Part shown: positions 1 through 64,000 of the stretch, piece after piece
How positions within the stretch are numbered: the first letter of the stretch is position 1
Layout of the letters: each line of letters starts with the position of its first letter
NCBI GenBank assembly: GCA_022813865.1
Contig: JALDZX010000022.1
Span: 1 to 64,000, forward strand
Length of the DNA: 64,000 bases
Direction of reading: 5' to 3'
DNA from: Xylographa opegraphella
Lineage: Eukaryota
Notes under the pieces: generated by a model
Databases searched by the model: none
The model's input: only the letters and a program-made list of their open reading frames with translations
Told to the model about the DNA's origin: nothing
Made by a program: the position numbers and the translations under genes

Positions 1-1536
1 TATTTTAATATTGATTCAATCTATCTACTGTATGAATTTGAGCTCCATATATGCATTGGTTGTGGTGTGATTCGAAATTTGGTGTGGTGGTGGATTTTCG
101 ATGGGGGGCGTGCATTGAGTGGGACCGTGCACGGACCGAGGAACTCTTCTATCTTAGCGTTAAGATTTGCTTTCATCGCCCGCGAAACGACGAGCTGCTT
201 ATGCATGGCGTATCTCGGACTGAAAGCCATTCTGACACACAACAGCATTGGCAACTCGTCCAGACTATACGATTCAATGGTCTACGCTGTCAACTCAACG
301 TATCTCTCAAGGATTTTCCTATGTTTATTCTGCATCAATCATCTGCCTGCAATCATTCGTATGCATCTCGGCTTGGTGCTCTATACATTAACAGGCTCAC
401 TCCTATTTGAGATGTTCTCCAGAAGCTTCTTGTCTCTTCTCTATCTCCCTAAACCTATGACCTTCCTGCAGCCTGTTTCATTCTGTTGTGATCGAGATCC
501 TGAAGTCATTGTTCGTCCCTGCAAGACACAGAAGGCGACCAATCGAATACTTTCAGGAGCCTGTAAGCCAGTAAACAGGATACATTTCTAGAACTAACAT
601 CACTTCTCAGATCTGATCACACAATAGCAGGGCCGACTCTAAAATCTCTCAGCAGGCTCGATACTACGCCTACATTCTGCAGTAACGCATGACAATTGAG
701 CTTTAGGCATGGACGCCGATGTCGGCGCCTCGATAGTTAAAGCCGAACCACCACATTCGCCCTTTGCTGTGCAGCATGATCCTGCGAGATAGCTGACTCT
801 GCAGAAAAGACGGCATTAGCAGCACGACAGAAAACCGGGAAATCATCTCGGACGAGCACTCGGCAATGCAGCCAGGAGATCCACAGCAGCAAGCATACTG
901 CAGACGGTATTGCATCTATCGCGAAGCAGGGCGCGACCATACTGTACCAATCAGATGTGGAGAAGTGTTGTGCCTCCGCGTCGATTGACTTCGTCACCAC
1001 ATCCTGGTCGTCTGTCGTCAGTGGAGGCGGAGCCTGGGATTTGATAGCGCTTGTATGTAGTGTAGATCATGTGACATCGAGAACCATGATCTACAGTTAT
1101 ACATTCCTCTCAAATGTACCGAGCATACTCCGCAAGGCGGATCGTCTGACGAAACTGCAAGGCGCAAGCTGATCATCGATTCTATCGCCTATCATCTGAT
1201 GTCCACGCGAACCTTCACAGATATGTGCAGAAACTAGCTCTTGGATGCACTAAGGTAGGACCATACCGCCGATCTATTCCATGCAACTCTCTCCATGCCA
1301 GGCCCCCGCTACTGCTCTGCGTCTGCGTGCCTCTACCCCATAGACGCCGATCAATGCGTGCATCAGTTCGACCTCGCACCTCTAAACGTATGTCCACGGC
1401 GCACATTCTCCAGCGCCCCAAAATAAATGTATATTTACAAACGACACATGAAATTGCCACAGCCACAGTCCAGCTCCTCTTGCTACAGAAGTAGAAAGGA
1501 TACAGTGTCCAGGCATACTCCATAATCAAAATTTCT

Positions 1537-2810
1537 TCAGACAACCTCAGCGAGCCCCGAGCTCGAGCCAGGACGCACTCTCTTCGCGTCACGGTCAGCA
1601 CCAACAGATTCACTGGCCCGTCGTTTCGCCTTCTCACGATCATACTCTTCTTGTCGGACTGCCCGCCGCGCCTCCTTGTCTTTGCGTTCGTTTTCACGGC
1701 GGAGGGCTTTCGATTCGAACTCGTGCCAATCGCCTTGTAGATCCTTAAGTCTAGGACTTGTTAGCAAAGATGCCGGGAGTAATTGAGCATAGCTGTGGGG
1801 TAACTTACTCAACAGCCTGCACTGGCGCTGGCTCCTCCGTAGTGAAATACGGATGCTCTAGCACGTCCCCTGCCGTTGGTCGCTTCGCCGGATCGTATAA
1901 TAGCATGGCTTGCATCAGCTCAAAAGCCTGAGGTGTCAGACGGTCCCGATACTTCTCAGCGAAGACATTTGGCTTCTTTTCGGTCGGTCGTAGCAGTTCA
2001 AACCAAGCCATATCCACCAAGCCCGGCCATTCTGCCCTTGTCGGTGTCCCAAGTATATTATAGACTTTTTCGAGCTGGTTGATCTCACCTCCATCTCCCG
2101 GAAATATTGCATGCTTCGTAAATATTTCAATCATGACACAGGCTGCACTCCAGATATCCACCGCAGGTCCGTATTGTGTTTCTCCCAATAACAGTTCTGG
2201 AGGTCGGTACCATATTGTGATGACCCGATTCGTATAATCAAGCTGCCGCCGTTTAGCGTAGAAGCGCGCAAGACCGAAATCTGCTAGCTTGAGCTGACCA
2301 GTGTTGCTGACAAGGATATTAGCAGCCTTAATATCCCTATGCAGCACGCCCCGTCGGTGCAAGTAGTCGAGTCCTTCGAATAATTGCTTGGCCAAATGCT
2401 TCTTGTGCGATTGCTCAAGCTTGAAAGTTGGATGATTCAGAAGTCCAGTGAGATCGTGGGATAAGTATTCGAATACCATAAAGCAATCGTTCTTTTCCAC
2501 CATGACTTCTTGTAAGCTGACGATGTTGTCGTGCTTCAAGGATTGGAGGAGTTTGATCTCCCGGACCGCCGTGACGGGAAACCCGTCCTTTTCTCCTTCC
2601 ATCCTAATTTTCTTGAGGGCTACTAAGCTCTTCGTATATACGTGTATCGCTTTGAAAACTTTGCCATAAGTACCTGAACCGACGACCGACTCGTTACCAG
2701 GCTTTCTGTAGTATACGGAATCAGAGGCCGCAAAATCGGGCGGTAATGTAGGCCTTGGCTTCATGCGCTTCATAATCTTCTTTATTTTTTTCAGCTCTGG
2801 TGACTTTTCC

Positions 2811-2843
<33 letters not shown>

Positions 2844-5149
2844 TCCCTCTCCTTCTCCCTCTCCTTCTCCTTCTCCTTCTCTTTGTCAGGCCGTCTTTCT
2901 GTATAATGCTCACTCCTCCGATCCTCACGATGTTCTCTATCATTCCAACGTTCATCTCTGTAGCGATAATCATCCCGGTATTCACGATCTCGTCTATCAT
3001 CTCTCCGATCAATGCGAGTTTCCGTACGACGTTCAGGGCGTGATCTTGGTGCTATAGCTTCCCTCGAAGATGCAATAAATCCACCCCTGCCCTTGGTATG
3101 TTCTACTTGCGTCTCTTTTCGTGGTGGCGGAGGTTCTTTCATTTTCTGCGCAAGATCGGGGACAGGTTTTGCTGCGGGTGGAGGGGCAGCCTTAGCTTTA
3201 AAAGCGAAGCTGAATTTTGAGCCTTCTTTTGATCGTTGCGAGTTTTCAGAAGTGTGTCTCAAGGGTGGTGCCATCTGAGTTCCTTCCACAGGTTTTTCCT
3301 CCCCTGTTTCAATATCTTTAGCGCTCTGATCTTCAACTTGGAGGTCTTTCGACGGGCGGAAAGGGTTGTCGTCGTCCGGAGGTAATGGAGCAAGTCGCTC
3401 TGTGTGATGCTGCTGTTGAACCGGAGGTGGGCTCTGCGAGTGACCACTCTGCTGATGTGGGGTGCCATGGCTCTGGTCACTTTGCCCTCGGCCACGAGTG
3501 CCTCCATTAGCTGTCCATTGTAGATTTTGGAAATGTCCGCCACGGCCTCGTGGTGCCTGCACAGTGTAATTAGCAGGACCCGAGGCAGAGAACCTTCGAT
3601 CCTGCCCTTGGCCAAAATGCCCACCCCGCATTCCATTATGTCCTCCTCGATAAGAAGGACTTTGAAAACCGGGTTGCATCTGCTGAGGAGCAGGAGTGTA
3701 TGGAGAATGTTGAGGATTGGGGTAGTATTGTCCATGAGCACCATTTGGAGGATAGCTGTTTTGACGGAAAGGAGGCGAATACGCATTTATAGGTTGCCTG
3801 GGTTGATAGTCAGCAGACTGCTGACAGCTACAGAATAGACATGCTACTTACGCTGGTTGTCCATGATATTGTTGCTGCTGTTGGCCAGCCCATCCTCCTC
3901 GGCCATGGTTGTAAGGTGATGCCGATTGTGGAGATCCATGATGAGACGATGTAGGGGTCATGTATTGTGGGGAAGCAGCATACTGTTGACGAGTATCGAT
4001 ATGCGATGGGATTCGCCTTTGCGTTTGATGCATGTCACTTGCTTTCATGCCATGCATCGGGAAAGCATCCCGGATATGGGAATCTGCTGATCCATTACTA
4101 TCGTCAAAGCTAGGGATAGGTCGAGGTGGTGACAGTTGGCGGGGTTGTTCATCAAGAATCGACTGGATTGGACGTGTAGACGACTGCATCCTCCTATCGT
4201 CTGTGCTTGTTCGTTTTTGTGAAGGAGATGAGTCTCGGGTGGATTTGAAGTTTATTGGCTTCGTCACCAGGTGCTTCAGAGTGCGCAGTTTCTGCTTCTC
4301 AGATCGCTTTGATGATTTAGTCTCCTTTGCCGGATAATTAGATCTCTCTGGAGAACGGTCGCGGCGGCTAGTGTCAACAGGAGACAGTTTTCTAGACCTA
4401 CGAGGTGAATCCCGTCTGGTTTCCCGTGACCTTCGATGATGCTCTTCCCGTTGTTCGTGCCTAGATCGCGAAGGTGAAGACCTTTTCGATACCTCAGGGC
4501 GATAGTTATCCCGTAGTTCTGGTGACCTTGAGCGTCCCCGCCGAGATTGCGGCACGTAAGAATCGCGTGTGGACCGATCCTGGGATGTTGATACACGTTC
4601 GTAGGATCCTAACCGTTTATCTCTTCGGGGCGAGTGATAAGGAGAATAGGCTCTCTCCCAACGTCTGCCACCCGAGTCTACTCCTCTATCGGTATGACCT
4701 GGACTTCGAGCTCTCCTGCGCTCGGGACTGTAGTGACGTTGTCGAAGCTCGGGAGTGGGACTACGTGATCTCCTGTGGGATTTGGTGGAAGGAGACGGTT
4801 CTCGAGGTCGATTTCGCTTCGGGAGCCTCTCTCTGCTCAATTCCCTTGCGCGGTGTGACCCCTCACCGTCGTCTCTGGCTTGCGGTGAATGAGGCAAGAC
4901 CTTGTGCTCAACCCGGTGCGAGCGCTGTGTTGGCTCCCTCTGCCTCGATGTAGCCCGTCTGCTACTTTCAGCTGTAGCTCTGCCCTTGATCTTCAAACCC
5001 TCGCCAGTTTTTTCAGAGCGTCGGGCTGGAATGGGCGAAAAATCTCGTGGCACTGTCCTTTCCCTCTCTGTATGGTTGCGAGAATGCCTGTAATGGTCTT
5101 CTGCTCTCCACGGATCTCTCATCAACGGGCTCCGTCGCGACGCAGCCAT
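1537..5149 (-). CDS. CTK1: CTD kinase I catalytic subunit (CDK12/13-like); exons 5149-3852, 3797-1809, 1750-1537
   Basis: Kinase motifs GSGTYGKV, GFPVTAVREIKLL, HRDIKAAN, DFGLAR, YTNRVITIWYRPPE. RS-rich N-terminus. Two GTAAGT...YAG introns with GCTGAC/GCTAAC branch sites join three ORFs in frame. Confidence 0.93.
2806..2883 (-). repeat. Coding (GA)n/GAGAAG microsatellite encoding an E/K/R low-complexity tract in CTK1
   Basis: Visible (CT)n and CTCCTT repeats on the + strand; translates as KEKEKEKEREKERERERE. Confidence 0.9.
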
Positions 5150-6771
5150 GTAATCGCTGCAGTCATTGCATCAGTTGGTGAGAGTCAGTTTTGATCGACA
5201 TCGGTGTTCTTCCATTCGCCAAATCGTGCCAAGGTGAGCAAGGATCAGAGGTAGATATTTTGGGAGACGCTAAGAAATGGTGGAGACGACGTACCTTGCT
5301 GAAGCCCACTGTCCGTATTGGTCCATCGATGTGTCGAGAGCCTGCTCCGTAGAGATCGTACTGTCAGGAGATTCGCTCCCAGCCGTACCTACAGATTTGT
5401 TGTTGTGTATTCGCAATTTACGTGATTTGTAGTTTTGCTGGCCAACGTGCAGCGTGCAAGCAACGAGCCGGCTTGCGGTGCATCTAGTCCACCGAGAGGG
5501 TGCCTCTAATCGCCTGGCTCATATCACGGCATCTCAAGTCAAAGCATATCTATCTACGGAAGACCAAGTGTATCCACGGGAGAGCACGCAGACGTTCAAC
5601 CGCTCTAGCCCGGATATCGTGAGCACGCAGAAGCCACCTTGTCCAGCTCCTTTCCACCTTGTTCATCTTCTTCTAGCTTGTGCTTTGACCACAAACTGCT
5701 GCTCAATATCGGAGCAGCATGGGTTTCATAAGAAGTGCCACTTCTGACTCCTGTAAAGTCGTAACACAAGATACCCGGCCGCAACATTCGAAAAGATCTA
5801 TGGTCACCGCACTCAATGTGAGGAAATGATGAGGCTTCGCGGAGAGCCAGACTGTACTTAATTCCCAGGAGGAGATTCGAATGCAAGTGTCTGAATTGGG
5901 GTGGGCGATCCATTCTCAACTGGACGATAATCTCACGTAGTCATAAGGAGAAGCCTGATAGTGGATGCCACCTCGACCAGAATATCCTCACCAGCGATTT
6001 TTTCTCCGGTCAGACGTTAGGTAGCTCTTATGCAGCTCGTCTATAGCTCGCTGAGCCTGCCGCTCGTTTCGGCATAGACATAGATTACTGAGTTGGTTTC
6101 TGTCGAGATCAGATTCGTGATGCTCAACGCCGTAACATCGTTTCAGAAGTCTAAAGCCGCATAGGAAATCTCTCGGGCTGTTAAGTTATCCGCACGGTAT
6201 GTTTGGTGCTTTCCTTCGATTGAAGAGACACCGGAGCAAGTCTCACGTTCAAGGAGTCCACGCCGTAGTTCTTGATCTTGGGCCCCACCATATTTCACCG
6301 GTCGCATTGACCTCGCGTACCACTCTCAACCACGGACCAAATCGCTACCATGGAAATCCGATCGTTGTGGATCGTGGCAATACTACAGACTGATGGTTAT
6401 ATGATTTGTGAGCAGCAACAAAGGCAAATTGTGTCGTGTTTCATCTACAACAAACAGAAGAATTTACTCTGGAGACATCACGTTGAGCGAGGAATCGGCA
6501 AATTATACACTAGTCAATTTGCAGACTAGACTAGCACTATTCGGTTCGAGCTCCTGTCGACAGCTGCATGACATCCTCATCCAGCATGACATCCTCATCC
6601 AGTATGACAGTGATCATTGCACCGAAGCGTATGAACTCAAAAGTGTGCCCAGAAAGTTATCTCCAGAACAATTTGGCCAGACCGAAGAACGCAGACCTGG
6701 AGTGATTCCACGTTATCCCAGTTCAACACTTCTCTGAAGAAGCACATGAAGAATTGTGTTTCCTTCTTCTT

Positions 6772-8145
6772 TTAGCCTCTCAATTCCAAATCATCCGGAT
6801 CCACCACGTCTTCGTCCTCAGTTTCGTCGTCGTCCGAAGAATCATCCGTATCACTCCATGCTTCTTCCTCTTCGTCGTCAAGAGGCTGCCCCGGCCAGAT
6901 ATCCCTAAACGACTTGCTATGTATGTTACCAAATAGCAGCATATCCACCAGCCTATCGTGCATAGGTAGTTTTCTCCGCATCGCTTCTCTCAATATAAGA
7001 GTGTCGGGAGGGATGATCTTCTGTACGCCTTTGCCATAACCCTCGTATTGTAACGCCCCAATGTGTTCCGGCGGAAGGCCGCAGATTGATAGATGACGAT
7101 GCTCCGGAAGAGGTCGCCATTTCCAGTTCACGTACATCCGCATCATATCAAACTGGTTGCATAATTCCTCTCTCTTCAAGACTTGCCAAAGTGTGGTGAA
7201 ACCGGGTTGAGTCATGAGTATCCTCAGCATCAATGTCTCCCCTTTACCGCTCACAGGGTCGGTGAGATGCATGTCCAGCTTTGGAAGAAACCATGTTGCG
7301 TAGACAAGGTCTCTATTCGTCCAAAAGTTCTTGTTGTGCATCAATCCTACGCGTCTACCATTGTCGGGGATACCCATAACTACCCATAATTTTTTCATTA
7401 CAACACTGCAGCGGCTTGGAAGATGATGGCCTTCGCTCTTCAATATACAGAGTATTTCGTCCACGACACGTTCGCGGTGTAGAACCATGGCCAGCAACTT
7501 GAACGTCGGAACATCGCGAGCCGGTTTTCCAATTTGTCCGTTCTGGAGTAGTCTAGGCCTGGCTTCTTCATTGCGTCTCTCAGCAGGATCGTCTTGACAC
7601 AGATTTTTGTACATCTTCCACTTGAATATCTCCGTCGATTCTTTGGCCTTGCTGAGAGATTGACCAAGGATCATTGCGGTGAAGTTACGGTCGCAGAATT
7701 CGTGGAAATCTTTACTGATAGCGTACAATGACAGGAGTTCCTCGACCTCAAGATTTGCGGAAAACACTTGCAGAATTTCTGAATGGTTAAAGAAGGCTTT
7801 GAAGATGTTGAACTTATTGAAGTCGAATTCATGCTCAGGTGGCTCGTCGGAGTCTACTTCAGATTCCAAATCACTATCGGGTATTTCTGAGGTCCTCTGT
7901 CGCTTGTACTGGTGCTGAGGCGAGCGACTCGTTCGACGATGGTATAAGCTTCCCCGCATTTGAGACAAAGTAATAACTGGAAGGTCACCATAATGCGCAG
8001 TTTTGCTTGCACCGGCGGCAGTCGCTGGATGACTGAAAGTTTCGCCCGCGCCCGCTGCGAGACCATTCAGAGGCAGGCCTGGATTCCTTGATTGTCTGGG
8101 TGACACATCCTGTGCATTAAGTATCTTGCTGAGCGGCAAAGCCAT
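6772..8145 (-). CDS. Hypothetical protein, 457 aa, with a possible F-box-like segment and an acidic C-terminus
   Basis: Long ATG-initiated ORF with protein-like composition. The segment EILQVFSANLEVEELLSLYAISKDFHE resembles an F-box (inference). Confidence 0.75.
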   Translation of the reverse strand: MALPLSKILNAQDVSPRQSRNPGLPLNGLAAGAGETFSHPATAAGASKTAHYGDLPVITLSQMRGSLYHRRTSRSPQHQYKRQRTSEIPDSDLESEVDSDEPPEHEFDFNKFNIFKAFFNHSEILQVFSANLEVEELLSLYAISKDFHEFCDRNFTAMILGQSLSKAKESTEIFKWKMYKNLCQDDPAERRNEEARPRLLQNGQIGKPARDVPTFKLLAMVLHRERVVDEILCILKSEGHHLPSRCSVVMKKLWVVMGIPDNGRRVGLMHNKNFWTNRDLVYATWFLPKLDMHLTDPVSGKGETLMLRILMTQPGFTTLWQVLKREELCNQFDMMRMYVNWKWRPLPEHRHLSICGLPPEHIGALQYEGYGKGVQKIIPPDTLILREAMRRKLPMHDRLVDMLLFGNIHSKSFRDIWPGQPLDDEEEEAWSDTDDSSDDDETEDEDVVDPDDLELRG

Positions 8146-8767
8146 TGCTGATGGACACCAGCGTGCGTTTCAGAACGATATAAAACGATTTTTTGAATTT
8201 TAGTGATGGTTTACAGGATGAAGAAGCTGAAGTAGCAGAACTGTTGAGATAAAGGGATGCTGAAGACATGGCCAGGTTAAATAAAGAGTGTGGCTGGACA
8301 CTTTCGTGCTAACAGACGCGTAGACTGGATCTGCTGCTTATTATATTCAAAAGCGATCGACTTGTTAGGGATAGCGTTTTATTCACGGTTGTCGTAATTT
8401 GTTGATGGCGTATTATGGGATTGAAGCACAGTGAAACACAATTTCATTAGAACAAGCTGGAAGTGTTGAGGCGTAAGATCTAAGACACCGCAGTGTCTAT
8501 CAAAAAAAGTCTCAAACAATCATTATCAAACGCAGCCGGCACGTTAGTAGTACAAGTGAACATTCTTTCGTGCCCTGGGCCATTACATTCCAGCACGGCC
8601 GTTGAGGGCACACAATCTAGGACCACCTCTATTTTTTCATCATCGTCCAGCCAGCACTTGGCTTCGGTACAGTGGATGAACACCGCAAACTCCACGAAAA
8701 GAACTCCACGAAAAGTTAGATTTCCTGTTCCGCCAAGAACGTTATCGAGATCGGCAAATAGAGTGGT

Positions 8768-9848
8768 TTATCGTCTGTTCAGGAGGCTCAGAAATTCCTC
8801 GCGAGTCTTTGCACTTGACCGCATACAACCTAACATGCAGCTTGTGGTTGTCGTTGCCCCAGTTTTCTGGACGCCTCGCATGACCATGCACAGGTGAGAC
8901 GACTCCATGACTACAGCAACCCCCAACGGTTTTAGAACCTCAGCAATAGCAAGCGCAACCTGTTTTGTTAGACGTTCCTGAACCTGCAGCCGTCGGGAGA
9001 ACATCTCCGCTAGGCGAGCGAGCTTGGATAAGCCTAAGACGCGTCTATTTGGAATATATCCAATATGCATCTAGATTTACTATATCAGTATGATCCAATA
9101 TATTTGAGATTTGCCGTACACACTTTGCCTGTAAATGGTACCATATGATGCTCACACAAAGAAAATACCTCAATATCTTTCACTATTACAAGCTCATCAT
9201 GATCCTCATGAAAGACCGCACCATTGACTAAATCCCGTACATTCTCTTCATATCCTTTGGTGAAGAAGAGCATAGCTTTAGCGTAGCGCTCAGGTGTTCC
9301 TCTTAAACCTTCCCTTCCTGGATCCTCACCTATGCATTCGAGTATTGTCTTGACAGCTCCCTCAAGCTTTGCTAGTCGTTCTGCAGCTTGTTCGGGGGTA
9401 GAATCGAGGCGTTCTCGTGTGCCAAGGCCTAGATAAACGAGCTTAGCCTCCACAATGCCCGGGGTTCTCAATGCTTACTAGGCCAGCTGAGCCCGTCAAA
9501 ATCAATGGGCGGGTTCAGAGTATAGGGGCTGGCCGGAAGGCTTGCAATCTGCGACGATGTTGACTGAATCTCATCTCTAGGATCTCTAGCAGCTTCACTA
9601 AGACTCAAGGGTATCCTTGGTCGTGTTGAATGTGTATGCGGTCTTGCATATTGTTCATCGGCATTGACATGCCCGTCTTGTATGTGATCCAAATATATAG
9701 GCTGTCGCTCATAACTAGATGATTCGATTGACGCTGCAAGTCGTTGCCGCTCTTTCGACCCTATCGAGTTGTGTAGCGGCGAATTACCGTTCATAAGATG
9801 CGATGGTAAGCTAGATTTCGGCATTGGTAGTGGACGAGTCAAGTCCAT
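8768..9848 (-). CDS. FOL2: GTP cyclohydrolase I; exons 9848-9479, 9428-9124, 9070-8768
   Basis: Motifs [63 protein letters not shown]. Two GT-AG introns keep the frame. Confidence 0.96.
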
Positions 9849-10803
9849 TTGACTAAATTTCTGGTTCTGATAGTATAAGCTACTGCTCCATCCCGGAGAA
9901 GGTGAAGAGATCAGCTACGATATAAATACATAGTAGGGGAAGAAAGTTTGCTGGAACAATCAGCTGAACAGTGGTGTCAGGATTCCGACTGTCCCGCATG
10001 GCTGGGTAAGCTAATAATATTTCCCTTGGCAGTCAGAACTTCTAGCGCGCTGGTAAGCGCATCAAGCGCGGTACGGGAAAATTAAATCCAAAGAAAGTGA
10101 GCACCCACGGCAAAGGTAGGTGGTTACCAGTAATCTCTTGCTGTCAATCGCTGTAAAAAGCACGTCGGCGAGTGCCTGGTTCTATTATAGATTATAATTA
10201 GAATGTTCTCAAAGACAAAACACCAGGATCAAGGCCCCTGTATCTCTGGAAGCGGTAAATGTCTTCAGTCAATACAATCATATCCCAGAATTCATGGAAT
10301 TGAGAAAAACACTCGTTCTCAAGCGATCAGCAACGTTAGAAGATATTTGACCGATGTATGATTTTGCTGCAAGTCTTGCAGACCCTTTTGCGCTCAATGA
10401 TCTTAATATCTGGACGGAACTTCCAGTCGCAGCCAAGATAATCACCTTTGTTAATGCAAAGCTCTAGAGCGGCAGTTGCATGTCTACAGCCATTACGTCG
10501 GCCACTTTCGCATTCCGTTTCTGCTCAGCTCTTTTTTTATGCTCAATTCTGAAATTATTTTCTAATGTTTGGAAACAGGTATGTACAAGGTCAGGGCCTA
10601 GTTGAGGAATTATTTACGGCGCAGTTCAATGCAAAGTGGCGTCCGCCTTCTCGAGCTGTCCCACTTCCCGAGCTGTCCCACTTCCTTACCATCTATAGCC
10701 CATCATCAAGAAGCAAAATCTCGCACTCTAATCGAATGCGTGTACGCAAGGCTGTTGTCCAGTTTGCTATCCTGTATAGAGCACCATAGCCAAGTATCCT
10801 TCC

Positions 10804-11392
10804 TTGTTTCCGATCAGCATTGCCACTTCCCATGCCCCGTTCCCGCACGCCCTTTCTTGCCATTGCTCCACCGTCCGCCTCACGGTTCTTATGCCTCCTC
10901 TTGCACCCAGAGGAATCAGCACCTGCTCCTGTAGTATCTGCACGTGCAATGGCTACGCACTTGTATACCAGCCACTAGTGCCCTAACGTGGTTGTCTGGA
11001 GAGGAAACCCTGGCAACATACCAGTTCGGGCCAAACCATAATGACCACTTGTTCTGCAGAACATGTGGGAGCAGCATACTTTGTGATCCGCGAGCGAGAT
11101 ATCGAGCAGTGAAGGCGTTCAGGAAGGTGGAAGACATGGTGGGTGTGAACGTGAGTGTACTTCCATAGGGTGTTTGTTCGCAGGAGGAGGCAAGCCGTGT
11201 CTGGAGAATCAAGAGAAGGCTTCGTGTATCAAACAACTGACAGGTGGACGTTGGTAGGTGAGAATGATTGATGGGGTGGAAATGGGGAGCTTGCAGTTCA
11301 CGGACTTAGGATCTGATCTAAAGGCTGCGGCGGAGGAGGCGAGCGGCAAGTTTGCTGGAGATATGAACAATCGGGATTTGATTCATGGCTGA
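10804..11392 (+). pseudogene. GFA/CENP-V (Mss4-like) zinc-binding protein with a -1 frameshift at about 10968; intron 11151-11257; start codon uncertain
   Basis: SCHC...CSCSIC.NGY in one frame and YQFG...HLFCRTCGS...VGVN|VRMIDGV in another. The two frames overlap by one C at 10968. Confidence 0.7.
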
Positions 11393-12067
11393 TCACACGA
11401 TCATGACATCGTCTGAAATGTCTAGCTGAAGAAAAAGGCTATGCAGAATCTTGAGGGATCCCTCGATGAGGTCACGGCAGGCTCCTGGCTTCTTGGCGAT
11501 GAAAGCAATCCAATATCTGCAACCAGCTTTCTGTGTAATTGGGGTGGCTACCGTTTCACGAGTAAGCTCGCCGGCCTCAAAGCTGGGTACGGAGCTTCAA
11601 TGCCCAAGGACTTTGAGCGGAACGAGCAACACGATATGGAAAGATCTTTCATGTGAGAAAAGTGTGTGAATCATGGGTGCTTGTAACTTCGTCACATACC
11701 ATCCAACAGTTCTCTGTTTTTTCGCCCCATGAGCAGTCCGTAGGGCTCAGTAATTCCGTCACATTGTTTGTTCTTGATACAAGAACAAATCACTGACTCA
11801 AGTCCGCATCCCACTCAGTCTGCAGATCGAAACCTTACTTGTTCCGTAGACTGGGTCCCGAATAGACGTCCTTGGTAGGACAGTTTTTTGTACTTGGCAA
11901 GCAATGCTTCATTGAGGAGGAGGCCTCGAACGGCAAGCCACTGCCACCTTGATCATAGCGGCAGGTTTTTATCCATTCAGCAATTGCCTCCTCGATCGTA
12001 TAAAGTTCCAATATGCCGTGGCTCTCTCCCTCCCGCCTTGAAGCTGTTGTACTGTCTCTTATCTCTT

Positions 12068-12826
12068 TCAGGGTTTCTCCGCAATATTCAGGCCTTCCAT
12101 CCCACTTCCCACCTCGAGGCCTGCTTCTTTTCCCTCTCTCATCTCCTCTTCCTCACTTTCCTCGTCTGCCGAATTTCTATCAATCCCACTCCCCACCACC
12201 TTTTCCAGCCCCTTCCCTTCCATCAGTACCCATCGGCTCACCTCCTCCTTCCCGTTAGCTTCCGCCTCGTATATCGCATCATGTCCGGCGTTATTGATAA
12301 TAGTCGGGTCCGCTCCAGCCGCGAGGAGTACCTTCGCAGCCTCGAGATGGCCGTTCAGACAAGCGTAATGGAGAGCCGTGTTGCCTGCCAGGTTGCGGAC
12401 GGAGATGAGTGAGCTAGGTGCTGTTACGGAAGAAGACGGGTGATTAGAAGGTGCTATAGGCTCGTTGCTTGGCAGTAAAAGCTCAAAGGAGAGGAGATGG
12501 TGGATAACTCCTAAAAGGGGTGATCAGCGGCTGGAGTTGTGGTAATGCCCATGGAGTGGTGGAAGGGCAAGCTGGTGGAATCGGACTGGATGTTGATGAC
12601 TGGCGCGATCTGTACCTGTATGTCCGTTTGCGGCGGCCATATGAAGCGGGCCATTATGAGTATCGGGGTCGTAGGCATTGACGAGGATTGTAGAGGGGGT
12701 GGTATTGTAGGTGATTGCAGTAGAGTGCAGGAGATCCGAGAGGTCGGAGACTGAGTTCGTGCGGGCGAAATACAAAACGTCGTCGATGGTGTCGGGAGAA
12801 AGGTTCAAGTCACTAGATAAGGCCAT
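12068..12826 (-). CDS. YAR1: Ankyrin-repeat protein, Yar1-like (Rps3 chaperone); exons 12826-12616, 12510-12068
   Basis: DDVLYFAR, NGPLHMAAANGH, GNTALHYACLNGHLEAAKVLLAAGADP and an acidic tail. Intron GTACAG...GCTGAT...TTTTAG. Confidence 0.85.
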
Positions 12827-13126
12827 CGTGAATTGAAACTACCAATTCGAAGTGGTAAAAAAAAGTACAAGATTTGGGAATGACGGGTGCCAGAATCTCC
12901 ACGATATCGACGAACTTCGAGCATTAAGGTACTGTCACAGCTAATATGCTTAAACATAAAGTGGCAGCTGCTGCCCTTGTGGAAATACGATATTCTACGT
13001 AAGGCCTTGGGAGCGCATTTCGGAATGCTGCCTCATTCTTAGAGTAAAACGCCATTTCAAATGATACACTTATGATATCCGACGGACATCAAATCATCAT
13101 TTCTGCTAACACAAAGAAAACTACAT

Positions 13127-13952
13127 TCAATCCCTAAGCCATGCCCGTCTCTTCTCCTCTTTCTTCTCCTTTCTCTTTTCCTTAAATGCCTTCAGCTCTT
13201 GTTTAGTCAACTTCTTCCCACTCCGTTCTGCCTTCAGACTCTTCCCATTATGGCTGTTGGCTGCGGCATCAACATCAAAGAAAGCACTCATCTGTCGCTT
13301 ACTCTTATTCTCGTCATTGAAGTTCTCCGGGGTAAGGGCGGCAGCCTGCCACTTTCCAGTAAACCGATTGAAAGCGCCTGTCGCAGCGTAAATAGCGGAG
13401 GGATCGTCTGCCGGAATAGCTCCTTCTTCAGGAACTTGAGACTCTTGCGCATAAGGGGCCGTGGGATCGTAGTCACCATGTATCGATGGATCATATCCGC
13501 CGTATGGCCGCCGTATCGGAGGGTCCTCGGTCCCTGGGGCTTTATTGGGTATTCTGTCGTAGTTGCCAACACCCGGTGGACCTGGCTGTGGTATCTCATC
13601 GGGCACTCGAGGATTCATCCATTGAGATACGCCTGTAAAGCGATTATGAAAATAGAAGGCCTGTGCGTTCTCGTCCCAAACAGGTGCCCATCCATCATCT
13701 GGGATGGCGGCTGGCGGTGGTTCCTCCGGCAATGGTGGTGGTGCATTTTCTTGAGGTACCGGCGGTCGACCGGAACCCACTGATTTCTCTGTACTCGAGT
13801 CTTCCTCTACTACCTGCTCAGAGTCTTTGACTCGGTTAGCAGTGGGTGATGCTGCATCTGAAGCGCTTCTCACCATGACCACGCTTAAGGGCAAGCGTAG
13901 CCTCCGTCTCGTTCACAGGTGAAGCGCTTTTGCTGTCGCGTTCTATTGCCAT
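13127..13952 (-). CDS. WW-domain protein; exons 13952-13874, 13824-13127
   Basis: WW motif DDGWAPVWDENAQAFYFHNRFTGVSQWMNP and a basic C-terminus (KKEEKRRAWLRD). Intron GTGAGA...GCTAAC...AAG. Confidence 0.85.
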
Positions 13953-14451
13953 AGCTCTACTTTGTCCACGCCTGCAAAAACTCCTCTGGAATGATGAGGA
14001 TCGTGGTAGAAAGTAACGAAAAGATTTCTCAGAACGTCGAAGCGTGGACAGGAATGAAAGGATCTTGAGATAAGCGCTAAGCGCGCGCGCGCGATTCAAC
14101 AGCCCGATCCGGTCCAGGGACAGAAGTGTCGCCAAGCAATTCAACCCTGGTTCAGATCGCGGTTTCGTGCATTTTCCCGGCTTTAGATGCCCCGCGATGA
14201 TGGCATGCATTTGCCCCACGTGAGCCTCTTCCGAATTTTAGATTGACAACTTTTCACCGCCATGGACTGCGCGCTCCCTTTCGTTGGAAACAATCGTTCA
14301 CCACAAGAGTTCTCGAGCTAATATATGGTAACTTATAGATTGGCCCTCTCGTATCTCACTCGGCTGTGGTTTCCGTTCACATCACAGCCTTACTGAGGTT
14401 TGCATACGAATATACACGCAACACCGAGTTTGCACAGTGTGCACAGTCACG

Positions 14452-16119
14452 ATGTCGTGGTTAAAAAGCGCAATAATGGATAAGAAGACGGAAATCGTCG
14501 TTTTTTCCTCTACTGCGATTGCCCTTTATGGCTATGATCAGGGCATGATGTCCCTGATCAATACCAATCACGACTATCTCAGAACTATGGGTATTGGAGA
14601 GGAGGATCCCCTTGTGGGAGTTATCGTCTCCGTCTACTACCTTGGTACCGCCCTCGGGGCTATTCTGGCTTCATATCTTGCAGACGTGCGAGGTCGTAAG
14701 CCCAGTATATTCGTATGTCTAGCTACAACCTCTCTTGGGAATCTGATCATGTTCCTATCTGGTCTTGGATTCAGCAAGGGTGCCATGCCTATGATGTTTC
14801 TCGGAAGGATTATAATGGGTTTAGGCGTGGGTGGTATCGATGCAGTCATCCCCGTCTACTCCAGTGAGCTGAACTCGGATGGTGGAAGAGGGAAAGCCTT
14901 AGCGCAGGAGTTTCAGTCGAATATATTTGGCCTTAACATGGCATTTGCCATCAATCTTTTCATTACAATCGCGCTCGGGAAGTCGAACCAGTGGGGTAAG
15001 TGTGCTACTCTCTATAGCATGATATATTGTACTGATAAACATCAGCTTGGCGCATACCCATCGCGGTCATGCAGGTTTATCCAGTATTGCTACTTGCCTT
15101 TATTTACCGCTTGCCAGAAACACCTCGGTGGTTTATATCGAAACAGAAGGAGGAAGACGCCCACGAGGCTCTTGTCGATATCTACGGTGAGGACGATGCC
15201 AAGGAGAAATTTGATGGTCTCAAGTCGGCCTATCAGGAGGAGTCTGGCAAGCCCGTTGGCTATGGTGATATGCTCTCTCCAAAGGGCTCTCAGTTCCATC
15301 CTACTGTTGTTACCATTATGGGTCAAGTCAACCAAGCCTTAACAGGGTACGGGGCGGTCAGTGTCTATGGGCCTCAGATCTTCGAGCTTTTGGGCTTCCC
15401 AGTCAGGACTTCGGAGTACCTCACGTTGGGCAATTATGTGTCATATTTCTTCTTGATGACTTTCGCCTGGATGTACATAGATGTGGTAGGGCGACGTGTA
15501 CTCATGGTGGGAGGGGCCTTCAGCATATCCATATGCTTTGCAATTTTGACAATCCTTGGCGGTCTTGCTGCCAATACCGAAAGTCTTGGCATACCGAATC
15601 TTGCAGTTTCTATCCCCGGAACGGTTGTCCTCTACATTGCCACTGGGGCCTTTGGCATCGGATGGTTATCCGAAGTTTGGCTTATTCCGACGGAGATTTT
15701 CCCGTCTACTGCACGAGCTCAGGGAGCTGCGGTATCCGTAGTGATTTGGGGCTTCGCAAATTTCGCGGTCACACTGTTCACGCCGATCGGATTCAACAAT
15801 TTGAACTACTGGCTGTTCCTGGTCTTTGCTGCCACCAATCTCTTTGCAGGCCTATGGACTTGGGTAAGTCTTCCGACAACTTGTAGGATATCCCGTTTTG
15901 CATCCGTCACTGACCCGATGACAATAGCTGTACTCGCCAGAAACCGGCGGCCGATCGTTCGAGGAGAATCAAAGCTTCTTCGAGGACGCCAAAGACCATA
16001 ATAGCTGGCGCGTCAGCAAAATCAACAAAGGCGAGTTCAAGCATATGCCGAAGGGCGAGAAGGATGGCGAGGAGGGTGAATCGACTCCCCTGTTGAGTGG
16101 CTTGCTCAGCAGTTCTTGA
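14452..16119 (+). CDS. MFS sugar porter family transporter; exons 14452-14995, 15046-15863, 15928-16119
   Basis: YGYDQG, GRKPSI, GRIIMGLG, LPETPRW, DVVGRR, PTEIFP, PETGGRSFEE. Two GTAAGT introns. Confidence 0.93.
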
Positions 16120-17251
16120 TAAGCACACGTTGCAAAATCGCTGTGTAGAGCGGGCTTGTGGGATTTTTGTGCTCATCGACGGTATTGTCAGCGTAAGCAA
16201 TTGGCACTTTTACGATTTTTCTTGGATCAAAAGCGGTGTATCGAGTAGAATGTACAGACTATCTATGCCTGAGATTATTGACTGGCTCCGCGGAGGCGAG
16301 GGACGATACGATGCGGAGGCCGCAATTCCGAACAATTTCTTATATTTTCCGCATATTATCTGGGCCATTTATCAATACATGGGGGCTCGTCCCCAAAGAA
16401 AGTTCATAGAAGAAAATATAAAGGCAAACCATTCAGACTATCATCCTGACCACCATTGATAGATAGGCTCAAGGCACAAACCCCAACTTGGCCATCACCA
16501 CTATTAGTTGCGCCCACGAGAACATCTCCATCGCGGATCGTCTTCTATCCCATGATTTCTTTTCCCAGCAATACCACCGCCCCCCCCTCCCGACCTGTGA
16601 CGTATAATTCAAAGACCTATTGCCATATTCCCATCCATTGGTTACTCAAGCGACATAACAGACAACCTAGTGGGACATAACCAAAGTATGCGATTGTGGA
16701 ATCGGCCCGTACGTGCAGGCCTCCTGCGTAAGCAAAAGACGTCGCAAGCCATGTGCAAGCGTGGTAGTATAGACGTTGCATTTGTCCTTACTTGGGAGCG
16801 AGAACGATTCGCTCGGGGTGACGGTCTTGGCCTTCATGAAGTGGTCTCAGGGATGCAATCTGGAAGGCAAATGTAAGTGCGTTCCGCCGTTGTCGGTGAA
16901 GCTGTACCCTCATTGGTAGAAAGACTAGCTTATACTTGGCCACGGCTCCCCCCTACCTCGATGTTCTGTGTGCCAACAGCAGACCAGGCTCGTGCGGAGA
17001 CGCTGCTGAAAATCCAAACTCTCCTGGATTTGCGACAAGTACCGCTTTTCTGAATCGCATGCTGGCTTTTAGTCCAGACCACAACAATGCAGAATGTATA
17101 CGCTGCAAAATGCCTTCCCATGATAGCGCTACGCAACCTGTAACGTCGATAACACCAATCCCTCATACCAAAATTTTCGCTTTTGTCTCCAGTCCCAATG
17201 TGAGGATCCATGAATCAAGCACAATGGTGTACGTCGCCTGTTCGACTCTGT

Positions 17252-18397
17252 CTATTCCTCGACTCTGGTCGCTTCTCGTCCCCTGTAGACCCAGAACTGC
17301 GCAAAGATTCCCAAGTCCAGTAAGAGCGTGCCAGCACTACCAATCAGCCAGCTCGCGTTGACAAGAATGTAGCGTCCGTATTCTGCACCCCACTCGCCCT
17401 GTCTGCAATCTCCGCTTGTCATGCCACTATTATGCGAGCCCACCCCTTGCGCTCTTGCGCATCCTGGCTCGTATGCTAGAATTGACATCACATACGTAAG
17501 GTTGCCGACACACGCAAAAAGGAAGAACAGCATGCTGACGCCCTCCGTTGATTTTCGGCGGTAGTTCAGAAGTAGTTGTGGAACGCGAGACCCTAAGTAG
17601 AGCACCGCACAAAGATAGCCAAAGACTTGGCCCCAAATATCAAAATATATTTCTTCTGAGGAGTTACTGTGATCAGTGCTGGTGAAGGCTGTCAGGAGTG
17701 AGCCGAAGGGACTGGTATCTTCATGACGGTGATTATGACGGTGCGATCCAGACGTGGACAGCCACCAACCAAAGATACCCGCTGTACAAACGAGAAGAAG
17801 AGCTCCCAGATTGAAGAAAGTAGTTTGCAGCGAAGACTGCGACTTCAACGTAATTGGCGGGTCGGAAGGTCGTGGTGGTGGGAGCAGTGGGGTGGCTGGT
17901 GATAGATGTGTGCCGTCCACTGCCATGAGATGGGAATTGAAAGAGGAGATCGAGCTCTTGCGTGGCCGATTAACATCCGCCGGGGTCAGCCGAGCTGAAC
18001 TATTCACTCGATGGTGGCTTGACAGTAGTGGAGATTCCTCAGTCGCTTCCTCATCGGCCTGATGCGATGGCGCCGGTTTAGTCGTAGGGTCCGAGAGAGT
18101 AAACCCACGGTAGTAGAAACATTGGCCGAGGAGAACGATATCCGCAAGCGTATAATAGACGGCCAGAATGGTCATTGTAGGTAGAACGCCCTGGAGAACG
18201 GCGCCGAGGATATTGAAGACATCACCCAGAAGCCAGACAACGATAAATATGAGAGACAAGCCATCAGCTGAACCACGCCGGAAGTTTTCGATTATTTGAG
18301 GAGAAAAAACAACTATCCAGCAGGCGATTGAGATGGAGCCTGCGATTCCTGATATTGCCTCGACGTCGAGGTGGAGTCCTTGCGAAACAGGATACAT
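17252..18397 (-). CDS. PQ-loop vacuolar cationic amino-acid transporter (Ypq1/PQLC2-like)
   Basis: Two PQ loops (FSPQIIENFRRGSADGLS; SRVPQLLLNYRRKSTEGVS) and multiple hydrophobic segments. Confidence 0.9.
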   Translation of the reverse strand: MYPVSQGLHLDVEAISGIAGSISIACWIVVFSPQIIENFRRGSADGLSLIFIVVWLLGDVFNILGAVLQGVLPTMTILAVYYTLADIVLLGQCFYYRGFTLSDPTTKPAPSHQADEEATEESPLLSSHHRVNSSARLTPADVNRPRKSSISSFNSHLMAVDGTHLSPATPLLPPPRPSDPPITLKSQSSLQTTFFNLGALLLVCTAGIFGWWLSTSGSHRHNHRHEDTSPFGSLLTAFTSTDHSNSSEEIYFDIWGQVFGYLCAVLYLGSRVPQLLLNYRRKSTEGVSMLFFLFACVGNLTYVMSILAYEPGCARAQGVGSHNSGMTSGDCRQGEWGAEYGRYILVNASWLIGSAGTLLLDLGIFAQFWVYRGREATRVEE

Positions 18398-18882
18398 GAT
18401 GCAAAGGAAGATTCACTTTTGCTTACAGCAGTGCACTTGTGAGGATGTTTATATATTGCGAAAACTGATGCCCATATATTCTAAACGTGAAACCAGAAGC
18501 AATGGCTCAGCAACTGTGAAAAAATCCGATGCCGAATGTGACGTGTGAAGATCTCGATTTTTTGTTGGCGCTAAAACGCAGATCCGGGGTAAAACCCCTG
18601 GATCTTAAATCGTCATTCAGATTAGGCAGGTCTACGCGGTCAAGCTTGTTGAAGATACTGTAAGGTACACAGTAATAAAGGTTCATCCAGTTCAAATCAC
18701 ACCCAGATCTAGCTATTGCACTGATAATGTTTTATATAGGGCATATTGTGTCATTGTCCACCACAAGAACAGTTGGGTATCATGTCGCCAAATCTGCCCC
18801 TAACGCCTGATTGAAATTTATATGTGCAGATAGCCGCATATATTCAACCATCTTCCTCGCAAATTCTCCAGCTCGCACCTTT

Positions 18883-19970
18883 TCAACGGCTCTTGTCTCC
18901 AGTGGTATCCAATTTCATAAATTCATCTCTAGCTGTAGCGATATTAATCCTCGTACAATTCAGCCCGGCATCACCAGGAGGGAGTACCGCCAGCACAAAA
19001 GTGTTGTTGGTGAACTTGTCGATGATTACGTTGAATCGTGGTGTCTGGATGTGAAAGTCATGGAATTGGTGCGACGACGTAGAGGAGGAGGTGAAAATTC
19101 TGGACGAAGAGTAATCAGCATTAGTACAATTGTTACCCACATCATACCGATCGCGGTCGTTGGACGTACGCTAATGAGTGCTTGAATGTTTTAATGATGT
19201 TTGATAATCGCTCTTGTCTATCAATGTAGGGGTTTTGCTCCCCGATCTTCGACGTCACGGACATCACCGTGAGGAAAGTGGTCCGCTCAAACAGTATAAC
19301 CTCTTCCGCTTCAATGGCCTCGGCCAATTGACCCAAGTAGTTCTCAATCACATCCAAGTTCGGTATCAAGCTGTGCACAATATTTCCCCAGGCCTTATAG
19401 AGCGATTGATCCCAGATCGTTGTCGGGTATGAGATCACCACTCTAGCGAACCGTCCAGACTTTGTCTTTATGGCACCCTCGCGTTCTTCAAAAAGACTTT
19501 CGCGGAAGTCCATCTGAACAAGATCCATCTTGTGCACAAGGCAGAAAACATGCGCTCGTGGTGAATATTCTTCCAAAGCCTTGATGACAGCACTGTAGGT
19601 CGTAAGATCTTGCTCGAACTCCCGCGACTCGATATCGAAAACATAGATAAGAACTCCGACATCTGAGAACACGTACGACTTCTGTGTTGTGAGGTAATTT
19701 TCTGTGAAAGCATCTTGTCTGAAATGTTAGTTAGCAGATTGGCGCGTCCCGGCAAGAGCGTACATACCCGCCGCAGTCCCACAGATTTAGTATCAGGTTA
19801 CCTAGAAACTTCACACGGCTGTGCTCGACGTCGATGGTAGCTCCCAAGCGTCTAACATCCTTCGCAACATAGTTGCTGAATATGATATTTCGCATTGACG
19901 ATTTACCGGAGCCACTCTTACCCATGAGCAAGACCTTCTGCTTCTGTGTCTTGAGCTTAGATGTGTCCAT
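18883..19970 (-). CDS. GTR1: Rag A/B GTPase; exons 19970-19768, 19718-19170, 19099-18883
   Basis: [51 protein letters not shown]. Two GT-AG introns keep the frame. Confidence 0.95.
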
Positions 19971-20635
19971 GGTGCTACTGTGCTCTTCGAATCTAGATCG
20001 GTGCATGGTTACCACAGAGCCGGTCGCAGCTCATTCGACGGTCAGGCATCTGTGATCATCGGTACTCAGAACTATGCAAGTGGAATTGCGTGCACCTGCA
20101 CTGCGCTCTCCACAACTCCTGGTGGGGCCGAGGGCACAAGAGCATCAAAGCTCGAAGCCGGGCCGCTTTTTGCCGGGCTCCACGGTATTTGTTCCAATCT
20201 AACCTTTTTTAGGAAATACCACTAATACCCTTGCAATTCATGATACTGTGGTACATTCTCTATATGTCAGTAGCACATGAGTGATGTGATGTTGCAATCG
20301 CGTGTATCCTGTCATCTTTGGACTCTTAGCAAGGTTTTACAGCAGAGATACAATCACACTATCAAATTCCAGACACAGGAACAACCTGCTACCGAGTGGT
20401 GTCCCTTAGACTAGCATCCTATCATTACTGGGTAAGTTAGTACGAGAAGTTTATGAATAGAACTCATTCTTTGTGTCTCCGAACGCTGATGAATTATCCA
20501 AAACTTTCCATAATGTCTAGGTCGGCAGTTTACCATAATCGCAAACCTGAGCTAGATGTGTGAACCTGTCGATGGCATTCAAAAGGTGTGACATGCAAGT
20601 ACCTTTTTTCAAGACGAGAACTGTTGAATAAGGCC

Positions 20636-21486
20636 TCAAGCTTCTTGCTGCAAGACGGAAGCGTCTCCACACGGAATCGCTCTTTCACCATCTATAGTAT
20701 TTCCTCCAATCGCCCTCCACATAGCATGAACTACCATCGGCAGGCGCAGTTCCTTGGCGAGCGCCCTCCGCTGCTCACTCGGCTCATCTACTTTCTTCGC
20801 ATCCAGTACAATGGGGTTCGTATAATGAAACCCGTGCCTGGCGTACAAGGGTCTTCCATCATCCGTTGCCTCCACAAACGCTTCCACGTGCATCTCATCG
20901 GCCTTCTTCGTGCCCCACTGCACCAGCATGTTCCCCACTCCCCGACGGCGATATCCCGGACGCACGAAGCAATTCTCCAGCACTTTCGGTAATTAGCACT
21001 TAGGGCGCTCGGCAAGATTCACCTAATATAAAGGACTTACAAAGACAAGGCCTCCGCATGATCGTTCGCCGAGGCCCATAGAACTGCTCGAAGAGCATAT
21101 TGACCAGCTTTCTTTGATCGCCTCGAGTCTGTCAGCCGTAACTCGGTCTCTCATGAACGGCTTCATTCACCTTCAGGCCACCAAACAGCATCCAGAGGCT
21201 CCTGCGCACCCGTAAACGGATCCGTTTCATAGATATGCCATAGCGCGGCCCCGGCGACTATGCCCGTCTCGGGATCTACAACCTTCAGCCAGTGACCCCC
21301 AGGTTCAGTCATATGCTGGTCCCATTGGTTCTGGATCATCGCGTTACGAGTAGCGGTAGGAGCAAGTCCTTGGGGCGTGTACATCGTGGCGAAAGCATTG
21401 TAGGGAATTCTATATGCTTCGTTCTGGCAATCAATCACGGCCGGAAATTCATCGGACGAGACGACTTCATGCAGTGTAAAATCCAT
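20636..21486 (-). CDS. GNAT family N-acetyltransferase; exons 21486-21171, 21121-21041, 20982-20636
   Basis: Motif A VRPGYRRRGVGNMLVQWG and EATDDGRPLYARHGF. N-terminal WLKVVDPETGIVAGAALW. Intron 1 needs a GAG acceptor. Confidence 0.85.
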
Positions 21487-22219
21487 GATGGATATACAAA
21501 GAAAGAATGAGAAATTGAGGAGAACAGACGAGCAAAAGATCTTGAAGCGTTCGACAATTCCCAACAGAAAATAATACAAAATCAGCGAAAACTTAGAGAA
21601 CTAATGCAAGTTTTCGATTGAAGAAAAGATGGGTCGTGCTCACGTTCTTCATTTCTAAAATTCGCGTGCTGACCATCAATCTCACGTACAGATAAGCTCT
21701 AATGGCTGATGCAAACTGCGCTACTTACACCAGGTCTAGGACCTGTGGGAGTCTGACGAATGGAGATGCACTTGGATCTCTATTGGCAAAGTGTCAGAAA
21801 AAGTAGCAACGCTTGCCGAAGCCTGAGGTGACCAACAAAGCATCGCGCGAGCTTTGTACTCTATCTGACGTGAGCATTTGGGAAACGAGTTTACTGGAAG
21901 TTGCCTCGGCTGCCTATGAACCCTAAATTCTTGGCGTCTTCGCTTCGGATAAGGTAAACATCCAAGATCTACGCGAATCCTGACGGCTCTTCATTTGATC
22001 TGATTACGGACAGTCTGTCAGACAATAAGCGGCTACCAAGCATAGATGACCCTACTTAGGCCACTAATGGTCTGTCCTTGAACATGGCTTCGATGTCCCT
22101 CTTGCCTCATTTATCGTGATGATCAGAATAATGTCAAGAGCTTTAATCTCCACTTTTTATCTCGAGCAACAATAATTATCCATAATTAACGACACTTCAT
22201 ACTGCCCTCATCCCAGCAG

Positions 22220-22921
22220 TCATTTCACAACCGCCATCAAAAAACCATCATAATCCTTCACCGACACCGTCTGCAAAACGACCGCATCCACCCTCGCATC
22301 TTTACCCACCCTCTCCACCAAATCAACCACCCCTTCCTCCCTCTTCTCCGGCCCCACAATCCCACTCTCCAACAGATGCCGCACCACATTATCCACATAC
22401 ACCACACTACCCCTTCCCTTACACAACCTGACCCCCCAGTCAAAATACTGCCACTGATTCTCCCAGTCCGCATCCACGAACACGAAATCGAACCGCTCCC
22501 GACTCCCCGCCTCGATCTCCTCCTCCAGCCGCGGCAGCACGTCCAACCCAGCGCCCAGCACCACCTCCGCTTCCTGCGGCACGCTCACGCCCGCGTGCAG
22601 CAGGTTCGCAATCGAGACGTCCCGGTGCGCAGGATCGATCTCGATGCTCGTGACCTTGCCGCCCCCGTTGCGCTTCAGCGCTTGTGCGAACCAGATGCTC
22701 GAGTACCCGCCCAGGGTACCGAGCTCGAGCACGTGCCGCGCTCCGGACATGCTGGTCAGGAGGGAGAGGAATTTCCCTTGGGAGGGCGAGATGGCGATCA
22801 TGGGGATGCCGTGAGCTTCGGTGTTGTCGTGCGCGTACGTCAGGGCGGCGGTCGGTGGGATGAGGTGTTTCTCGGTGTGGCTTTCCAATTCCGCCGCGTA
22901 TATGGCGTTACTGACGGACAT
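22220..22921 (-). CDS. SAM-dependent O-methyltransferase (family 3, COMT/CCoAOMT-like), intronless
   Basis: ISPSQGKFL, VLELGTLGGYSSIW, FDFVFVDADW, YVDNVV. Confidence 0.93.
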   Translation of the reverse strand: MSVSNAIYAAELESHTEKHLIPPTAALTYAHDNTEAHGIPMIAISPSQGKFLSLLTSMSGARHVLELGTLGGYSSIWFAQALKRNGGGKVTSIEIDPAHRDVSIANLLHAGVSVPQEAEVVLGAGLDVLPRLEEEIEAGSRERFDFVFVDADWENQWQYFDWGVRLCKGRGSVVYVDNVVRHLLESGIVGPEKREEGVVDLVERVGKDARVDAVVLQTVSVKDYDGFLMAVVK

Positions 22922-24159
22922 GGTTGTTGAGCGTGGGCTGGGGATGGCAAGGCCGAGGGTAAGCTAGTCAGGTGGGGTAGTGTAAATGGAATGGACTGTG
23001 AGGAGACGATGTCGTAACTGCAAGCAGGGAAGCCGAGGAAGGTTGGAGATATGGGATGGTAAGATACTAGAGAGTGGTAGGTGGGTGACTGGTTGAGATA
23101 TTGGCGTCGGAAGGGTCGTATTTATACATAATGCTGGAGGGACTTTGCTGCCCGAAGCTCTGCTCCGAAGATAACTATCCTCAGACTATTCCGCGACAAA
23201 TCTGTCAATGATAGCGTTGATACACGCGAGGTGTCGTGGTCAAGCCCGATAAAGCCAACCAGCCGCGTATGTGGCCGCATGAGCTTGCGACTGCTCTAGA
23301 GACAGGCTTTGAGGTATTTACTCCACCAACGGTGGATGTAGATTAGTCGTTCATCCGCTTTGAAGGGTAATCCATGACTGATAATAATTCCGAACCAGCA
23401 TTCTGCCACGAGTGCACTAACGTATAAAGAAGAGATGTTGTAAGAAGGAGATAGTCTATGTTTAAATCACCGCGCGTGTTTCCGACGGATTAATATATCC
23501 AGGAGATCCACCTCTCTGGTAAAACCAGTCCAAAGCTTTGCTAGGAGGATCAATTGGGACTCCTTCCCCAGAACAACTCAGCTATGCAAACGGTAGCAGT
23601 ATCTGCAAGCTCATACGCTCTCACGCCAAAGGTTTACCCATGACGAATAGGTTTTGCTGCAATAGGCCACGATTCTCGCGCCTGAGGTCGTCATGGTGGC
23701 TTCTCGGCCCCTAGAGTAACGCGTCATCAACTGCTCTGTACAGTTGCGGCTTTTTGTCTATACTAGACTGATCCGATGGATTTGAAAGTGGTATGAGAAT
23801 GAGGACCTCTTGCAGCAAGACGCGTCATCCTGCTCCATACCGTTCTATTCACCCTAAAATCATGCACGATTATAGCCGTTCTGGCGCCAGAGACGAAGCC
23901 GCTGTTCCGATACTAGCAGCTCAAACATCTAGATCTACGGCTATGAGAGGTACACTTTAGCCTATGGGGCTGGGTTGTCTCATCGGGTGTCTGACTGAGC
24001 GCCCGTGGACTATCTACCGCACGCATGGTGCTCACTTTTTCATTAACTTTTTTACACTACGCCTTCAGGACACCCATTTAAGCAGACGCAGTCAGCCTGT
24101 GTTCTCCCGGACAGGTGACAAGCACTGACGCGAGAAGAATATCCAAACTAGTGGTCCTC

Positions 24160-26001
24160 TCAGCTGAGGTAGACACCATCCCATCCCTTGCCACCAGCTA
24201 CATTGCCCCCAACTGCTTCGCCGTGCATGATACCCTCAACATATGCGTATCCGATCAGCCAGTGGAGGACATGTGGACGATCTCGGTCGAAGAACAATTT
24301 GTTGTTCAGTCGCAGGATAAATGGTGTACGTCCACCCGCTAGGATGGCTACTTTGTCGCCTGCCAGGGTTTGAAGAGGGCCCAGGCCGATAAAGCCACTC
24401 CTTGTGCGGAAGAAAATGCGGGTTGTGACAAAGGGGAGCAGATGTTCCAAAGCCTGAGCGGTGTTCTTGTTCCGGAACTCGTCAGGAGTGTAGCCGCCAG
24501 CCTTCGTGACCCACTTATGCCACTTTTGGAAGAAGTCGGATCTTGTCGAGTCGGGATTTGTAGCGTTATGATGGTGAGACCTTTGTTTGGGGACCTTAGC
24601 TGGTCCCCAGATAGTATTCTGCGTAGCTGAAGATGAAACAGGAGATCGATGATGTGTTCCAGCGATCCGCTCCCACTCGAGGAAACAGGCGTTGAAAGCC
24701 TCGGCAAGTTTTTCTATAGACTTCACGCTCTTTAGTAAAACTTGGCTGGTGCTCAACAGCACAATCTCGTCGATATGATAGGCCCCTATAGCTAGCACGG
24801 ACCTTCCTAGAATAAGACGAGGGTTCGGTTTCATGTATCCGCATGAATTATATTCGAGTGTGCTTTTGAGAAGCGTACCATGTCCCCGCAGGTCTTTCCT
24901 CCAGTCGGGCACCCACGAAGGTAATCCAGGTCCTTGCTTCTTGAACGTGGAGTATAGAAAGATATCGAGATTTTGTTCGGATTCAATGATGGCCCGCGTG
25001 GTCTGCTGGTAAACATCGGAAACAGGCAGTGTGTAATCGGGCCGCAAGTTCATCTCCACCTCTGCCAAAGCCAAGAGACCATAGACCTTATCCCTTTCAT
25101 CCGAACACAAACCATTGGAAAAGGACCTTGTGGCCCATAAGAGGCTCCTCTTTTCGATCGCTCTCGTTCTGTTATCGATAAGCTTATACATGTTGTGTAT
25201 TGTATTCTCATGTGTTGACCCCAAGGATGCCTGCAAATCTTTTCTACTGCAGCATACGAGATGTTTCTTGAAGCTGTCAGCAAAGGAGCGGAAGACACTC
25301 CAGGGTAGCGTCGTTCTGCCGCACACAATATCCGCCTCCTTGCAGAGGGCGATCTCCTGAACGCACCATATTCTCAACCACCAAGGTCGGTTCATCAGCT
25401 TCTTCACAGCTTTGAAGCGCTTAGCAACTTGCATCTGCCAGGCGTGTCCATTCCATCTGGGCGCGAAGAAGATATCTGATTGCTTGAAATGTATATCCGT
25501 ACTTAATGCAAGCATGGTATGCAGAGCTAGATCGCTGTCATCCGATGCTTCACCCAACCAGGCCAGAACACGAGTAGCGGACCGGTATATCGATCCCATC
25601 TGTTGTACTTGGTGGGACCGCTCCTGCAAATTCGCTTGATCTATAGAGAGTGCATCAACCCAGAGCCAACGCGGATCATATCTATCCCGGAGGTATCGTA
25701 GAGCATCCCAAAGGTTGGATCCAATGCAGATCTCATGCCCGTCTAGTAAGATTCGCTGGCCGGAATGATTGGTTCCCCACGCATAGGACAATGCTTCATA
25801 CGGGGGACGGTCATCCAAAGAGATCTTGTTCAACTCGCAGACAATAGGTGCCGAACCAGTACCAGGATATAGACAGATCAGACGAATCTCGTGATCTGCT
25901 GGATCCAGTCGATGTTTCGAATAGATTGCAGAATACTCCGGGGACTTCGAGCCGGAGTATAGATTTTGAAGCTGGTTCTGAAGCCAGGTATTCGATTGCA
26001 T
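24160..26001 (-). CDS. HET-domain (HET-6-like) heterokaryon incompatibility protein
   Basis: YEALSYAWG, LWVDALSIDQ, QVQQMGSIYRSATRVLAWLG, WWLRIWCVQE, DERDKVYGLL, LPSWVPDW, LIGYAYVEGIMHGE. Confidence 0.95.
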   Translation of the reverse strand: MQSNTWLQNQLQNLYSGSKSPEYSAIYSKHRLDPADHEIRLICLYPGTGSAPIVCELNKISLDDRPPYEALSYAWGTNHSGQRILLDGHEICIGSNLWDALRYLRDRYDPRWLWVDALSIDQANLQERSHQVQQMGSIYRSATRVLAWLGEASDDSDLALHTMLALSTDIHFKQSDIFFAPRWNGHAWQMQVAKRFKAVKKLMNRPWWLRIWCVQEIALCKEADIVCGRTTLPWSVFRSFADSFKKHLVCCSRKDLQASLGSTHENTIHNMYKLIDNRTRAIEKRSLLWATRSFSNGLCSDERDKVYGLLALAEVEMNLRPDYTLPVSDVYQQTTRAIIESEQNLDIFLYSTFKKQGPGLPSWVPDWRKDLRGHGTLLKSTLEYNSCGYMKPNPRLILGRSVLAIGAYHIDEIVLLSTSQVLLKSVKSIEKLAEAFNACFLEWERIAGTHHRSPVSSSATQNTIWGPAKVPKQRSHHHNATNPDSTRSDFFQKWHKWVTKAGGYTPDEFRNKNTAQALEHLLPFVTTRIFFRTRSGFIGLGPLQTLAGDKVAILAGGRTPFILRLNNKLFFDRDRPHVLHWLIGYAYVEGIMHGEAVGGNVAGGKGWDGVYLS

Positions 26002-28398
26002 CGTGACGGGTGGTCACTGGCGGACTACTGTTTGCGTAGCTTAGCCTGGCATAGTGACCACGATCGGTAGCTGCTTCGCTTCTGGGGGATTTCCTCACAG
26101 GTCCGACAAAGGAAGCGAGTCTTACGATGGCACACTCTTGTCGCCTCCTGTAAGAATCAGGCTGGGGATATTTCCAGAGCTGAGGCTTGAGCTCAAATAG
26201 CAATGCACTCATGTGCGAGTGAGGAATAACGCAGCAGACAGAATCAAGTCGTGTAACCAGGAAGGGGAACAACAAAAGAAAATCATGTGTAAAATGTATC
26301 AAGCTTTCCTCAAGATTGGCATTGCTATCAAACGACAGCCGGCATCGTCCGAGACTATGCGTGTCTGAGGCACGGCCTGTGATCAAGAGTCATCTCATTA
26401 TCATTGATGAGGAATTCGGGGAAGCCCAAAGTCAGGGGCGCGAGGCAGACTGCTGAATCTGGGCTGAAAGTGTCTGGCGCTTGACAGTCTAGAACAGCCT
26501 CCGAGCGCTTGGCGCAAGCCATCTGGCGTCTCCGCCAAACGTGCCTCTGTATAAGTGGTGGATCGAGAGATGCTCTGGCAACCGTAATAGAGAAATACAG
26601 CTGGCCACAGCTGGCCGCAGTCGTGAGGGTGAGAAACAAGAAGTGTCCGGCTCGATCACGATGACCCAGGATCGAGAGAGGTCGTGAAAGGATTATTTGA
26701 CGTTTGGTTAGGCTCGTCCTAGTGGGGCCGACCTCCAAAACTTCGTAGTAACCGGCTAATATTGGGGACCGAGCCGCCTACCTAGCCTGGAGACTTAAGA
26801 GCCTCCTCCCCTGACACAATATTCCCGACACAATACTAATGTCCGAACTCCTATTTCTTTCGCCATCCGTGTGTCCAAATTTACGTAGTACTTTCGGATT
26901 TCAGTAGTCTCAACGTCTACTTAGTACCAAGGCACTAAGTTATCATTGCTAGCTCGAGCCTTTGAGCGACAGAGAAACCTGAAAAGCTACATAAAAGTGA
27001 CTTTTTGGGGAGTTGCATTGTATCACCGCGAGCCGAGCTACCTCGCTGACAGGTACCTTACTTTACTGCTCAAGTCGCGAAAAAAAAAATATGGATAGTT
27101 GGAAACTGATCAGCAGGAAGAGGACATGAACTGCGAGTTGTCCACTGAGCTCACCTCGCTGTTCCACATTACTGAACAGAAGTCACTGGAATTTTTTCAA
27201 ATGGAAGGGTCTCCTGTCACAGATACAGTATTGAAAGTTGAGGAGCAACTGTCAGGTCTTCAGCCGCCGAGTATACCTCGGTGCTACTCAACGACGAGGA
27301 AAAGCAATATTTCAGGCAGTTGGACACCGAAGATATGATACACCATTGGGATTCTGTAGCAAGATTTATCACCATCGGTAAGCTTTTTACGGCAGAGAAT
27401 GTTTGAACCAGCTCCGGTTTTGGAGATATCAAGTTGAAGTTGCAAGCGGATCGAGAATGAGTTATAGAACAAGGGCCTGTGCTTTAACATCTGCCCCCGT
27501 CGCAAGATGAACCAATCAAAATGCATTTCTGCAATAGCTAAGGCCAGAGCATAATGGACAGGTAGGTATCCGGAGGAGCACCTTACGTTTGAAAGATGCT
27601 CTCAATACTCCCCTATCATCAGCTTTAAGGCGGGGACTTTGGAGGCGGCCTTGATCCAACTATATTGGATGCACGCAGAGAAGCGGTGGTTCTAGTGGCA
27701 GTGCTCCGTGAGCTTGGGTGCGCAAAGTTAGTGACAGATCTGCGTTGGAGAGCGCATTGGCAAAGCGAGAAGGGTGTCTATTCAGATAACTTGGCATCTT
27801 GAGCAACTTCCAAGGGAAACGTGCAACACCCTCTAGCAAGCTTGTCGATGTTGAGTATGAAGCTTGCGATTCAGCAGGAAATGAAGGAGTAAACTTCTAG
27901 GAGAAGGGCTTGAAAAAGAACTTAAGGGGTCAGGGCCTCACGGATAAGAATCACTGGTAGTGGGTCATGGGTTTCGTAGGATGTGCGTTCAGAGGTGGCC
28001 ATTGTGACTGACTCTCTGTAAGATCCTGGAAACCAGCGGATGACCCTACCATACCCTGTAGATCTTCGGTTGGTGGAAGTTCAAGCAAGCTTCTTACATA
28101 TGGTCCTTCAACTCCAGATATGCGCTCATAAAGTGTGCCTCACGCTCGATATCTATTACATCTGCCCTCACACATACAACTCTCTTTCTGTAGAAGAAAA
28201 AACGATTCCTGCGTACGGAAGTCATCGAGACAAAATCGAGCCACAGTGGAAGTCGCGATACAATCAATGTACTGTTATGTAAGATACTACACGCTCCTTT
28301 GAACGGAGAAAGCATATCGATGGCGGAGCGGAAACCATGACCGGCATATCGGATGTTCCGACGAGGCTTGGCATTAGCTCCTAACCACTCTCGCGGTT

Positions 28399-28460
28399 AA
28401 AAAAAAGCGAGACGTACTAACCACATTAGAACACTAATGCAGCAACGCAATATCGATTAT
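28399..28460 (+). mobile_element. Left end of a second copy of the TIR element, cut off by the assembly gap
   Basis: 28400-28460 is identical to 30287-30347 (A7-GCGAGACGTACTAACCACATTAGAACACTAATGCAGCAACGCAATATCGATTAT). Confidence 0.8.
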
Positions 28461-28462
28461 TT

Positions 28463-28512
28463 NNNNNNNNNNNNNNNNNNNNNNNNNNNNNNNNNNNNNN
28501 NNNNNNNNNNNN
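28463..28512. other. Assembly gap (N run)
   Basis: Run of n characters. Confidence 1.
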
Positions 28513-28795
28513 CTGGGTTGAAATCGTCCACCTAAAGCTTACGTTCTAGGCGTGCTTGTGTGATGAGTTGATGAGCTGTAACAAAAATGTTGAAATATTT
28601 TCAACTTTATGAACATTAAAATTCAATTCTGTGAGTTTTATATAATAAATTTGCGTTTTCAAAGTATAAATTTATTTTATATTTCAATTAAAATATTATA
28701 TATGCAAGGTTAATTAAACTTCCATTCTCCGTCCTTTGTATTTACATACAAAATAATTTAAACATTTTTGGCTAAAGCTAACAAACTCATTGATT

Positions 28796-30135
28796 TCAAG
28801 TTTTAACAATTGAAGCCGGCTGTGCTTGTGTTTGAAATACTGCTTTCGATGCAGCTTTCGCGGCCTTGATATTCTTCACTATTTGTTCGTATCGTGCCCA
28901 TTCCTCTTTCTCATCATCGTTGAGCATGCCGCCAGGAAAAAATGTTTCTCGCATACTAAAGCCGAGCCCAGGGTGCGCCTTCTCGACCTCATATAGTGTA
29001 TTCATCACCTTGGGCATCCCAATGACGCCCTGGTAGTGGAGTGGCAAGCCAAAAGCTTCGGGTTTCCGGTGCCAGCCCGCAACGAAGATGTTTTGAACTA
29101 TGCCAATACCTCCGACGCCAAGAAGAAACCAGGTGTTTTTCTTAATGCCTGATGCAGATATAAGCAGCAAAACCCAGAACACTGCAAGTACTCCAATGAG
29201 GATGCGGGAAGAACACGAAGTATAGACATCGACATTGTCCTGGCCTACTGCTAGAGTTTCTAGATCAAGACCTATCCCGTCGGAGTTGCTGATAACGATG
29301 GCATGCTGGGCACCGTTCCCGCGCGTCAATACCACGGTCTTACCATGGTCAGTTCGACATGCCCACTTTTCCTTCCGCCATTGAGAGAGCGAGCCAGATA
29401 CGAACGCCAGTCCAATGCCAGCGGCAGTGATGAGCAGGATCGACCAGTCTCCCCATATTCCACATGGAGCAGCCGCAATGCCAAGCTGAAGCAGAGCAAC
29501 AAAGAAGCCGCTGAGATACACCTTATCAGGGTAGATTGCGCCCTTGTTAGCCTGCCCGGCGCGATAGAAGGACACACAGAGCCCTGCCTGTGTGCGACGA
29601 GTTATGTTTACTTCTGAACCAGGCCTTTTCTTCTTGGCGCGTTCAAAGTCTGCTTGGTACCTCTCCTCAATCATCTCCTTGACTCGCACGCGTATCGCAT
29701 CATCCATCCAGTTCTCGTAATCTCTCATGATGCGTCCCAGTATCCAACTAGTATTGTCACGCACATAACTCGACTCGCCGTTGATGACCTTGCACGTGCA
29801 ATCCGGCAGCGGCATGAGTTTGTTCTCTCCAACGGCAGAGACGACGGCAGTGACGGCGAAGGCGACCCATCCTGTTATAATTCTGTCAGCGCACAATTTA
29901 GGAGCAACTGCCATTAGGGATTGAAATACAGACCAAATGAAAAAGTTACTGGCGTCAAGCCAGTGCCCGCCAGCTGGGCAAGCGCCTTTCTCACAACATC
30001 GCCTCCAAGAATCAGAAGAACTGAAAAAACATCACCTGGATACGTCCATTGCTCGAAAAACTCGCCAGACGGTATGCCTGGGTCAAACGACTCTCGACGG
30101 AGGAGCGTCTTAATTGTTGTCAATAGTGGAGCCAT
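28796..30135 (-). CDS. Uncharacterised fungal multi-pass membrane protein; exons 30135-29934, 29871-28796
   Basis: Two ORFs joined in frame by intron GTCTGT...GCTGAC...ACAG (FSFG|WVAFA). Several hydrophobic helices. Confidence 0.85.
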
Positions 30136-30280
30136 TTGGATTCAACACAGTTAGTGCTGTTATCAAAACGATCATATTTTGACGGGGGCTGCAGTAGCAG
30201 TAATGAAAATTACAGAAGTCGTGAGGGTATTGTTCTCCCTGCCTGATATATCAAGTTTTATTTTCGCAACAAGTCTGGCG

Positions 30281-30715
30281 GGGGGGAAAAAAAGCGAGAC
30301 GTACTAACCACATTAGAACACTAATGCAGCAACGCAATATCGATTATGTACATATTATCTGCCCATATACCCTCTATTTATTATATTTTGAAGATGTTTA
30401 GGCTATTCTAGAATCTTTTTATTAATGTTTCTGGTTTCTGATAATTAAATGTGCGCGGACTGCATAATTTAAGCATGCGATATCCTGAAGCTCTGGAAAC
30501 CCCGGCCTCGCGAAAAAGGGATGTTTTGGAACGTAGAAAAGGGCATTTTTGTTATTATCAATTAGGGCAAGAACCCGCGCCTTTATAAGTGTATTAGAGT
30601 ATTGATATAAAGTCATTGGGAGGTAATTATAATGATTAAAGAATAATAAAGATAACGCGTTTGTATTATTATTGTGTTCTAATGTGGTTAGTACGTCTCG
30701 CTTTTTTTTTCCCCC
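30281..30715. mobile_element. Non-autonomous TIR element (MITE-like), about 435 bp
   Basis: Perfect 28-bp inverted core GCGAGACGTACTAACCACATTAGAACAC (30294-30321 / 30674-30701), extended by G5-6 A7-9 termini. AT-rich non-coding interior. GCG on both flanks. Confidence 0.85.
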
Positions 30716-31469
30716 GCGAGCAAGTGTATAAGTAGCGAAGCTAGCCCACCTCCCGAATATAAACTCGAGTATTTGACCGCAAATTTATACTGGGCCATAT
30801 ATTACGTGCTATATTTCACCGAGTCATTATGGAATAAATTCAACCCAAAAATAACCCAATCTAGAATGGATTGAGTTATTCACCCCAAATCTTAGTCCAA
30901 CTTAGCCCATATCGTAGTATTTTACGAATTGTTTTAATTGATAAAGATATCGTACCGGTAAAATATTGTCCAGCAAGAGGTTACTTTTAATTTTAATGAA
31001 CAGGGGACCTGTAAAATATTTTCAGTTAAACATAAAATATTAAAAAAACGAGAAGCTATTCTAGTGCGATAAACTCGAGATTACCCCGTCTTCTATCATT
31101 CAATATTAATTAATTTTAAATAACAATTTTGTATTTACAGTCGGCAATCGCTTTAAAGCGACCGTAATATTGTAAAGTAAATGCGTCGGGGTGTCGGATC
31201 ACCCCCGGTCAGGCGAGCTCGGGCACAGCGCAAGCTGAGCCCGTCGCGGTTGTCCACCCTTCCTTCTTTGCCATGACTCAACGACTCTCCTACCATCCTT
31301 GACCTCTCCCCATCACTTCCTTTGCGTCTTTCCTTTGTCTCCTGGGCGGCCCTCCGTGTCGAGCTCCTTTTCAATCCCATTCCGTAAACCTTCCTCCTTT
31401 CGCCTCGTTATCCTCGTCGTTCAACTCCACCATCCTTCCAGCCCCCCTATCGCCCCAGCACCTTTCGCA

Positions 31470-32733
31470 ATGGCAATCTACCCAAGCCGAAGCACCGGTC
31501 CTCGCGGCCCCAGCGCCCCTTCCCAAGAAACGCAGCCCATCAACATCGAGACCTGGACCGCAGAAGCAGCCCCTTCTCTGCGAGTCGTTAGTCTGGTGGA
31601 CCCGGCCAGCGTGCTCGGAGCCTCCGCGCCGCTCGCCATCCCCTTGGACGAGCATGCCAAAGCGTCCCATCGCTCCTCCGCCGTAGCAGGAGTCGACAAA
31701 AACAGTAACGAAGACGCCGATGGCTTGCCCACCACCCCCCACCGCAAGCTCCTCCGCCGCGACAGCCTCGACCGGCGCAACGCGCTCCTCAAGGGCAAAG
31801 AAGGCAGCCGCCGGCGTCAGAGATGGGAGAACGGTGCGTAGGCCCCTCTCCCACAGCACTCGATTGACGCCAGCTGCGCGACGGCCCCTTGCCCTACCAG
31901 CCCTTGCTTTCTTCATCGGAGCGACCCACGCGCTGCTAACACCGCCCTCCCTAAACAGACCACCTGCTCTCGAACCCGCACGCCGTCCCGCCCCTCCCCT
32001 TGGACTTCTCCCCGCACCCCACGCACCCCCACCGCTCCGTGCCCTACTTCCTCGCGCCCCTTTGGGACGTCTCGCGCGCCCAAGCCCCAGCCTCTAAGCC
32101 GACCACGCCCCACGACCCCAAAGCCCACATCCCCAGCACCCTCCGTGCGACGCTCAAGCGCGCCAAAGCCGCCAAGGGCCTCCTGCAAGACCTCGAGGAG
32201 TCCGTCCGCCACTTCGTCGCGGGCTGGGAGCGCAAGCAGGCCATCCTCAAGGCGCAGGGCCTCCACGACGTCGGCGACGACAGCGAGGACGAGGAGATCG
32301 TCTTCGTCGGCCGCGGCGGCGCCATGCTGGACGTGCCGGACTCGCCTCCGCGCGGCCGCAAGGGGCGGGAGGACGATGCGGAGAAGGAGGAGGAAGAGGA
32401 AGAAGAAGAGGTCCGGCGGGAGAAACTGGTGTTCGAGAGCGCGGCGGAGGACCGGGGCGCCAGTTTCGGGTGCGTGCTGCCCCTCCCGTCCGCTGTGCGC
32501 TTTCTACGATACGGAGGGAATTTGAGATGTACTGACCCGAGGGCAACAGGCGCTGGCTGGTGCATTCGATCGCGACGTACTACGATCTCAAGACGTGGTC
32601 CGTCACCGTGGGCGATCCGGCCCGGCGCGAGGCCTACGTCGGCATCAAGCTGCAGAGTGGCGGCCTGCCAGTGGGCGAGGGGAAGGCGATGGGCGAGGAG
32701 GGGCTGCCGAGGCCGCTGTGGGGGATGGTTTGA
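31470..32733 (+). CDS. R3H-associated N-terminal domain protein; exons 31470-31833, 31959-32469, 32550-32733
   Basis: LLRRDSLDRRNALLKGKEGSRRRQRWEN|DHLLSNPHA; C-terminal FG|RWLVHSIATYYDLKTWSVTVGDPARREAYVG. Two GTGCGT...CAG introns. Confidence 0.85.
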
Positions 32734-33482
32734 GACACGGGGTTGGGCTTTTCGCGTGAGGGAGGGGGGGGCGGGGGGGGGTCGGAGATCCGCTCGCTCG
32801 CTCTACCTTGGATACCGCTTCTCTCTCGTTTTCTCTTCGCTTTCGATTTCCGTTTTCCTCGTCCTTCCTTCGTTTGGCGGGCGCACCTGCGGGTGGGGGT
32901 AATGTGGTGGCAGGATGGGAGGCAGCATGACAGATAGCAGAAGTGCGATATTTGGGTGGTACATTCCTTTCCGTACAAAGCACATAGAGGAGACGAAGAG
33001 TCACGAGACATTTCATCACTGGGATTCGGATTATATAAACCACAACTTTGGATTGGTGATTGCTATGTAGCTATCAATGAACCAGCTCCTTCCCCTTACA
33101 TCCTATGCACAATCCTGTCCCGTCGCTTAGGACGCTCTCGCAGACGAACGGAAACAGTTAAAAAAGATGACGGCGATATGGTATCTATACTAGCAGCCGC
33201 GCGCATGTTTGCGCTCAAACAGGATAAGAAAACAAAAAAAAAACACAATGAAAATCTAGTGTACCCATCCTCCACGCAGCAGGACTGGAGGGCGGCGTGC
33301 CTTTGTCCTCTTTAAATGCCCGCTAATATGTGGCAGAGATGTCTCGTATGGCCGGGAAGCGCCCCGATGCACTCGTCGTAGCCTCTTGCTTGTGGTTCAT
33401 TAACTCACAAGCCCTTTTTCAGCAAATCCAAATGCCACCCATGCGTATGTTACAAGCAGAATATCACCGACTCGTCAATTAC

Positions 33483-36400
33483 TCAATTCCAACCTAGAGA
33501 GTTTTCTGCCATTACTGGAGCGCTGATGTTTTGTCGTCCAGAGCTGCCGCCGCTTCGACCGCTGCCTCTCGAGTCGCGCCCGCTGTAGCCATATGTGTCA
33601 TAATCGCCGCCGCTGTAGCCTCTTGCTCCACTCATTAGTGCCGTACCGGCACCGCTCCTGATCTCTCCATGGCTTTGCGACATACTCGATGTGTCAATCA
33701 GAGAGGGCGATCTGCGGTGAATTGAATTCCTCTTCCGGTATCTCTTGGCAACGAAGAACATTGCGGCACCGTAGAGCGCAGCGCCAGCAACAACCCCAAC
33801 ACCAATACCAACAGAAGCAGCTTTCACAGAACTCGAGTTGTCAGTACCCGCTCCTATTGGCGCGCCCTCGGTAACGACGGCACTGGCGGCGGATGTGGGC
33901 GAGCCAGTATTGCTTCCAGGATTAGCACCACCGAGATCACCACCAGCAAGAATCGGGAAGGAAGGATTGATCATGCTGACGAGAGTATTGACACTGTCGT
34001 TAGGGTTGTCGTACAGTGCACTGGTAGGCGTATGGATGTCAAGACTCAGATCATTGACGAAACTGGAAGGAATATATGCCATAGCTAGAGTCGTGACATA
34101 ACCTAGTGTAGCCGTTGTATCATATGGTTGAAGAGTCTGCATCGTGATGCTTGATACGTCGAGGCCAAGACCATATGCTAATCCCATGGGTAGATACGTG
34201 AACAGCTGATCTATTGATTTATAGTTTGAAACCACAAACTCGTAATTCAAGGGGAACAGAAAGCCGACCTGGACGAGAGTCGTGTTGTCCGGCTGTTGTG
34301 GGATTATACCACTAGGTGGGGCGACGACACGGGGCAACGCTGATGGAATCCCAGTAGGAGCGTTGGAAGCCGTGGAAGGCACGGGACTCGAGGCGGTCGG
34401 ATCGATAAATATGCTGGTAGGTAAGTACTGCGATGTAAGAGCATCTGATCCAGTAGGCACAAGGCTTGTTGGACCAGTAGTAGCAAATGAGACAACAGGA
34501 CTGATAGTGCTTGGGGCTGCGCTCTCAGATGCACTGCCGGAGACGACAGGCAATGCAGTGCCTGTGAGGGAACTCGTAAAAGTTGTCCCTGAGGCAGTGA
34601 TCACGGTTACATCAGATAAAGCTGATACAGATTCAGACGGAGACGAGCCGTTTGTGGTACTTGTCGCACTTGGCGGCACTCCGGTATCAGTGAGTGTACC
34701 AGAAATCTGTGAACCAGAGACCGTCGATGCTTGAGACACACTGCTTATAGCAGTCCCTCCAGAGATAGATCCCGAAGCGGTTGAAACCGGAACAGATACA
34801 ACTCCTGAGCTCAACGAGCTACTCCCACCAGTTATAGAAGCTCCCGGCAGGGTAGATCCGAAAGTATTGGTAGTAGAGGCGGGTAGGGCACTTATTAATG
34901 AAGAGCCAGTGACCCCACTAACGGTGCCGGTAGTGGCTGTTACGGAACCGGTGGGTGAGACTCCGATCGTGGAGATAGATGCACTCGCAGAAAGTATGAA
35001 GGACAGACTCACTGCAGTATCTGTCGATACAAGAGTGCCAGTCAGGAGGGTTCCAGAGGTCGTGATTGGTGGTATCACTACAGGGAGCGATACAGTTGAA
35101 CTTGCCACAAACGTGTCGGTAGGTATCGAGATCAGGGTCTCTGTTGGAGAAGATGTAGAAATTGGGATAATTTCAGTACCTGTATTAGTTGGCGACGATA
35201 CAGGAACAGGAAGTACCGAAACAGTTGTCGGCGCTGAACTCGGGATAGAAATTGTTTCTGTCCCAGTAGAAATATCAGTCGGCGTGAGAGTTGGAACTAT
35301 TGGTATCACGGTGGTGTCTGTTGGTGTAGGTAGTGGGAGTGACACAACAGGGGATGTTCCAGTCGGAGCAGAGATTGGCAGTGATACTATTATAGAGGTA
35401 TCTGTCGGGGCCGAAAGTGGGAGAGACACAACCACCGAAGTGTCGGTCGGGGCAGAGATAGGTAGTGATAAAACCACAGAAGTATCAGTCGGTGCGGAAA
35501 CTGGAGATATCACCACAGAAGTCCCAGTCGGTGCGGAAACCGGAAGGGATACTACTATAGAAGTTCCAGTGGGAGCAGAGACAGGAAGCGATATGACCAC
35601 AGACGTGTCAGTCGGAGCGGAGATTGGAAGCGATAGGACCACAGAAGTGTCCGTCGGAGCGGAGATCGGAAGCGAAAGGACCACGGAAGTGCCAGTTGGA
35701 GCTGAGATTGGAAGTGATATAACTAATGAGGTATCTGTAGACGCAGAACTTGGAGGTGGTATTAACGTGTCAGTTGGCGAAGAGCTTGGAATAGGTGCAG
35801 CTGTGGTGTCAGTCGGTGCAGAAATCGGAACCGGCACGACCGTATCTGTCTCCGTGGCAGTTGGGATGGGACTCGGTACCGGCGAGAGTGGAGTGTTAGT
35901 AGGCGCAGAAGTTGGGCTTGGTGTAGCCGTCTCCGTCGGAGCAGAGATTGGAACGGGCACCACAGTATCTGTTTCTGTGAGCGTTGGTAATGGCGCAGAA
36001 ACAGGAGCTGTTCCAGTAGGAAGCGGAGCAACAATGGACGACAATATCGACTGGATTATTGATGATAGTACCGAAGGAACTGCAGTTGGAAGATCCGTTG
36101 ACAAAGGAACCACCGAGGATATAGGCAGCGGTAATACTGTGTCGGTTTGCTGAGCACTCGTTGCATCGGAAGAAGCAGAGACAGGGACTACAGTCGGGAC
36201 AGAGCCTAGAGTTACCGAATCTGTGGTTGGAATACTCGCGGGAACCACTGAGGGGAAGATTGTCCCTGTAGATGTTCCACTAGGCGCAGCTGAAGCTGGC
36301 ACAGTGGGCGGGACACTTTGAGAAACCGATACACTATTCGATGGTTGAGACGAAGGAACAGCAGTATCAGTCGGGGGAGGCGGGGTAGGCGTATCTGGAG

Positions 36401-37196
36401 GTGTGTCCGAGGGTAATACTGTAGGTGTGGGTGTGTCCGAAGGGAGTACTGTAGGTGTTGGAGTGTCCGACGGGAGTACTGTAGGTATCACTGTGTCTGA
36501 GGATATTACTGTAGGTATCGCTGTGTCTGAGGGTAGTACTGAAGGTGTCGCTGTGTCTGAGGTTAGTACTGTAGGTATTGATGTATCCGTAGGTGTATCT
36601 GTTGGTAAAGGAGGAGCTACTGTAGGAGTCTCCGAAGGTTGAGCCGTGGGTGTAGGTGTAGATGTATCCGTAGGAGTGTCTGTTGGCAAAACTGTAGGTG
36701 TAGGACTGTCGGTCGATACATCTGTAGGCGTAGGTGTGTCCGTAGGGGTCTCCGTTGGCGGGGGAGGAGGAGAAATGGTTGGAGTGTCCGTTGGTACATC
36801 TGTAGGAAGACCTGGCGAGGAAAGCGGACTGGAAGTCGGTAATATATCTGAAGATTGCAAGGACTCCGTCGTATCGGAGATACTTGATACCAAACTGCTG
36901 AAGAGACTTTCGAGAGATGATGTATCTCGCCGCGAAGCCAGTGATGAATCTGGTTGATCTGCGGTTGTCACCGTATCAGGCAATGTTGCGGGAACGGAAG
37001 TCGGTGTCTCTGCAGGCGTTGATGCTGGTGTCGTAGTGTTTGAGAACACTTGACGCTTGACATGCCGGGGGAAGTAGTGCCTACGCTCCAGAGCCGTTTC
37101 CCGTGGTTGCGGAGGTACATTGAAACCGCATACTGGACCAAGGACAGACACAAACGCAAACGACGCCACGAGAGCATTTGGAGTGGTTCGGACCAT
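33483..37196 (-). CDS. MSB2: Signalling mucin, Msb2/Hkr1 type
   Basis: Signal peptide, long S/T/P-rich repeats, juxtamembrane VQVGFLFPLNYEFVV domain, one TM helix, and cytoplasmic tail ending ISAPVMAENSLGWN. Confidence 0.92.
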   Translation of the reverse strand: MVRTTPNALVASFAFVSVLGPVCGFNVPPQPRETALERRHYFPRHVKRQVFSNTTTPASTPAETPTSVPATLPDTVTTADQPDSSLASRRDTSSLESLFSSLVSSISDTTESLQSSDILPTSSPLSSPGLPTDVPTDTPTISPPPPPTETPTDTPTPTDVSTDSPTPTVLPTDTPTDTSTPTPTAQPSETPTVAPPLPTDTPTDTSIPTVLTSDTATPSVLPSDTAIPTVISSDTVIPTVLPSDTPTPTVLPSDTPTPTVLPSDTPPDTPTPPPPTDTAVPSSQPSNSVSVSQSVPPTVPASAAPSGTSTGTIFPSVVPASIPTTDSVTLGSVPTVVPVSASSDATSAQQTDTVLPLPISSVVPLSTDLPTAVPSVLSSIIQSILSSIVAPLPTGTAPVSAPLPTLTETDTVVPVPISAPTETATPSPTSAPTNTPLSPVPSPIPTATETDTVVPVPISAPTDTTAAPIPSSSPTDTLIPPPSSASTDTSLVISLPISAPTGTSVVLSLPISAPTDTSVVLSLPISAPTDTSVVISLPVSAPTGTSIVVSLPVSAPTGTSVVISPVSAPTDTSVVLSLPISAPTDTSVVVSLPLSAPTDTSIIVSLPISAPTGTSPVVSLPLPTPTDTTVIPIVPTLTPTDISTGTETISIPSSAPTTVSVLPVPVSSPTNTGTEIIPISTSSPTETLISIPTDTFVASSTVSLPVVIPPITTSGTLLTGTLVSTDTAVSLSFILSASASISTIGVSPTGSVTATTGTVSGVTGSSLISALPASTTNTFGSTLPGASITGGSSSLSSGVVSVPVSTASGSISGGTAISSVSQASTVSGSQISGTLTDTGVPPSATSTTNGSSPSESVSALSDVTVITASGTTFTSSLTGTALPVVSGSASESAAPSTISPVVSFATTGPTSLVPTGSDALTSQYLPTSIFIDPTASSPVPSTASNAPTGIPSALPRVVAPPSGIIPQQPDNTTLVQVGFLFPLNYEFVVSNYKSIDQLFTYLPMGLAYGLGLDVSSITMQTLQPYDTTATLGYVTTLAMAYIPSSFVNDLSLDIHTPTSALYDNPNDSVNTLVSMINPSFPILAGGDLGGANPGSNTGSPTSAASAVVTEGAPIGAGTDNSSSVKAASVGIGVGVVAGAALYGAAMFFVAKRYRKRNSIHRRSPSLIDTSSMSQSHGEIRSGAGTALMSGARGYSGGDYDTYGYSGRDSRGSGRSGGSSGRQNISAPVMAENSLGWN
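35330..35730 (-). repeat. Degenerate 39-bp (13-aa, SLPISAPTDTSVV-like) coding tandem repeats in MSB2
   Basis: About ten copies visible in the translation; synonymous positions have diverged. Confidence 0.85.
36380..36600 (-). repeat. 30-bp (10-aa, PTVLPSDTPT-like) coding tandem repeats in MSB2
   Basis: Repeating gtgtc(c/t)ga...tactgtaggt units on the + strand. Confidence 0.85.
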
Positions 37197-37267
37197 TTCG
37201 GAAGACTTTGTATATATATGGATACAGTAATTAAAGATAGTTGGTTTTGTAGAACGAGCGGTTCAAC

Positions 37268-37325
37268 CTAAGTGCAATCAATCAGCTTAAGATCTTGAAA
37301 ATGCGGACTAACCCATTATACTTAC
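37268..37325 (-). other. Probable 5'-UTR intron of MSB2 (58 nt)
   Basis: Minus strand GTAAGT...GCTGAT...TTAG, ending about 70 nt upstream of the ATG. Confidence 0.6.
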
Positions 37326-40300
37326 AGTCAGGGTCAGGATAGAACGAGTGAATCTGACGATTTATGGACTTGGTAAAGACCGTAGCTGCAGTGATCAGTC
37401 AGTCAAGGATTCTGAGAAACAATCTGCAATGCATAATCCTTCCGTCCAAGTTGGAATCAAGGATAGAGAGGCAGTTATGGAACGGATGCTTGCTTACTGC
37501 TTATACGCTGCGGCTCCGAGAGAAAAGGCCGTCTATAAATGAGTGTGAAGGACGACAAGGTCCGTGAGGGGGGGAGTATTGGAAATTCGCGAGATTTTGT
37601 CCCAGAGTTATGATAAGAAATGAAGATCGAAGATGAGATAGATCGTAGCGGATATTGTAGCAGTCGTGAAAGAAACCTAAAGCACGCGACGAAGAAGTCC
37701 CAGCTCTTTGTTCAGAACTTCCGAAAATACCTCGATTGTCCGCGCCACGTTGATTCGAGTCGACCACAAAGGCAAAGCCGAGCCTATGCCGCTGGAGAAC
37801 TCAACAAAGAACTTTCAGTATAGCTCTCTGTTGGCTTCGAGCGACGTTTAATATCGAATACTTTGTCGAATGCTCCGGTGAAATCGTTTGTGCGGCCGTT
37901 AAGACGTTGACAGGTCGACTCCGTTGAGGCTTGATGCAAGGGCACGTAATGTTGCAAATTGGAAATGTATTTCCCAGTCGATCGACCTCTCGAGAGTGAC
38001 GATACAATCTCAATCCTTCTGTATTTTCACCGAAAAAAGAACGAAGATTCTAACGAATGTGTCGGGCGAAGCGCCAAAATTGAGGTCGTGCAGATCGAAG
38101 TAGAGAGAAAGAATAGAATAGCGAGTCTTGTGTATTCTGTCGTGAAGGCTTATGCGACGACAACGATAACGTTCATGTGCGATGCTCAGAATGCGCCCAC
38201 CTGCCTGCCGCTCATCATGTCGATCGTGGGGAGAGCGGACGAGGCATGATCGGTGTCGTGCAGGTTCGGCGGTGGAAGGGGTGGAGGACGGTGAGGGTTT
38301 GGAAGGGCGAAATGAAGCTGAGAGGGCTAGTGTGGTAGGCAGGAGGAGCGCCGCACCGCCAGAAAGCCGTCGAGGTACCAGCCAGCACCCACGAGGCCTA
38401 GTTTGGGCTAATCCAACACGGCGCCGCTTTTGAGCTGCTCCGGCAAGCGTGTACCTTACTAAACTGCTCTCTCTCGGCTCCCTGGGGTCCTTTTGCGGCG
38501 TTGGCTGAGGCGTCAATTCAGGTCGTGGCCAATCGAATGGCCCGTTTCGAGCATTGTGTAGAAAGCGTTGGGCTAAGCGGCACTGGGGCTAAAGCCCTGA
38601 AGACTCTAGCATGTGTGGTTGAAGGGGCAGAATTAGCGCCTCTGCGCACCCTTTTTCTCACTAACAAGTCACGCAAAAGGGCCAGGCAATAATGTTGCCA
38701 AATGATGCTATTCCTGGTTGCAACCTCACGCCCGCTGTGTAATCAACAGGATCACGGGGATACCCTACCAGTATATGTGATTCCCATTATTTGATGCCAT
38801 CTTTTCTTATACGCCGTGGGCCGTGTCCTGATTAGGTGCGCTCTTGACCTACATTTCGCAAGCCTCGTAGCATGAATGACCCCCAAGAATGTCCGAATGC
38901 TCCGACGATCCCGTCGCCGTCGCAAAACCCGACAGGGCCATGTCAGGTACAATTCCTGACGGTCATCAGGCGCATAATGGGGCCGGTGCGGGAGGTGAGA
39001 ATGATCTGTGGAGAGTGGACACAGCGCGTTGTGCCTCCACTGGCTTTCTGCTAACACCCGCCGTCTGGTCCCACGAGTAGCGAGATTAGTCCAACACCAA
39101 GTCTTCCACGGTTCCACTGGAGCACGCAGCCTTCCAACACCAAACAGCAACGACTTTGCTCTTCAACATCGTCGCCGGCCACAGCTTGCTCCAGGTGTGG
39201 GAAATACGTGACCGAGTGGCAGATAGCATATATCAGATCGTCACCTTGCTTGAAGGAGTCAGCCTTCCATGCCGTGTGCAGGGCGGGGCAGAAATGCACA
39301 GTTGAGCGAATGCGAACAACGTGGGAGACCGTCGTATCACGCAACGGGGGAGGAGTGGGTCCCCTCGCAACGGTCTCCCGCGCTGTCCAATGGGAGCGAG
39401 GCCCCAAGCTGGACTCTCGTCAGCTTCGATCGACCACTGGCTGGAACTGTTGAAAGGAGCGGGAGAGTATGTAAGCCTCTGCATGGACTTAATCTTAAAT
39501 CGGTCCAGGGCCCGCCAAATCGGTGAATCTGAGACGAGGAGGGTTTTTTCATTTCTTGGTACTTGTCGGGCGCAGTCATGCCTTCGAGGGCTGTGGCTGT
39601 CCTCGTCAAGTCGTGCTGATGCTATCAAACAAGAATAGGGAAATACCACTGTTGTCATGCAATCCTTGTTTGTTTGTTTGCTATTTGCTCTTCTAAGTTC
39701 AGAAACATGTCCTTTGACAGAAATCTTCCACATAGTACCTGAACTCTTGAAGTCGTTAACCTTGTCGCCAAGGGTGCGGATAACGCCTTCAATGAAGGAG
39801 TCGGCGAGACTCCCTCGTGGATGGACGCCAATGACTCCTGGAAATGCGCATGAATGTGCTTCGGGCTGCCGGCCTTGCACAAAGAGGAGACGGCTGCAGC
39901 TTTTCTACTCCGGAACGAGAATTGCGCCAGATTTGTCCATGCGGAAGAAGGCCAGGATGGTGGATACGTGCTGAAGCGTAGATCTCGGTACCATCCCTTC
40001 CCAATTGTTTTAGTCGCTTGGCATGCGGCCCGTAACTAGCAGGACATCTAGGATTAGGTACCTTTACCTTAAGATGGTGCCTTTTAATATTAAGGTATGG
40101 TATCGTCGCTCATTCAGCTATTCGAGCTATTAGCATATTACAGAGATTATCTCTTCGTTGGTCTGTTCCCGACCACTTGGCTTTTGATCTCGACTATGCT
40201 TAATCTACTCCGCACTGCATTCCCTAGAAGTCTCTCGTGTGAGGTTCACCACTGGCACTCCGCATCTCGTACGTCTGTCTTCAAGTAACACAGCAGCATA

Positions 40301-40810
40301 GCTGAAGCACGTTCGGAGTTTGCTTTCTCGGCACAGCAGATTTGACCTTACGTTCACAGTACTCAAATGGAAGGCCAGGCAAACACGATCATTGCTGAAC
40401 TGTTGAGAACAATGCCTATCTTGCTCCTTGAAGGAAGCCACCGGAACCAAGTCGAGAGGCGTTCATGAAACACAGGACACATTGGACACGTGGAAATTTT
40501 CGGAAGTAGATTAGAGGGAATCGTCAAGTATTCGTAGTAGATGCTTCCTGGAGGCCAGAAAGAGCAGGACGGACGGTGCTGGCGACAGTCAATTTCTGTT
40601 GAGGTATCAACAAGAAACCACCAAATCTGTTCCAATGGTCGCTAAGATATGTCCTCCAACATTCATCGACAGACTTGGAAGCGTGATAATCTTCAGTAAC
40701 CATATTCTGTGTCCAGGCTTCAGAGTCCAGGCTATCTAGGCGGGGCATCGCCGTTAATCCAGTCGTGTAGCTATGAAGCCCAATACTATAGTAGAGCCGT
40801 GGCATGCTAG

Positions 40811-41607
40811 TTATTCAACTGCTTCTCCAAAGCCTCGATCACCCCATTGTGGCTCATGCAATGGGTCTCCATCTCCAAAATCGGCAAGTGGCTCAAGAAC
40901 CTCTTCGATTTCCTCGTCCAAAGCTAGACATACAGCAGTTGCATACTCTCCATCATGGCTGATGCTTACATCTGCAAGCCGTTTGTCCTCCTCTTTGATC
41001 ATTACTTGCCGTAGGAACAATGGCTCTTCAATCCGAAATCCAAGGTTTTGAGCAAGTGTTCTTATTCTCAAAGGTACTTCGGTCAAAGCGCGCGAAGATG
41101 CTGCTTGGTTGCGCTCTGATGCCACATCTTTCAATCCTCTCTTTTCAGCGGTGAGGGTGTTCATGATGACGAGACGAGTTGGAGGACTTATAAGGACTAT
41201 AGGTTTGATGGTACCTCTGTATTCACCATCAGGTTCGACAGGAGGAACAACAATAGAAACATGAGGCCGTAACAATCGCCTTTTCGTGTGAGCTTTGATT
41301 GCAGCTTCTTTAGCTGCGAACCTACCGTGGAGAGTCTTAGCTTGTGAGATTGCACCACGAGACGGGCATAGATCCATTACCTGCCGGCCATCCATTGGGC
41401 AATCGCAGCAGAGCGACTTCCATACCGGTCCCGTTGATACTGTTCAGCCTTGGAGAGAAATATTGGCCATTCAAGCCCATTGAAAATTTTGCTTCCCCAT
41501 TTGTGCAACGAGTCACCAGTGCTAGACCGTAAGATGTTCTCGAACCGCGCAATCTCACATATGTCAGTGCCAACACGTAACTGTGACGGGAAGGGTCTCG
41601 GAGGCAT
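40811..41607 (-). CDS. PPT2: AcpS-type 4'-phosphopantetheinyl transferase (mitochondrial ACP synthase); exons 41607-41381, 41321-40811
   Basis: VGTDIC, AGR|FAAKEAAIKA, VSISHDGEYATAVC. Intron GTAATG...GCTAAG...TAG. Confidence 0.85.
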
Positions 41608-42343
41608 TTGATGTTCAGAGGCGAGAACGAGTTCAATCAGCGGGCTGAGGCCAATCGTATCAGAACAATTCGATGCATCTATCCTTAACTCAGGAGATCT
41701 TTCAACTGGCAAAACACCCCACTAGAAATGCCCATACTTTAATATCAAATCTTTAGGAAGACGTAGGTACGTAGTACCTACACCTACTTATCCCCAAGGT
41801 CCTCTAAAGTGGTTCTTCATATTATCGCCCAATGAGACCCTTGGAGGTCCTTGGCCCAGAGAGCTGTTGGCGGCCCCGCCTACGTCATTGTGCACCTGTA
41901 TCCTAGCTTACCCTACCGAGCCTACCTACCACCTAACGCAGGTAGGTACCTTATCTACCTACCTACCTTGGGTATGCGACAACCGGAACAATCAACAAGT
42001 CAGGCGCGGTACAAGGGTAGGTAGTGAGTCGTGTCCAAGGGTCGGAGCTTCCGACTTCGTGACTGTGTCCATAGGTCTGGTGAAACACATTATTATCCAG
42101 TCTATCGTCTAGCTGGTCTCGAAAGTGATTCCTTCCAGAACTTGATTTCCAGCCACCTCAGCCCCCTCGTGATCCTTTTCCTAACGTTCAGAACTCCGCT
42201 TCAGCTTCTCGCATTTTGTTTCATTCCTCTCTCATCTTCTTCTACTTGATCGCAGGCTTTGATTCTGCCATTCTACCGATCGCTTGAGGAATTCCACCGC
42301 CTCAGAATTATTGGATGAACCATCGAGCTTGATCGCAGCTACA

Positions 42344-43376
42344 ATGGAAGCTTGTGAGTTCTTTAGGTGCTACATACCGTCACGTTTTCATACCGCTAAC
42401 GACTGTTGCGGTATAGATAATCCGTTCGCAAAACGGGAGTCGCACTCTCAACGCTCTCTGCTTGCTTACAAACTTCTTACCGTTGCATCGTGGTTCCTCG
42501 TCCACGTAGTGGACATTCACTTTGGCTTCAATGCGCCGGTCGGGGATACATCCGGGAGGTCCATATGGGGACAGAATAAAGCTCATCCCACGCCGTTCTC
42601 ACTAAATCCACAGATTGTTGATATTTACTGGTAAGAAGCTCAGACTGGCTAAGACGTAACAAGTACACTAAGCAGAATTTAGGATTGTTATCCTAATACT
42701 TCAGATCTACTACCTCTTCATCCTGTGGTCCAGTAATGCCGACGATGTGACTCCAGTTGCAAATATCGGGTCACACTTTATCATCAACAATCTTCTACAA
42801 TTCGCATTTGTCATGATCTGGGTACATTACTTTCCGGGACACTTCTGGATTGCAGAGATCATGCTTCTCCTCAACTTCTTCAATCTATCTTCCCTCTACT
42901 TTCGTCATTCGAGAATGCCTCGTGTGATACATATTGCTGTCGTGAGCGGTCCGCTAGCGTGGAACTTTGTGGCCATCTTTTGGTGCGGTGCAGCTATGGT
43001 GAATGCGCAGAACTTGGCTGCAAGGATTTTGGCCAACATCGCGATTTGGGGCATACTCGGGTACGGACTGTTTATGCTGGCTGCGTTCAAGGACTATACC
43101 ATGGGATTCGAGCTGAGTATACTTGCCGCATGTAAGTAGCTCCTGCTCGCCTCTGGAAATTTATTGACGATTTTTGTAGCTCTCGGGGCTCATCAGTTCT
43201 TCATCAAGACTTTTGCCTTTCAGTGGATCTTCGCATTCACCATTATGTCGGTCCTCTTTCTTGCCACCCTTGCTATTGCAATTCCCGGCTTTTTTGGCAA
43301 AGAATTGAGCTTCCGGAGAGAGGGGGATATCGTAGATGCGGATCGCGAAAGACAGCCGCTCTTGAATGATGCTTGA
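42344..43376 (+). CDS. Fungal membrane protein (DUF1774-like); exons 42344-42353, 42417-42630, 42683-43131, 43180-43376
   Basis: NPFAKRESH, VGSHF-like IGSHFIINNLLQFAFVM, VVSGPLAW, QWIFAF, ERQPLL. Three GT-AG introns keep the frame. Confidence 0.8.
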
Positions 43377-43823
43377 AATAGTTGCCAAGGATGGCAAAGC
43401 GAGCGTATGGAAAGGTAGATGAGCATAGGTCAATAAAAATTGCAATGAGAGACGTATGAGGTAGAGGACGATATTGTCCATAGGGGGACGGACCTATTCT
43501 AGGAAGCATTGCAAGGAGTTTTCTCTACTTCTAGTAGCCGTAGAAGTTCCAGGAGTGATGTACTCCTATTGAGGGGTCGAGAAGACCTTGCAGAATATCA
43601 GTATCACCATTAGTACATTAGATAATGAGCAGCAGTGTTTGAAAGCACAACAACGGTTGTATTGTTCCATGTCTAGGCTGAGCCGTGCTCCTGCCCCAAC
43701 ACTTATGTTAGCCAATGTCTTCCACAATGTCCATTTCTGGTAAGTTGAAAATCGTCTTCCCCGCTCAGTTGTTTGATGCATACAGAAATATATATCTATA
43801 AGATTTTGCTCGAACAAAACCAC

Positions 43824-43973
43824 GGGGAATTAGCGCAATGGTAGCGCGTGGCTCTCCTAGTACTCGGACGAAAGTCGTAGTCAAGCCAAGGTTGAGGGTG
43901 TAGGTCTTTCCTCAACTTTGATTTTACATTCCCCAGTATACTGATTTCCTACAGTCGAGTCCCTTGTTCCTCG
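43824..43973 (+). tRNA. tRNA-Arg(CCT) with a canonical intron (43860-43882) and a spliceosomal-type intron (43900-43954)
   Basis: Acceptor stem GGGGAAT/GTTCCTC, D-arm GCGC-AATGGTA-GCGC, anticodon stem TGGCT/AGCCA with CCT at 43856-43858, T-arm GAGGG-T|TCGAGT-CCCTT, discriminator G. Mature length 72 nt. T5 run at 43987. Confidence 0.9.
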
Positions 43974-44317
43974 ATATGTTGTCTTGTTTTTGCAGTTTTT
44001 GGGACTATTTGGCCTGCGTTGTGGGCGGAACACGGACCGCCAAAAACCTCGCTCGCTTGGATCGTCAGTTGATTGATGTCTGTCTCGTCAGTTTCTTTTA
44101 GCTCTCTTCGAGTTGCACTTTCGGATCAGATTATCGTTCCAGCATGCTGCGTGTGCTTAAGAATTTCACTTTGTAATGGTCACACAGTTGATCACGGGCA
44201 TACACATTCATGGTATACGTTGAAGCTACTGGAAGACTATTGAACAATAAATTGGCGCTAGCTTTTGTCCCAGGCATATTCTTATCTCCTCAATAAACTT
44301 GAGCATACCCCCGAACG

Positions 44318-45368
44318 ATGCCTTTCTCCCACCACAGTCATTCGGGTCAATTCTGCCTTCATGCGAAAGACGACCTGGAAGCCATTGTCCAAACGGCCAT
44401 CAGTAAAGGGATGGGGACTCTGGTCCTGACCGAGCACATGCCTCGGGACCAGGAGACGGACCTGTACCCAGAAGAGGTTGGTTCCTCGCCCACCATGAGC
44501 TCCGCACGCTGAGTGGGGTTTAGATCGAAGCTGGCAGCACGACGGACAGCCTGTTCAAGACATTCGACGACTACTACATCGAAGCAAAACGACTGCAGTC
44601 GTCATACTCGCTACAGATAGACATCCTGGTTGGCGTGGAAACAGACTGGATACGCCCATCTTCTGAGCAGCTTATAGGAAACCTCATAGAAAAATACAGC
44701 TTCGACACCCTGATCGGCTCCGTGCACCATGTCCATGGTATTCCCACGGACTTTGACCGGGAAACATACGAACGGGCTCGGGCGGTATCTGGAGGCACGG
44801 ATGAGATGCTCTACGCGGATTACTACGATGCGCAGCTGAAGATGCTGGAGGCAGTGAAGCCACCGATTGTGGGCCATTTCGATGTCATCAGACTTCTGAG
44901 CGATGACCCGAATGCGAGCATGAAGAAGCACGACGTGGTGTGGAATAGAATCTTCAGGAATCTATCCTTCATATCAAGCTACGGTGGTATGCTCGAAATC
45001 AACACGGCGGCACTCCGGAAAGGGATGGATGAGCCGTACCCGCAAGGCGAGGTCTGCCAGGTTCGTTGCCGATACGCTGTCGGGTGATTTGGATGGCTAA
45101 TGAAGCCCAGGAGTTTTTGAAGATGAACGGAGCGTTCGTCCTGTCGGATGACAGTCACGGCGTTGGTCAAGTGGGATTCGGCTTCACGAGGGCGGTGGAG
45201 TTCATGGAAGGTATAGGTGTCCGGACGTTGATCGTCCTGCAGCGGGGACTGATGACACGAGACGCTCGCTTCCGAGGAGTGTTCGGACGGCCGGTGCGTG
45301 TCCCAGACCTTCAGAAGAAGCATACGTTCTTCCAGGCTCCAGGCACTGCAGCAAACAGCCGGCCATGA
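44318..45368 (+). CDS. HIS2: Histidinol-phosphatase (PHP family); exons 44318-44476, 44524-45060, 45111-45368
   Basis: MPFSHHSHSGQFC, LTEHMPR, GSVHHV, VGHFDVIRL, EINTAALRKG, LSDDSHG. Confidence 0.94.
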
Positions 45369-47474
45369 GAGCCACATACCAGGATCATTATCAGTGGCCA
45401 GAACTTCCTTGCGATTGATGTGACGAGACTAAGACCAGCTATCCAGCGACGCGTTTCGGCAGATCCATTGTCGGAGCATTGTACCCAATCAACACGGTCT
45501 CGCGGTCGGTCTGGCTCAGTTGGCATGTGAGGTAAGTTGCTTGCAGCTTGGTAAGGTAGCGTATACCTCTTTCCAGCAGTCCCACAAGAGAAGGCCTAGA
45601 ACTCTGCGCGACGTCTGGGCAAAGAGGGGCAGAGAATAGAGGGGCCGAGTCCGAGAATAGCACCCCGCTTTTGCGACTCAGGTACCTGGAGAACGGGCCT
45701 TCGGAGGGACCGCCGCTAGCTTTCAGCAAAGTTGAATGAAAACCGAGACTGCGTCGATAACGACATCGGAGAAGGCGGCGGAGGTATCTTTGCTCGTCCT
45801 TTCGACGCTTCCTCTTTACGTGATCTGGTCATGAATCCTTACTGGACTAGCACCACGGGTTACAGCTGCCAGCACACAAAGACATGGCCATCGGTATCTA
45901 AGGTACTGGGATGAATTGATTGCGCACCATTCTTGCAGAGCTATCTACCACGATGACGAACTGCTCCCGTTGGATAGGGGATGAGCGTGGCCTTGGATGA
46001 TTGTCCGTAGCAGTTCCTCTCTCCGGATGTACCAGGGACCCAGTACGGCTGTCGTGTCACGGCCGGCGACGGGAGGATGCCGCATACTCAACCGCATACG
46101 CATTGCCGCTTCGGATGGAGGCGCATATGCATCTCCTACCTGAGCTACGGAAGGGGCAGTCGGGAGCAGAGCCTGATGGTCTCTACACCGAAGCCGGGTC
46201 AAGAGAGGCAGCCCCGTTGACGTTGATGACGGTCGGTCCCTCGAGATGCTCGCAGTGATCGGGGGCTCTGCGCATGCATCGTGACTGCTCTGGGGGCGTC
46301 GGTTCACAGCAGATCGAAGAACGGGCTGAAGATTGCTGTTGAGATTTCGTGTGGCGGCTGCAGGGACCAAAGTATCGACCTTCTACGATGGGCAAACCGA
46401 ACCTGGATCCTGTAATCCGGTAAGGTATCCTGTACGGAGGACTCCGTGGACCGTATCCTGTATCCTGTATTATTCAATCTAATGTACCACGTACAGTAGA
46501 TACATTAGGTACCTTCTGCTTCATCCTTCGCCCCTCTCCCGTCCGCCTTCCCGCCGCAGGTCAGTTCCTCCGACGCGGGCCCTGCCACCCGACTGATACA
46601 GCACCCCGGGAATGGATTATTCCATTTCGTAATATGAATGCCCTTGACCACGCCTCCACGCCAAGCGACGAAAGCTCTGCCTACTCGCTTCTGCTGATGT
46701 GCGTCTCGCTTGTGGTGGATCGAGCAGTGGAGCCAAGTGGGATGTGGCCCGCCCGAATCACCACTGGGTGCGTTTGCGGACTTCCATCATCCGTCCTCCG
46801 CAATCATCCTCCCCCCCCAAAAAAGAACACTACCCTCACACCAGCGAAGCAGTCTGAGCAACCAACATCCTAGACGGCATCCACTTCCTCTGCCCGCGTC
46901 CAGCGACCCCCCTCCTTCGTCCCACACGCCTCCCAAGGTCCCCAAAACCCACTGACTGTGGTCGTTGCATTGGCCACCTTCGCAGCCGGCTCACGGGAGT
47001 TGGCAGCCATCGCTGACAGGACCCCGTCGAGGACAGGCCTCAGACAGGCCTCAGTCAAGCTGAACGGCCGGCCTCTGCTCTGACACCACAATGGCGCACT
47101 CGTGCTCCACCGGGGGGAATAGGTCCCCATATTACCAATGTGACCTAGCTACCCACCATCACAAACATAAAGGTACATTCCTCCGAAGCTTGCCCCTCCT
47201 TCTCCACCCCTTGCTCGGAGCTGCAGTGAATTGACTTTGGCCTCCCCATTCACTTCGGCCGACTAACTGAAAAGACCTTAAAGATTCCCGGTCCTGCCGT
47301 ACATTGGCTTCGAAGTTTATTCGGCGACGAAGTCTCTTCCATAGCTGACATACCGACAACGTCGTCCTGCCTCGTACCAGGACCACCTTCACTTGAATCC
47401 ATACTCTCTGAGCTTGTTACCTTCGAGCTTCCTCTCCCGTTACTCAACGGGTATCACCTCGACACTTTTCCACA

Positions 47475-48368
47475 ATGGGTGTCACTCGGAAGGTTGTGAA
47501 ACCGGGCAATGGTGTGGACAGGCCGAAACCGGGAGACGAAGTCACTATCGAATATACGGGCAATCTCTACGACGAGTCAAAAGGCGCGAGTAACGACTAT
47601 CGGGGCAAACAGTGAGTCGTTCCCCCAGCACCGTTAATACGGATACTGGAGCAAACGAACAGGTTCGACTCTTCCGTCGGCCGCGGAGACTTCAAGACGG
47701 CTATTGGCGTTGGAAAGGTGATCAAAGGTAGCGATCTCCTCACCGGGTCCCGGGACATTGAAGCTGGTCTGACATGTGCAACACCAGGATGGGACGAGGG
47801 CGTTACGGATATGACTCTGGGTGAGAAGAGCGTCTTGACAATCTCAGGGTGAGTGCTCTCCGCCCACTGCTATTCCCGAATATTCTGCCACATGCTTGTT
47901 ATCTTTTGAAGTCGATTTGCTGATTGTTCTTATGTACTAGCGATTATGCATATGGCGACCGGTAAGCCACCCCCACGCCAGTTGCTGTTGGTTCTCCCAC
48001 GCAGCTCGTTCCCTCTTCCATATCACCTGCCGGAGTTAGGCGTCAAAGCACAAACCACTAACAGGGGTCAACCCGTTCCATAGTGGCTTCCCGGGTCTCA
48101 TTCCGCCGAACTCGACCCTAGTCTTGTAAGTGCTACCACGTCCTCACCGATCTTTCTACCAGGCCACAAGAGACCGAGGCTGTCTTCGGCGAAAATTCTT
48201 TACAGTTATGTTGTTGTGGCCTTGTCCTGCTAGCCAGCACGTGTGTGTCTCTGTCTTGTTTATTATCGTACAATTCTATTGCATTGAGCTATTTATGACC
48301 GAGGCTTGACTGACATTCATTCTCTTAGCGTGGTTGAGTTGAAAGGAATCGGCAAGAAGATGGCTTAG
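47475..48368 (+). CDS. FPR1: FKBP12 peptidyl-prolyl isomerase, 121 aa; exons 47475-47611, 47663-47727, 47788-47848, 47941-47961, 48084-48125, 48329-48368
   Basis: Spliced product MGVTRKVVKPGNG...YTGNL...QFDSSVGRGDF...GKVIKGWDEGV...[28 protein letters not shown]. Five GT-AG introns. Not in the ORF track because the exons are short. Confidence 0.93.
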
Positions 48369-51300
48369 ACTCACCGTCTCTCATGTGTGACTCGACCAAC
48401 GAACACGTGGGGCGGTCGGGACTACTTGCTGTACGTACGGCGTTGGGAGCCGCTGCCGGTAAAGCTTTACGACTTTCCTCACGCACACCTTTCAAGTTAT
48501 GACGACTCTCCTTTTGAATCAATCAGAAGAATAGACTGCTTGAGGTTTCCACATCGATGGATGACTAATGCAATCTTTCTTTCTCGCTGCACGTGAAGGA
48601 CTGGTAAACTCATATAACTTCGATGTTCACGGTTCACTATCTGCTTGAAGCAATCATACACGCAGATTGTTGTCGTGTGTCCTCTGCCATCTGCCCAACT
48701 GCGCCAAATTCATTCATCTTTCGAAGCAAACGTGATCTTTATGATCATGTGCATGGCTCTTCTCGGTTATTGTAATGACCGACTCACGAATCTTCTGCAT
48801 AATATCACCAATGCTCTCTTGTTCATTCTTGTCGTCTTCTTCCACTGTCTAAGTACCCATAATCATCACCGCCGCCATTCTGTCGTCTGTACAGCCGTTT
48901 CTGACTCCTAACTGCCTCTCAATCGTTGCAGCATTTGCCCTGCCAAGTATATCGGAAAGCTTGGTTCTCTCCGTGGGATACGCTCGCATAGTCAATGTCG
49001 ACCGGATTGAGCTGGGTTACGATTTCTTGTGTGAGGCGCGCTGATCACTCCGAAACGCTCCGTCTCTCGATGTGTCTTTTACACACTTCCAGATCATCAT
49101 TCCCATGCTTGCTTACTGTATTTTTCGTTTCCTCTCCGTTCACGGTGGTTCCGTCCGTGGTTTTCGAAGTGCTTGTCTCTTTCATGTGTGGGTTGCAAGA
49201 TTGCTTGTTTCATGGTATATATGAGTGTGGCAATTTGTATGGATGATATTGGCTTTTGGGCGTGGCGAGTAGCACCACCGAGCCGAAGGCAGAAGCGGGA
49301 TGGGATTTGCTCACCGTCATTGCGGCAGAACCACTAGCGCACCTTAGAAGTCTTCGCCGTATCAATTAGATCTTCCTGACGAAACAGTCGGCGGGGACTT
49401 CAACGCTGTTTTGTCCTGCGCGAGCGACCGGTCGAGACTTCCTTATCTCCGTGGCTTACGTTCCGTCTGTCGGCAAAGTCTACAGAACCAGAACCTTCTC
49501 GTGGATTATTGATACCACTTCATGCACTTGCGGCCCTTTACCGCAGCTGGAGGTAGGCAGCCGAGCACTACAAGGAAGCATCACCGGTATCTGCCGGCAC
49601 AACACTAGTGGAAGGAGGCAGGTGTTCGCGGGTAGCGCGTAGGTGAATGGGTACGATGGGGTGCTGTCTTTTATATGGTAGTCTGCCACGATTGCAGAGA
49701 AATACTGCTGTGGATGGGGGGCATGTGCTGAGGTTGGTTGTTGTACTAACCGGGTGGAAGTTGCATTGCAGTTGTGTGATTGGGGTTATACGATTTGCTA
49801 CGAAATGTGCTACGAGATCCAGCGCTTAGGGGAGTATATGTTGGGAGAATTGTTGCCGAACCTATTCACTCTGTCTGCTGCCGGACGGAGTGGCGTCCTT
49901 CCGTCAAATGCCGTGAACGCGAATCCGGGAGCGAAAGGTTTGGACAATGGCTATATAGAGAAAGGATCCCGAAGGCCTTGGAGAAGAGAAAGACAAAGAT
50001 TATCGGCCTGCGCAGGGGATTGCAGAGGAAGAGGAAGTGCTCGAATGAGGCCGAGATCACAAGGGCGGTACGTGGTCCGCAACTGGACCTTCGCAAATGT
50101 TATCGGACGCTGGCTCGACGATCCTCTGGCACACTATTTATCTTGGGGGTGTTACGTTTTGCACCTTGGTAATGGATTGTGATGGTGGTGATGAGCTTGG
50201 GGACCCTTTAGCAAGCAAGATATATCACCGCTCCTGGATGGCTTGCGCGACCTGGGTAGGTAAGTAGCGACAAGCGTACTGTCGTATAGTACGGACGTTG
50301 CGCTGGTGCGCTGGCCGCCAACCCGTTGCTAGAACAGCTTTCGATCACACAGAGCTGAAAACGCACCAGGGCGTGTGAGCCCAGAGGTCCAGTCTCGCTT
50401 TGTCGTGAGGACTTGATACCGATGGATGCGGCGAGGTTCTGATTACTTCAGCATGATCGTGTTTCTGCTCGAGCTAAGGAAGGATACAGAAGACTAGGTC
50501 GCTTTGCGTACGATTACCTAAACGTCGAAACGCGTCTCGGGTAGTATTTCTGGTGAGATGTGCCTGGATAGGAACGACGTCGTGGAGTGTTTTTATACCA
50601 GCTTTGGCTTGCGTGGGCTATCGAGCTTATCGAAGGACCGAGGAAAAATCCTGACGGAGAGGCGGTGTGTATAACGCGAACAAGGGAACAGTCGGCCATT
50701 TCTATTCATTTTATTGCTTTGGGGATTTGGGACTTATATCGGGGATGAAAATTTCTGGAGAACAACCGAACTCCCTGGGATGGGCATTGGCTCGCCGCTC
50801 ATGCCGAAAGAGATCTACCTACGTTGGATAGGATGCTCATACGCCTTTCTCGCCATTGCCAGGCTCAGGTGCTTTGCGGGTCTCGTGCAATGGATTACTT
50901 ATGACTTGGTAGTCGTTGGGTGGCCTACCTTACCTCGCGGATGGATTTCTCAGATGATAACGTGGTCGACTAGCATTGCTCGCTTTATCTTACTGGTATA
51001 TTAAGACTATAAAATGCTGAAGGAGTTTGATCTTCGTTCATGGCGAGGGATGCGGAGAAATGAGTGGCCCAGCAGCAGAAGATGGCTAATAGCGAGTTTG
51101 ATATGTATCGTCACCACATGCGATTCCCGCTGAATAAGCCCTTTACAAAGTACTGGCGCCGGTGGTTTCCTCCGGCTGGTGAAAAGAGAGCTATTTGGAT
51201 GTGGGCTTCGAACATGCGGCTGATGCGCGTATCAGTCGTGGATCTTGAACGCAGAACTTCTCGTGGATCTTTGAATGCAGAACTTCTTCTTTGCCGAGAC

Positions 51301-54300
51301 TCGAATCTCTCGGGTGCGCTTTTCTACCATACAGGATTGTCACTTTACCAATATATTCAAAAACGGCGCGGGGACTGCAAGTCACGGGTGAACGCTCAAT
51401 GCGCCAAAGCCAACGCACGTGTGCCCAGCTCAAACGGCAGAAACAACCGCCGCTGGAATCCCGTAAAAAAGATACATCACGTACCGAGCAATCTTTCTCG
51501 TCGGAAGATCTAGCGGGGTAGAAGCTCAGGAGAGCTTCGAACGCTGTCTTGTTCCTTCGCCAATGCCTTATTGTGTAGGCTGCATCAGTCTCGCACATAC
51601 AGGATTTTCAGCACGTATCATGAGACTGATAACGGCGAATATTTACTGCGCTGTGGAAACGACACGGTTGAGTCTCACGCCTTGGGCTCCGTCGTCTGGG
51701 CTGCGTTGACATTTTGGTAGCATTGTTGTACCCACCAGATTCATAACCATTGGAATTTTTCTTGATTCGCTAGGCTTCAACAACCAGGTATAAATATCGG
51801 ATCTGCTACTTTTCTCTATCCAAGTTGACCTCACCGGCTCTCTCGCCTTTAACTGTTTGGAATAACCTCATCTGTCCTTTTGCTTTTCACTTGTTACTTG
51901 GCCTTGTTCTCCAGACGGTCGGAAGGATCTTCTTACTCGGTATATAGCTACTCATGGTCGGCAAAGTTTTCGCTACAGCTTGTTGTATCGAAGATGCTCA
52001 CATGATATTACTTGGCTGGATACGATCGAGCAGGAGGGGCATCATATGACAGCTGTCTATATCAGAAGCCCCAATCAAAAAGTCAGCAACCCGGTGACAG
52101 CAGTTTCTTTCGTCACATTGACCTGAATATCCCACTAGTCATTTGCCGACTCCAGAAGGGAAAATCTGATTCAGGGCTCTGTCTCGGCCGATCGTCAGGT
52201 CATTCGGATCGATAACAAGCTCTGGACCCCGGCAGATGCGAAGAAGTACCGCTTGAGCTTTCGCACCTAGGTATGTTCGGTTGGTCAGGTACGAATTTCA
52301 CTCGTCCGTTTACCTATGGAGCCAAAGGTCCCAGTTACCCGTGTTCGACAGACTGTTTTGCCTTGGTACGTAGGAATTCAGGAGGACCATGAGCAAGTTA
52401 CATCCATCGTACATGATGGCGCGGCCTCAAGACGATGGAAGTCGCCCTCGCAGACTACAGCCTTATATTTGAGTATCATTACAGGTTCGCGTCAGTGCAC
52501 TTTTCAACTTATTTTTACGGCTGTTCATTCCAAGCAACAGTATATACATGTATATCATCATATGTTTCGTCATCAGACCAAGTGTAGACTATGGTTCATC
52601 CTTTATTTTGTCCGCTTGTGGATTGTCGTTGGAACTATTGAAAGCCTACCTTGACGCTGGTCTCTTTCTCTCGATGATATCGCTATATTTGCACCGGATA
52701 TAGTGCAGGTCAATCTATGTCGCAGAACACCAATTGCTCTCAACGAGACCATGCCAGGAGCGGATCTGATTCACGTTAGCAGAATAGATGCATTCATCGA
52801 ACAGCAGAAGTCGGTGGGTTTTCTAAGCCTGGCGATTAGCAAAACACTCGAATTCCTATAAAAAGCAGATCGTCTGGCCATAGCGTTCAGCCGTGCTATA
52901 AATTCCTTGGTAGTATCCAATAACTACAGTTTCATCAAACAGCGTCGAGGTTACGATACCTTCAACACCGTGGTGGAATATTTCAAAAAGCATAAATGTG
53001 CATCGCTACTAAGATCTTGCAGAGCACAATGAACTGGTAAAAAATTTAAAACGAATCGAAAGCAATCTCCGCAGGACACCGTGGGCAGTGAGAGTTAGGA
53101 TGGATGGGCAGTTGAGATCCATCAAGTCAACCATGAAGACCTACCAGACAACCGAGACTTCTCACAAGCCATTAAGGCCAACGTTTCCGAAAACCTAAGC
53201 TCAGCTCAGCTACTTACTGCCGTTCGACGACCCCACCTATCGGGTACCCTCTCCTCGGAGTCGCCACCGGGATGTACCCGACCAGCACGGTAAGCTTTGA
53301 CTGTACGCGGCGCATCAGACGATGTGTAGACCTCCACCGCACTGGGAACTTATCAATTGGACGTATGTTACCAGCAGGCTGTACACTGCTAACGACGAAC
53401 GGCTCTTTCTCATGAAGCACGAGACGGGTAGAGCTTGACTACACCCGTTGAGAGTCGAGGCTGTAAGGATATCTCCATTCGAAACCACTGCTTTAACCCG
53501 GGGGTAGATGTATAAGCCAGAGCACGATCAATGCAAAACAAGAAGGAGACAGCAGTGTTGGAACGGATCATAGAAGAGCGTGTACCTCGTTTTGAGCAAG
53601 CTGATGAGTTCACAGGAGACTGCCACTTGTAAAGATACAGGCGGATATGTTTTTCGCAACTGGCATTATGCCACAGCATTGGTACGACTATCAGGTTAAA
53701 GGAGACAACGAATCAACTGCCGAAGAAGACATTGAATCCGAAGCCGGGCAGGAAGCCACCAACTACAATGAAAACGGCATATGGGCTCAGTATAGATATA
53801 ACGTGGATTACTACGAGCCATACATCGACCATGGAAATGAAGCTACAGCAAACTTCACCGTCCCTAATTAAAATTATAGAGTTATTAAGTGCGGACTATG
53901 CAAGCGCAACTTTACCATTAAGAATGAACTTTACAGATATTCTCGCGAGGAAATATGGTCCAAGCCTTCAGTAATAATACCATCCAATCCTGCGGAAGTT
54001 ATCAAAATTTTGTTTTACCTCATCTAAGGATCAGGTCTTTTCATCTCATTGAAATCCCGACACAGTGCTACCATTTGTTGCGAAAATGCATACGTGGCAG
54101 ATCAGGAGCTCCATCGACTATTGAAACATACACGTGGACAATATGTCTCGGCAAGTGAATAGCAAATTCAAACAGAAAATGTGTTGGCGGGAAAACTTCA
54201 GCATATCGAGTTGAGACCGAGGAAACAATGGAGAAGCCACTGTTGTATATGCTACGAGCAATTTGAAGGCAATGAGTTGGAAACGGTGCACCTCAATAAT

Positions 54301-56496
54301 GGAGACAATACAGAAATGGTAAAAGACTCAAAAGAATGCTCCTCACTTAGCCTGGCGCCATGACGGAGGTCGGCCTGCTTGTCCTCGACGAGCTTCAGGA
54401 AGTACGAGGTGTCATGTCTGGTATGTTTTCTGTCTTGATGCATTTGATTGCCTGGTCTCGGTGACATGTCTTCACCGGTGCTACGGAGAAGCACTCGCAC
54501 AGCAGCAGAATCGTGTTCTTATCCACTATTGGAATCTTTAATACATACACAGATCGATTGGTTTGGGTGAAGCGATAAAAGCTTCGGTGAGGTTGCGAAG
54601 GGCAAGAAGGCCTACCAGAGCTTGCTGTTACTGTTGTCGAAGGGAAATTATATGTGCACAGGCTTTACCAGTCTTTTCTATATATATATGACTTTGTATG
54701 GCTTCTGATGGATAAGATCAATGTCTTTATTACTCAGCTACTCATTTTGAATCTACAGCTAGATGTGGGTTGACGCGGGTGCTGTCGATATCGATGGGAC
54801 CCCATTGCAGGCAAAGGAGTGGACTTGCCCCTTATGTATTCATGCTTCAAGTTGGTAGCCTATTGTATTTCCATGTGTTCATATTCAAGTGGGTGATCTT
54901 TTACATTTTCATATATACCATTCTGCGCTCATATGTCCATGCCTTTGAATCTTGATGTCACTTGTGATTATTCTGTCGTTCTTTAGAAGCACTCATATCT
55001 CCTGCACTCTTTATGTTGGATCTTATCTGGACCCTGGAAATCAATCCTACAACTATCTCAACCTCACCAGGCCCACGCGCTTTTCAAACTCGCCGAGCAA
55101 GTCCATAAGAAAATACACTTCATGACAACATCGTCATCATCCTATTAGGCTCAGTCAATAGAGACCGTGCTGTTCAGATGTGCCCAAGCAGCGTCCTGGG
55201 AACTCGTACTCGCTCTGTACACATACGCTCAATGAATACAACGATCTCAATGACCCGATCAAGATATCAACTTCCGCTTCGCAGCAGTCATATCCAGAGC
55301 TGTCAATAATACCATACGCTACAGACTATCAGCTTTTGTCGGCTTCGACAGACGCTTCCGACATCTGGGACGGGATGGACCGCCGTATCGGGCGGCTGTT
55401 CGGCGACACGTCCAGCGGAACACACACACGGCTGTATATAGCGCACGTCGCAAAGCATGGGCGCCTCCCCACGAGGAAGCTGGCGATAAAAATCGCCGAG
55501 AGCCCAGAAGAAGTAGTGCGACTTATGGAGGAAGCCCGGTTGGCAACCCACCATCCATACGTGCTCGACTGTGCTCCAGACAGCCAGAATCGCACTATCT
55601 CTCAGTTTAAAACCCTCATTCGGCTTCGTTCCAATGGTAGATTGGAGCAGGACACTGCGAGAATGCAGAAACCATGGCAGAGCGTGGCCAGACGCACAAT
55701 GTCACCGGTGGTCCGCCTACAAGAGTACACGAATCAAGTCTGGCATTGAACGGGGAGGACGACGGACTGCAAGCCGAGCAGAGTGGGATGTTCGCTTTGC
55801 AGAAGCAATTGGCCGAAACGTGTCGTGGAGACTTTCGCTGCAGCGCCGTGGCTTCCACGGGAGCGAGCGGTAAGGGCTCGGGGAGCTGCTGTGGGTACTG
55901 TAGATATACGTTTGAAGTGCTGGATCCATCTGCCGTACCGACTGAAGCGGTAGTGGCATCGTGAGCAGAAGCACAGGATGCTGAAGAAGCACAGAACGCT
56001 GAAGAAGACGACAACTTGGAGAAGGGGCGGATGAACATGAATGAAGCTACATATTCATAGGCGATCATGCCATGCAACGCTTCATCATCTTCTTGAACGG
56101 TTAGCTAAGACCAAAACTAGCAAGATAGACAGACACCTGGCACGACCAGATCAACGACCACGGCTTAACCCTCATATTTACAGTGTAGATTCGCAATGGC
56201 ATTACAAGTGCAACTGAACTTTCCGTCCAGTCAAAGCGCTACTTCATCACTGGGCGACTCGTGCTGCTTCAGAACAACAATAATGATTTCCATGAGATGC
56301 GTGATGTTCCAAACGCTTGAGTCGCCAATATGCCGACTGTTCAAATTCCAGGTCCACATCCGCTAACCCTCCTTGACAAGCAAAACGTCCGATGCCAAGT
56401 CACACTCCTCGCTAATATCAATACCCCAAGACAGCTGTATTCAACAAGCCACGAACCCAAGTCAAATCCAGCCCAAGAACATCGCGCCGCTGGCCG

Positions 56497-58569
56497 TCAA
56501 CATTTTAGTACCATCCCAACCCACCAGTCCACAAACTCTTGCAAGCCCAATTGCCTCGACGGCGTCCCTCCGATCCCAACGACCTCTTTCCCCAGGCCCT
56601 CTCTTTCCCTCCACTCCTTCTCCGCTTTCTCCCCAGCTCGCCGCACAATCTCATCCTCATTCTCCGCCCGATACAGATCGCACCTGTCGCACTCCCCACA
56701 CGTCCCGCCGGCCGGTCGGAAATGCTGGCAGAAATGGCGGTAACCCTCGCCTTCGCCATCACCGCCGCCTTCCTGGGCCTGCGCTCGAAGTATGATGTTC
56801 ATTTCGTCAGCTGGCTGTCGAATGACGTTTTGCGCGGCTGACGTCTTACGCCCGAGGCCTTGACGGCATATATAGCACATAGTGTACCCACAGACGCAAA
56901 CCATCTTGTTGCAGCCACTGTCTTTGACAAAGCCGAGGCCGCATCTGGGGCAGGTGCGTTTGAGTGCAGCGGTCCTAGCGGCTTCAACGGTCGTTCGAAG
57001 GGAGAGTGTTGCAGATTCATGGCACATGTGCGGATCCTGCCAAGGCTTGTGGCATTGAAGACACGAGGTACGAAGACAGGATGGTGAACGGCATTTGAAG
57101 CGAGAAGACAGGTAGGTCTTACGAGTTAGCTTGTCGCAGGAGTGATTAAGCAGCACCGAAGGCGCAGGGAGAGCAAACAGCCGTGCAAGAATGGCATATA
57201 GACAAAGCAATCCAAGGAAGTTGAAAGACACGGCAAGTAGAAGCAGTGTACGAACAGGCCGCGAGGTATTGAGACCCCAGCCAAGACTGTTAGAGAGATA
57301 GAGCTCATCAGCCTCGGCGTAGTTGCAAAACGGGCACCGCACGAGAGGAACTTGTGCTTTGATAAGCGCTTGATCGGCTAGACGTGACTCCAGCTTCTTC
57401 CACATCTGCACTCCCCCTTTGGCGCTATGACCGATCGCTCGGTAGGCGAGTTCGTGGGGTATGCAGCCGTTGCAAGGTATGGGATCTGTTGGAGCTAAAC
57501 AAGCTATCTGACCTCGGGTATGATCAATATTGAGACCCCATGATTGGCCGTAGAGTGCCTCTGAAACTGCATGCTGTATACAGTTGAAGCAAATTATATG
57601 GGTACCCGTCGTGCAAGTCGCCATATGCTCAAATGTCGTCTCTGAAAAGCAGCACTCGCACTCGTAAAGAGCACTGGCTTCTTCTGCCTCTTGCTCGTTG
57701 AGGAGGGTTGCAAGCTCAACATTGATGGCCTCTTGTGCTTGATGGCGCTTCTCAAGTAAAGGTTTCAAGATTGTCCTGTAAAGCTCAGAGTCAAGTTCCT
57801 TGTTTCCGCTTTCTCGTAGACTGGGGATCGGAACTGACCCCCCTTCTGCAGTTTTCGTCCAAATGAGCATAAAGTGTTTGTCTGATACTTCTTGCGCAGG
57901 CTTTCGCCACTTGAGCAAAAACGTAGAGAAGCTACTCCTCCAACTCTTGCTTGCTAGCCCTAGCAGCACCGGCCTCGAAGAAGTGTAGTAATGATTTTGC
58001 TCGGCCAAAACTCCGTCTACTGTACTTCGATTTAGGGCTTTAAACTCTTGATACAACACAGTCCTCACTGCTTGCTTGTAGTTTTCTGAGCGGAACAGTT
58101 CGTGTACAGGCACTTGTATCCTATCTCGGCCATCACCCACATCTCCTAGAAGCTGCCGGATCTCGGAGTACTGCTGCGGAGCGTCCGATCGAGTGTCCAG
58201 TCTATTGATGCGCCATCGGCTATTGACCCACTTGGCCTGGTGTTTGATCAACTGCTCCGCTACTATGTGCAGTCGGCTGTCTCCACTAAATGTACCAAGC
58301 ATCTCTCGAAAGACCTCAGGACGAACATTCGGAAAAATGTCGGCAAGCACGAGAAGGGCGTTGTTGAGGTCCGCAAGACTGGCGAATTTCCTGGGAGCCT
58401 GAGTGAAGACATCCCCGGCAGATGCCAGGACGGTCGAGAGCTCAGTACTGGCTGATCGGATGGTCTTAGGGACGGATGTACTCGAAGATGGGGAACGGAA
58501 TTGTCGTCGGCGGCTTTCAGACGGTAACTGCTCGTCTGAGCGAGAGGAGCGAAATGCGGCGAAGACCAT
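56497..58569 (-). CDS. RBR (RING-IBR-RING) E3 ubiquitin ligase with a CUE-like N-terminus (RNF216/TRIAD3-like)
   Basis: LADIFPNV (CUE-like), ECECCF...HIICFNC, RCPFCNY, SCLQCHKPW..HMC, CPRCGLGFVKDSGCNKMVCVCGYTMCYICR. First in-frame ATG at 58569. Confidence 0.9.
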   Translation of the reverse strand: MVFAAFRSSRSDEQLPSESRRRQFRSPSSSTSVPKTIRSASTELSTVLASAGDVFTQAPRKFASLADLNNALLVLADIFPNVRPEVFREMLGTFSGDSRLHIVAEQLIKHQAKWVNSRWRINRLDTRSDAPQQYSEIRQLLGDVGDGRDRIQVPVHELFRSENYKQAVRTVLYQEFKALNRSTVDGVLAEQNHYYTSSRPVLLGLASKSWRSSFSTFLLKWRKPAQEVSDKHFMLIWTKTAEGGSVPIPSLRESGNKELDSELYRTILKPLLEKRHQAQEAINVELATLLNEQEAEEASALYECECCFSETTFEHMATCTTGTHIICFNCIQHAVSEALYGQSWGLNIDHTRGQIACLAPTDPIPCNGCIPHELAYRAIGHSAKGGVQMWKKLESRLADQALIKAQVPLVRCPFCNYAEADELYLSNSLGWGLNTSRPVRTLLLLAVSFNFLGLLCLYAILARLFALPAPSVLLNHSCDKLTRKTYLSSRFKCRSPSCLRTSCLQCHKPWQDPHMCHESATLSLRTTVEAARTAALKRTCPRCGLGFVKDSGCNKMVCVCGYTMCYICRQGLGRKTSAAQNVIRQPADEMNIILRAQAQEGGGDGEGEGYRHFCQHFRPAGGTCGECDRCDLYRAENEDEIVRRAGEKAEKEWREREGLGKEVVGIGGTPSRQLGLQEFVDWWVGMVLKC

Positions 58570-58735
58570 CTTCTTAAGGATGGCTGGCGTGTGGGCCCTA
58601 CATGCTGCTGGGAGTGAAAGACAGCTCTGTCCTTTCAGTCGAGAAGAGTGTGTAGGTGCAAAGACCAAGCTATCAAACAAGCCTCAGTCAAATTTGTAAT
58701 AATATTGTAAAATAAGAACTCTCTCGCTTAAAACA

Positions 58736-58890
58736 GGCCTGATGGTACGAAAATACGAAATCGAGTTGAGTTTGTCTCTTTGCTGACAATTTGCACAGGT
58801 CTAGTGGTATGATTGTCGCTTCGGGTTCGCCTGAGTATCTTAGATACTTAGATTTGTGACAGGCCCCGGGTTCAAATCCCGGTCAGGCCC
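58736..58890 (+). tRNA. tRNA-Pro(CGG) with a spliceosomal-type intron (58745-58798) and a canonical intron (58826-58854)
   Basis: Acceptor stem GGCCTGA/TCAGGCC (perfect), TG|GTCTAGTGGTATGAT, anticodon stem GTCGC/GTGAC with CGG at 58822-58824, T-arm CCGGG-TTCAAAT-CCCGG, discriminator C. Mature length 72 nt. T5 run at 58897. Confidence 0.92.
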
Positions 58891-59398
58891 TGAATATTTT
58901 TGTCGTCATTCTCGATCGCGGTACGACGGCGGTACATGGGCACTATCGTCTTTATTCACTGTTGAGAACAATGTATGCACTCACTATAGCCAGACAATCG
59001 GTAACTTTTTGCCAACCTAAACCAAGCGACAGTCCTTCTTTGGGTAGAAATGCCTGGGCGTCTTGACGATACAGATTATTTACGATCCATCGAGCTTGTG
59101 GAAACATCAATCGATTACGCTCTATTGGTCGTTGTGAATAACATCTATTTGAACGTGCGAAATGTGCAGCGCAGAGACGTAGTTTCATACTAGATACCTA
59201 TCATAAGCTCCATACGCGACGTTAAGGAAATGGGGTATTTTAGCAATAGCAACACCAGGAAATGCCATATCAATACAGTGATGATTTCCGTAAGCCATAG
59301 TCCTTCCGTGAAGCACAATATCATCTGCGAGATTCAGCAATAGTCCTCTAAACCATGACACCGTAGCTCCAGTCTTCAATAATATCAACATGCTGTAA

Positions 59399-61339
59399 TT
59401 AAGCTCCTGAGCCCTTAAGCAGATCACTCCCAGCTTGTCGAATCCTTTTCATTTCCTTGTCGACTCGTAGCGATGCCCCGCCGACTGTCTGTTCGCGGTG
59501 GGATATCTCTTCCTCATACTTCGTTGCAATCTTCCTCTTTTCTTGTCTAGCGTCTTTGTACTTGGTCAGGATGTCTGAAAACAGCCCCAATACCATATCG
59601 CCACATTCCTCATATTTGTCCATCGTCAACGACGAAAAGAAAGAGTATAGCTTTTCTGATCGCTGTTCATCTGTGAGATCTTTCAAGTCCTTAACAAATT
59701 CAAATTGCTTGATTAGCGGCCCGGAGCGAACTTCTTCAGGAAATATTTGGACAGAACCTGTAGGGTCGAAGTCGAAACTCTCAGACCTGAGCTGATCGTA
59801 AGTTGTCTTGGACAACTGATCTTCGGTGTAGTCTAGATCAATGATACGCTTCTGACCACGTGCTGATATCACTTCAGACTGGTGAGGTAGTTGGCCGACA
59901 GTTGGGTTCTTACGAAGGGGCAGTACTTTTTCATCGACCCTCACCTCATACGGCGGCGAGTATAACAAATTCTCGTTCAAGTCTACGCCAGATACGGGAG
60001 GTTCAGGTGTTCTGCCATTGCTCCATTCCTGGGAAATATAATGGATTTTCTGAAGCTGTACCGACCGCTGTTGATCTTCTCCTGCTAAAGTTTGATCGTG
60101 TACGGTGTCATGATGATGCTGTCGGGAGGTATTAGCTGGTTGTCGAGCCACTTCCATCGAATGGTGGTGTTGCAGCGGTCTTGAAGGTCTTGCCTGGGCA
60201 GATGTGGTGTTTTTAGTCAACACTGAAACACACAGACTTTCACCTGTAGGTCTCACAGAAGTCTGACTTCGTGGGTTTGACTGTAACACATCCATACCTG
60301 AAGGGGATCGGAAGTTTGCTGCATACGCATTTCTACCTTGCTGATGTGTAATCGCCAGACTTTCGGAGCCTTTTGCCGATGGAATATGAAAAAAGCCAGG
60401 ACTGCTTGACCTACCGCGATACACTACTTCGCGGCATGGGAGGTGGCCCGGGAGATCCAAATCCTCGGCCTCATGGTCGGAAGTTGGTGGAAATCTAAGG
60501 TTTCCAAGTGAACCTCCGGGAACCTGTTGATTGGGATGAATTGTATTCTGCATTGCATCGAGTTCTCTTTCTAGTGCTTGTGCCGTAGCTGGTGGTATCA
60601 AAGCACTCATACTGGAAATATCGAGGGTGGGATCATCTTCAGCTCCCTCACCCTCCCTAGTGCTATCGGACTCGCTGTCATCTTCGTCTTCGGCGTAATC
60701 GGCGCCCTCCCATACATTATAGCGTCCATGAGATCGAGCAGCCATATAACCGGCGTGATCCATTCCAAAGGACTCAACATGCGTAGATATACCACGTACA
60801 TTGTCACTGTCAACTGGCTCCTGTGTGTTACCGCCTTCATCATAAGTCGCTACAGATTGGTTGTGATGAGTCTGGCTGTCTCCTACCTGGACGCCATCAC
60901 TTATCGTCGTGGTATCATCGAAATCGTCGCCAATATCAGTATCAAACCCATCGCGATTATTGTTCTGATGCTGCAAAGGATCTGCTTCGACTATATGAGC
61001 GACCAAGTCCTTGGAGTCCTTGGAGGGCCATGGTAGTTCGGCATCTGGATGAGATGCAACCTCTGACAAGTTCACAGGATCTGGGGCTGCAAACAAAGGC
61101 CTAGAATGCTCTAATCTCGTCGGCTGCTGCTGAATGCGAGCATTTTGGCCTGCTAGCTGCCGTCGCGAGTTGATGGCTGGAGTTAATGGGTAATTTGTCC
61201 TGTTAACCTTGTATTGACGGGATAGCCCATTCTGCGGGTTGATATTTCTGACATCGGGCAAAGCATGACGCTTTAAGGCATCATCGTGAGAAGGACTTTT
61301 TACATAATCAAACAGCGGTTTCTGTTGAGGAATAGTCAT
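59399..61339 (-). CDS. ECM11 C-terminal domain protein
   Basis: Disordered N-terminus, then LDYTEDQLSKTTYDQLRSESFDFDP...FFSSLTMDKYEECGD... and a coiled-coil C-terminus. Confidence 0.8.
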   Translation of the reverse strand: MTIPQQKPLFDYVKSPSHDDALKRHALPDVRNINPQNGLSRQYKVNRTNYPLTPAINSRRQLAGQNARIQQQPTRLEHSRPLFAAPDPVNLSEVASHPDAELPWPSKDSKDLVAHIVEADPLQHQNNNRDGFDTDIGDDFDDTTTISDGVQVGDSQTHHNQSVATYDEGGNTQEPVDSDNVRGISTHVESFGMDHAGYMAARSHGRYNVWEGADYAEDEDDSESDSTREGEGAEDDPTLDISSMSALIPPATAQALERELDAMQNTIHPNQQVPGGSLGNLRFPPTSDHEAEDLDLPGHLPCREVVYRGRSSSPGFFHIPSAKGSESLAITHQQGRNAYAANFRSPSGMDVLQSNPRSQTSVRPTGESLCVSVLTKNTTSAQARPSRPLQHHHSMEVARQPANTSRQHHHDTVHDQTLAGEDQQRSVQLQKIHYISQEWSNGRTPEPPVSGVDLNENLLYSPPYEVRVDEKVLPLRKNPTVGQLPHQSEVISARGQKRIIDLDYTEDQLSKTTYDQLRSESFDFDPTGSVQIFPEEVRSGPLIKQFEFVKDLKDLTDEQRSEKLYSFFSSLTMDKYEECGDMVLGLFSDILTKYKDARQEKRKIATKYEEEISHREQTVGGASLRVDKEMKRIRQAGSDLLKGSGA

Positions 61340-61777
61340 ATGGAAGTGCCTTAAATGGCCGATCGAACGTATTGTCTAAAAGAGACTACGAAGAGCCGAC
61401 GTACACTTCCCTATGTACCTAGCTTGATCTTCGCTCACAATCTGAAGAGGAGCTTGAGTGAATAAAACAGAAGAGTTTGGAAAGGTCCCAGGTGATGAAC
61501 AGCAATAAATAGTGACATTGATAGAATAACGAAGTCATCGGCAGCTTGACAGACAGGTTGAATACCTCCTGAGAACACTAGTATCCATAAGGCTGCGGTT
61601 CTGGGGCTAGCTCAACTCCCGCGCCTTGCTGAATGGAGACAGCTCACGCTCCACGTTTCCATAATTCTTCAAGAACTTTGACGCACACGAGAGCTTCTAC
61701 CAAACACATAACTATAAGGGTTTTTCCAAAGAGATTGCTGTCTCAATAATGACCTCTCTATAAGAAAAACTTCAGCA

Positions 61778-62830
61778 ATGGCCATGATGGCAAGTGGGCC
61801 ATCAGGGAATTCCTATGAGCAATTCGGGAACGACACGATAGAGCAGGATCTGATCGACCCCGACGATGGTAATTTAGCCGTTCCTGCGTTCTATTCATAA
61901 GCTAAACTTCCATTATAAGCCACCATTGACGACCTTGATGATCCGCTGCAATCAGATCGGGCGCCACTGACTGGCAATATTCAATCATCATCACGAAATG
62001 ACACCTCGCAATCATATCTCAATTCAGCAATACAAGGAGAAGACCGGCGCGCCCCGATTAACACGATTGATGAATCCGTATGGGATACGTTGTCGAGAGA
62101 TCTGAGAGCGTCTTGGGGAAAATTGCGATTAGTCTTGTGGCCAAAATACCTTTTGGGCGGTTTACTTCAGCGTGAAGGTGGTCTAGGGGGATTAGAAAGA
62201 GGCGAAGGGGGTTCTCTGGCTGGGGGCTTGAGAGGAATTGCGGGCAGAATTCCCGATGCCGATATGTTGCTTGAGGGCGGGATGAGCGAAGGATTGCGAG
62301 ACTGGGATCTCTGGTATCTATTGCTCTTTGCGAGCTTTAAGAGTTCGAGTCTTATAGATCCGGAACTGACGACGTTGCTCAGGGGCCCACTCGTGTTCTC
62401 ACTCCTATTAAGCCTGTTGTTGTCAAGTACGGCTGCGAAGAAGGATGTTGCCTTCACTGGTGTATTTGCTTTGGTCTGGATTGGGTCAGTGGCAGTAACA
62501 TTCCAGATACGGCTGTTGGGAGGAAAGATGTGAGCGAAGCGCACTCTTCGGTCGAAGGACCATGCTGACCTGCATCGTAGTGCCTTCTTCCAGACCATTT
62601 GTATTATTGGTTACACACTGTTTCCACTTGTCATTTCGGCGTTCTTGAGTGCGATTGGTCTCAAACTCATCCCTCGAATACCAATATATCTTGTTTTACT
62701 AACTTGGTCACTGGCAGCTGGAGTCAGTATTCTAGGGGGTTCAGGGGTGGTTAGGAATCGTGTCGGACTGGCAGTATACCCACTATTTGTATTCTACCTG
62801 GGGCTGGGCTGTCTTTGTTTCATCAGTTAG
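61778..62830 (+). CDS. Yip1-domain protein (Yip4/YIPF6-like); exons 61778-61868, 61920-62313, 62383-62529, 62581-62830
   Basis: NTIDESVWDTLSRDL, LRDWDLW|GPLVFSLLLS, LLGGKI|AFFQTICIIGYTLFPL, LAVYPLFVFY. Confidence 0.88.
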
Positions 62831-63630
62831 CTGTACTATTTAGCGCTCCGCTATCTGGCTGGAAATATCTCGAATACCAATCACTCCCCGGTGGCTGATG
62901 GTACCGTTCATACTGTCTCAATTTCATTGATTTTGACATTGACGACCGTCATGCGTCGTATATCACTGGACAATCTTGGCTGTCTTCCGACGCACTTCTT
63001 TGACTCTTATGCTCCAGATTAGAATTAATGGCAGACTAATCTCCGCCCACAATTATTACACATTGTACCTAATCGTGGGCTGGGAAAGATCTGGTGGACC
63101 GAGCTGCGGGGCAAATAGGACCTAGGATGACACCACTAATTTCAGCACCATCGCCCTATGATCGCCGTGCGTTCTTGGATGATTTCACGTAGACGACTCG
63201 TGCCACGTCCTTGTACCGTTGTTGATGTACTTGTATATGACGCCCTCCCCTGCATACATCTCATCCCAGTCCTGACAAACCTTGACGAGATATCCGGTTT
63301 GTAGCAGAAGCGGACAGTCACTTTATCGCTCAACTCAATCGGTAATCTGAGACTGCAGAATGATTCGATGCCAAACTGACATTGTAATGAGATAGGCGCT
63401 TCTAATCACCTACCACGAGCAGCTTTTCCCTGTCTCGGAGCCTGTTAACCGAATACTTCGGAGCAATCTACTACTCTTTGTGAGTTACCACATGACTTTT
63501 TGGCACGAGTTAGTCACATCGCACGCAAAGAACGGCACACTCGATCTCCGCAATTTCTGCGCTTTTAGCACCTTAGAGGCTTTCTTTCCTTCTGCTACTC
63601 AACACCCTGGGTCTTGGATATATGTCGGGT

Positions 63631-64000
63631 ATGACGCGAACGGCACAACGTCAAAGCCCCCCACGGGACAGCGGGCTTGGGCGCTCTCCAGAATTACCAG
63701 AGACAAGGAAGCCCCACCCAACACATCTTGCCCCGTCTGGCGATTCTGCTAGCGACGGTGATGCTGGAGAGCGGCCTATACGCGAGAAACTAAAGAAGAC
63801 GTCTATCGCATCTATACCAAAGTATGGCATTGCGGAAGCCAATGCCTCTCTTGACGAAAATGAAGAACACTCTGATACGATCATGGCATCCCAGGAGGCT
63901 ACGGAAGAGACACCCCCGGAGGTACAGCAGGTGGCTGTCGAAGTCATAGAAAGAGGCAGGCCTCATAAAAAACGTTCTTTTGACGATATCGATGTGGTCG
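63631..64000 (+). CDS. 5' part of a gene running off the window; possibly a RanBD/Nup56-Yrb2-like protein
   Basis: Open frame from ATG 63631 to the window end with SDGDAGERPIREKLKKTSIA and NLS-like RGRPHKKRSFDD. Family assignment is from memory of similar N-termini. Confidence 0.6.
   Translation, partial: MTRTAQRQSPPRDSGLGRSPELPETRKPHPTHLAPSGDSASDGDAGERPIREKLKKTSIASIPKYGIAEANASLDENEEHSDTIMASQEATEETPPEVQQVAVEVIERGRPHKKRSFDDIDVV

Follow-up and report, generated by a model that had tools for sequence, protein, structure and literature searches.

mRNA-type introns in the promoter boxes of two fungal tRNA genes: candidates for TATA-placed Pol III transcription followed by spliceosomal splicing

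In the textbook nuclear tRNA gene the A box and the B box are each contiguous, and no introns are known other than those of the endonuclease type at position 37/38. TFIIIC is anchored in yeasts mainly by the B box, and the start site of yeast tRNA genes lies roughly 10-20 bp upstream of the A box. A TATA-like motif before the tRNA genes of S. pombe and plants was reportedly noted by Hamada et al. in 2001. In the tRNA genes of S. pombe and A. thaliana this motif is placed at -34 to -28 (PMC11547032), and such TATA-dependent genes keep contiguous A and B boxes. The U6 gene of S. pombe goes further, as it is described as made by Pol III, spliced by the spliceosome and provided with a B block inside the intron (PMC5855946). 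According to the same source, SNR6 of S. cerevisiae works with a TATA element and an A block, its B block lying at a distance of about 200 bp, an arrangement which shows that Pol III promoters tolerate re-spaced boxes. For Cyanidioschyzon merolae, tRNA genes with interrupted A and B boxes have been reported to have TATA-like sequences upstream and T stretches downstream, and were proposed to be transcribed by Pol III independently of TFIIIC (PMC3978253). This species reportedly lacks the TFIIIC subunits that bind the boxes. Finally, tRNA-Sec of Trypanosoma brucei is reported as a nuclear tRNA made by Pol II (PMC2943599); it has no spliceosomal intron and belongs to a different lineage.

Here we compare with these systems two tRNA genes, tRNA-Arg(CCT) and tRNA-Pro(CGG), that lie in a 64-kb window (the whole stretch of DNA analysed, 64,000 nucleotides) from Xylographa opegraphella. 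What sets the two genes apart is that an mRNA-type intron lies in the tRNA promoter boxes themselves, in addition to a canonical tRNA intron in the anticodon loop (Table 1). No description of spliceosomal introns in tRNA genes was found in the literature searched, which was mostly outside subscription journals. The promoter puzzle has a known counterpart in C. merolae, and the splicing has one in S. pombe U6.

Table 1. Features of the two split tRNA genes and of the HIS2 neighbour (positions in the window).
Feature	Position	Strand	Details
TATA-like AT-rich block before tRNA-Arg	43787..43804	+	TATATAT, first T at 43789 = -35 from G1; 7/8 match to TATAWAWR
tRNA-Arg exon 1 (positions 1-37)	43824..43859	+	ARAGORN
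Canonical tRNA intron of Arg, 23 nt, position 37/38	43860..43882	+	ARAGORN
tRNA-Arg exon 2 (positions 38-54), ending in GGT of the B box	43883..43899	+	
Arg spliceosomal-type intron, 55 nt, between T54 and T55	43900..43954	+	GTAGGT, CTGAT (A at 43944), ACAG
tRNA-Arg exon 3 (T55 to G73), beginning with the B-box remnant TCGAGTCC	43955..43973	+	
Two T5 runs, Pol III terminator-like	43987-43991 and 43996-44000	+	first = 14 nt past the Arg 3' end
HIS2-like histidinol phosphatase gene, PHP domain	44318..45365	+	PF02811, E = 6.6e-09
TATA-like AT-rich block before tRNA-Pro	58697..58716	+	TAATATT from 58700 = -36 from G1
tRNA-Pro exon 1, 9 nt (positions 1-9)	58736..58744	+	
Pro spliceosomal-type intron, 54 nt, between G9 and G10	58745..58798	+	GTACGA, CTGAC (A at 58786), CACAG
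tRNA-Pro exon 2 (positions 10-37)	58799..58825	+	
Canonical tRNA intron of Pro, 29 nt, anticodon loop	58826..58854	+	ARAGORN
tRNA-Pro exon 3 (position 38 to C73)	58855..58890	+	
T5 run, Pol III terminator-like	58897..58901	+	7 nt past the tRNA-Pro 3' end

Neither ARAGORN nor Rfam found a tRNA in the raw 64-kb window. With ARAGORN, the cloverleaf of tRNA-Arg(CCT) at 43824-43973 appears only once a GT..AG stretch of 55 nt (43900-43954) is excised, and that of tRNA-Pro(CGG) at 58736-58890 only once 54 nt (58745-58798), again GT..AG, are removed. After excision both cloverleaves have the conserved nucleotides and the anticodon. As a brute-force control, each GT..AG stretch of the window was excised on both strands and ARAGORN was asked for a tRNA spanning the joint. 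When a branch motif was required, a tRNA across the junction resulted from 2 of 11,634 excisions. Without that requirement 130,226 GT..AG excisions of 25-300 nt gave four tRNAs, two of which are genuine (Arg and Pro), while the other two are “Cys” models inside the Pro locus that we judged spurious. A “tRNA-Ser(act)” with an 81-nt intron at 27/28, returned by a relaxed ARAGORN run on the unspliced Pro locus, was discarded as an artefact, and SNORD49 from a permissive Rfam scan of 43700-44100 is a chance match (E = 6.8). With the intron removed, tRNA-Arg agrees at 70 of 72 positions with L007 and L004, two metagenomic genes that are intron-free at this site, and at 65-68 of 72 with three further metagenomic genes; none of its differences from these relatives is close to the splice junction. 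The Arg and Pro tRNA genes are thus real, and they are the sole tRNA genes detectable in the window.

The two extra introns carry the signal pattern of spliceosomal (U2-type) introns. Both have GT..AG ends, and a fungal branch motif of the form CTRAY stands shortly before the 3' end, CTGAT at 10 nt in Arg and CTGAC at 12 nt in Pro. Compared with GTRNGT, the Arg 5' site GTAGGT fits and the Pro 5' site GTACGA is off at the last letter. In length and build both introns resemble the 50-nt mRNA intron of the neighbouring HIS2 gene (45061-45110, GTTCGT..CTAAT..CAG with CTAAT 10 nt from the end, as obtained from a reading of the frames). The non-canonical positions of the introns recall the disrupted (multi-intron and permuted) tRNA genes of C. 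merolae and the ectopic introns of the Guillardia theta nucleomorph, insofar as these are described in the sources. Those introns, however, are cut by the tRNA-splicing endonuclease at a bulge-helix-bulge, whereas here we find GT..AG ends and a branch motif and no such fold. In the minimum-energy folds, a 12-bp hairpin carries the Arg 5' junction in its loop and the Pro 5' junction is part of a helix; neither fold has 3-nt bulges flanking a 4-bp helix, and a bulge-helix-bulge is thus missing from the junctions of both genes. An endonuclease route for the extra introns is therefore unlikely.

How do the introns affect the internal promoters? In tRNA-Arg the A box TAGCGCAATGG (43831-43841) is intact, contiguous and in its normal place in exon 1, and the B box is bisected by the intron at T54|T55 into GGT and TCGAGTCC. 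The sequence-only reading had proposed that this B box exists only after splicing, and we can confirm it: the genomic 3' remnant, CAG|TCGAGTCC, has three mismatches to GGTTCGANNCC, and matches of that quality occur about once per 107 nt in the window, while 43700-44320 holds no match to GGTTCGANNCC at two or fewer mismatches on either strand. There is consequently no spare B box in the intron, which is the solution of S. pombe U6, and none past the terminator, which is the solution of SNR6, where an intact B block stands downstream of the terminator. In other respects S. pombe U6 is similar: it is described as a short gene of Pol III type in which TATA lies upstream and an A block inside, with an oligo-T end and a spliceosomal intron of about 50 nt. 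A further difference is that U6 belongs to the spliceosome, and reverse splicing at the active site is the explanation given for its intron; a tRNA has no such link.

The Pro gene is in a different state. Its B box GGTTCAAATCC (58869-58879) is intact and contiguous in exon 3, and its A box is split between G9 and G10. The same reading had taken the Pro A box to be broken in the manner of the Arg B box; the split is there, but the box is not lost, as genomic AGGTCTAGTGG (58797-58807) agrees with the spliced TGGTCTAGTGG in 10 of 11 letters. It is the CAG at the end of the intron that keeps the Pro A box readable in the DNA. The box now stands 61 bp downstream of G1 and 54 bp away from the 9-nt exon 1. 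It has thus been moved by 54 bp and not destroyed, and the problem of the Pro gene is one of geometry: a start set from the displaced box would lie within the intron, and exon 1 would be missing from the transcript. A promoter that depends on TFIIIC only can therefore explain neither gene, the Arg gene being without a B box and the Pro start being misplaced. The anatomy of the genes and the state of their boxes are direct observations on the DNA, as are the flanking signals described below, their rarity in the window and the terminators shared with relatives. In the state of their boxes the two genes differ from the TATA-dependent tRNA genes of S. pombe and plants with their contiguous boxes.

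AT-rich, TATA-like sequence upstream of both genes and T5 runs downstream of them had also been pointed out, and both kinds of signal are present (Table 1). The AT content of the segment from -45 to -20 is 0.81 in Arg and 0.88 in Pro, for which the chance in 26-nt segments outside long ORFs is P(>=0.80) = 0.016 and P(>=0.88) = 0.0045, respectively. The 64 kb contain 35 AT-rich islands, two of which directly precede the Arg and Pro tRNA genes. Counted from G1, the first T of the TATA-like element lies 35-36 nt upstream in both genes, so that transcription is predicted to start about 5 nt before the tRNA. This position matches that of the TATA in the tRNA genes of S. pombe and A. thaliana. The blocks may, on the other hand, serve neighbouring genes: the Pro block falls within the promoter region of a divergent gene whose ATG (58569, minus strand) is 128 nt away, and a same-strand gene precedes the Arg block. 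Downstream, the observed T5 runs are rare by the standard of the window, where a randomly chosen point has a T5 run beginning within 25 nt with a frequency of 0.019. Inside the genes the longest T run is 4 in Arg (T4 at 43922, in the intron) and 3 in Pro, and there is no internal T5.

For comparison with other fungi, metagenomes were scanned with a 20-letter pattern derived from the D and anticodon arms of tRNA-Arg. Twelve of the 13 loci obtained are tRNA-Arg(CCT), and L003 is unrelated. For L004 and L012 the ARAGORN label “tRNA-Glu(ttc)” is regarded as a mis-parse; we read both as Arg(CCT) with a canonical intron because both have the CTCCTA loop in common with the others. None of the 12 relatives has the intron at 54/55 in the T loop, and two lineages among them (L005/L008 and L006/L013) have GT-AG introns at other positions. 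In L005 and L008 a 49-nt intron, GTAAGT..CCTAG, lies in the variable loop. We prefer this reading because excision yields the 3' half of the intron-free L010, and the ARAGORN parse with a 45-nt intron in the anticodon loop was set aside for it. L006 and L013 probably have a GT-AG intron of 111 and 107 nt, respectively, after position 3 (GTACGT..CTAAT/CTAAC..TAG); the ARAGORN alternative has no upstream exon and leaves a T1·C72 mismatch. The sequence TATATATA is found 46-47 nt before G1 in both. Between these two loci the exons and the canonical intron agree at 95 of 95 positions, against 80-87% identity for the flanks and 58% for the GT-AG intron, in which the splice and branch signals (GTACGT, CTAAT/CTAAC, TAG) are nevertheless retained. 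From this comparison, mRNA-type introns appear to have entered tRNA-Arg(CCT) at three places in different fungi, the one at position 3 being probable. A corresponding search of genome contigs for Pro relatives gave four intron-free, eukaryote-like but non-fungal-looking loci in bacterial bins, which are uninformative.

The relatives also bear on the flanking signals. In all 12 tRNA-Arg(CCT) relatives, including the four with GT-AG introns, a run of at least five T starts no more than 19 nt past the 3' end, and a Pol III-type end signal is thus retained in every case, split or unsplit. A TATA-like TATAAATA stands at -31 in L010 and L011, which are genes without extra introns, and L007 has no TATA-like motif upstream, where A+T is 38%. 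Because TATA-like blocks are present before relatives without such introns, they are not a special adaptation to the introns.

One could suppose that one or both genes are out of use, recently disabled copies that record an intron gain, with decoding left to unsplit copies or to the isoacceptors Arg-UCU and Pro-UGG. In favour of this explanation, a U34 isoacceptor is able to read the codons of both tRNAs, whose anticodons have C34, and S. cerevisiae is not known to have a Pro-CGG and has a single copy of Arg-CCU. The output of the genes could moreover be nil, given the lack of a B box in Arg and a start inside the intron in Pro. The condition of the genes speaks against disuse, however: both cloverleaves are flawless after excision, Arg being only 2 of 72 positions off its intron-free relatives with neither change near the junction, and nothing is damaged in the splice signals, the TATA-like block or the T5 run. 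Two out of two tRNA genes of this kind in a 64-kb window would be unexpected for rare wrecks, and L006 and L013 retain their split gene across a flank divergence of about 17-20%. We consider disuse distinctly improbable.

A second question is which polymerase makes the precursors. The sequence-only reading had offered TATA-driven Pol III or Pol II, and while this dilemma is real, the sequence favours TATA-driven Pol III because T5 runs follow the 3' ends, no T5 lies inside the genes, and the TATA-like block has the position known from S. pombe and plants. T runs are needed by Pol III and are of no use to Pol II, and we take them as the best available discriminator between the polymerases here. 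The roughly 376 nt of distinct GT-AG intron sequence contain no T5, but only about 0.3 would be expected, and this count is hence uninformative on the avoidance of T runs. It had further been argued that Pol II would be needed for access of the spliceosome. This argument is weak, since U6 of S. pombe is described as a Pol III transcript that is spliced by the spliceosome (PMC5855946).

The alternative would be that both genes are now Pol II units like snRNA and snoRNA genes, with a TATA-dependent promoter, a capped precursor, co-transcriptional splicing, and excision of the tRNA by RNase P and RNase Z. This explanation accounts for the complete mRNA-type signals in the introns and for an internal promoter that is damaged in Arg and would start inside the intron in Pro; the TATA-like blocks are present as well, and the Pro gene adjoins a divergent Pol II promoter region. 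As precedents, it can draw on the tRNA-Sec of T. brucei as a natural Pol II-made tRNA and on the spliceosomal introns reported in fungal U3 genes (PMC5832005). On the other side stand the T5 runs directly after both genes and after the 12 relatives, those with introns included, the absence of a T5 inside the genes, a distance from TATA to G1 that fits a 5-nt pre-tRNA leader, and the precedent of U6. Furthermore, an AATAAA-type signal was not seen when the 40 nt directly downstream were inspected by eye. We regard Pol II transcription of both genes as unlikely, and it is similarly doubtful that a set of nuclear tRNA genes in this fungus has left the TFIIIC-dependent Pol III path for TATA-driven Pol II.

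For tRNA-Arg a variant of Pol II transcription has to be weighed as well, in which the tRNA is cut from a longer Pol II transcript, either the 5' leader of HIS2 or read-through from the upstream DUF1774 gene. The gap of about 345 nt between tRNA-Arg and HIS2 on the same strand, on which the proposal of a shared precursor was based, holds at 344 nt from the tRNA 3' end to the HIS2 ATG (44318). The DUF1774 gene is on that strand too, upstream of tRNA-Arg and its AT-rich block. A shared tRNA-Arg/HIS2 precursor is nevertheless disfavoured, because two T5 runs stand between the two genes. The tRNA has its own TATA-like block at the distance typical of Pol III, excision of the tRNA would uncap the HIS2 mRNA, and the Pro gene has no same-strand neighbour yet shows the same layout. 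A longer common transcript is thus very improbable.

We therefore return to TATA-placed transcription by Pol III. In our favoured model, to which we assign a probability of roughly 0.55, both genes are live and would be transcribed by Pol III from the upstream TATA-like element and then spliced by the spliceosome, as in S. pombe pre-U6. TFIIIB would be set on the TATA-like element, with a start about 5 nt before G1, and the correctly placed internal box would assist, which for Arg is the A box and for Pro the B box, together with the displaced A box. Transcription would stop at the T5 run just past the gene, giving a precursor of about 170 nt. The spliceosome would act first on this precursor, in the nucleus; we infer this order because the Arg T-loop intron and the Pro D-arm intron would block formation of the elbow. 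The elbow between D and T loop could then form, and RNase P, RNase Z and the tRNA endonuclease and ligase would complete the tRNA. The polymerase, the start site, the splicing and the order of the processing steps are parts of the model that we infer from the anatomy and flanking signals described above.

Several points count against this model. Between -120 and +350 of the Arg gene there is no B box that could be used, and the Pro 5' splice site, GTACGA, is off-consensus at its last letter. A recent switch of polymerase could have left the T5 runs behind as relics. In filamentous ascomycetes, TATA-only transcription of a tRNA gene by Pol III is, to our knowledge, unproven. In human cells, spliceosomal introns reportedly fail to serve reporters carried on Pol III transcripts (10.64898/2026.09.26.754642).

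Can the spliceosome serve Pol III transcripts besides U6, and how much internal promoter does a fungal tRNA gene need when it is given a TATA element? The two genes pose both questions. If, instead, the Pol II explanation were true, the supply of these tRNAs would depend on Pol II and the spliceosome. Because split tRNA genes of this kind are invisible to ARAGORN and Rfam, the tRNA sets of these fungi would be under-annotated, and some isoacceptors would look “missing”.

According to the predicted fold of the split tRNA-Arg(CCT) precursor, the exon segment CAAGGTTGAGGG, which spans the end of the anticodon stem, the variable loop and the 5' strand of the T-stem, forms 12 consecutive pairs with intron positions 10-21. 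The 10-nt loop that closes this helix would hold the 5' splice site GTAGGT. When the intron was shuffled, 41 of 2000 sequences gave a helix as long. We hypothesize that the pairing could be a relic of the origin of the intron, as an inverted copy of the exon; alternatively, it could serve in presenting the 5' splice site. The same intron also carries ATTCCCC, which is fully complementary to GGGGAAT, the 5' strand of the acceptor stem; the real 3' acceptor strand, GTTCCTC, matches that strand less well, with two G·U pairs. Judged by complementarity, the intronic copy could compete for acceptor-stem pairing in the unspliced precursor.

Features of the two split tRNA genes, their surroundings and metagenomic relatives
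Feature	Sequence	Positions	Strand	Remarks
Predicted exon-intron hairpin, tRNA-Arg(CCT)	window	43887-43920		
ATTCCCC in tRNA-Arg intron	window	43928-43934		
Long open frame	window	56497-58683	minus	728 codons stop to stop; first ATG 58569
GTAAGT..CCTAG intron, variable loop of tRNA-Arg(CCT)	L005	430-478	tRNA orientation	49 nt; metagenomic
GTAAGT..CCTAG intron, variable loop of tRNA-Arg(CCT)	L008	352-400	tRNA orientation	49 nt; metagenomic
Probable GT-AG intron of tRNA-Arg(CCT), following position 3	L006	277-387		
Counterpart of the L006 intron	L013			107 nt

Among the metagenomic tRNA-Arg(CCT) relatives, the two genes with an intron in the variable loop (L005 and L008) lack the canonical anticodon-loop intron, and both of their internal promoter boxes are intact, but the spacing is widened by 49 bp. 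In L006 and L013, the probable intron after position 3 would leave a first exon of only 3 nt. The first ~37 nt of this intron are nearly identical between the two loci, whereas the middle has diverged, and TATATATA lies 46-47 nt upstream of G1 in both. Such a pattern of conservation could mark an internal promoter element; the likeness proposed is to S. pombe U6, whose intron contains a promoter element.

The minus-strand open frame is divergent from tRNA-Pro(CGG), with 167 nt between its first ATG and G1 of the tRNA, and the AT-rich block upstream of tRNA-Pro is common to both. The scan for tRNA-Pro relatives also returned contigs assigned to bacterial metagenome-assembled genomes (L014-L017) that bear tRNA-Pro(CGG) genes of eukaryotic type, in some cases arranged in tandem with further tRNA genes; these contigs are probably eukaryotic contamination of the bacterial bins.

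Both tRNA genes detectable within the 64-kb window (1-64000, including 50 N) contain an intron of the spliceosomal type, which suggests that such tRNA genes are common in the genome of Xylographa opegraphella.

Follow-up and report, generated by a model that had tools for sequence, protein, structure and literature searches.

Results

Two inserts in a tRNA-Arg(CCU) gene

Positions 43824-43973 of the window, by which we mean the whole 64,000-nt stretch of DNA analyzed here, hold a tRNA-Arg(CCU) gene that is interrupted twice, by a canonical 23-nt intron at position 37/38 and by a 55-nt GT-AG insert between T54 and T55 of the T-loop (Table 1). In the raw window, neither ARAGORN nor Rfam detects a tRNA, and tRNA is not among the five sub-threshold matches that Rfam returns at E<=10. 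Upon in-silico excision of 43900-43954, ARAGORN calls a tRNA-Arg(cct) with a 23-nt intron at 37/38, and the spliced product has all the stems and invariant bases of a cloverleaf, with 21 of 21 pairs kept (18 Watson-Crick and three G-U). A previous reading of this DNA, made from sequence only, had taken the intact stems as an argument against decay; this holds for old decay, which the 21 pairs disfavor, but not for a recent inactivation. The smaller insert carries both marks of a canonical intron, namely the 37/38 position and the pairing of C32 with the antepenultimate intron base, while the 55-nt insert, also considered as a canonical eukaryotic tRNA intron, is ruled out as such by its position at 54/55. 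AGG, the codon that the tRNA would read, accounts for 53 of the 299 Arg codons in 11 long reading frames.

Table 1. Coordinates of the features discussed in the text (window positions, unless an orthologous locus is named).
Feature	Position	Strand	Basis or remarks
DUF1774 membrane-protein gene	42344-43377	+	introns 42354-42416, 42631-42682, 43132-43179; same-genome intron baseline
TATA-like element (TATATAT -35 to -29, TATAA -27 to -23)	43789-43801	+	sequence; putative function
CAA triplet at -9 to -7, likely Pol III start region	43815-43817	+	sequence; putative function
tRNA-Arg exon 1, nt 1-37	43824-43859	+	A box intact; anticodon CCT 43856-43858
Canonical 23-nt tRNA intron, 37/38	43860-43882	+	ARAGORN; helix pattern, C32/G check
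tRNA-Arg exon 2, nt 38-54	43883-43899	+	3' anticodon strand, variable loop, 5' T stem, T54
55-nt spliceosomal-type intron, T54/T55	43900-43954	+	donor GTAGGT, branch-like TACTGAT 43939-43945 (A 43944), acceptor CAG
Insert segment complementary to tRNA nt 36-53	43909-43926	+	pair probabilities, fold, similarity test
Insert segment exactly complementary to tRNA nt 1-7 (decoy acceptor strand)	43928-43934	+	predicted pair probability
tRNA-Arg exon 3, T55 to discriminator G73	43955-43973	+	ARAGORN after excision, orthologue alignment
Two T5 runs, Pol III terminator-like	43987-44000	+	first one 14 nt past the gene
HIS2-like histidinol phosphatase gene, PHP domain	44318-45365	+	introns 44477-44523, 45061-45110; syntenic marker
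tRNA-Pro(CGG) gene	58736-58890	+	exons 58736-58744, 58799-58826, 58856-58890; canonical 29-nt intron 58827-58855; T5 from +7
54-nt spliceosomal-type intron, nt 9/10 of tRNA-Pro(CGG)	58745-58798	+	donor GTACGA, branch-like GCTGAC 12 nt from end, CAG
tRNA-Arg(CCU) next to HIS2	L001 1501-2954; L006 257-1613		two other fungi

The window is, judging from its sequence, nuclear DNA of a Xylographa-like lichen-forming ascomycete. In a search among longer proteins, the product of the gene upstream of the tRNA, a DUF1774 protein, is 93% identical to a protein of Xylographa bjoerkii, 89% to one of Lambiella and 81% to one of Ptychographa; in the same kind of search, the downstream exon product, a PHP-domain histidinol phosphatase, has 85% identity with a Xylographa soralifera protein. 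This HIS2-like gene begins 345 nt past the tRNA, and its end at 45365 is the end of the alignment, with no stop mapped there. The five mRNA introns of these two genes, placed by homology through spliced alignment, provided a same-genome baseline for the signals of the 55-nt insert.

Splice register and signals of the T-loop insert

The sequence-only reading had proposed a GT-AG intron between T54 and T55, and its position, its length and its signals are all as claimed. Among all deletions within 43883-43973, a single one yields the 3' half of L006, an orthologue that lacks the insert. It spans 43900-43954, begins with GT and ends with AG, and the boundaries thus cannot slide, as had been asserted; this deletion restores an uninterrupted orthologous sequence at 70 of 72 nt. 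The further contention that a random insertion would rarely supply donor, branch point and acceptor in register also withstood scrutiny. Using a GT[AG]NGT donor, an RCTRAY branch sequence 6-25 nt from the end and a YAG acceptor, which is the usual fungal consensus and was chosen after the insert had been seen, only one in 127,890 window 55-mers (both strands) qualifies, and it is the insert itself. With these same post hoc criteria, the product of the single signal frequencies among the window 55-mers is 1.5e-6.

The donor matches GTAAGT at five of six positions (four to six in the mapped mRNA introns) and has the GTRNGT form, while the branch A, in an RCTRAY context, lies 10 nt from the intron end (10-17 nt in the mRNA introns). 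The acceptor is CAG, the length is within the mRNA intron range of 47-63 nt, and the middle of the insert is pyrimidine-rich (75% C+T). The donor-plus-branch score of the insert is 11, compared to 8, 9, 10, 10.5 and 11.5 for the five mRNA introns, and its signals equal or surpass those of four of these five. Of the 9,933 GT..AG segments of the window that are 45-65 nt long, real introns among them, eight reach this score.

No bulge-helix-bulge (BHB) is present at the insert, as the central helix reads W-x-g-W (two Watson-Crick pairs, one G-U and one mismatch), the outer helix x-g-x-x (none of four Watson-Crick) and the inner helix x-W-g-g. At the 37/38 intron, by contrast, both the helix pattern and the C32-G pair are present. 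A target-site duplication, which together with near-identical copies elsewhere in the genome would mark an introner-like element or another transposon-derived intron, is not seen at the junction of the insert, whose register is unique. All the sequence tests open to us favor the prediction that the insert is a U2-type spliceosomal intron. The two ends of the insert form a 6-bp inverted repeat (TGTAGG/CCTACA), which was considered and discarded, its pair probability in the precursor being 0. A perfect 10-nt palindrome at 43934-43943 overlaps the branch sequence; by a rough estimate, about 5% of 55-nt segments would contain one by chance.

Complementarity of the insert to its own tRNA

When reverse-complemented, the insert matches the tRNA in two blocks, at nt 1-7 (7/7) and at nt 36-52 (14/17), in the same order. 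The two-block identity score of 18 compares with a shuffle mean of 10.8 and is reached by none of 2,000 shuffles, in a test that was picked after the match had been seen; among the unrelated window 55-mers sampled, one of 3,198 has this score. By duplex energy, the complementarity is ordinary (best duplex p 0.56, summed p 0.10, helix score p 0.033), and nothing comparable was found in the tRNA-Pro and L004 inserts described below or in nine mRNA-intron candidates. The insert departs from full complementarity at three positions within nt 36-52 and at a fourth, nt 53, in each case by a C:G to T:A transition, a pattern that fits a decayed inverted duplication and G-U-tolerant RNA pairing alike.

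The precursor folds discussed here are model predictions. They include a 12-bp hairpin, formed by 43887-43898 of exon 2 with 43909-43920 at pair probabilities of 0.83-1.0, whose 10-nt loop contains the 5' splice site. The T stem is missing from the predicted fold, the anticodon stem is weak (0.17 or less), and a decoy acceptor helix has a probability of about 0.42 vs 0.56 for the true acceptor stem. Such a decoy strand could lower the yield of tRNA. An unusually stable fold was also considered and rejected, both for the insert alone (z -0.99) and for the whole precursor (z -1.04). The complementarity could record an origin by inverted duplication, could have been selected for keeping the precursor unfolded, or could be luck. 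In the first case the intron would be old, given four transitions in 18 nt, and the conservation of the exons would be a sign of selection, an argument to which we attach little weight.

A second split gene, tRNA-Pro(CGG)

In an excision scan, each of 38,218 GT/GC..AG candidates of 40-100 nt was removed from the window and the remainder rescanned for tRNAs. Only three excisions create a tRNA, namely the Arg gene, a tRNA-Pro(CGG) gene (Table 1) and, at the latter, a Ser(GCT) call that was rejected as a by-product in which the Pro insert is left in place. The 54-nt Pro insert can be removed in four equivalent registers, just one of which is GT-AG, and it lacks a BHB. Its last G substitutes for nt 9 of the A box, the promoter losing T8 only, and the B box is intact. 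A motif scan of the window for T arms and D arms retrieved only pieces of the Arg and Pro genes. Both detectable tRNA genes in the 64 kb are split by GT-AG inserts, and both were missed by ARAGORN and Rfam, which makes it likely that the tRNA sets of such fungi are undercounted. The Pro pattern has no matches in viral contigs, which is expected for fungal DNA and uninformative.

Orthologous Arg(CCU) loci

A 20-nt pattern from exon 1 retrieved 12 loci in metagenome contigs, which flank identity resolves into eight distinct groups. All 12 carry the same tRNA, to which the spliced window gene is identical at 62-70 of 72 nt, the best matches being L003, L006 and L011 (70/72 each). The T-loop insert occurs at none of the 12 loci, which thus show no conservation of this intron across species, and it may be young. 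L004 and L007, which are 99.6% alike and form one of the eight groups, carry instead a different insert of 49 nt (GTAAGT..TAG) in the variable loop at 46/47, with a weaker branch match, 21 of 21 pairs kept and no BHB (checked in L004). L009 and L010 are insert-free genes whose exons are one base apart from those of L004 and L007. Overall, the Arg insert at 54/55, the Pro insert at 9/10 and the L004 insert at 46/47 are unrelated, and the donor, branch and acceptor motifs in each of them point to a class of such introns.

ARAGORN miscalls the L004 and L007 genes as tRNA-Leu(TAA) and, owing to the 23-nt canonical intron, the L003 and L011 Arg(CCU) genes as tRNA-Glu(TTC). With flanks of 12-1500 nt available, HIS2 adjoins the tRNA in two of the 12 loci, L006 (at 360 nt, same strand) and L001 (tRNA on the opposite strand), and DUF1774 in none. 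Because the window tRNA precedes HIS2 as in these two fungi, we regard it as an old locus and not as a stray copy.

The window exons deviate from all 12 orthologues at nt 5 and nt 9, both changes being G to A, and these are two of 60 otherwise invariant columns, 20 of which are fixed by the search pattern. Both are structurally tolerated, the change at nt 5 turning a G-U pair into an A-U pair and that at nt 9 conforming to the A-box consensus. Searches with the 20-nt Arg pattern (no matches in prokaryotic genomes or viral contigs) and with a T-loop-junction pattern (none in viral contigs) gave what is expected for fungal DNA and are uninformative.

Transcription signals

The A box of the Arg gene is intact, and the insert splits the B box by parting G53-T54 from the TCGA core, where the DNA now reads A,G; G53 is a TFIIIC contact (PMC11724288). 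A contiguous B box (GWTCRANNC) is absent from 43000-44500 on either strand, leaving the gene short of a complete type 2 Pol III promoter, and a search for a substitute B box near the gene found none before 44523. Upstream lie a TATA-like element and a CAA triplet (Table 1), and CAA at -10 to -3 raises Pol III transcription (PMC13578239). The roles given here to the TATA-like element and to the T5 runs follow the same source. The window gene has a TATA-like match at -36 to -27 but just two of the 12 orthologous loci do, a rarity that fits compensation in the window gene, in a small sample with some short flanks. For tRNA genes of Cyanidioschyzon merolae whose A and B boxes are split, transcription from TATA elements further upstream has been proposed (PMC3978253), which by analogy offers a precedent for how the window gene might be transcribed without a whole B box.

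The longest T run within the 150-nt Arg gene is T4, an oligo-T terminator-like run follows the gene (Table 1), and a run of T4 or longer lies behind the gene in all 12 orthologues. No T5 occurs inside the Pro and L004 inserts, which is weak evidence since only one of the five mapped mRNA introns has one.

Two intron-like strings lie upstream of the tRNA. The first, at 43740-43785 on the plus strand (46 nt, GTAAGT..CAG, weak branch), is 39 nt from the gene and on the same strand; the second, at 43783-43691 on the minus strand (93 nt, GTATGC..GCTAAC..CAG), overlaps it. Both are unsupported by any reading frame and may reflect chance or hint at non-coding Pol II transcription.

Discussion

The anatomy of the gene, the unique register of its insert, the quality of the splice signals, the orthology and the recurrence of such inserts lead us to consider it probable that this is a working nuclear tRNA-Arg(CCU) gene that gained a U2-type intron in its T-loop, and whose precursor would be processed by the spliceosome first and by the tRNA endonuclease afterwards. 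That spliceosomes act on RNA not made by Pol II in fungi of this kind, as seen with rDNA and U6 introns, was counted in favor of spliceosomal splicing here. The steps of transcription and splicing that we infer would start with a precursor of about 170-180 nt, which Pol III transcribes with the help of the upstream TATA, the A box, which is intact, and what is left of the B-box core, and which stops at the T5 run. As long as it contains the insert, this precursor could not form a T arm, and exon 2 would be held in a hairpin by its complementarity to the intron, so that no cloverleaf would be available. The major spliceosome would then use GTAGGT, the branch A at 43944 and CAG to release a 55-nt lariat and join T54 to T55. 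Following this, the cloverleaf would fold, RNase P, RNase Z and the CCA enzyme would trim the molecule, and the tRNA endonuclease would take out the 37/38 intron, to yield a 72-nt (+CCA) tRNA reading AGG. The spliceosome is placed ahead of the endonuclease because no cloverleaf could exist until the insert is removed.

An alternative that we deem unlikely is that of a young pseudogene, in which an intron that landed by reverse splicing or by capture during DNA repair broke the B box and silenced the gene while the exons remained undecayed, with AGG being read by another Arg(CCU) copy or through wobble by Arg(UCU). Budding yeast can dispense with its single Arg(CCU) gene, and the window gene is the only one, compared to its 12 orthologous loci, to carry the T-loop insert and the exon changes at nt 5 and nt 9. 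The insert, moreover, splits the B box at a base contacted by TFIIIC (PMC11724288), and a review takes insertions that lie in the D and T arms of tRNA genes in eukaryotes to be, for the most part, signs of a pseudogene (PMC4090602). Against silencing, however, both tRNA genes of the window are split and yet intact, the gene sits at an old syntenic locus by HIS2, its exons contain no disruptive change, and terminator-like, TATA-like and CAA elements are all in place. AGG is also an ordinary codon in this genome, even though this point is weak, as wobble could serve.

Within the reading of a working gene, Pol III is the most likely source of the precursor. A small share of the probability of that reading goes to a tRNA cut from a capped Pol II precursor, driven by a TATA promoter of its own or by read-through from DUF1774, which would be spliced like an mRNA and release the tRNA through RNase P and RNase Z. 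Such a route would accommodate the broken B box, the strong TATA-like element and the intron-like string upstream on the same strand, and Pol II transcripts are the normal substrates of the spliceosome (PMC8527467). Intron-like strings are nonetheless common (50 in the window), and the terminator-like T5 run kept behind the gene, together with the T4 or longer runs of the orthologues, argues against Pol II, as does, weakly, the absence of T5 from the gene and from the Pro and L004 inserts.

It is very improbable that the insert is an ectopic intron removed by the tRNA endonuclease, as in C. merolae or archaea, with GT-AG signals that are incidental. C. merolae does have T-loop introns (at 55/56), in genes whose A/B boxes are likewise split and which have TATA elements upstream, as well as relaxed motifs and introns without a defined BHB (PMC3978253), but no BHB was found at the Arg, Pro and L004 inserts, and all three of these independent inserts have a donor, a branch and an acceptor. 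Least credible of all is an insert that is a templated inverted duplication of the tRNA left by DNA repair, with splice signals due to chance or unused, as this would account for the two ordered reverse-complement matches and their score, but would leave the in-register signals unexplained, and the complementarity is not unusual by duplex energy and is missing from the Pro and L004 inserts; as the origin of a real intron, such a duplication is compatible with the working-gene reading that we favor.

Several known systems resemble parts of this arrangement. MRNA-type introns occur in the U6 snRNA genes of S. pombe and many other fungi (PMC5855946), and they share with the Arg insert the short U2-type form, the canonical signals, the location in a gene for a small structured RNA of the Pol III class and the scattered, lineage-specific sites. 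U6, however, is a component of the spliceosome and a tRNA is not; in S. pombe U6 the B block lies within the intron, whereas the Arg insert destroys the B box; and the tRNA-Arg precursor needs a second, unrelated splicing system. Lichen rDNA also has spliceosomal introns, and yeast removed one of them from transcripts made by Pol I (PMC8527467). Here the likeness extends to the fungal group, the size class (57 nt in one example) and a non-coding host RNA not made by Pol II (PMC8527467), while the difference lies in a multi-copy rRNA transcribed by Pol I from an external promoter as opposed to a tRNA gene whose promoter is in its exons. The BHB introns of C. merolae, nucleomorphs and archaea are similar in lying outside 37/38, the T loop included, in cutting the A or B box, in the upstream TATA and in the 37/38 intron being removed last (PMC3978253, PMC4090602), but the tRNA endonuclease cuts those at a BHB, whereas the Arg insert lacks a BHB and has spliceosomal signals.

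Reviews regard the splicing of tRNAs and that by the spliceosome as unrelated systems (PMC12530127), and the string 'spliceosom' is absent from a tRNA-intron review (PMC4090602) and from a 2026 review of tRNA genes (PMC13578239). Our search, in which subscription journals were thinly covered, found no publication on a spliceosomal intron in a natural tRNA gene. Bhattacharya et al. reportedly described, in 2000, rDNA spliceosomal introns of lichen-forming and other ascomycetes. Koehrer, Vogel and Domdey are said to have engineered, in 1990, a yeast pre-tRNA with a pre-mRNA intron that the yeast spliceosome removed, a construct that would show a yeast spliceosome to be able to splice a pre-tRNA, but an artificial one, whereas the gene studied here is natural.

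A natural tRNA that needs both splicing systems would widen the substrates of the spliceosome to tRNA, and an intron that breaks the B box raises the question of how transcription of a tRNA gene proceeds when the main element of its promoter is lacking. Anticodons that appear to be missing in such fungi may, moreover, be hidden by spliceosomal-type introns, and the Arg locus offers a precisely dated site of intron gain. These results also bear on the proposal that ectopic spliceosomal introns slow the synthesis of the translation machinery in lichens (PMC8527467). We put forward only tentatively, and consider it doubtful as a whole, a scenario for the entire lineage in which spliceosomal introns have spread through the tRNA set (two of the two genes seen), the spliceosome has become obligatory for tRNA maturation, transcription is TATA-driven and poor in TFIIIC, and the intron is perhaps an inverted copy of the tRNA that pairs with the exons to keep the precursor unfolded. 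If this were true, the order of the two splicing systems would be fixed, and the supply of the AGG-reading tRNA would be tied to the activity of the spliceosome.

Other features of the window

Away from the two tRNA genes, the minus strand of the window encodes a HET-domain protein (PF06985) at 24163-26013 and has, at 33486-37262, an open frame of 1,259 codons that is rich in Ser, Thr, Pro and Gly and resembles secreted or wall proteins.

Follow-up and report, generated by a model that had tools for sequence, protein, structure and literature searches.

The window analysed here, the whole 64-kb stretch of DNA, holds two tRNA genes on the forward strand, one for tRNA-Arg(CCU) and one for tRNA-Pro(CGG). 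Each combines a canonical intron at position 37/38 with a second insert of 54–55 nt that begins with GTA, contains CTGAY and ends in CAG. A sequence-only reading had described the genes in this way, and re-deriving the coordinates confirmed the location of both genes and all four inserts, including the placement of the extra inserts at 9/10 (Pro) and 54/55 (Arg):

43787..43801, + strand: TATA-like element upstream of the Arg gene (roughly -37 to -23 relative to G1), a putative promoter element from a motif scan
43824-43973, + strand: tRNA-Arg(CCU) gene (G1 = 43824, G73 = 43973)
43824..43859, + strand: Arg exon 1, positions 1-37, with an intact A box (43831-43841) and anticodon CCT (43856-43858)
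43860..43882, + strand: Arg canonical 37/38 intron, 23 nt, with anticodon-intron pair C32:G(-3)
43883..43899, + strand: Arg exon 2, positions 38-54
43900..43954, + strand: 55-nt intron of spliceosomal type in the Arg T loop, at 54/55 (from excision tests and splice signals)
43955..43973, + strand: Arg exon 3, positions 55-73
43987..44000, + strand: two T5 runs, Pol III-type terminator of the Arg gene
58697..58715, + strand: A+T-rich, weakly TATA-like element upstream of the Pro gene (motif scan)
58736-58890, + strand: tRNA-Pro(CGG) gene (G1 = 58736, C73 = 58890)
58736..58744, + strand: Pro exon 1, positions 1-9
58745..58798, + strand: Pro spliceosomal-type intron, 54 nt, at 9/10 (from excision tests, splice signals and an orthologue, X2 record 12)
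58799..58825, + strand: Pro exon 2, positions 10-37, with anticodon CGG (58822-58824)
58826..58854, + strand: Pro canonical 37/38 intron, 29 nt, with a 9-bp hairpin and anticodon-intron pair U32:A(-3)
58855..58890, + strand: Pro exon 3, positions 38-73, with an intact, perfect B box
58897..58901, + strand: T5 run, Pol III-type terminator of the Pro gene

Genes interrupted in this manner were expected to escape standard finders, and in the raw window neither ARAGORN nor Rfam at its gathering score reports a single tRNA; lowering the ARAGORN threshold yields 12 weak calls (90–96.7), none of which was accepted. Good tRNAs appear at the two loci only upon exact removal of the inserts: Excising GT/GC-AG segments from the Arg region gives a tRNA in one of 74 cases (ARAGORN score 112.7), and from the Pro region gives matches in four of 63, the highest of which (110.4) is the excision originally proposed, the other three scoring 100.7–102.9. 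Across the whole window and both strands, 3 of 18,644 in-silico removals give a tRNA, namely Arg, Pro and a further, weak solution at the Pro locus; the corresponding count in 25 simulated windows is zero of 459,758, and 568 double removals within the window produced no additional tRNA gene. With their introns removed, both Arg and Pro have the cloverleaf, conserved residues and anticodon of a nuclear tRNA. The anatomy of the genes, their splice signals and the exact restoration of the cloverleaf are thus demonstrated.

The 23- and 29-nt inserts are of the canonical endonuclease type by both position and anticodon-intron pair, whereas the longer two lie away from 37/38. The Arg insert has donor GTAGGT, branch CTGAT (A at 43944) and acceptor CAG and, as read from the sequence, a single possible register with no slide; that of Pro has donor GTACGA, branch CTGAC (A at 58786) and acceptor CAG. 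Both donors resemble those of neighbouring genes (GTGAGT, GTAAGT, GTAAGC, GTAAGA, GTATGT and GTACGT), and both inserts carry the CTRAY shortly before YAG that goes with a U2-type intron. The likeness to neighbouring mRNA introns asserted by the sequence-only reading extends to size, 55 and 54 nt against 48–203 nt in nine modelled introns, four of them 48–63 nt (a set that excludes HIS2, includes a doubtful 103-nt DUF1774 intron and leaves out a 60-nt in-frame FKBP intron). It extends also to the distance from branch A to intron end (10 and 12 nt, against 8–37 nt). The two inserts are, as claimed, unrelated: Matches between them, or with other parts of the window, span only 9–13 nt (E >= 0.14), which leaves an origin by copying from within the window unsupported.

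What that reading did not mention is that each insert splits an internal Pol III promoter box, the B box in Arg and the A box in Pro, such that neither gene has contiguous A and B boxes (as defined by consensus motifs). A one-mismatch version of the A box is present at the 3' junction of the Pro insert. For Arg, a search of the intron and of the 250 nt that follow, on the sense strand, found no substitute B box with at most one mismatch, so that Pol III transcription of this gene is unexplained by standard rules; and neither window intron holds a B-box match of the S. pombe U6 type. The Pro gene stands head to head with an IBR-domain gene on the minus strand, whose first in-frame ATG (58569) is 167 nt away, and the A+T-rich upstream element sits inside this gap.

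Orthologous loci were sought in contigs from three runs, X1 (from which the window may derive), X2 and X3. The X1 contigs have no differences from the window at either locus. One X2 contig (record 12, depth 4.49) carries a Pro orthologue with an insert of the same length (54 nt), and its changes fall on 9 of 41 intron bases and none of 33 exon bases (Fisher p = 0.0035), with no listed differences in exon 2. The branch has gone from CTGAC to CTAAC, a better branch site, the acceptor CAG is kept, and the canonical intron shows two compensatory pairs (58836/58846 and 58839/58843). Because 5 of the 21 differences in this contig are unplaced near the ends, conservation of the insert there covers the branch and CAG, and not the donor GT. 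As judged from these substitutions, the Pro gene is under purifying selection. An X3 contig (record 19) matches 58796-58826 and, since the match spans CAG, is probably a second carrier of the Pro insert. The uninterrupted state is represented by X2 record 13 for Pro and by X3 record 15 for Arg; the latter matches 43823-43859 with 4 letters different and agrees, in a comparison by eye, at 28 of 30 letters with Arg exons 2 and 3 joined at the predicted joint. Comparison with orthologues, which the sequence-only reading had put forward as a check, thus showed a conserved insert for Pro; for Arg, no intron-bearing orthologue was found in these contigs, and two counterparts (X2 record 7 and X3 record 15) lack the insert.

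Searching metagenomes, prokaryote genomes and viral contigs with the 54/55 intron pattern returned five matches, all from metagenomes (L001-L005) and each of them a tRNA gene whose position 54/55 holds an intron; the Pro 9/10 pattern likewise had no match in viral contigs. Each of the five also holds a D-arm intron, GTAAG..CTAAT..YAG, which was not part of the search pattern, and in each both the A and B boxes are split by introns. The tRNAs concerned have U34 and exons without variation: L001-L004, the four loci for Pro(UGG), are close relatives that we counted as one event, and in them variable columns number 0 of 72 mature positions and 20 of 111 intron positions. All five T-loop introns contain a one-mismatch B-box match, and L001-L004 add an A box, likewise with one mismatch, that spans the donor (4/4), although such matches are common by chance. 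L003 and its relatives belong to the Pleosporales.

The splice signals, size, cloverleaf restoration, conservation in the Pro orthologue and recurrence in other fungi support the view that the extra inserts are spliceosomal introns. We consider it likely that both Arg and Pro function as nuclear tRNA genes in a lichen-forming ascomycete, that they gained ordinary U2-type spliceosomal introns, and that their transcripts are processed first by the spliceosome and second by the tRNA endonuclease. Transcription would most likely be by Pol III, through the remaining internal box and the upstream TATA-like element, and would end at the T5 run. The spliceosome would then remove the GT-AG intron, forming a lariat at the branch A, a step expected to come first because an insert at either 9/10 or 54/55 prevents the RNA from folding into the L-shaped body. 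Only afterwards would RNase P, the 3' nuclease, the tRNA splicing endonuclease (acting on the 37/38 intron) and the ligase be able to act, such that a single RNA would pass through two unrelated splicing machines in forced order. The tRNA parts have stayed unchanged while related fungal genes keep the inserts, and these two tRNAs therefore probably need the mRNA-splicing machine besides the usual tRNA enzyme. The main difficulty for this mechanism is the cut promoter box in each gene.

Precedents come from other fungal non-coding RNAs. Excerpts of a review (PMC5855946, citing Tani and Ohshima 1989) describe the S. pombe U6 RNA as a Pol III transcript spliced by the spliceosome, and fungal U6 introns as unrelated in sequence, located at many positions and sometimes several per gene (with the survey of Canzler et al. 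2016). The Arg and Pro introns, apparently gained independently at different positions, would follow the same course. As in U6, the intron is short, has its donor, branch and acceptor in canonical form, and interrupts a small Pol III-type gene for a non-coding RNA. Frendewey and colleagues are said to have found, in 1990, a B-box-like sequence inside the U6 intron; the one-mismatch matches in the T-loop introns of L001-L004 are a parallel, albeit one common by chance, whereas the Arg intron of the window has no B box. Unlike U6, a tRNA is not part of the spliceosome, and reverse splicing at the active site thus cannot explain the insertion; the tRNA also needs the tRNA endonuclease, and its introns interrupt the A or B box of the gene itself.

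Spliceosomal introns of otherwise normal kind also occur in fungal U1, U2 and U5 snRNA, U3 snoRNA and ascomycete rRNA genes, according to excerpts of PMC5855946 and PMC5832005, which place U3 introns in most of the Pezizomycotina examined, the subphylum of the fungus studied here. The present genes resemble these in being non-coding RNA genes that gained normal introns, and differ in being tRNAs with a second, endonuclease-type intron. Ascomycete rRNA genes reportedly featured in this connection in work by Bhattacharya and colleagues in 2000. Arg and Pro each carry a canonical 37/38 intron with its anticodon-intron base pair, but their extra inserts lie where the four-subunit endonuclease, described in PMC10485636 as removing only 37/38 introns, is said not to cut. 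Two reviews (PMC10485636 and PMC10275265) treat nuclear tRNA splicing as carried out by proteins alone, separately from the spliceosome. The earlier reading knew of no established spliceosomal intron in a tRNA, and our literature search, which covered mainly freely accessible papers, likewise retrieved no report of one.

An unlikely but serious variant, which competes only with the Pol III step and whose probability is counted within that of the preferred explanation, is that Pol II makes the precursors, which would be capped and spliced in the manner of mRNA before the tRNA is excised from them. These precursors could stem from divergent transcription at the IBR-gene promoter (Pro), the close head-to-head spacing of the two genes being in keeping with this, and from read-through or a TATA promoter of its own (Arg). 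The loss of an internal box in each window gene, and of both boxes in L001-L005, points the same way, and trypanosome tRNA-Sec is made by Pol II (excerpt of PMC2943599). However, a run of at least five Ts lies 6–26 nt past the 3' end, with none inside, in seven of seven genes (the two of the window and L001-L005), and Pro retains a perfect B box and Arg a perfect A box; the one-mismatch boxes of L001-L004 argue weakly in the same direction. Capping itself does not require Pol II, since 5–22% of yeast Pol III pre-tRNAs are capped (excerpt of PMC10275265).

It is slightly less probable again that at least one of the genes is silent or dead, the insert having hit a dispensable C34 tRNA gene and broken its promoter, with decay still to come. 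The C34 tRNAs for AGG and CCG are replaceable by U34 wobble in budding yeast; losing the Arg(CCU) or Pro(CGG) gene need not therefore be costly, and both tRNAs may be dispensable. This redundancy, the broken Arg B box with no clear substitute and the missing intron-bearing Arg orthologue speak for this reading. Set against them are the invariance of the Pro exons while both introns diverge, with compensatory pairs, and in Arg the intact stems, A box, anticodon-intron pair and terminator. In seven long ORFs AGG accounts for 47 of 266 Arg codons, and CCG for 75 of 369 codons for Pro. The whole X1 contig set, from which six records were recovered, yielded no second copy of either gene, a weak point in that other Pro tRNA genes were also unrecovered. 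The metagenome cases are U34 tRNAs, and their exons do not vary.

Very improbably, the inserts are non-canonical introns of the kind known from archaea and some red algae, in which the tRNA endonuclease cuts at a bulge-helix-bulge (two 3-nt bulges separated by a 4-bp helix and flanked by further helices), with GT-AG coincidental. Such introns share with ours a position outside 37/38 and genes that standard finders miss, and non-canonical positions are known in some eukaryotic tRNA genes (excerpt of PMC10485636), but the fold is absent here: The central helix makes 3 of 4 pairs in Arg and 0–2 of 4 in the four Pro registers, and flanking pairs number 0–1. What is found instead is GT, branch and YAG, and the set GTR..CTRAY..YAG, present in only 12 of 255,891 pieces of 54–55 nt in the window, occurs in both window inserts and the five D-arm inserts. 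An assembly artefact or a chance cloverleaf, for which we found nothing in favour, is excluded for practical purposes by the identical X1 contigs, the Pro arrangement in a different organism and the controls with zero matches.

Returning to spliceosomal introns, we lean, with less assurance than for the two window genes, towards a wider reading: that filamentous ascomycetes of at least two classes (Lecanoromycetes, and the class of the Pleosporales, L003 and relatives) harbour a kind of tRNA intron that has gone unrecognised, namely spliceosomal introns acquired repeatedly, at numerous positions and with up to two per gene beyond the canonical one. The spliceosome would then be required in the maturation of Pol III transcripts with a split internal promoter, and annotated tRNA sets would be systematically incomplete. 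Because ARAGORN and Rfam miss the interrupted genes, there may be errors in tRNA counts for fungi and in studies of codon adaptation.

Should these introns prove to be spliced, the supply of tRNA would be coupled to the mRNA-splicing machine, and both systems would process one small RNA in forced order. As natural test substrates, the genes could help to show how a tRNA gene is transcribed when its A or B box is interrupted and by what route new introns reach genes whose products are not spliceosome parts, and culturable Pleosporales make the question testable without lichen cultures. The same genes would serve for asking whether Pol II, a cap or long exons are requirements of the spliceosome; the terminal exons are short, the first of Pro being 9 nt plus leader and the last of Arg 19 nt plus trailer.

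Each of the two tRNA genes in the window showed, on re-reading, the anatomy that a sequence-only reading had described: a canonical intron at 37/38 plus an extra insert of 54 or 55 nt at a different position, 9/10 or 54/55. Both extra inserts start with GTA, contain a CTGAY motif whose branch A lies 10 or 12 nt from the insert end, and finish with CAG.

43824-43973, plus strand: tRNA-Arg(CCU); carries a canonical 23-nt intron (37/38) and the extra insert
43900-43954, plus strand: Arg(CCU) extra insert, 55 nt, between T54 and T55
58736-58890, plus strand: tRNA-Pro(CGG), with a 54-nt insert and a 29-nt intron at 37/38
58745-58798, plus strand: Pro(CGG) extra insert, 54 nt, between G9 and G10

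ARAGORN and Rfam detected no tRNA in the raw window, in keeping with the earlier suspicion that standard finders miss such genes. After in-silico excision of GT/GC-AG segments, a single removal of 74 restored a tRNA in the Arg region (ARAGORN score 112.7), and four of 63 scored in the Pro region, where the removal already proposed ranked first (110.4 vs. 100.7–102.9 for the others). Exact GT-AG removal therefore does restore both tRNAs: across the whole window, three of 18,644 removals yielded a tRNA (Arg, Pro and a second, weak solution for Pro), vs. none of 459,758 in 25 simulated windows. Among 255,891 window pieces of insert length, 12 carry the complete signal set. The ends of the Arg intron (43899-43953) are complementary over 5-6 nt when folded; this short inverted repeat may juxtapose the splice sites or hint at a transposon origin, or may be due to chance.

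A search pattern open to every tRNA whose 54/55 junction is interrupted by GT..CTRAY..YAG returned five metagenome loci (L001–L005), a recurrence partly built into the pattern, and no match in prokaryote genomes (596 billion bases) or viral contigs. All five are tRNA genes that ARAGORN sees only after cutting, and all five carry a second intron of the same type, which the pattern did not require.

L001-L004: tRNA-Pro(UGG), Pleosporales-type; three introns, at 11/12, 37/38 (canonical) and 54/55
L001, near 540-735: its tRNA gene
L003, near 2990-3190, minus strand: its tRNA gene
L005, about 1548-1745: tRNA-Ala(UGC); three introns, at 15/16, 37/38 and 54/55

At each locus, the top removal of 40-52 is the one with GTAAG, CTAAT and YAG. 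The first four loci are closely related and are counted as a single event; their 72 mature positions are identical (one seemingly variable exon column belongs to a gap in the canonical intron), and 20 of 111 columns vary in the two GT-AG introns. The gene adjoining L003 has its top named matches in Pleosporales (Decorospora 86%, Pyrenophora 85%), a fungal class other than the window's. The tRNA-Ala has the G3:U70 pair and one acceptor-stem mismatch (6:67). Interrupted tRNA genes are a real, conserved and recurrent feature.

Transcription is the weakest step of the explanation. Scanned with consensus motifs, the Arg gene has a perfect A box and a B box cut by the insert, and neither its intron nor the downstream DNA offers a sense-strand replacement with a single mismatch. 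In the Pro gene the B box is perfect, and all that remains of the A box is a copy with one mismatch at the 3′ junction. A run of at least five Ts lies 6-26 nt downstream, with none internal, in all seven genes (Arg, Pro and L001–L005), and TATA-like words lie upstream of four. We favor transcription by Pol III with upstream help; a real rival is that Pol II makes the precursors, as has been described for trypanosome tRNA-Sec (PMC2943599). In L001–L004, the T-loop intron holds a B-box-like word, and a 12-nt block with TTAGTCA, about 25-13 nt upstream of G1, is invariant while its flanks diverge. This block, which resembles an AP-1-type site, may be an upstream promoter element.

Alternatively, the interrupted genes could be pseudogenes, a reading more open for Arg than for Pro because the Arg promoter box is broken and no intron-bearing Arg orthologue was found. 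Both anticodons (Arg CCU, Pro CGG) may be dispensable through wobble; against this, in seven long ORFs AGG accounts for 47 of the 266 Arg codons, and 75 of the 369 Pro codons are CCG. Contigs of three DNA runs (X1, possibly the source of the window, and X2 and X3, related DNA) were aligned to window 43500-59300. Those of X1 have no differences at either locus, and no second copy of either gene appeared among the six X1 records aligned, by a method that also missed other Pro tRNA genes. One X2 contig (record 12; 226 nt, a single contig at depth 4.49, under the depth-5 caution level) spans 58727-58890 and departs from the window at 21 letters, besides 2 gaps. Of these letters, sixteen could be placed, nine in the GT-AG intron and seven, with both gaps, in the canonical intron, whose hairpin shows two pairs of compensatory changes; the five unplaced ones lie, we infer, at most about 30 nt from the ends, a stretch that takes in the donor GT. 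Within the reported zone, none of 33 exon bases changed vs. nine of 41 in the GT-AG intron (p = 0.0035). Comparison of orthologous loci, as proposed earlier, shows conservation for Pro, whose insert persists with the branch changed to CTAAC and the acceptor CAG kept, and not for Arg: no orthologue with the T-loop intron was found among the aligned contigs of X1–X3 other than X1's match to the window.

An X3 contig (record 19) matching 58796-58826, acceptor CAG included, is probably a second carrier of the Pro 9/10 insert, and X2 record 13 is a Pro tRNA gene without it. On X3 record 17, parts of the IBR gene and of the Pro gene lie about as far apart as in the window, so this neighborhood is conserved. 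X3 record 15 carries an Arg(CCU) gene lacking both T-loop insert and canonical intron; its loose end equals the joined Arg exons 2+3 at 28 of 30 letters (by eye), which fixes that joint independently. In X2 record 7, another Arg counterpart, the T-loop insert is also absent. The Arg(CCU) canonical intron varies too, being missing in record 15 and shorter in record 7.

We regard spliceosomal introns in working tRNA genes as the most likely account of the window's extra inserts. On their signals, the sole known machine that fits is the spliceosome. Removal by the tRNA endonuclease is very unlikely, since this four-subunit enzyme is reported to cut at 37/38 only and to read the folded tRNA body (PMC10485636), and no bulge-helix-bulge forms at either extra insert. 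Since the tertiary fold could not form around an insert at 9/10 or 54/55, the spliceosome would act first, with end processing and 37/38 splicing to follow. Yeast pre-tRNAs can be capped, according to a review that sets the spliceosome in contrast to tRNA splicing (PMC10275265); capping might, at a guess, aid spliceosome recruitment.

The window's own mRNA introns match the inserts in size and signals, as had been claimed: nine modelled introns from three genes (two based on homology gaps, the HIS2 intron left out of the count) range from 48 to 203 nt, with four falling within 48-63 nt, and their donors and branch sites resemble those of the inserts. The neighboring genes are ordinary fungal ones by Pfam, and a Gtr1 exon, with 97% identity to a Xylographa pallens-named protein cluster and 90% to Ptychographa xylographoides, places the host, by sequence, as a lichen-forming ascomycete near Xylographa.

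Spliceosomal introns have been reported in fungal U6, U1, U2, U5 and rRNA genes, the S. pombe U6 being a Pol III transcript spliced by the spliceosome (PMC5855946). Most of the Pezizomycotina examined also have them in U3 genes (PMC5832005). The mechanism thus has precedent in fungal U6, whereas here it is proposed for tRNAs. We found no report of a spliceosomal intron in a tRNA gene in the literature searched (mostly papers outside subscription), and this kind of tRNA intron is apparently undescribed.

Elsewhere in the window, a 50-N scaffold gap (28463-28512) is distant from both tRNA genes, and an open frame of 1259 codons (33483-37262, minus strand) has no Pfam match. X1 contigs break and depth rises at 55257-55371, which points to a small repeat that occurs a second time outside this stretch. 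An FKBP-type gene (47475-48368), with a second similar stretch in X1 (record 2), has five introns, one of which (47728-47787, 60 nt) is in frame and stop-free, so that its retention would add 20 residues. Short TACC/GGTA-type repeats cluster at 41760-42030, upstream of a DUF1774 gene, and a HET-domain gene lies at 24160-26013 on the minus strand.

Follow-up and report, generated by a model that had tools for sequence, protein, structure and literature searches.

Spliceosomal and Endonuclease-Type Introns in Structural RNA Genes

Eukaryotic tRNA introns are stated, in the available text of PMC10275265, to lie between N37 and N38 and to be removed by a protein endonuclease and not by the spliceosome. 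The tRNA-Arg(CCU) gene described here contains a first intron (43860-43882) that follows this rule, whereas its second intron, located in the T-loop, breaks it in both position and type. A literature search, with most subscription journals outside its scope, found no published spliceosomal intron in a tRNA gene. The closest described systems are the ectopic spliceosomal introns in the nuclear rDNA of lichen fungi (Bhattacharya et al. 2000, cited in PMC8527467), of which a 57-bp representative is reported to be spliced out of Pol I-made rRNA in yeast (PMC8527467). As far as these accounts describe them, the rDNA introns share with the T-loop intron the lichen-fungal host, the short mRNA-type intron (57 bp and 55 nt, respectively) and the residence in a structured, stable RNA that is not made by Pol II. 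Here, however, the host RNA is a tRNA presumably made by Pol III, an internal promoter box is split, and an endonuclease-type intron adjoins; moreover, the available text of PMC8527467 describes no exon-mimicking fold for the rDNA introns. Judged by its host and its sequence signals, the T-loop intron would belong to the class of ectopic spliceosomal introns in structural RNA genes of lichen fungi.

Spliceosomal introns in other small RNAs are also on record. According to the available text of PMC5855946, the Pol III-made U6 RNA of Schizosaccharomyces pombe has an mRNA-type intron, and snRNA genes of Rhodotorula also have introns; the U6 intron is explained there by reverse splicing at the catalytic centre, whereas a tRNA is not a part of the spliceosome. 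S. pombe U6 and tRNA-Arg would be alike in that a small RNA made by Pol III contains a spliceosomal intron, the polymerase being presumed for tRNA-Arg. The S. pombe U6 intron is said to carry a B-box-like sequence; unlike this, the T-loop intron lacks a B-box match and breaks the B box.

The bulge-helix-bulge (BHB) introns of Archaea and Cyanidioschyzon merolae resemble the present case in the occurrence of more than one intron per tRNA gene, the sites outside 37/38 and the failure of standard finders to detect such genes; their splice sites are defined by exon-intron pairing and cut by the tRNA endonuclease at the bulge-helix-bulge (PMC3978253 and PMC4090602, in their available text). The T-loop intron differs from them in that it does not fit the BHB register and possesses GT-AG ends and a branch motif. 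In group II introns (EBS-IBS) and group I introns (P1/internal guide), a stretch of the intron pairs with the end of the 5' exon, and this pairing belongs to catalysis. By analogy, the T-loop intron, which is likewise predicted to pair with the 5' exon end, might keep the exon in place once the first step is over. With 55 nt, however, it falls far short of the size of such introns, lacks ribozyme domains and matches no Rfam family, and would at most assist the spliceosome.

A tRNA-Arg(CCU) Gene with Two Intervening Sequences

The gene was analyzed within a window comprising the whole 64-kb stretch of DNA, in which an exon close to it shares 100% identity with the histidinol phosphatase of Xylographa opegraphella (Lecanoromycetes, a lichen-forming ascomycete); proteins of other Xylographa species and of Lambiella insularis were also among the matches. 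The gene is located between a DUF1774 gene and the one for histidinol phosphatase. Its features are listed below, the exons as delimited by the ARAGORN cloverleaf.

43797-43803, + strand: TATAAGA, a TATA-like upstream element read from the sequence, ending 20 nt ahead of the mature 5' end
43824-43973, + strand: nuclear tRNA-Arg(CCU) gene with two intervening sequences, one of 23 nt at 37/38 and one of 55 nt (GT-AG) between T54 and T55
43824-43859, + strand: exon 1 (acceptor 5' strand, D arm, anticodon stem 5' strand, anticodon, up to A37)
43824-43830, + strand: acceptor 5' strand GGGGAAT, within exon 1
43831-43841, + strand: A box TAGCGCAATGG in the D arm, intact (0 mismatches in the A-box scan)
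43856-43858, + strand: anticodon CCT, within exon 1
43860-43882, + strand: canonical tRNA intron of the endonuclease type, 23 nt at 37/38 (ARAGORN intron call and register)
43883-43899, + strand: exon 2 (A38, anticodon stem 3' strand, variable loop AGGTT, T stem 5' strand GAGGG, T54)
43955-43973, + strand: exon 3 (T-loop from T55, TCGAGT; T stem 3' strand CCCTT; acceptor 3' strand; discriminator G)
43966-43972, + strand: true acceptor 3' strand GTTCCTC, within exon 3
43987-43991 and 43996-44000, + strand: two T5 runs resembling Pol III terminators, 14 nt past the gene

ARAGORN was run on four variants of the gene that a script had made by joining slices. It called tRNA-Arg(cct) in the two variants without 43900-43954 and in neither of the two that retained this segment. 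With both introns out, the call comprises 72 bases in a flawless cloverleaf with the usual invariant positions, including the conserved bases of the D- and T-loops; the 7-nt T-loop TTCGAGT and the cloverleaf were restored only by deleting 43900-43954. In the unedited window, this gene and the tRNA-Pro gene described below were both missed by ARAGORN and Rfam. The 23-nt intron is in the register of an endonuclease substrate, with 5/5 pairs in the anticodon stem, 3/4 pairs in the central helix including the C32-G pair, and 3-nt bulges.

The scans for internal promoter elements employed the commonly known A-box and B-box consensus. Contiguous A and B boxes are lacking in this gene: the A box is intact, whereas the B box is split by the T-loop intron, being free of mismatches in the spliced sequence (GGTTCGAGTCC) and showing 3 mismatches in the best genomic match of the unspliced one (CAGTCGAGTCC). 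Alignment of the upstream regions revealed a block, ATAAGA..CTCG..AAAAC, that is common to the tRNA-Pro gene and in register with it. The T runs listed above provide a putative downstream terminator; the longest T run inside the gene is T4 at 43922-43925.

Type and Signals of the T-Loop Intron

The intron in the T-loop is delimited as follows.

43900-43954, + strand: spliceosomal-type (GT-AG) intron of 55 nt between T54 and T55, splitting the B box
43900-43905, + strand: donor GTAGGT at its 5' end
43941-43945, + strand: branch motif CTGAT with the branch A at 43944, 10 nt from the 3' end
43952-43954, + strand: acceptor site CAG at its 3' end

Its boundaries are fixed by the tRNA T-loop, independently of any splice signal, and consist of GT and AG. 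Donor, branch and acceptor occur together in only one of 127,684 windows of 55 nt, which is the T-loop intron itself. In length (55 nt) and composition (GC 0.38) it is in line with the local introns of 47, 50, 48 and 74 nt, four introns that were read by eye, two of them confirmed by a tblastn search with the public protein P0001. Its signals and length agree with these local introns and also with the Fusarium intron consensus, which is given, in the available part of the source, as donor G100 T99 A74 A42 G93 T66, CTRAY in 91%, YAG and a median length of 57 nt. In its signals, position-fixed boundaries and length, the T-loop intron has the features of a U2-type spliceosomal intron, and it would then be removed by the spliceosome through a lariat.

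A self-splicing group I or II intron, or any other Rfam family, was rejected, as there was no match at the gathering threshold in the window and none at E values up to 10 in the segment 43600-44200. No further copy of the T-loop intron exists within the 64-kb window, and the GT-AG introns of tRNA-Arg and tRNA-Pro, identical in 24 of 57 alignment columns, are unrelated apart from their splice signals. Within this window, nothing points to a repeated element or introner as the source of the T-loop intron. Two pattern scans of bacterial and archaeal genome contigs for tRNA-Arg orthologues, in which fungal contamination was sought, gave 0 matches each.

Exon-Intron Pairing and Predicted Precursor Folds

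Two segments of the T-loop intron are complementary to upstream parts of the tRNA, and a third one to its own donor.

43887-43898, + strand: exonic hairpin arm CAAGGTTGAGGG (last two anticodon-stem bases, variable loop, T stem 5' strand)
43899-43908, + strand: 10-nt hairpin loop TGTAGGTCTT, holding the exon/intron junction (43899/43900) and donor positions +1 to +6
43909-43920, + strand: intronic hairpin arm TCCTCAACTTTG, anti-exon segment 1, antiparallel partner of 43887-43898
43928-43934, + strand: ATTCCCC, anti-exon segment 2, a "decoy" acceptor strand perfectly complementary to the acceptor 5' strand
43948-43952, + strand: CCTAC close to the 3' splice site, able to pair with the donor GTAGG (43900-43904), which it would bury in the absence of the hairpin

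The original prediction of a 12-bp pairing between 43887-43898 and 43909-43920, with two G-U pairs and the donor in the loop, proved exact in letters and coordinates; the helix consists of 10 Watson-Crick and two G-U pairs (G43890-T43917 and G43898-T43909). It was equally right in describing ATTCCCC as a 7/7 Watson-Crick complement of GGGGAAT (43824-43830), with which the true strand GTTCCTC leaves two wobble pairs. The duplex with the acceptor 5' strand has a calculated energy of -9.7 kcal/mol for the decoy and -7.0 kcal/mol for the true 3' strand.

Folding was calculated with one thermodynamic model family, which leaves out proteins, modifications and kinetics. In the folded 150-nt precursor, the pairs of the hairpin have probabilities of 0.83-1.00 and the true T stem of 0.00. 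The hairpin is found in the MFE and centroid structures once flanks are added, and its probability stays at 0.92-0.99 between 15 and 37 C and under a second parameter set, the alternative energy parameters counting as one such set. The ensemble free energy of the precursor is -45.7 kcal/mol unconstrained and -37.5 kcal/mol with the cloverleaf helices forced; after removal of the T-loop intron, the cloverleaf is the MFE structure. The GTAGG/CCTAC pairing belongs to the MFE structures of the isolated intron and of the cloverleaf-constrained precursor, but has a probability of 0.00 in the real precursor. The donor is unpaired with a probability of 0.76, compared with 0.33 +/- 0.15 in shuffled introns, none of 500 of which reached the real value, and with 0.24-0.45 in five local introns. 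When growing prefixes of the transcript were folded, the hairpin appeared at 43921, and the decoy acceptor helix had a probability of 0.96 from 43935 onward, 38 nt ahead of the synthesis of the true 3' strand.

The idea of a decoy fold is upheld insofar as the calculations give the precursor a non-tRNA structure with the donor in a loop. Its acceptor part is less secure at equilibrium: in the 150-nt precursor the decoy acceptor has a probability of 0.42 and the true acceptor of 0.56, but the former value is parameter-sensitive, a comparison of energy parameters giving 0.05-0.41 with the low end obtained with the second parameter set. The proposal that the fold keeps the branch point and the 3' splice site free was not supported, since their real exposure was reached by 145 and 75 of 500 shuffles, respectively. 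Blocking of the T stem is also nothing special, as shuffled introns likewise yield a mean T-stem probability of about 0.03. The models thus predict that the unspliced precursor refolds away from the tRNA shape and displays the donor in a loop, for which a role in splicing is plausible, if unproven.

The donor window folds at -16.2 kcal/mol and is atypical in this respect. According to the available text of PMC4574748, fungal introns as a rule prefer weak structure at the donor, and local folding there influences splicing efficiency in fungi. The strongly folded donor window could equally hinder splicing.

Comparison with Shuffled Introns

Chance expectation was derived from dinucleotide-preserving shuffles of the T-loop intron. 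The longest exon-intron helix averaged 8.3 bp in these shuffles and 10.1 bp with the splice signals kept; it reached at least 12 bp in 13 of 1000 whole-intron shuffles, 21 of 1000 with the splice signals kept, and 345 of 20000 in a larger run. A hairpin of at least 12 bp around the donor with a loop of 3-14 nt was formed by 89 of 20000 shuffles. Two separate runs yielded 302 and 333 introns with a 7/7 Watson-Crick complement of the acceptor strand per 20000 shuffles, and if G-U pairs are allowed the number rises to 12035 of 20000. As 60% of the shuffles can pair in this way with the G-rich acceptor strand, base composition evidently helps. The 12-bp helix and the 7/7 complement occurred jointly in 7 of 20000 shuffles.

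The excised 34-nt hairpin has a z-score of -4.17, a value inflated because this segment was picked for being a hairpin, and the whole 181-nt region is unremarkable (z = -1.07; 26 of 200 shuffles equally stable). Within the limits of these models, the structure formed by the paired segments is genuine and non-random, and its host gene is unusual.

Sequence similarity bears on the origin of the intron. The suggestion that it arose partly from a duplicated tRNA 3' end found no support, because its direct similarity to the 3' part was matched by 803 of 2000 shuffles. The T-loop intron notably resembles only one sequence, the reverse complement of the tRNA's 5' part (score 17); 42 of 2000 shuffles attained this score.

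A Second Split tRNA Gene

A deletion screen, in which GT..AG segments of 40-130 nt were taken out ahead of tRNA calling, identified one more gene of this design in the window, to which a B box at 58869 from the A- and B-box scans had also pointed:

58736-58890: tRNA-Pro(CGG) gene, split by a GT-AG intron between nucleotides 9 and 10

The tRNA-Pro gene shares the two-intron design with tRNA-Arg, and 454,602 control deletions produced no tRNA call beyond these two loci. Two further candidates from the A- and B-box scans, at 45512 and 48695, were dismissed as their sequences show no tRNA arms. The GT-AG intron of tRNA-Pro has no complementarity to its exons, the helix tests being reached by 480 and 166 of 500 shuffles; its donor exposure is ordinary (199 of 500 shuffles), and its alignments were equalled by 830-1938 of 2000 shuffles. 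As this intron does without such pairings, they are not a general requirement.

Possible Function and Origin of the Pairing

We consider it possible, with a probability of roughly 40%, that the self-pairing in the T-loop intron serves the tRNA-Arg precursor in cis, both as splicing aid and as timer. According to this model, anti-exon segment 1 would zip onto the variable-loop/T-stem strand of the emerging transcript and form the 12-bp hairpin whose loop holds the donor, and segment 2 would next capture the 5' acceptor strand ahead of the synthesis of the true 3' strand. Closure of the T stem and the GTAGG/CCTAC pairing that buries the donor would thereby be prevented. U1 might thus still read the donor in this strongly structured RNA, which is small and probably a product of Pol III, the 5' exon may be tethered to the intron between both splicing steps, and the acceptor/T-arm unit recognized by RNase P, RNase Z and export factors might be held back. 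Once the spliceosome had taken out the T-loop intron, the cloverleaf would become the best fold, and end trimming and endonuclease removal of the canonical intron could follow. A more far-reaching version appears unlikely. It holds both that nuclear tRNA genes of the host fungus are routinely split by spliceosomal introns cutting internal Pol III promoter boxes (as in two of two in the window) and that the Arg intron evolved a guide of its own. Its two anti-exon segments would turn the unspliced RNA into a pseudo-tRNA with a 3' half provided by the intron, present the donor to U1, tether the short uncapped 5' exon between the catalytic steps in the manner of group II EBS-IBS pairing, and withhold the acceptor/T-arm from RNase P, RNase Z and export until splicing.

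The complementarity could instead have been inherited without selection, if the intron originated as a templated inverted copy of the adjacent 5' exon, for instance by fold-back repair synthesis, and was later shortened. An intron born in this way would resemble the 5' part in reverse complement, which is its only significant similarity, and the order of the two segments (complement of positions 42-53, then of 1-7) fits an inverted copy with a deletion; the tRNA-Pro intron, too, manages without any such pairing. Only 19 of the 55 intron bases are involved, however, the 7 bases between the segments match nothing, and a flanking direct repeat of the filler-DNA type is not visible at the junctions. 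Furthermore, both departures from perfect complementarity are G-U pairs that preserve the pairing, which fits selection slightly better than neutral decay, albeit on the basis of two changes. We regard this origin without function as rather doubtful. Chance aided by composition, in a pyrimidine-rich intron beside G-rich tRNA 5' strands and noticed post hoc, is distinctly unlikely. In favour of chance, the mean longest helix of the shuffled introns already measures 8.3 bp (10.1 bp with splice signals), 60% of the shuffles can pair all 7 acceptor bases if G-U is allowed, and the tail frequencies of single features are about 0.013-0.021; many alternative pairings would also have been available for reporting as interesting. 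The combination of both features (7 of 20000), the hairpin with the donor in its loop (89 of 20000) and the real donor exposure (0 of 500) nevertheless argue against coincidence.

That the gene is a dead or dying tRNA-Arg copy struck by an intron-like insertion, which would make the pairings irrelevant, is very improbable. The split B box, with 3 mismatches in its best genomic match, and the failure of standard tRNA finders would be expected of such a copy, but removal of both introns yields a flawless cloverleaf with the invariant positions and a B box free of mismatches. In addition, the splice signals are complete, the TATA-like upstream block is common to the second tRNA gene, T5 runs lie just downstream, and two independent intact "pseudogenes" of the same two-intron design, as tRNA-Pro would imply, are unlikely. 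Excision of the T-loop intron by the tRNA splicing endonuclease, with the exon-intron pairing serving as a relaxed bulge-helix-bulge, is barely credible. BHB-dependent introns at non-canonical tRNA positions are known (PMC3978253 and PMC4090602, available text), and the central-helix register at 54/55 gives 3/4 pairs. We rejected this candidate because an A-A mismatch interrupts the required 4-bp helix, no outer exon-exon helix is present, with one isolated Watson-Crick and one G-U pair in 5 positions, and the inner helix is weak and begins with a mismatch. Moreover, the 12-bp hairpin places the junction in a 10-nt loop and not in a 3-nt bulge, and the complete signature of GT-AG, branch and length would be left unexplained.

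Implications

An mRNA-type intron that cuts through the T-loop and B box of a tRNA would bring two splicing systems together in one small RNA. It would also raise the questions of how a gene with a broken promoter box is transcribed, how the spliceosome works on a tRNA scaffold and how many tRNA genes of lichen fungi have been missed by gene finders. The exon-mimicking fold would provide a concrete hypothesis of how structure can order processing steps. Even as a mere scar of the intron's birth, the pairing would offer a rare clue, at the level of the sequence, to how a spliceosomal intron came into being.

Structure of the tRNA-Arg gene

Read from the sequence, the forward strand carries a tRNA-Arg(CCU) gene that is split into three pieces:

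43824–43973, +, tRNA-Arg(CCU) gene
43860–43882, +, canonical intron, 23 nt
43900–43954, +, T-loop intron between T54 and T55, 55 nt
43887–43898 and 43909–43920, +, exonic and intronic arms of a 12-bp hairpin, with the donor in the loop (43899–43908)
43928–43934, +, intronic ATTCCCC ("decoy acceptor"), complement of the acceptor 5′ strand GGGGAAT (43824–43830), whose true 3′ strand is 43966–43972

With the intron option on or off, ARAGORN reported no tRNA anywhere in the window, and Rfam gave no match in the window at the gathering threshold and none around the Arg site at E-values up to 10. Window slices were then joined by coordinates in a script, and four variants were submitted to ARAGORN. 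The two variants without 43900–43954 yielded a flawless 72-base tRNA-Arg(cct), in one case with 43860–43882 called as a canonical 37/38 intron, and the result was empty for both variants retaining 43900–43954. The T-loop TTCGAGT is obtained only by deleting exactly this segment, as a shift of either boundary by one base abolishes it. The 23-nt intron lies in bulge-helix-bulge (BHB) register, with an anticodon stem of 5/5 pairs and the C32–G pair present.

The T-loop intron starts with GTAGGT, ends with CAG and contains CTGAT, whose branch A lies 10 nt before the 3′ end of the intron. This full signal set occurs in one of 127,684 55-nt windows (both strands), namely 43900–43954 itself. Judged by these signals, the intervening sequence is spliceosomal in type, and it resembles the local mRNA introns:

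44477–44523 and 45061–45110, histidinol-phosphatase gene, validated by tblastn of public protein P0001
42631–42704 and 43132–43179, DUF1774 gene, read by eye with Pfam continuity in support

Excerpts of a study on four Fusarium species give donor frequencies of G100 T99 A74 A42 G93 T66, a YAG acceptor, CTRAY in 91% of branch sites and a median intron length of 57 nt (PMC5677156). A BHB motif for the T-loop intron was also considered and rejected: in the register needed, the 4-bp helix contains an A–A mismatch, the outer exon–exon helix is absent, and the inner helix begins with a mismatch.

A second split tRNA gene

Every GT..AG segment of 40–130 nt was deleted on both strands, and the resulting 43,292 constructs were analyzed by ARAGORN. 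Two junction-spanning tRNAs were recovered, the Arg gene and a tRNA-Pro(CGG) gene missed by Rfam and by ARAGORN at default settings:

58736–58890, +, whole Pro gene
58736–58744, +, exon 1, 9 nt
58745–58798, +, GT-AG intron, 54 nt (GTACGA..CTGAC..CAG), between nucleotides 9 and 10, splitting the A-box region
58799–58825, +, exon 2
58826–58854, +, canonical intron, 29 nt
58855–58890, +, exon 3
58869–58879, +, intact B box
58897–58901, +, T5 run

Across 454,602 deletions in total, with GT..AG and seven further boundary pairs, ARAGORN made 14 calls that spanned the junction, 14/14 at the Arg or Pro locus; these include miscalls and inferior alternative deletions, and the CT..AC screen repeats the two GT..AG deletions on the complement strand. 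Beyond their splice signals, the extra introns of the two genes are unrelated. The Pro intron is without any of the Arg pairing features: it has no alignment above shuffles to its own exons in either orientation (830–1938/2000 score as well), its helices (480/500 and 166/500 shuffles) and donor exposure (199/500) are ordinary, and the MFE structure forms the true acceptor and T arm.

Predicted fold of the Arg precursor

The 12-bp hairpin and the acceptor-strand complement of the original prediction are both present in the sequence. In the folded 150-nt precursor, pair probabilities are 0.83–1.00 for the helix, 0.42 for the decoy acceptor, 0.56 for the true acceptor and 0.00 for the true T stem. 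With flanks, MFE and centroid structures both contain the hairpin, the latter with the decoy acceptor paired. If the four cloverleaf helices are imposed, the ensemble free energy rises from -45.7 to -37.5, a cost of ~8 kcal/mol, and the donor GTAGG pairs with CCTAC beside the 3′ splice site; after excision of the T-loop intron, the MFE structure is the cloverleaf, whether or not the canonical intron is kept. In folds of growing prefixes, the hairpin attains P 0.99 once 43920 is present, and the decoy acceptor P 0.96 from 43935; only completion of the true 3′ strand brings the latter down to 0.41. Neither temperature (15, 25 or 37°C) nor a change to a second parameter set disrupts the hairpin (P 0.92–0.99), whereas the decoy acceptor is not robust (0.22–0.41 at 15–37°C, 0.05 under the alternative parameters). 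The Arg donor window has much more structure than those of five local introns (-16.2 versus -2.7 to -10.6 kcal/mol), and despite this its donor is better exposed than theirs (0.76 versus 0.24–0.45). In the histidinol-phosphatase gene, a short GAGG/CCTC hairpin predicted within 44470–44495 (+) has the first intron's donor (44477) in its 6-nt loop, a miniature of the Arg arrangement that is probably a coincidence.

Frequency of Arg features in dinucleotide-preserving shuffles of the T-loop intron
Exon–intron helix of at least 12 bp: 13/1000 (whole intron shuffled), 21/1000 (splice signals kept), 345/20000 (larger run)
Duplex energy at or below the real value: 24/1000, 19/1000
Hairpin of at least 12 bp bracketing the donor: 89/20000
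7/7 Watson–Crick complement of the acceptor strand: 302/20000, 333/20000
12-bp helix and 7/7 complement jointly: 7/20000
Donor (-3 to +6) unpaired probability of at least 0.76: 0/500 (shuffle mean 0.33 ± 0.15)

Other results are contrary: the T stem is also missing with shuffled introns (mean P 0.03), and the region as a whole is not unusually stable (z -1.07). For the hairpin cut out by itself z is -4.17, a value biased by the choice of segment. The proposal that the branch point and 3′ splice site are kept free was not borne out, their exposure being ordinary (real values reached by 145/500 and 75/500 shuffles).

Possible role and origin of the pairing

We tentatively favor a cis-acting role of the Arg intron fold, with a probability of about 0.4. 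The analysis shows the sequence anatomy and the in silico fold; that the gene is transcribed and spliced, the sequence of processing events and any advantage are inferred. The hairpin would prevent burial of the donor in the intron-end helix, which T-stem closure would favor, and would present it in the loop; together with the decoy acceptor it could hold off tRNA folding until after spliceosomal removal of the intron, when the cloverleaf would form, followed by end trimming and endonuclease splicing. That a decoy fold orders processing is consistent with the predicted hairpin, the looped donor and the early decoy pairing in prefix folds, but the decoy acceptor part is sensitive to parameters.

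The pairing might instead be a functionless scar of the intron's birth, which we consider rather unlikely. The intron resembles the reverse complement of the tRNA 5′ part (42/2000 shuffles score as well), which is compatible with a templated copy of the 5′ exon in inverted orientation; this copy and selection for pairing both fit the intron, and the two G–U changes, the sole data at hand, do not discriminate between them. The suggested origin from a duplicated tRNA 3′ end is not supported, because the likeness is to the reverse complement of the 5′ part and direct likeness to the 3′ part is not above shuffles (803/2000). Chance aided by composition is less probable still: if G–U pairs count, the acceptor strand finds a partner in 12035/20000 shuffles, but the joint features and the donor exposure are rarely or never matched. 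The flawless tRNA recovered upon deletion speaks against a dead gene and makes it improbable, and removal of the T-loop intron by the endonuclease is very hard to reconcile with its lack of BHB register.

Comparison with known introns

Excerpts of a recent review place eukaryotic tRNA introns between N37 and N38, in contrast to spliceosomal splicing (PMC10275265). 'Ectopic' spliceosomal introns are known in the rDNA of lichen fungi, and a 57-bp rDNA intron of Cladonia grayi is spliced from Pol I rRNA in yeast (both PMC8527467, excerpts); the Pol III transcript U6 of S. pombe also has a spliceosomal intron (PMC5855946, excerpts). Full-text searches that included few subscription journals listed no paper describing a nuclear tRNA gene with an intron of spliceosomal type. 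Two pattern scans for orthologues in bacterial and archaeal contigs gave no match. Because of the rDNA and U6 precedents and the lack of a reported tRNA case, we assign the Arg gene design to the ectopic spliceosomal introns of fungal structural RNA genes, as a variant with a tRNA host. The exon-mimicking fold is a predicted feature of one such intron, that in the Arg T-loop.

Genomic context and expression

An exon of the gene next to the Arg gene encodes a product with 100% identity to a Xylographa opegraphella protein, histidinol phosphatase, and five more Xylographaceae proteins match it at 70–85%; X. opegraphella belongs to the Lecanoromycetes and forms lichens. A 617-aa open frame at 24160–26013 (-) encodes a HET (heterokaryon incompatibility) domain protein, consistent with Pezizomycotina. 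The 1259-aa open frame at 33483–37262 (-) has no Pfam match; GC skew there is strong (+0.25 at 34–38 kb), and the opposite strand carries a 472-aa open frame. An assembly gap of 50 N spans 28463–28512.

A well-formed candidate GT-AG intron of 46 nt (43740–43785, +; GTAAGT..TTGAT..ACAG) lies 38 nt 5′ of the Arg gene on the same strand, in no assignable ORF, and raises the possibility that tRNA-Arg resides inside a spliced Pol II transcript. The A box of the Arg gene is intact, and its B box is split by the T-loop intron: the best match in unspliced DNA has three mismatches and the spliced B box GGTTCGAGTCC none, relative to the consensus. T5 runs follow 14 nt past the gene, within which the longest T run is T4, and a TATA-like TATAAGA is found 20 nt 5′ of the mature tRNA 5′ end. 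Upstream blocks ATAAGA..CTCG..AAAAC are common to the Arg and Pro genes (43797–43823 and 58711–58735, +), in register and equally distant from the mature 5′ ends. They may represent an extragenic, TATA-like promoter element and, if so, could compensate for the split internal boxes.

Follow-up and report, generated by a model that had tools for sequence, protein, structure and literature searches.

Reviews and textbooks describe tRNA introns as being removed by a protein endonuclease and a ligase and never by the spliceosome (PMC13149111, PMC10275265), and a 2026 review presents tRNA splicing as a process that proceeds without the spliceosome or GT-AG signals (PMC13149111). A locus of the lichen fungus Xylographa opegraphella raises the question of whether this rule has an exception. 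In a stretch of 64,000 nucleotides (contig JALDZX010000022.1, positions 1 to 64,000 of the forward strand; hereafter the window), an initial annotation had proposed a tRNA-Arg gene whose T-loop is interrupted by an intron with GT-AG ends. The sequence is best read as that of a nuclear tRNA-Arg(CCU) gene with two kinds of intron, a 23-nt tRNA intron and a putative 55-nt U2-type GT-AG intron. If this is true, a tRNA gene that requires the spliceosome would break the rule of endonuclease/ligase-only tRNA splicing.

The gene is hidden in the intact DNA. ARAGORN calls no tRNA in the intact window, with or without the intron option, and Rfam returns no match for the intact window at the gathering score and none for positions 43500-44300 at E<=10. 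When positions 43900-43954 are excised in silico, ARAGORN calls a tRNA-Arg(cct) whose intron at 37/38 measures 23 nt, and the minimum-free-energy fold of the 72-nt product that remains after removal of both inserts is a full cloverleaf (-25.0 kcal/mol). The sequence quoted in the initial annotation lies at 43900-43954 and measures 55 nt, and its placement between T54 and T55 of a tRNA-Arg(CCT) is borne out by both the post-excision call and the fold.

All parts of the gene are encoded on the plus strand. Exon 1 (tRNA positions 1-37, 43824..43859), which was delimited by the post-excision ARAGORN call, the cloverleaf fold and the A-box pattern, comprises the 5' strand of the acceptor stem, the D arm and the 5' strand of the anticodon stem together with the anticodon CCT at 43856-43858. 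It is followed by an ordinary 23-nt tRNA intron at 43860..43882, which ARAGORN places at the canonical 37/38 position and which conforms to the endonuclease register, with the outer (anticodon-stem) helix paired at 4/4 positions and position 32 pairing with intron position -3. Exon 2 (positions 38-54, 43883..43899) contributes the 3' strand of the anticodon stem, the variable loop, the 5' strand of the T-stem and T54. The spliceosomal-type insert of 55 nt (43900..43954) separates it from exon 3 (positions 55-73, 43955..43973), which supplies the remaining T-loop, the 3' strands of the T-stem and the acceptor stem, and the discriminator G.

The flanking tRNA is well preserved. Its stems are intact, as the initial annotation had stated, being fully paired with 0 mismatches; in the ARAGORN drawing, 3 of the 21 stem pairs are G-U, and the invariant bases U8, G18 G19, U33 and the T54-A58 loop bases are retained. 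The accompanying argument that intact stems speak against decay holds for old decay, which is excluded, and does not extend to recent decay, which is still compatible with them. This is the point at which the reading ranked as the main rival has to be considered, namely that intron or intron-derived DNA inserted into redundant or dispensable tRNA genes and killed them, leaving young pseudogenes that have not yet decayed and that yield neither splicing nor tRNA. The three G-U pairs could represent early transitions of such a gene, while the mismatch-free stems and the conserved loop bases argue against it. On all the evidence, including that on promoters discussed below, death of both genes appears unlikely, although it carries the most weight among the alternatives.

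The junctions of the insert read ...GAGGGT/GTAGGT...ACTGATTTCCTACAG/TCGAGTCCCTT.... Donor, branch motif and acceptor can be read directly from the sequence as GTAGGT (43900-43905), CTGAT (43941-43945) and CAG (43952-43954). The branch A, at position 43944, precedes the end by 10 nt; the insert has a GC content of 0.38. The boundaries are fixed because the preceding T differs from the last base of the insert, a G, and the first base, a G, differs from the following T. The contention that the boundaries cannot slide therefore stands with respect to the 7-nt TTCGAGT loop, which only this excision restores. It does not stand as a statement about tRNA detection: ARAGORN tolerates other excisions, and 13 of 651 local excisions tried were still called, in 11 cases as tRNA-Arg; the anticodon of the other 2 was undetermined.

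A second tRNA gene of the same build was found by an excise-and-rescan procedure, in which candidate segments are removed in silico and ARAGORN is rerun over the whole 64-kb window. Among 24,357 GT..AG excisions of 40-90 nt across the whole window, three produced tRNA calls, and these fall at two loci, the tRNA-Arg locus and a tRNA-Pro(CGG) gene on the plus strand spanning 58736-58890. In this gene, exon 1 (positions 1-9, 58736..58744) is separated from exon 2 (positions 10-37, 58799..58825, anticodon CGG at 58822-58824) by a spliceosomal-type insert of 54 nt (58745..58798), which sits at 9/10, where the D arm starts. The anticodon loop carries an intron of 29 nt at 37/38 (58826..58854), and T bases on its flanks leave the exact placement uncertain by 1-2 nt; in the endonuclease register its outer helix is paired at 4/4 positions, and the pairing between position 32 and intron position -3 is present. 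Exon 3 (positions 38-73, 58855..58890) contains the intact B box GGTTCAAATCC at 58869-58879. The 54-nt insert has the donor GTACGA, the branch motif CTGAC (58783-58787) with the branch A at 58786, 12 nt from the end, the acceptor CAG and a GC content of 0.39, and its boundary slides by 1 nt owing to a G on both sides. Rfam detects only weak tRNA-like T-arm matches in 58700-58950 (tmRNA tRNA-like end, E=0.015; mascRNA, E=0.2).

The occurrence of the same type of insert at another position in an unrelated tRNA gene strengthens the spliceosomal-type reading of the Arg insert. It also bears on the possible death of these genes, as both tRNA genes of the 64-kb window carry such an insert and an ordinary tRNA gene is absent there, which would be unlikely if inserts of this kind marked rare wrecks; moreover, the splice signals are intact in both.

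The initial annotation had further argued that a random insertion would rarely supply all signals in the correct register. This was examined by scanning every segment of 54 or 55 nt on either strand of the window (n=255,782). GT at the start and AG at the end occur together in 970 of these segments, the pattern GTRNG...YAG occurs in 51, and the addition of CTRAY at 6-25 nt from the end leaves six (2.3e-5), among which are both tRNA inserts. The argument is thereby confirmed for segments with fixed boundaries. With free boundaries, the same signals are not enriched in the window (84 observed versus 102.9 +/- 16.4 in first-order Markov simulations), nor is a looser splice pattern (36 observed versus 30.3 +/- 5.7). 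The significance of the signals therefore rests on the fact that the tRNA fixes the boundaries independently.

These numbers also decide on the explanation by chance, according to which a random insertion or an ARAGORN false positive has produced the appearance of a gene where neither intron nor tRNA exists. The lack of excess of the free-boundary pattern over simulated sequence is in its favour, as is the result of excising any 30-100-nt segment: 4,525,965 such excisions gave ARAGORN calls at 8 loci, so that marginal calls with the intron option can be elicited by arbitrary excision at 6 loci besides Arg and Pro. However, an ARAGORN threshold of 105% eliminates all of these 6, which also lack GT..AG ends; of the 8, only Arg and Pro survive at 105% and 110%, and both are lost at 115%. 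Given in addition that the fixed-boundary signal rate is satisfied twice independently and that the spliced Arg sequence folds into a cloverleaf as its minimum-free-energy structure, chance looks untenable.

The signals and the size of the inserts correspond to those of spliceosomal introns in the same window. An intron of 54 nt at 3798-3851 on the minus strand (GTAAGT..CTGAC..CAG, branch A 12 nt from the end) is confirmed by a 54-nt gap in an alignment with a Xylographa homologue, and a second one of 58 nt at 1751-1808, also on the minus strand (GTAAGT..CTAAC..TAG, branch A 10 nt from the end), coincides with a break in the alignment. The 55-nt Arg insert matches both of these homology-supported mRNA introns, and putative ORF-bridging introns that fit the pattern are predicted from the sequence to be 49-70 nt long. 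The tRNA donors GTAGGT (Arg) and GTACGA (Pro) fit GTRNG(T), the local introns having GTAAGT, and both inserts possess the donor, CTRAY branch motif, YAG acceptor and length of U2-type GT-AG introns of filamentous ascomycetes. The reading of the gene as tRNA-Arg(CCU), with a T54/T55 insert that has its signals in register and the size of local spliceosomal introns, is thus supported at the level of the sequence. The two mRNA introns and the pattern list, with one homologue alignment, supersede a harvest of local introns by unsupervised ORF bridging, which was too permissive (4058 candidates). A further alignment gap at 2804-2857 was rejected as an intron, as it corresponds to GA-rich low-complexity coding sequence.

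Unlike canonical eukaryotic introns at 37/38, of which Arg (23 nt) and Pro (29 nt) each also have one, the Arg T-loop insert lies outside the anticodon loop. The eukaryotic tRNA endonuclease finds its cuts by their distance from the folded tRNA body and could therefore not reach an insert in the T-loop. A different mode of endonuclease cleavage is conceivable, in which the inserts would be non-canonical tRNA introns recognised through a bulge-helix-bulge, their GT-AG appearance being incidental. Excised introns in the D or T arm, often in addition to a canonical intron at 37/38, do exist in archaea, in Cyanidioschyzon merolae and in the nucleomorphs of cryptophytes and chlorarachniophytes, and genes of this kind are likewise overlooked by standard tRNA finders (PMC4090602). 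In contrast to the present inserts of 54-55 nt with GT, branch site and AG, those introns are described as being defined by a bulge-helix-bulge or as measuring 3-24 nt, and as being cut by the endonuclease (PMC4090602).

The motif itself, two 3-nt bulges that hold the cut sites, with a 4-bp helix between them and further helices on either side, is absent here. The Arg insert has its central helix paired at 3/4 positions in the endonuclease register, which would suit such cleavage, but that of Pro is paired at 2/4, and the outer helix reaches only 1/4 (Arg) and 2/4 (Pro), compared with 4/4 in both anticodon-loop introns; the inner helix is paired at 3/4 (Arg) and 1/4 (Pro) positions. No bulge-helix-bulge was found in the minimum-free-energy folds of either insert, and in these folds the Arg 5' junction lies in a 10-nt hairpin loop rather than in a 3-nt bulge. 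Since endonuclease cleavage would also leave unexplained why the donor, the branch site and the acceptor of two unrelated inserts are spaced as in local mRNA introns, it is regarded as highly improbable. The spliceosomal-type interpretation put forward in the initial annotation is consequently supported by the signals in register, by the failure of the bulge-helix-bulge and by the second tRNA gene. Other intron classes were rejected as well. In the IRE1/HAC1 consensus the cut follows a G in a 7-nt loop; from the sequence, the 5' cut here would follow a U in a 10-nt loop. Group I and group II introns were dismissed on the size of 54-55 nt and the lack of an Rfam match.

Of the properties of a nuclear tRNA gene, the Arg locus displays a cloverleaf after removal of the intervening sequences and a T run shortly downstream; it departs from a nuclear type 2 gene of RNA polymerase III (Pol III), in which the A box and the B box are each expected to be uninterrupted in the DNA. 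The D arm retains the A-box-like sequence TAGCGCAATGG intact, and the A-box pattern matches at 43831-43841. The insert splits the B box, the best B-box-like 11-mer left at the locus, at the 3' junction, has three mismatches to GGTTCRANNCC, and the sole B-box match in the window is that of tRNA-Pro. In the latter gene it is the A box that is interrupted, after position 9, and the 11-mer at the 3' junction has one mismatch. Two T5 runs resembling Pol III terminators lie on the plus strand 14 and 23 nt past the end of tRNA-Arg (43987-43991 and 43996-44000), and a further one lies 7 nt past the end of tRNA-Pro (58897..58901, plus strand), so that in both genes T5 runs follow the tRNA end at 7-23 nt, and none occurs within the gene.

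Upstream of tRNA-Arg, the AT-rich TATA-like element TATAAGA (43797..43803, plus strand) is located 27-21 nt before the start of the gene and is a candidate upstream Pol III promoter element. ATAAGA occupies the equivalent place upstream of tRNA-Pro (58712-58717), both elements thus lying about 25 nt upstream, and the upstream regions of the two genes are alike at 22 of 40 positions, a value reached by 54 of 5000 shuffles and by 6 of 4994 random 45-mers of the window. Terminators and similar upstream regions in both genes are features that would not be anticipated of dead genes.

Several observations count against a role of the spliceosome, namely the split B box, a TTTT run at 43922-43925 within the Arg insert, the loss of both ARAGORN calls at 115% and the fact that both genes encode C34 isoacceptors. 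The initial annotation had weighed neither the split B box nor the TTTT run. In type-2 Pol III promoters a split B box should badly weaken binding of TFIIIC, and TTTT terminates Pol III in some eukaryotes. Codons of C34 isoacceptors can be read by a U34 tRNA, and C34 isoacceptors are dispensable or absent in yeast; inactivation of both genes might therefore be tolerated. The split B box, the TTTT run and the C34 identity would agree with pseudogenes, of which Arg would have been killed by its broken B box and Pro by its displaced A box. An insertion in the D or T arm is, in addition, usually taken to mark a eukaryotic tRNA gene as a pseudogene (PMC4090602). On balance, the sequence evidence leans somewhat towards live tRNA genes that would need the spliceosome, as the U6 gene of Schizosaccharomyces pombe does.

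For such live genes, the nature of the primary transcript has to be considered. tRNA-Arg is encoded on the same strand as both of its neighbours; it starts 448 nt past the stop of an ORF ending at 43376, and 345 nt separate its end from the ATG (44318) of an ORF that is histidinol-phosphatase-like. tRNA-like RNAs can be released from long non-coding RNAs by RNase P and RNase Z. By analogy, the tRNA might be part of a longer RNA polymerase II (Pol II) transcript, either an upstream read-through, a downstream 5' leader or a non-coding RNA, that is spliced co-transcriptionally before RNase P and RNase Z release the tRNA. The orientation and proximity of the neighbours would allow this for tRNA-Arg, the broken B box would then be irrelevant, and Pol II transcripts are the normal substrates of the spliceosome. 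tRNA-Pro, on the other hand, is antisense to both of its neighbours (ORFs 56497-58683 and 59399-61375, both on the minus strand) with no sense host gene visible, and the T5 runs directly downstream and the TATA-like element about 25 nt upstream of both genes constitute the layout of independent Pol III units. An origin from Pol II transcripts is accordingly considered improbable.

If the genes are live and spliceosome-dependent, we infer the following course from transcription to a functional tRNA. tRNA-Arg would be transcribed as a unit of its own, most likely by Pol III, which would use the intact A box and the upstream TATA-like element and stop at the T5 runs. Neither the T arm nor the tRNA elbow can take shape as long as the T-loop intron is present, so the first step would have to be its removal by the spliceosome, in the form of a lariat. 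The tRNA would then be finished by RNase P, by RNase Z, by the tRNA splicing endonuclease, which would measure from the now folded tRNA body, and after these by the ligase. A broader proposal, that spliceosomal introns have colonised nuclear tRNA genes generally in this lineage of lichen fungi, occupying the D arm and the T-loop in addition to the usual introns of the anticodon loop, so that part of the tRNA pool would depend on spliceosome action on Pol III transcripts before other processing, is advanced only tentatively and is rather doubtful. If it holds, a new route of eukaryotic tRNA maturation would exist alongside the tRNA endonuclease pathway.

Spliceosomal introns in genes transcribed by polymerases other than Pol II have precedents. 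The sole U6 gene of S. pombe is a gene of Pol III, and its intron is removed by the spliceosome, and U6 genes of other fungi are reported to contain up to four such introns (PMC5855946). As in these genes, a short intron with donor, branch site and acceptor would reside in a small non-coding RNA gene of Pol III, a highly conserved part of the RNA is interrupted, and the introns of different genes or positions are unrelated in sequence (PMC5855946). The S. pombe U6 intron has been reported to hold a match to the B box (title of Frendewey et al. 1990), whereas the Arg insert splits it. The host here is moreover a tRNA, which is no part of the spliceosome, and the removal that is known for the S. 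pombe U6 intron is predicted for the tRNA inserts.

A further precedent is provided by lichen-forming ascomycetes, which carry spliceosomal introns in their nuclear rDNA (Bhattacharya et al. 2000, as cited in PMC8527467). A 57-bp rDNA intron of Cladonia grayi is spliced from Pol I transcripts in yeast (PMC8527467). The present inserts resemble these introns in that they occur in the same class, Lecanoromycetes, have a similar length (54 and 55 nt compared with 57 bp) and canonical signals, and reside in a gene not transcribed by Pol II, and they differ in the host, which is rRNA transcribed by Pol I in the one case and tRNA, presumably transcribed by Pol III, in the other. The account of lichen rDNA introns given in PMC8527467 mentions no tRNA example, and a literature search for a spliceosomal intron in a tRNA gene, with most subscription journals outside its scope, found no report.

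If the proposed splicing takes place, tRNA would join U6 and lichen rRNA among the spliceosome substrates that are not made by Pol II, and a clean natural experiment on the entry of new introns into structured RNAs would be at hand. As standard finders miss such genes (0 calls in the window), tRNA gene counts of lichen fungi, and perhaps of other fungi, may be too low; excise-and-rescan could be applied genome-wide. Even if the genes are dead, they would still be a record of recent insertion of intron-like DNA into tRNA genes and as such bear on intron gain.

By analogy, the inserts most likely arose when an intron, once excised, entered an abundant RNA or the gene encoding it, for instance through reverse splicing, reverse transcription and recombination. 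The same origin by insertion has been proposed for the introns of U6 snRNA. Since a tRNA is not a component of the spliceosome, the argument for reverse splicing from proximity to the active site is inapplicable here. The Arg and Pro inserts have no similarity to each other, the best other match in the window is 12-13 nt long at E>=0.14, and neither the inserts nor the tRNA exons recur within the 64-kb window. Families of introners or other mobile introns have many near-identical copies in the genome, often with target-site duplication; within the window there is no sign of such a repeated element. In a collection of bacterial and archaeal genomes, an exact 20-nt piece from the 5' half of Arg has no match, and a 19-nt pattern that joins an acceptor to Pro exon 2 has two matches, both in bacterial MAG contigs and neither of them a tRNA. 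Both inserts interrupt conserved parts of structural RNA genes, the T-loop in Arg and the start of the D arm in Pro; the Arg junctions are free of duplication, and the Pro junctions share G/GT.

The tRNA-Arg(CCU) gene (43824-43973, plus strand) consists of three pieces corresponding to tRNA positions 1-37 (43824-43859), 38-54 (43883-43899) and 55-73 (43955-43973), with the anticodon CCT at 43856-43858. Between the first two pieces lies a 23-nt insert at the canonical 37/38 site (43860-43882, ARAGORN), and between the last two a 55-nt insert in the T-loop between T54 and T55 (43900-43954; the Arg insert), which has a GTAGGT donor, a CTGAT motif with its branch A 10 nt before the insert end, and a CAG end. 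The Arg insert is AT-richer than the exons, with a GC content of 0.38 versus 0.57. In the intact window, ARAGORN called no tRNA with or without its intron option, and Rfam gave no match in the whole window at the gathering score nor around the Arg locus at E<=10. Excision of 43900-43954 by coordinates led to an ARAGORN call of tRNA-Arg(cct) with a 23-nt intron at 37/38, which bears out the initial annotation of a tRNA-Arg(CCT) interrupted at this place; the sequence quoted there is also present in the window as described. Removal of both inserts results in a 72-nt product with a full cloverleaf as its minimum-free-energy structure (-25.0 kcal/mol).

The further claim that the boundaries of the Arg insert cannot slide holds for a canonical seven-base T-loop, because the bases flanking each junction differ, but not as proof of a unique excision, since ARAGORN tolerates others. 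It called a tRNA in 13 of 651 excisions (starts 43885-43915, lengths 45-65), 11 of which were tRNA-Arg, and the alternative excisions produce loops or variable regions that depart from the standard. Within the Arg precursor, the 12 bases directly preceding T54 (43887-43898) are predicted to pair with insert bases 43909-43920 in a 12-bp helix containing two G-U pairs, so that the GTAGGT donor would lie within a hairpin loop of 10 nt; when the interior of the insert was shuffled, 24 of 2000 shuffles gave a helix of this length. The insert ends also form a 5-nt inverted repeat (GTAGG...CCTAC). This helix or the terminal repeat could be due to chance, a trace of the origin of the insert, or a fold presenting the splice sites.

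A second interrupted gene was found when each GT..AG segment of 40-90 nt was removed on both strands (24,357 excisions) and the flanks were scanned with ARAGORN. This resulted in three calls at two loci, the Arg locus and 58736-58890 on the plus strand. The latter is a tRNA-Pro(CGG) gene, called by ARAGORN after excision and missed by the standard tRNA and Rfam scans of the window, with the anticodon CGG at 58822-58824; a "tRNA-Ser" call at 58736-58890 is an artefact from the same DNA. Removal of a 54-nt insert between positions 9 and 10 (58745-58798, plus strand; the Pro insert) yields tRNA-Pro(cgg) with a 29-nt anticodon-loop intron. The Pro insert has a GTACGA donor, a CTGAC motif with its branch A 12 nt before the insert end, and a CAG end, and its boundary slides by one base because a G is present on both sides. 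In a wider control, in which every 30-100-nt segment was excised (2,265,255 plus 2,260,710 excisions; ARAGORN with intron option), calls were obtained at eight loci, of which only Arg and Pro stayed at an ARAGORN threshold of 105% or 110% and none at 115%. The six marginal loci (3242, 5976, 24876, 45580, 56869 and 62239), all lost at 105% and none with GT..AG ends, are taken to be false positives, and they show the noise level of the method. Two recognisable tRNA genes are present in the 64-kb window. Both are interrupted by a spliceosome-type insert at a site other than the anticodon loop, and no ordinary tRNA gene was found there.

For comparison with local mRNA introns, the CTD-kinase ORF (1805-3847) is informative. 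Across 98% of its length, it is about 90% identical to proteins that are named from three Xylographa species; its further named matches are from other lichen-forming Lecanoromycetes. In the tblastn alignment of the Xylographa pallens homologue, an intron at 3798-3851 on the minus strand (54 nt, GTAAGT..CTGAC..CAG) matches a gap of 54 nt (3797-3850) and contains the sole in-frame stop. Another at 1751-1808 on the minus strand (58 nt, GTAAGT..CTAAC..TAG) sits at the break between two alignment pieces. The two tRNA inserts and these two introns can be aligned at the splice signals only. A further 54-nt alignment gap at 2804-2857 on the minus strand was rejected as an intron and represents an in-frame indel, a GA-rich low-complexity coding stretch missing from the X. 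pallens homologue.

Counting both strands, the window has 255,782 segments of 54 or 55 nt. GT...AG ends occur in 970 of them, GTRNG...YAG in 51, and six, including both tRNA inserts, additionally have CTRAY 6-25 nt from the end. With free boundaries, neither the same signal set (84 observed vs 102.9 +/- 16.4 simulated) nor a looser pattern (36 vs 30.3 +/- 5.7) is enriched; therefore, the weight of the argument lies in boundaries set independently by the tRNA. Chance as the explanation of the two loci is scarcely credible.

According to two reviews, tRNA splicing proceeds by an endonuclease and a ligase, and the spliceosome and GT-AG signals are not used (PMC13149111, PMC10275265). Non-canonical eukaryotic tRNA introns are described for nucleomorphs (3-24 nt) and for Cyanidioschyzon merolae, where they depend on a bulge-helix-bulge motif, and other D- or T-arm insertions are usually regarded as pseudogenes (PMC4090602). 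The bulge-helix-bulge register was tested in both inserts, with bulges of 3 nt, flanking helices, and a central helix of 4 bp in which intron positions -3 to -6 pair with the last bases of the exon. In the Arg insert, 3/4 central, 1/4 outer and 3/4 inner pairs can form, and in the Pro insert 2/4, 2/4 and 1/4, respectively; in the same register, the outer pairs of both anticodon-loop introns are 4/4. The motif was also not seen in the predicted minimum-free-energy folds of the precursors. Removal of the inserts by the tRNA endonuclease is therefore very improbable, as just one (Arg) or two (Pro) of four outer pairs form. Group I or group II introns were rejected, as the inserts are far too short and without any Rfam match. 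Neither a second copy of either insert nor one of any tRNA exon was found within the window, and the inserts are unrelated to each other in sequence. Searches for related loci in bacterial and archaeal genomes yielded nothing informative.

Judged from sequence, both are somewhat more probably than otherwise live tRNA genes with acquired mRNA-type introns that would be removed by the spliceosome. The lineage is already known for mRNA-type introns in rRNA genes. Spliceosomal introns are on record for genes that Pol II does not transcribe. The intron of the sole U6 gene of S. pombe is removed by the spliceosome, as many as four introns, with canonical signals but otherwise unconserved, occur in other fungal U6 genes, U1, U2, U5 and rRNA genes are also listed with spliceosomal introns (PMC5855946), and such introns occur in the rDNA of lichen fungi, of which a 57-bp intron from Cladonia grayi is spliced out of Pol I transcripts in yeast (PMC8527467). 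Full-text literature searches, which covered a minority of the subscription journals, brought up no description of a tRNA gene with a spliceosomal intron.

If the genes are live, the spliceosome would have to act first on both precursors, since the insert prevents folding of the T arm (Arg) or the D arm (Pro). The folded tRNA body is what RNase P, RNase Z and the tRNA endonuclease recognise. Removal of the ordinary 37/38 intron would follow in the usual way. Function is most strongly supported by the fact that both tRNA genes of a short window are interrupted in this manner, yet otherwise intact. This also speaks against two young pseudogenes, a possible but doubtful explanation to which the broken B box of the Arg gene and the fact that Arg (CCT) and Pro (CGG) are both C34 isoacceptors lend their weight, these being among the strongest arguments against function. 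Isoacceptors such as these are dispensable in yeast; C34 tRNAs usually have few gene copies, and a U34 tRNA can decode the same codons. The presence of two C34 genes could reflect tolerated inactivation or a coincidence of two.

Promoter and terminator features speak in part against live Pol III units. The B box of the Arg gene is split by the insert, which also contains a TTTT run (43922-43925). GGTTCRANNCC is matched once in the window, in tRNA-Pro, and the best Arg remnant, at the 3' junction, has three mismatches. In tRNA-Pro, the B box is intact, whereas the insert interrupts the A box; the sequence at its 3' junction restores an A-box-like 11-mer with one mismatch, which, if used, might place the transcription start inside the intron. 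The tRNA-Arg gene starts 448 nt after a stop at 43376, and 345 nt separate its end from the ATG (44318) of a histidinol-phosphatase-like ORF. With plus-strand genes on either side of it, a Pol II host transcript is conceivable as its source, but tRNA-Pro is antisense to both neighbours, which argues for independent units and makes this route unlikely.

Signs of Pol III units that may be live now or were so recently are present at both loci. T5 runs follow the Arg gene (43987-43991 and 43996-44000) and, 7 nt downstream, the Pro gene (58897-58901), and none occurs inside either gene. Comparison of the upstream regions (43779-43823 and 58691-58735) revealed 22 matches in 40 positions at an offset of 2, including an ATAAGA some 25 nt upstream and an AAAAC immediately preceding position 1 in both; 54 of 5000 shuffles, and 6 of 4994 45-mers drawn at random from the window, had as many matches. 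This likeness of two sequences is suggestive only and may represent an upstream promoter layout used for Pol III by this fungus. Elsewhere in the window, three minus-strand ORFs (24160-26013, 59399-61375 and 17252-18412) have HET, ECM11 and PQ-loop domains; they are fungal genes of an ordinary kind and served to place the window taxonomically, the HET domain being the mark of a filamentous ascomycete. A scaffold gap shows as a run of 50 N at 28463-28512.

What the first reader, a model, noticed from the sequence alone, without database searches (positions are those of the whole stretch)
43824..58890. Candidate system: tRNA genes interrupted by spliceosomal (mRNA-type) introns, two independent cases
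Seen: both tRNA genes I found have a normal position-37/38 intron plus a second 54-55 nt insertion that starts GTA, has a CTGAY branch motif shortly before the end, and ends CAG. Size and signals match the mRNA introns of neighbouring genes. The two insertions are unrelated in sequence and sit at different positions (9/10 and 54/55), and exact GT-AG removal gives a 72-nt cloverleaf each time. Known: nuclear tRNA introns are normally removed by the SEN/TSEN endonuclease and ligase; spliceosomal introns occur in some fungal snRNA (e.g. U6) and rRNA genes. I am not aware of them being established for tRNAs. Inference: this lineage may mature tRNAs with both machineries, and standard tRNA finders would probably miss or truncate such genes.
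Basis: partly seen in the sequence, partly recalled or inferred. Interest (0 to 1): 0.97.

Follow-up and report, generated by a model that had tools for sequence, protein, structure and literature searches.

The report
tRNA genes split by mRNA-type introns
Both transfer-RNA genes in this stretch of a lichen fungus genome are interrupted, besides their ordinary tRNA intron, by a second short intron that looks exactly like the introns of neighbouring protein genes, which would mean two different splicing machineries are needed to make one tRNA.

Summary
A tRNA-Arg(CCU) gene (43824-43973, +) and a tRNA-Pro(CGG) gene (58736-58890, +) each have a normal 37/38 intron (23 and 29 nt). Each also has a second insertion: 55 nt at 43900-43954 between positions 54/55, and 54 nt at 58745-58798 between positions 9/10. 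ARAGORN and Rfam find no tRNA in the raw window. Exact removal of the insertions gives two 72-nt cloverleaves. The insertions start GTAGGT and GTACGA, carry CTGAT/CTGAC 10 and 12 nt before the end, and end CAG. Six homology-supported mRNA introns in the window look the same (47-64 nt, branch 10-14 nt from the end, YAG). Only 0.02% of same-length windows show GT, branch and AG. A scan of all 3.9 million deletions of 40-100 nt found no other real tRNA. The host is a lichen-forming fungus near Xylographa. Lichen fungi are already known to carry ectopic spliceosomal introns in rDNA. I found no report of such introns in tRNA genes. Splicing is inferred, not shown: there are no RNA data and no orthologous loci. 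The Arg insertion also destroys the B box in the DNA. Inactivated genes remain the main rival.

The parts
43824..43973 (+). tRNA-Arg(CCU) gene with two introns. The mature product is 72 nt including discriminator G.
   Evidence: ARAGORN after deletion of 43900-43954. Rfam tRNA model positions 1-52 match 43824-43899. Lengths.
43860..43882 (+). Canonical tRNA intron of tRNA-Arg, 23 nt, after position 37.
   Evidence: ARAGORN intron call.
43900..43954 (+). Extra 55-nt GT-AG insertion between tRNA positions 54/55, in the T loop. It starts GTAGGT, has CTGAT 10 nt from the end, and ends ACAG. It splits the B box as GGT|TCGAGTCC.
43786..43802 (+). AT-rich TATA-like stretch 38 to 22 nt upstream of tRNA-Arg.
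   Evidence: Read from the sequence. A promoter role is inferred only.
43987..44000 (+). Two T5 runs (43987-43991 and 43996-44000) starting 14 nt after the tRNA-Arg end. They look like a Pol III terminator.
43740..43785 (+). Further intron-like segment (GTAAGT, TTGAT, ACAG; 46 nt) lying 38 nt upstream of tRNA-Arg in non-coding DNA. It may mark a spliced Pol II transcript.
   Evidence: 8 such strong motifs in the window against a mean of 4.2 in shuffles. Not verified by homology.
58736..58890 (+). tRNA-Pro(CGG) gene with two introns. The mature product is 72 nt including discriminator C.
   Evidence: ARAGORN after deletion of 58745-58798. Rfam tRNA model positions 10-71 match 58799-58890.
58745..58798 (+). 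Extra 54-nt GT-AG insertion between tRNA positions 9/10. It starts GTACGA, has CTGAC 12 nt from the end, and ends ACAG.
58826..58854 (+). Canonical tRNA intron of tRNA-Pro, 29 nt, in the anticodon loop.
   Evidence: ARAGORN. It fits a 3-4-3 bulge-helix-bulge with 4 of 4 central pairs.
58869..58879 (+). Intact B box of tRNA-Pro, the only 10/10 match to RGTTCRANTCC in the whole window.
58697..58716 (+). AT-rich TATA-like stretch 39 to 20 nt upstream of tRNA-Pro.
   Evidence: Read from the sequence. A promoter role is inferred only.
58897..58901 (+). T5 run 7 nt after the tRNA-Pro end. It looks like a Pol III terminator.

Best explanation
These are two live nuclear tRNA genes of a lichen-forming ascomycete. 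Each has acquired, independently, a spliceosomal (U2-type GT-AG) intron in addition to its ordinary tRNA intron.

Proposed pathway:
1. The precursor is transcribed. Pol III is favoured for tRNA-Pro. The polymerase is open for tRNA-Arg.
2. The spliceosome removes the 54-55-nt intron in the nucleus, using the 5' splice site, the CTGAY branch point and the CAG 3' site. This step must come first, because the insertions disrupt the D-arm/acceptor junction (9/10) or the T loop (54/55). The tRNA body recognised by end-processing enzymes, the exportin and the splicing endonuclease cannot form until they are gone.
3. The restored body is end-processed.
4. The canonical 37/38 intron is cut out by the tRNA splicing endonuclease and the exons are joined by the ligase.

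Shown here: the gene anatomy, the signals, their match to local mRNA introns, and exact restoration of both cloverleaves.
Inferred: transcription, actual excision, the order of steps, and function.
For: 1. Exact removal restores complete cloverleaves with conserved T-loop and D-loop residues. Infernal matches break exactly at the insertions.

2. Both insertions carry the full signal set at the right spacing. They fall inside the range of six homology-supported mRNA introns of the window. Those introns are 47-64 nt long. Their 5' sites are GTAAGT (4), GTTGGT and GTTCGT. Their branch motifs are CTGAT, CTGAC (2), CTAAC, CTGAG and CTAAT, 10-14 nt from the end. They end YAG.

3. Such a signal set occurs in about 0.02% of same-length windows, and it occurs here twice at forced boundaries.

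4. Of 45,645 GT..AG deletions, only these two loci give tRNAs. Of 3.9 million distinct deletions of 40-100 nt, tRNA calls arise at four places: the two loci and two poor false positives inside coding ORFs. So 2 of 2 tRNA genes in the window carry such an intron, and 0 intact tRNA genes are present.

5. The exons show no decay. T5 runs follow both genes within 7-14 nt. Neither insertion has a T run longer than 4.

6. No bulge-helix-bulge can be drawn at either insertion. The best is 3 of 4 central pairs in any geometry tried, whereas the canonical Pro intron gives 4 of 4.

7. The host is a lichen fungus near Xylographa, with best hits of 87-91% identity. Passages of PMC8527467 state that lichen fungi carry ectopic spliceosomal introns in rDNA. 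They also state that yeast removed a 57-bp lichen rDNA spliceosomal intron from Pol I transcripts. Passages of PMC5855946 describe spliceosomal introns in the Pol III-transcribed U6 gene and in other snRNA genes.

8. In Saccharomyces and Schizosaccharomyces the tRNA endonuclease sits on mitochondria (PMC10485636 passage). This fits nuclear spliceosomal removal first and tRNA splicing later.
Against: - No RNA evidence of any kind is available, and no orthologous locus could be compared.
- The Arg insertion splits the B box. No match of 8/10 or better to RGTTCRANTCC exists in 43780-44000. Only chance-level 8/10 matches lie within 43400-44500. Classical TFIIIC-dependent transcription of this gene is therefore doubtful.
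- In tRNA-Pro the A box survives at the intron/exon-2 junction (6/7). A start site measured from it would fall inside the insertion and lose the 9-nt first exon.
- The 5' splice sites (GTAGGT, GTACGA) are weaker than the GTAAGT of 4 of the 6 verified mRNA introns.
- Both tRNAs are C34 isoacceptors. By general knowledge (recalled, not tested here) their codons can also be read by U34 isoacceptors, so their loss might be tolerated.
- A 2014 review states that eukaryotic tRNA genes with D-arm or T-arm insertions are usually taken to be pseudogenes (PMC4090602 passage).
Confidence: 0.6

Rival explanations
1. Inactivated genes. Spliceosomal-type introns landed in two dispensable tRNA genes, by reverse splicing plus reverse transcription or by DNA-level insertion, and killed them. 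Intact copies or U34 isoacceptors elsewhere do the work. The loci have simply not had time to decay.
For: The B box of the Arg gene is destroyed in the DNA. A-box geometry in the Pro gene is disturbed. A review states that eukaryotic tRNA genes with D-arm or T-arm insertions are generally considered pseudogenes (PMC4090602 passage). Both are C34 isoacceptors, which are often dispensable (recalled knowledge). There is no expression evidence.
Against: Exons, splice signals, canonical introns and terminators are all intact in both loci. The two insertions are unrelated in sequence and have no other copy in the window, so they are not fresh copies of one active element as far as the window shows. 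2 of 2 tRNA genes in the window are of this kind and none is intact. That is unexpected if such loci are rare wrecks. A dead gene puts no selection on GT, branch point and AG.
Confidence: 0.22
2. Host-transcript variant, nested within the best explanation. The intron is spliceosomal and is spliced, but the tRNA, at least tRNA-Arg, is made from a spliced Pol II transcript and then cut out by RNase P and RNase Z. It is not made from a Pol III gene.
For: The Arg locus has no B box in the DNA. A strong intron-like segment (GTAAGT, TTGAT, ACAG; 46 nt) lies at 43740-43785 on the same strand, 38 nt upstream. That is non-coding DNA after the DUF1774 stop at 43376. Motifs of that strength number 8 in the window against a mean of 4.2 in shuffles, and 4 of the 8 are homology-verified introns. 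tRNA-Pro lies 167 nt from the start codon (58569) of a divergently oriented RING-type gene.
Against: Both genes are followed by T5 runs and preceded by TATA-like AT-rich stretches, as Pol III genes are. tRNA-Pro keeps a perfect B box. No transcript data are available. No precedent for a nuclear tRNA made this way was seen in the papers read.
Confidence: 0.12
3. The insertions are non-canonical tRNA introns removed by the tRNA splicing endonuclease, as in archaea, Cyanidioschyzon merolae and nucleomorphs. The GT-AG look is coincidental.
For: Non-canonical introns in D and T arms exist in some eukaryotes and are excised there (PMC4090602 passages).
Against: No bulge-helix-bulge can be formed at either insertion, at most 3 of 4 central pairs over all bulge sizes and cut positions tried, while the canonical Pro intron forms one. 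The motif geometry I used was recalled, not taken from a call. The full spliceosomal signal set appears twice at forced boundaries. Fungal endonucleases are generally held to measure from the mature domain (recalled).
Confidence: 0.04
4. Chance resemblance, assembly artefact, or tiny degenerate group I-like introns of the kind described in fungal rDNA.
For: Small (56-81 nt) putative group I introns are reported in fungal SSU rDNA (PMC3160393; only the start of the abstract was seen, in the listing). The Arg insertion follows a U and ends in G.
Against: The joint chance of the signals is of the order of 1e-7. The boundaries are exact to the base. The Pro insertion does not follow a U in the placement that ends in G (read directly). 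Rfam finds no group I or II match. 54-55 nt cannot hold a ribozyme core.
Confidence: 0.02

Closest known systems
mRNA-type (spliceosomal) introns in fungal snRNA genes: U6 (Tani and Ohshima 1989, 1991; Canzler et al. 2016), and U2, U1 and U5 of Rhodotorula hasegawae (Takahashi et al. 1993, 1996). All are as cited in PMC5855946 (passage read).
   Same: A short GT-AG intron with canonical 5' site, branch site and 3' site sits in a small structured non-coding RNA gene. U6 is a Pol III transcript. The introns are not conserved in sequence and are often species-specific insertions.
   Different: The host here is a tRNA, which is not part of the spliceosome, so proximity to the active site cannot explain the insertion. 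The gene also carries a second intron of a different class. The insertions cut the internal promoter boxes.
Ectopic spliceosomal introns in the rDNA of lichen-forming ascomycetes (Bhattacharya et al. 2000, seen only as a citation; Armaleo and Chiou 2021, PMC8527467, passages read).
   Same: The host group is the same: lichen mycobionts. The size is similar: a 57-bp rDNA intron against 54-55 nt here. In both cases the intron sits in an RNA of the translation apparatus that is not transcribed by Pol II. Removal from a non-Pol II transcript was shown in yeast.
   Different: Those are Pol I rRNA genes and these are tRNA genes. The papers read do not mention tRNA: the term tRNA occurs 0 times in PMC8527467.
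Non-canonical tRNA introns of archaea, Cyanidioschyzon merolae and nucleomorphs (PMC4090602 passages).
   Same: They are introns in D or T arms, sometimes together with a canonical 37/38 intron, which gives tRNA genes with two or three introns.
   Different: Those introns are defined by bulge-helix-bulge motifs and are cut by the tRNA endonuclease. In nucleomorphs they are 3-24 nt long. Here no such motif can be drawn and the signals are spliceosomal.
Introner-like elements, i.e. multiplying near-identical spliceosomal introns of some fungi and algae (recalled; not read here).
   Same: They are recently gained short spliceosomal introns in ascomycetes.
   Different: The two insertions are unrelated to each other and have no other copy in the 64-kb window. 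Genome-wide copy number could not be checked.

Membership tests
Spliceosomal U2-type GT-AG intron | 5' splice site GT with extended consensus (fungal GTRNGT, recalled) | tested here: met
   GTAGGT fits fully. GTACGA fits at positions 1-5 and has A at +6. Verified local mRNA introns show GTAAGT (4), GTTGGT and GTTCGT.
Spliceosomal U2-type GT-AG intron | Branch-point motif CTRAY a short distance upstream of the 3' site | tested here: met
   CTGAT at 10 nt and CTGAC at 12 nt. The six mRNA introns have theirs at 10-14 nt.
Spliceosomal U2-type GT-AG intron | 3' splice site YAG | tested here: met
   Both end CAG.
Spliceosomal U2-type GT-AG intron | Length within the host's mRNA intron range | tested here: met
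   54 and 55 nt, against 47-64 nt for six homology-supported introns.
Spliceosomal U2-type GT-AG intron | Excision by the spliceosome through a lariat | not testable with these tools
   No RNA data. Needs RT-PCR, tRNA-seq and lariat mapping.
Endonuclease-type (BHB) tRNA intron at a non-canonical position | Bulge-helix-bulge at the exon-intron junctions (3-nt bulges, 4-bp helix; geometry recalled) | tested here: not met
   At most 3 of 4 central pairs in any of the bulge sizes 2-4 and cut positions tried, for all equivalent placements. The canonical Pro intron gives 4 of 4.
Nuclear tRNA gene (Pol III type 2) | Cloverleaf with conserved D-loop and T-loop residues and an anticodon | tested here: met
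   Met only after removal of the insertions. The partial Infernal matches agree.
Nuclear tRNA gene (Pol III type 2) | A box TRGYNNARNNG in the DNA (consensus from PMC7954030) | tested here: met
   Arg 7/7 at 43831-43841. Pro 6/7 at 58797-58807, spanning the intron/exon-2 junction.
Nuclear tRNA gene (Pol III type 2) | B box RGTTCRANTCC in the DNA | tested here: inconclusive
   Pro 10/10 at 58869-58879. Arg has none at 8/10 or better in the gene, because the box is split by the insertion. Met for one gene and not met for the other.
Nuclear tRNA gene (Pol III type 2) | T-run terminator just downstream and none inside | tested here: met
   T5 at +14 (Arg) and +7 (Pro). The longest internal T run is 4.
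Ectopic spliceosomal introns in fungal non-coding RNA genes (snRNA, lichen rDNA) | Canonical splice signals inside a gene for a structural RNA, with an intron body that is not conserved | tested here: met
   The two insertions are unrelated to each other.
Ectopic spliceosomal introns in fungal non-coding RNA genes (snRNA, lichen rDNA) | Absence of the intron from the mature RNA | not testable with these tools
   No RNA data.
Introner-like or transposon-derived introns | Many near-identical copies in the genome | tested here: inconclusive
   No other copy in the 64-kb window; the longest other match is 12 nt. The rest of the genome was not available.
Group I or group II self-splicing intron | Ribozyme core detectable by covariance model | tested here: not met
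   No Rfam match at gathering score or at E up to 10 over 43000-59500. 54-55 nt is too short.

The most novel reading that the evidence does not exclude
In this lichen-fungal lineage a substantial share of nuclear tRNA genes carry spliceosomal introns. tRNA maturation would then routinely need the spliceosome in the nucleus and afterwards the tRNA endonuclease and ligase. Together with the known ectopic introns in lichen rDNA, this would form a lineage-wide brake on the supply of translation RNAs, linked to slow growth and stress tolerance. At least some of these tRNAs, such as tRNA-Arg with its destroyed B box, may be made from spliced Pol II transcripts. Current tRNA annotations of Lecanoromycetes would then be systematically incomplete.
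Probability: 0.3. Interest if true: 0.93.

Novelty: new variant of a known kind. Interest (0 to 1): 0.85.

Why it matters
Textbooks and recent reviews treat spliceosomal introns and tRNA introns as separate worlds. [quoted passage not shown]

A tRNA that needs both machineries would bear on four questions:
- It would show that the spliceosome can work on tRNA precursors.
- It would impose an order on tRNA processing steps.
- It would raise the question of how a gene with a split internal promoter is transcribed.
- It would give a new test case for how spliceosomal introns colonise non-coding RNAs. Reverse splicing into abundant RNAs is the open question named in the U6 review.

It also has a practical side. 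ARAGORN and Rfam/Infernal miss these genes entirely. tRNA gene sets of lichen fungi may therefore be under-counted.

It links to the proposal that ectopic introns in lichen rDNA slow growth and raise desiccation tolerance (PMC8527467).

Tried and rejected
- A generic scheme that joined open reading frames across every GT..AG pair, meant to collect mRNA introns, was far too noisy (384 candidates on the + strand alone). I dropped it and used tblastn of homologous proteins instead.
- A loose unanchored pattern (GTRNG, CTRAY, YAG) is no rarer in the window than in shuffles: 113 against a mean of 109.5. It is not evidence by itself. Only the anchored test at forced boundaries is.
- Minimum-free-energy folds of the whole precursors were uninformative.
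- Rfam at E up to 10 over 16.5 kb did not show the tRNA halves. They appeared only when the exon stretches were searched alone.
- Two scans of the prokaryotic genome collection, made on the off chance of fungal contamination, gave 0 matches.
Orthologous loci therefore stayed unchecked.
- The paper of Bhattacharya et al. 2000 is not held. I know it only as a citation.
- Supplementary files were not consulted.
- Two passages I looked up were irrelevant.
- A group I reading and a bulge-helix-bulge reading were considered and rejected.
- The ARAGORN option -ss, used, turned out not to restrict the strand. The + and - passes gave identical hits. The 7,799,460 sequences scanned therefore stand for 3,899,730 distinct deletions, each searched on both strands.

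Full report
**What is there**

The window is eukaryotic and fungal. Long ORFs carry a CTD-kinase domain, a sugar transporter, a HET domain, PQ-loop repeats, DUF1774 and ECM11. Their best protein matches are Xylographa species at 80-91% identity, followed by other lichen-forming Lecanoromycetes. The DNA therefore comes from a lichen mycobiont close to Xylographa.

ARAGORN finds no tRNA gene in the raw window, without intron search or with it. Rfam at gathering thresholds finds no RNA family.

**The two loci**

Reading the sequence and locating the insertions gives this anatomy:
- tRNA-Arg(CCU), 43824-43973: canonical 23-nt intron at 43860-43882 and a 55-nt insertion at 43900-43954 between positions 54 and 55.
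- tRNA-Pro(CGG), 58736-58890: a 54-nt insertion at 58745-58798 between positions 9 and 10, and a canonical 29-nt intron at 58826-58854.

When the two insertions are deleted by coordinate, ARAGORN calls both tRNAs with their canonical introns. The undeleted loci give nothing. The mature lengths are 72 nt each.

Infernal gives an independent check. The Rfam tRNA model matches 43824-43899 as positions 1-52 (26.7 bits, E 3.3e-4). It matches 58799-58890 as positions 10-71 (24.8 bits, E 1.3e-3). Both matches are truncated exactly at the insertions.

**Is it more than chance?**

- Among 45,645 GT..AG segments of 35-130 nt on both strands, deletion yields an ARAGORN call in 5 cases. These are the two proposed segments plus three odd calls inside the Pro locus.
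- A local scan of all 25,021 deletions per locus shows that only deletions at or within a few bases of the proposed limits restore Arg(cct) (11 calls, plus 2 undetermined) and Pro(cgg) (21 calls). The other calls at the Pro locus, out of 281 in all, are spurious isotypes.
- A scan of every deletion of 40-100 nt at every position covered 7,799,460 sequences, which stand for 3,899,730 distinct deletions. It gives calls at four places only: the two loci and two sites inside coding ORFs. The latter two have badly mismatched stems and no T-loop consensus.
- The window therefore holds two tRNA genes. Both are interrupted, and both interruptions are GT..AG.
- For the signals themselves: of all 54-nt windows, 476 of 127,894 are GT..AG. 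Of these, 25 also have CTRAY 8-30 nt from the end, and 3 also have GTRNG and YAG. For 55 nt the counts are 494, 29 and 3 of 127,892.
- The Arg insertion has one possible placement. The Pro insertion has four equivalent ones, of which one is GT..AG.
- A loose, unanchored version of the motif is no rarer than in shuffles (113 against 109.5). The force of the argument lies in the forced boundaries.

**Comparison with real mRNA introns of the same window**

I mapped homologous proteins onto the window with tblastn. They were Xylographa sugar transporters P0121 and P0122, CTD kinases P0242, P0243, P0315 and P0320, and PHP-domain proteins P0364, P0366, P0373 and P0374. This defines six introns: 14996-15045, 15864-15927, 3798-3851 (seen as an exact 18-residue gap), 1751-1808, 44477-44523 and 45061-45110.

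| Feature | Six mRNA introns | tRNA-Arg insertion | tRNA-Pro insertion |
|---|---|---|---|
| Length | 47-64 nt | 55 nt | 54 nt |
| 5' site | GTAAGT (4), GTTGGT, GTTCGT | GTAGGT | GTACGA |
| Branch motif | CTGAT, CTGAC (2), CTAAC, CTGAG, CTAAT | CTGAT | CTGAC |
| Branch A to 3' end | 10-14 nt | 10 nt | 12 nt |
| 3' end | CAG or TAG | CAG | CAG |

The two insertions are unrelated to each other and have no other copy in the window.

**Other ways to remove them**

No bulge-helix-bulge can be drawn at either insertion. At most 3 of 4 central pairs form over all bulge sizes, cut positions and equivalent placements tried. The canonical Pro intron gives 4 of 4 in the strict geometry. I recalled the motif geometry rather than taking it from a call.

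There is no group I or II signal, and 54-55 nt is too short for a ribozyme.

**Gene context and promoter elements**

Both genes are intergenic.
- tRNA-Arg lies 448 nt after the stop of a DUF1774 gene (43376). It ends 345 nt before the start codon of a PHP-domain gene (44318). All three are on the + strand.
- tRNA-Pro lies between the start (58569, minus strand) of a RING/IBR-type gene and the 3' end of an ECM11-like gene (59399, minus strand).
- Both tRNA genes are preceded by AT-rich TATA-like stretches at about -40 to -20 and followed by T5 runs at +14 and +7. No internal T run exceeds four.

I used the box consensus printed in PMC7954030 (passage).
- The Arg gene has a perfect A box, but no B box at 8/10 or better in the DNA, because the insertion splits it.
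- The Pro gene has the only perfect B box of the window. Its A box is preserved 6/7 across the intron/exon-2 junction.

These facts do not fit classical TFIIIC-guided transcription of the Arg gene, or start-site placement for the Pro gene. They are the main internal evidence against simple function.

A further strong intron-like segment lies at 43740-43785, 38 nt upstream of tRNA-Arg on the same strand. Motifs of that strength number 8 in the window against 4.2 in shuffles, and 4 of the 8 are verified introns. This leaves open that a spliced Pol II transcript runs through the locus.

**What is known**

- A 2018 review of U6 (PMC5855946, passage in the section on splicing of U6) lists spliceosomal introns in U6, U2, U5 and U1 snRNA genes and in rRNA genes. 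It says the determinants of insertion into non-coding RNAs are unclear. tRNA is not in the list.
- Passages of PMC8527467 state that lichen mycobiont rDNA holds ectopic spliceosomal introns. [quoted passage not shown] The word tRNA does not occur in that paper.
- Passages of PMC4090602 describe non-canonical tRNA introns in archaea, nucleomorphs and C. merolae. They say that insertions in D or T arms of eukaryotic tRNA genes are usually taken for pseudogenes.
- PMC12530127 (passage) calls the intron types unrelated.
- PMC10275265 mentions the spliceosome only as a contrast to tRNA splicing.
- PMC10485636 (passage) places the yeast endonuclease on mitochondria.
- Eight full-text searches for spliceosomal or mRNA-type introns in tRNA genes returned nothing relevant. 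The exact phrase 'spliceosomal introns in tRNA' occurs in 0 papers. The library lacks most subscription journals, so this is absence in that library only.

**Verdict**

The best reading (confidence 0.6) is that these are functional tRNA genes with an added spliceosomal intron that must be removed before the tRNA body can fold. The ordinary tRNA intron is removed afterwards. Recently inactivated genes are the main rival (0.22). A Pol II host-transcript route is a nested variant (0.12).

The kind is known: ectopic spliceosomal introns in fungal non-coding RNA genes, notably in lichen rDNA. The host class (tRNA), the two-machinery architecture and the split internal promoter are new as far as I could find.

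Decisive evidence needs transcripts and related genomes. Neither was within reach here.

Noticed in passing
window 43740-43785 (+): A 46-nt segment with GTAAGT, a TTGAT branch-like motif 10 nt from the end, and ACAG. It lies in non-coding DNA 364 nt after the DUF1774 stop and 38 nt before tRNA-Arg. It may be a 3'-UTR or non-coding-transcript intron.
   Followed up: partly
window 30275-30321 and 30674-30720: Inverted repeat with 47-nt arms, 94% complementary, 352 nt apart. It could be a small MITE-like element or a hairpin.
   Followed up: no
window 33483-37262 (-): A 1259-residue open frame without any Pfam match. It lies in a stretch with strong GC skew of about +0.25. It is probably a low-complexity protein.
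   Followed up: no
window 58569-58736: tRNA-Pro sits only 167 nt from the start codon of a divergently oriented RING/IBR-type gene. It therefore lies in or next to that gene's promoter.
   Followed up: no
window 44477-44523 and 45061-45110 (+): Two homology-supported mRNA introns of the PHP-domain gene use the non-consensus 5' sites GTTGGT and GTTCGT. One uses a CTGAG branch motif. Splice-site use in this genome is therefore fairly permissive.
   Followed up: yes
window 24160-26013 (-): A HET (heterokaryon incompatibility) domain gene.
   Followed up: no
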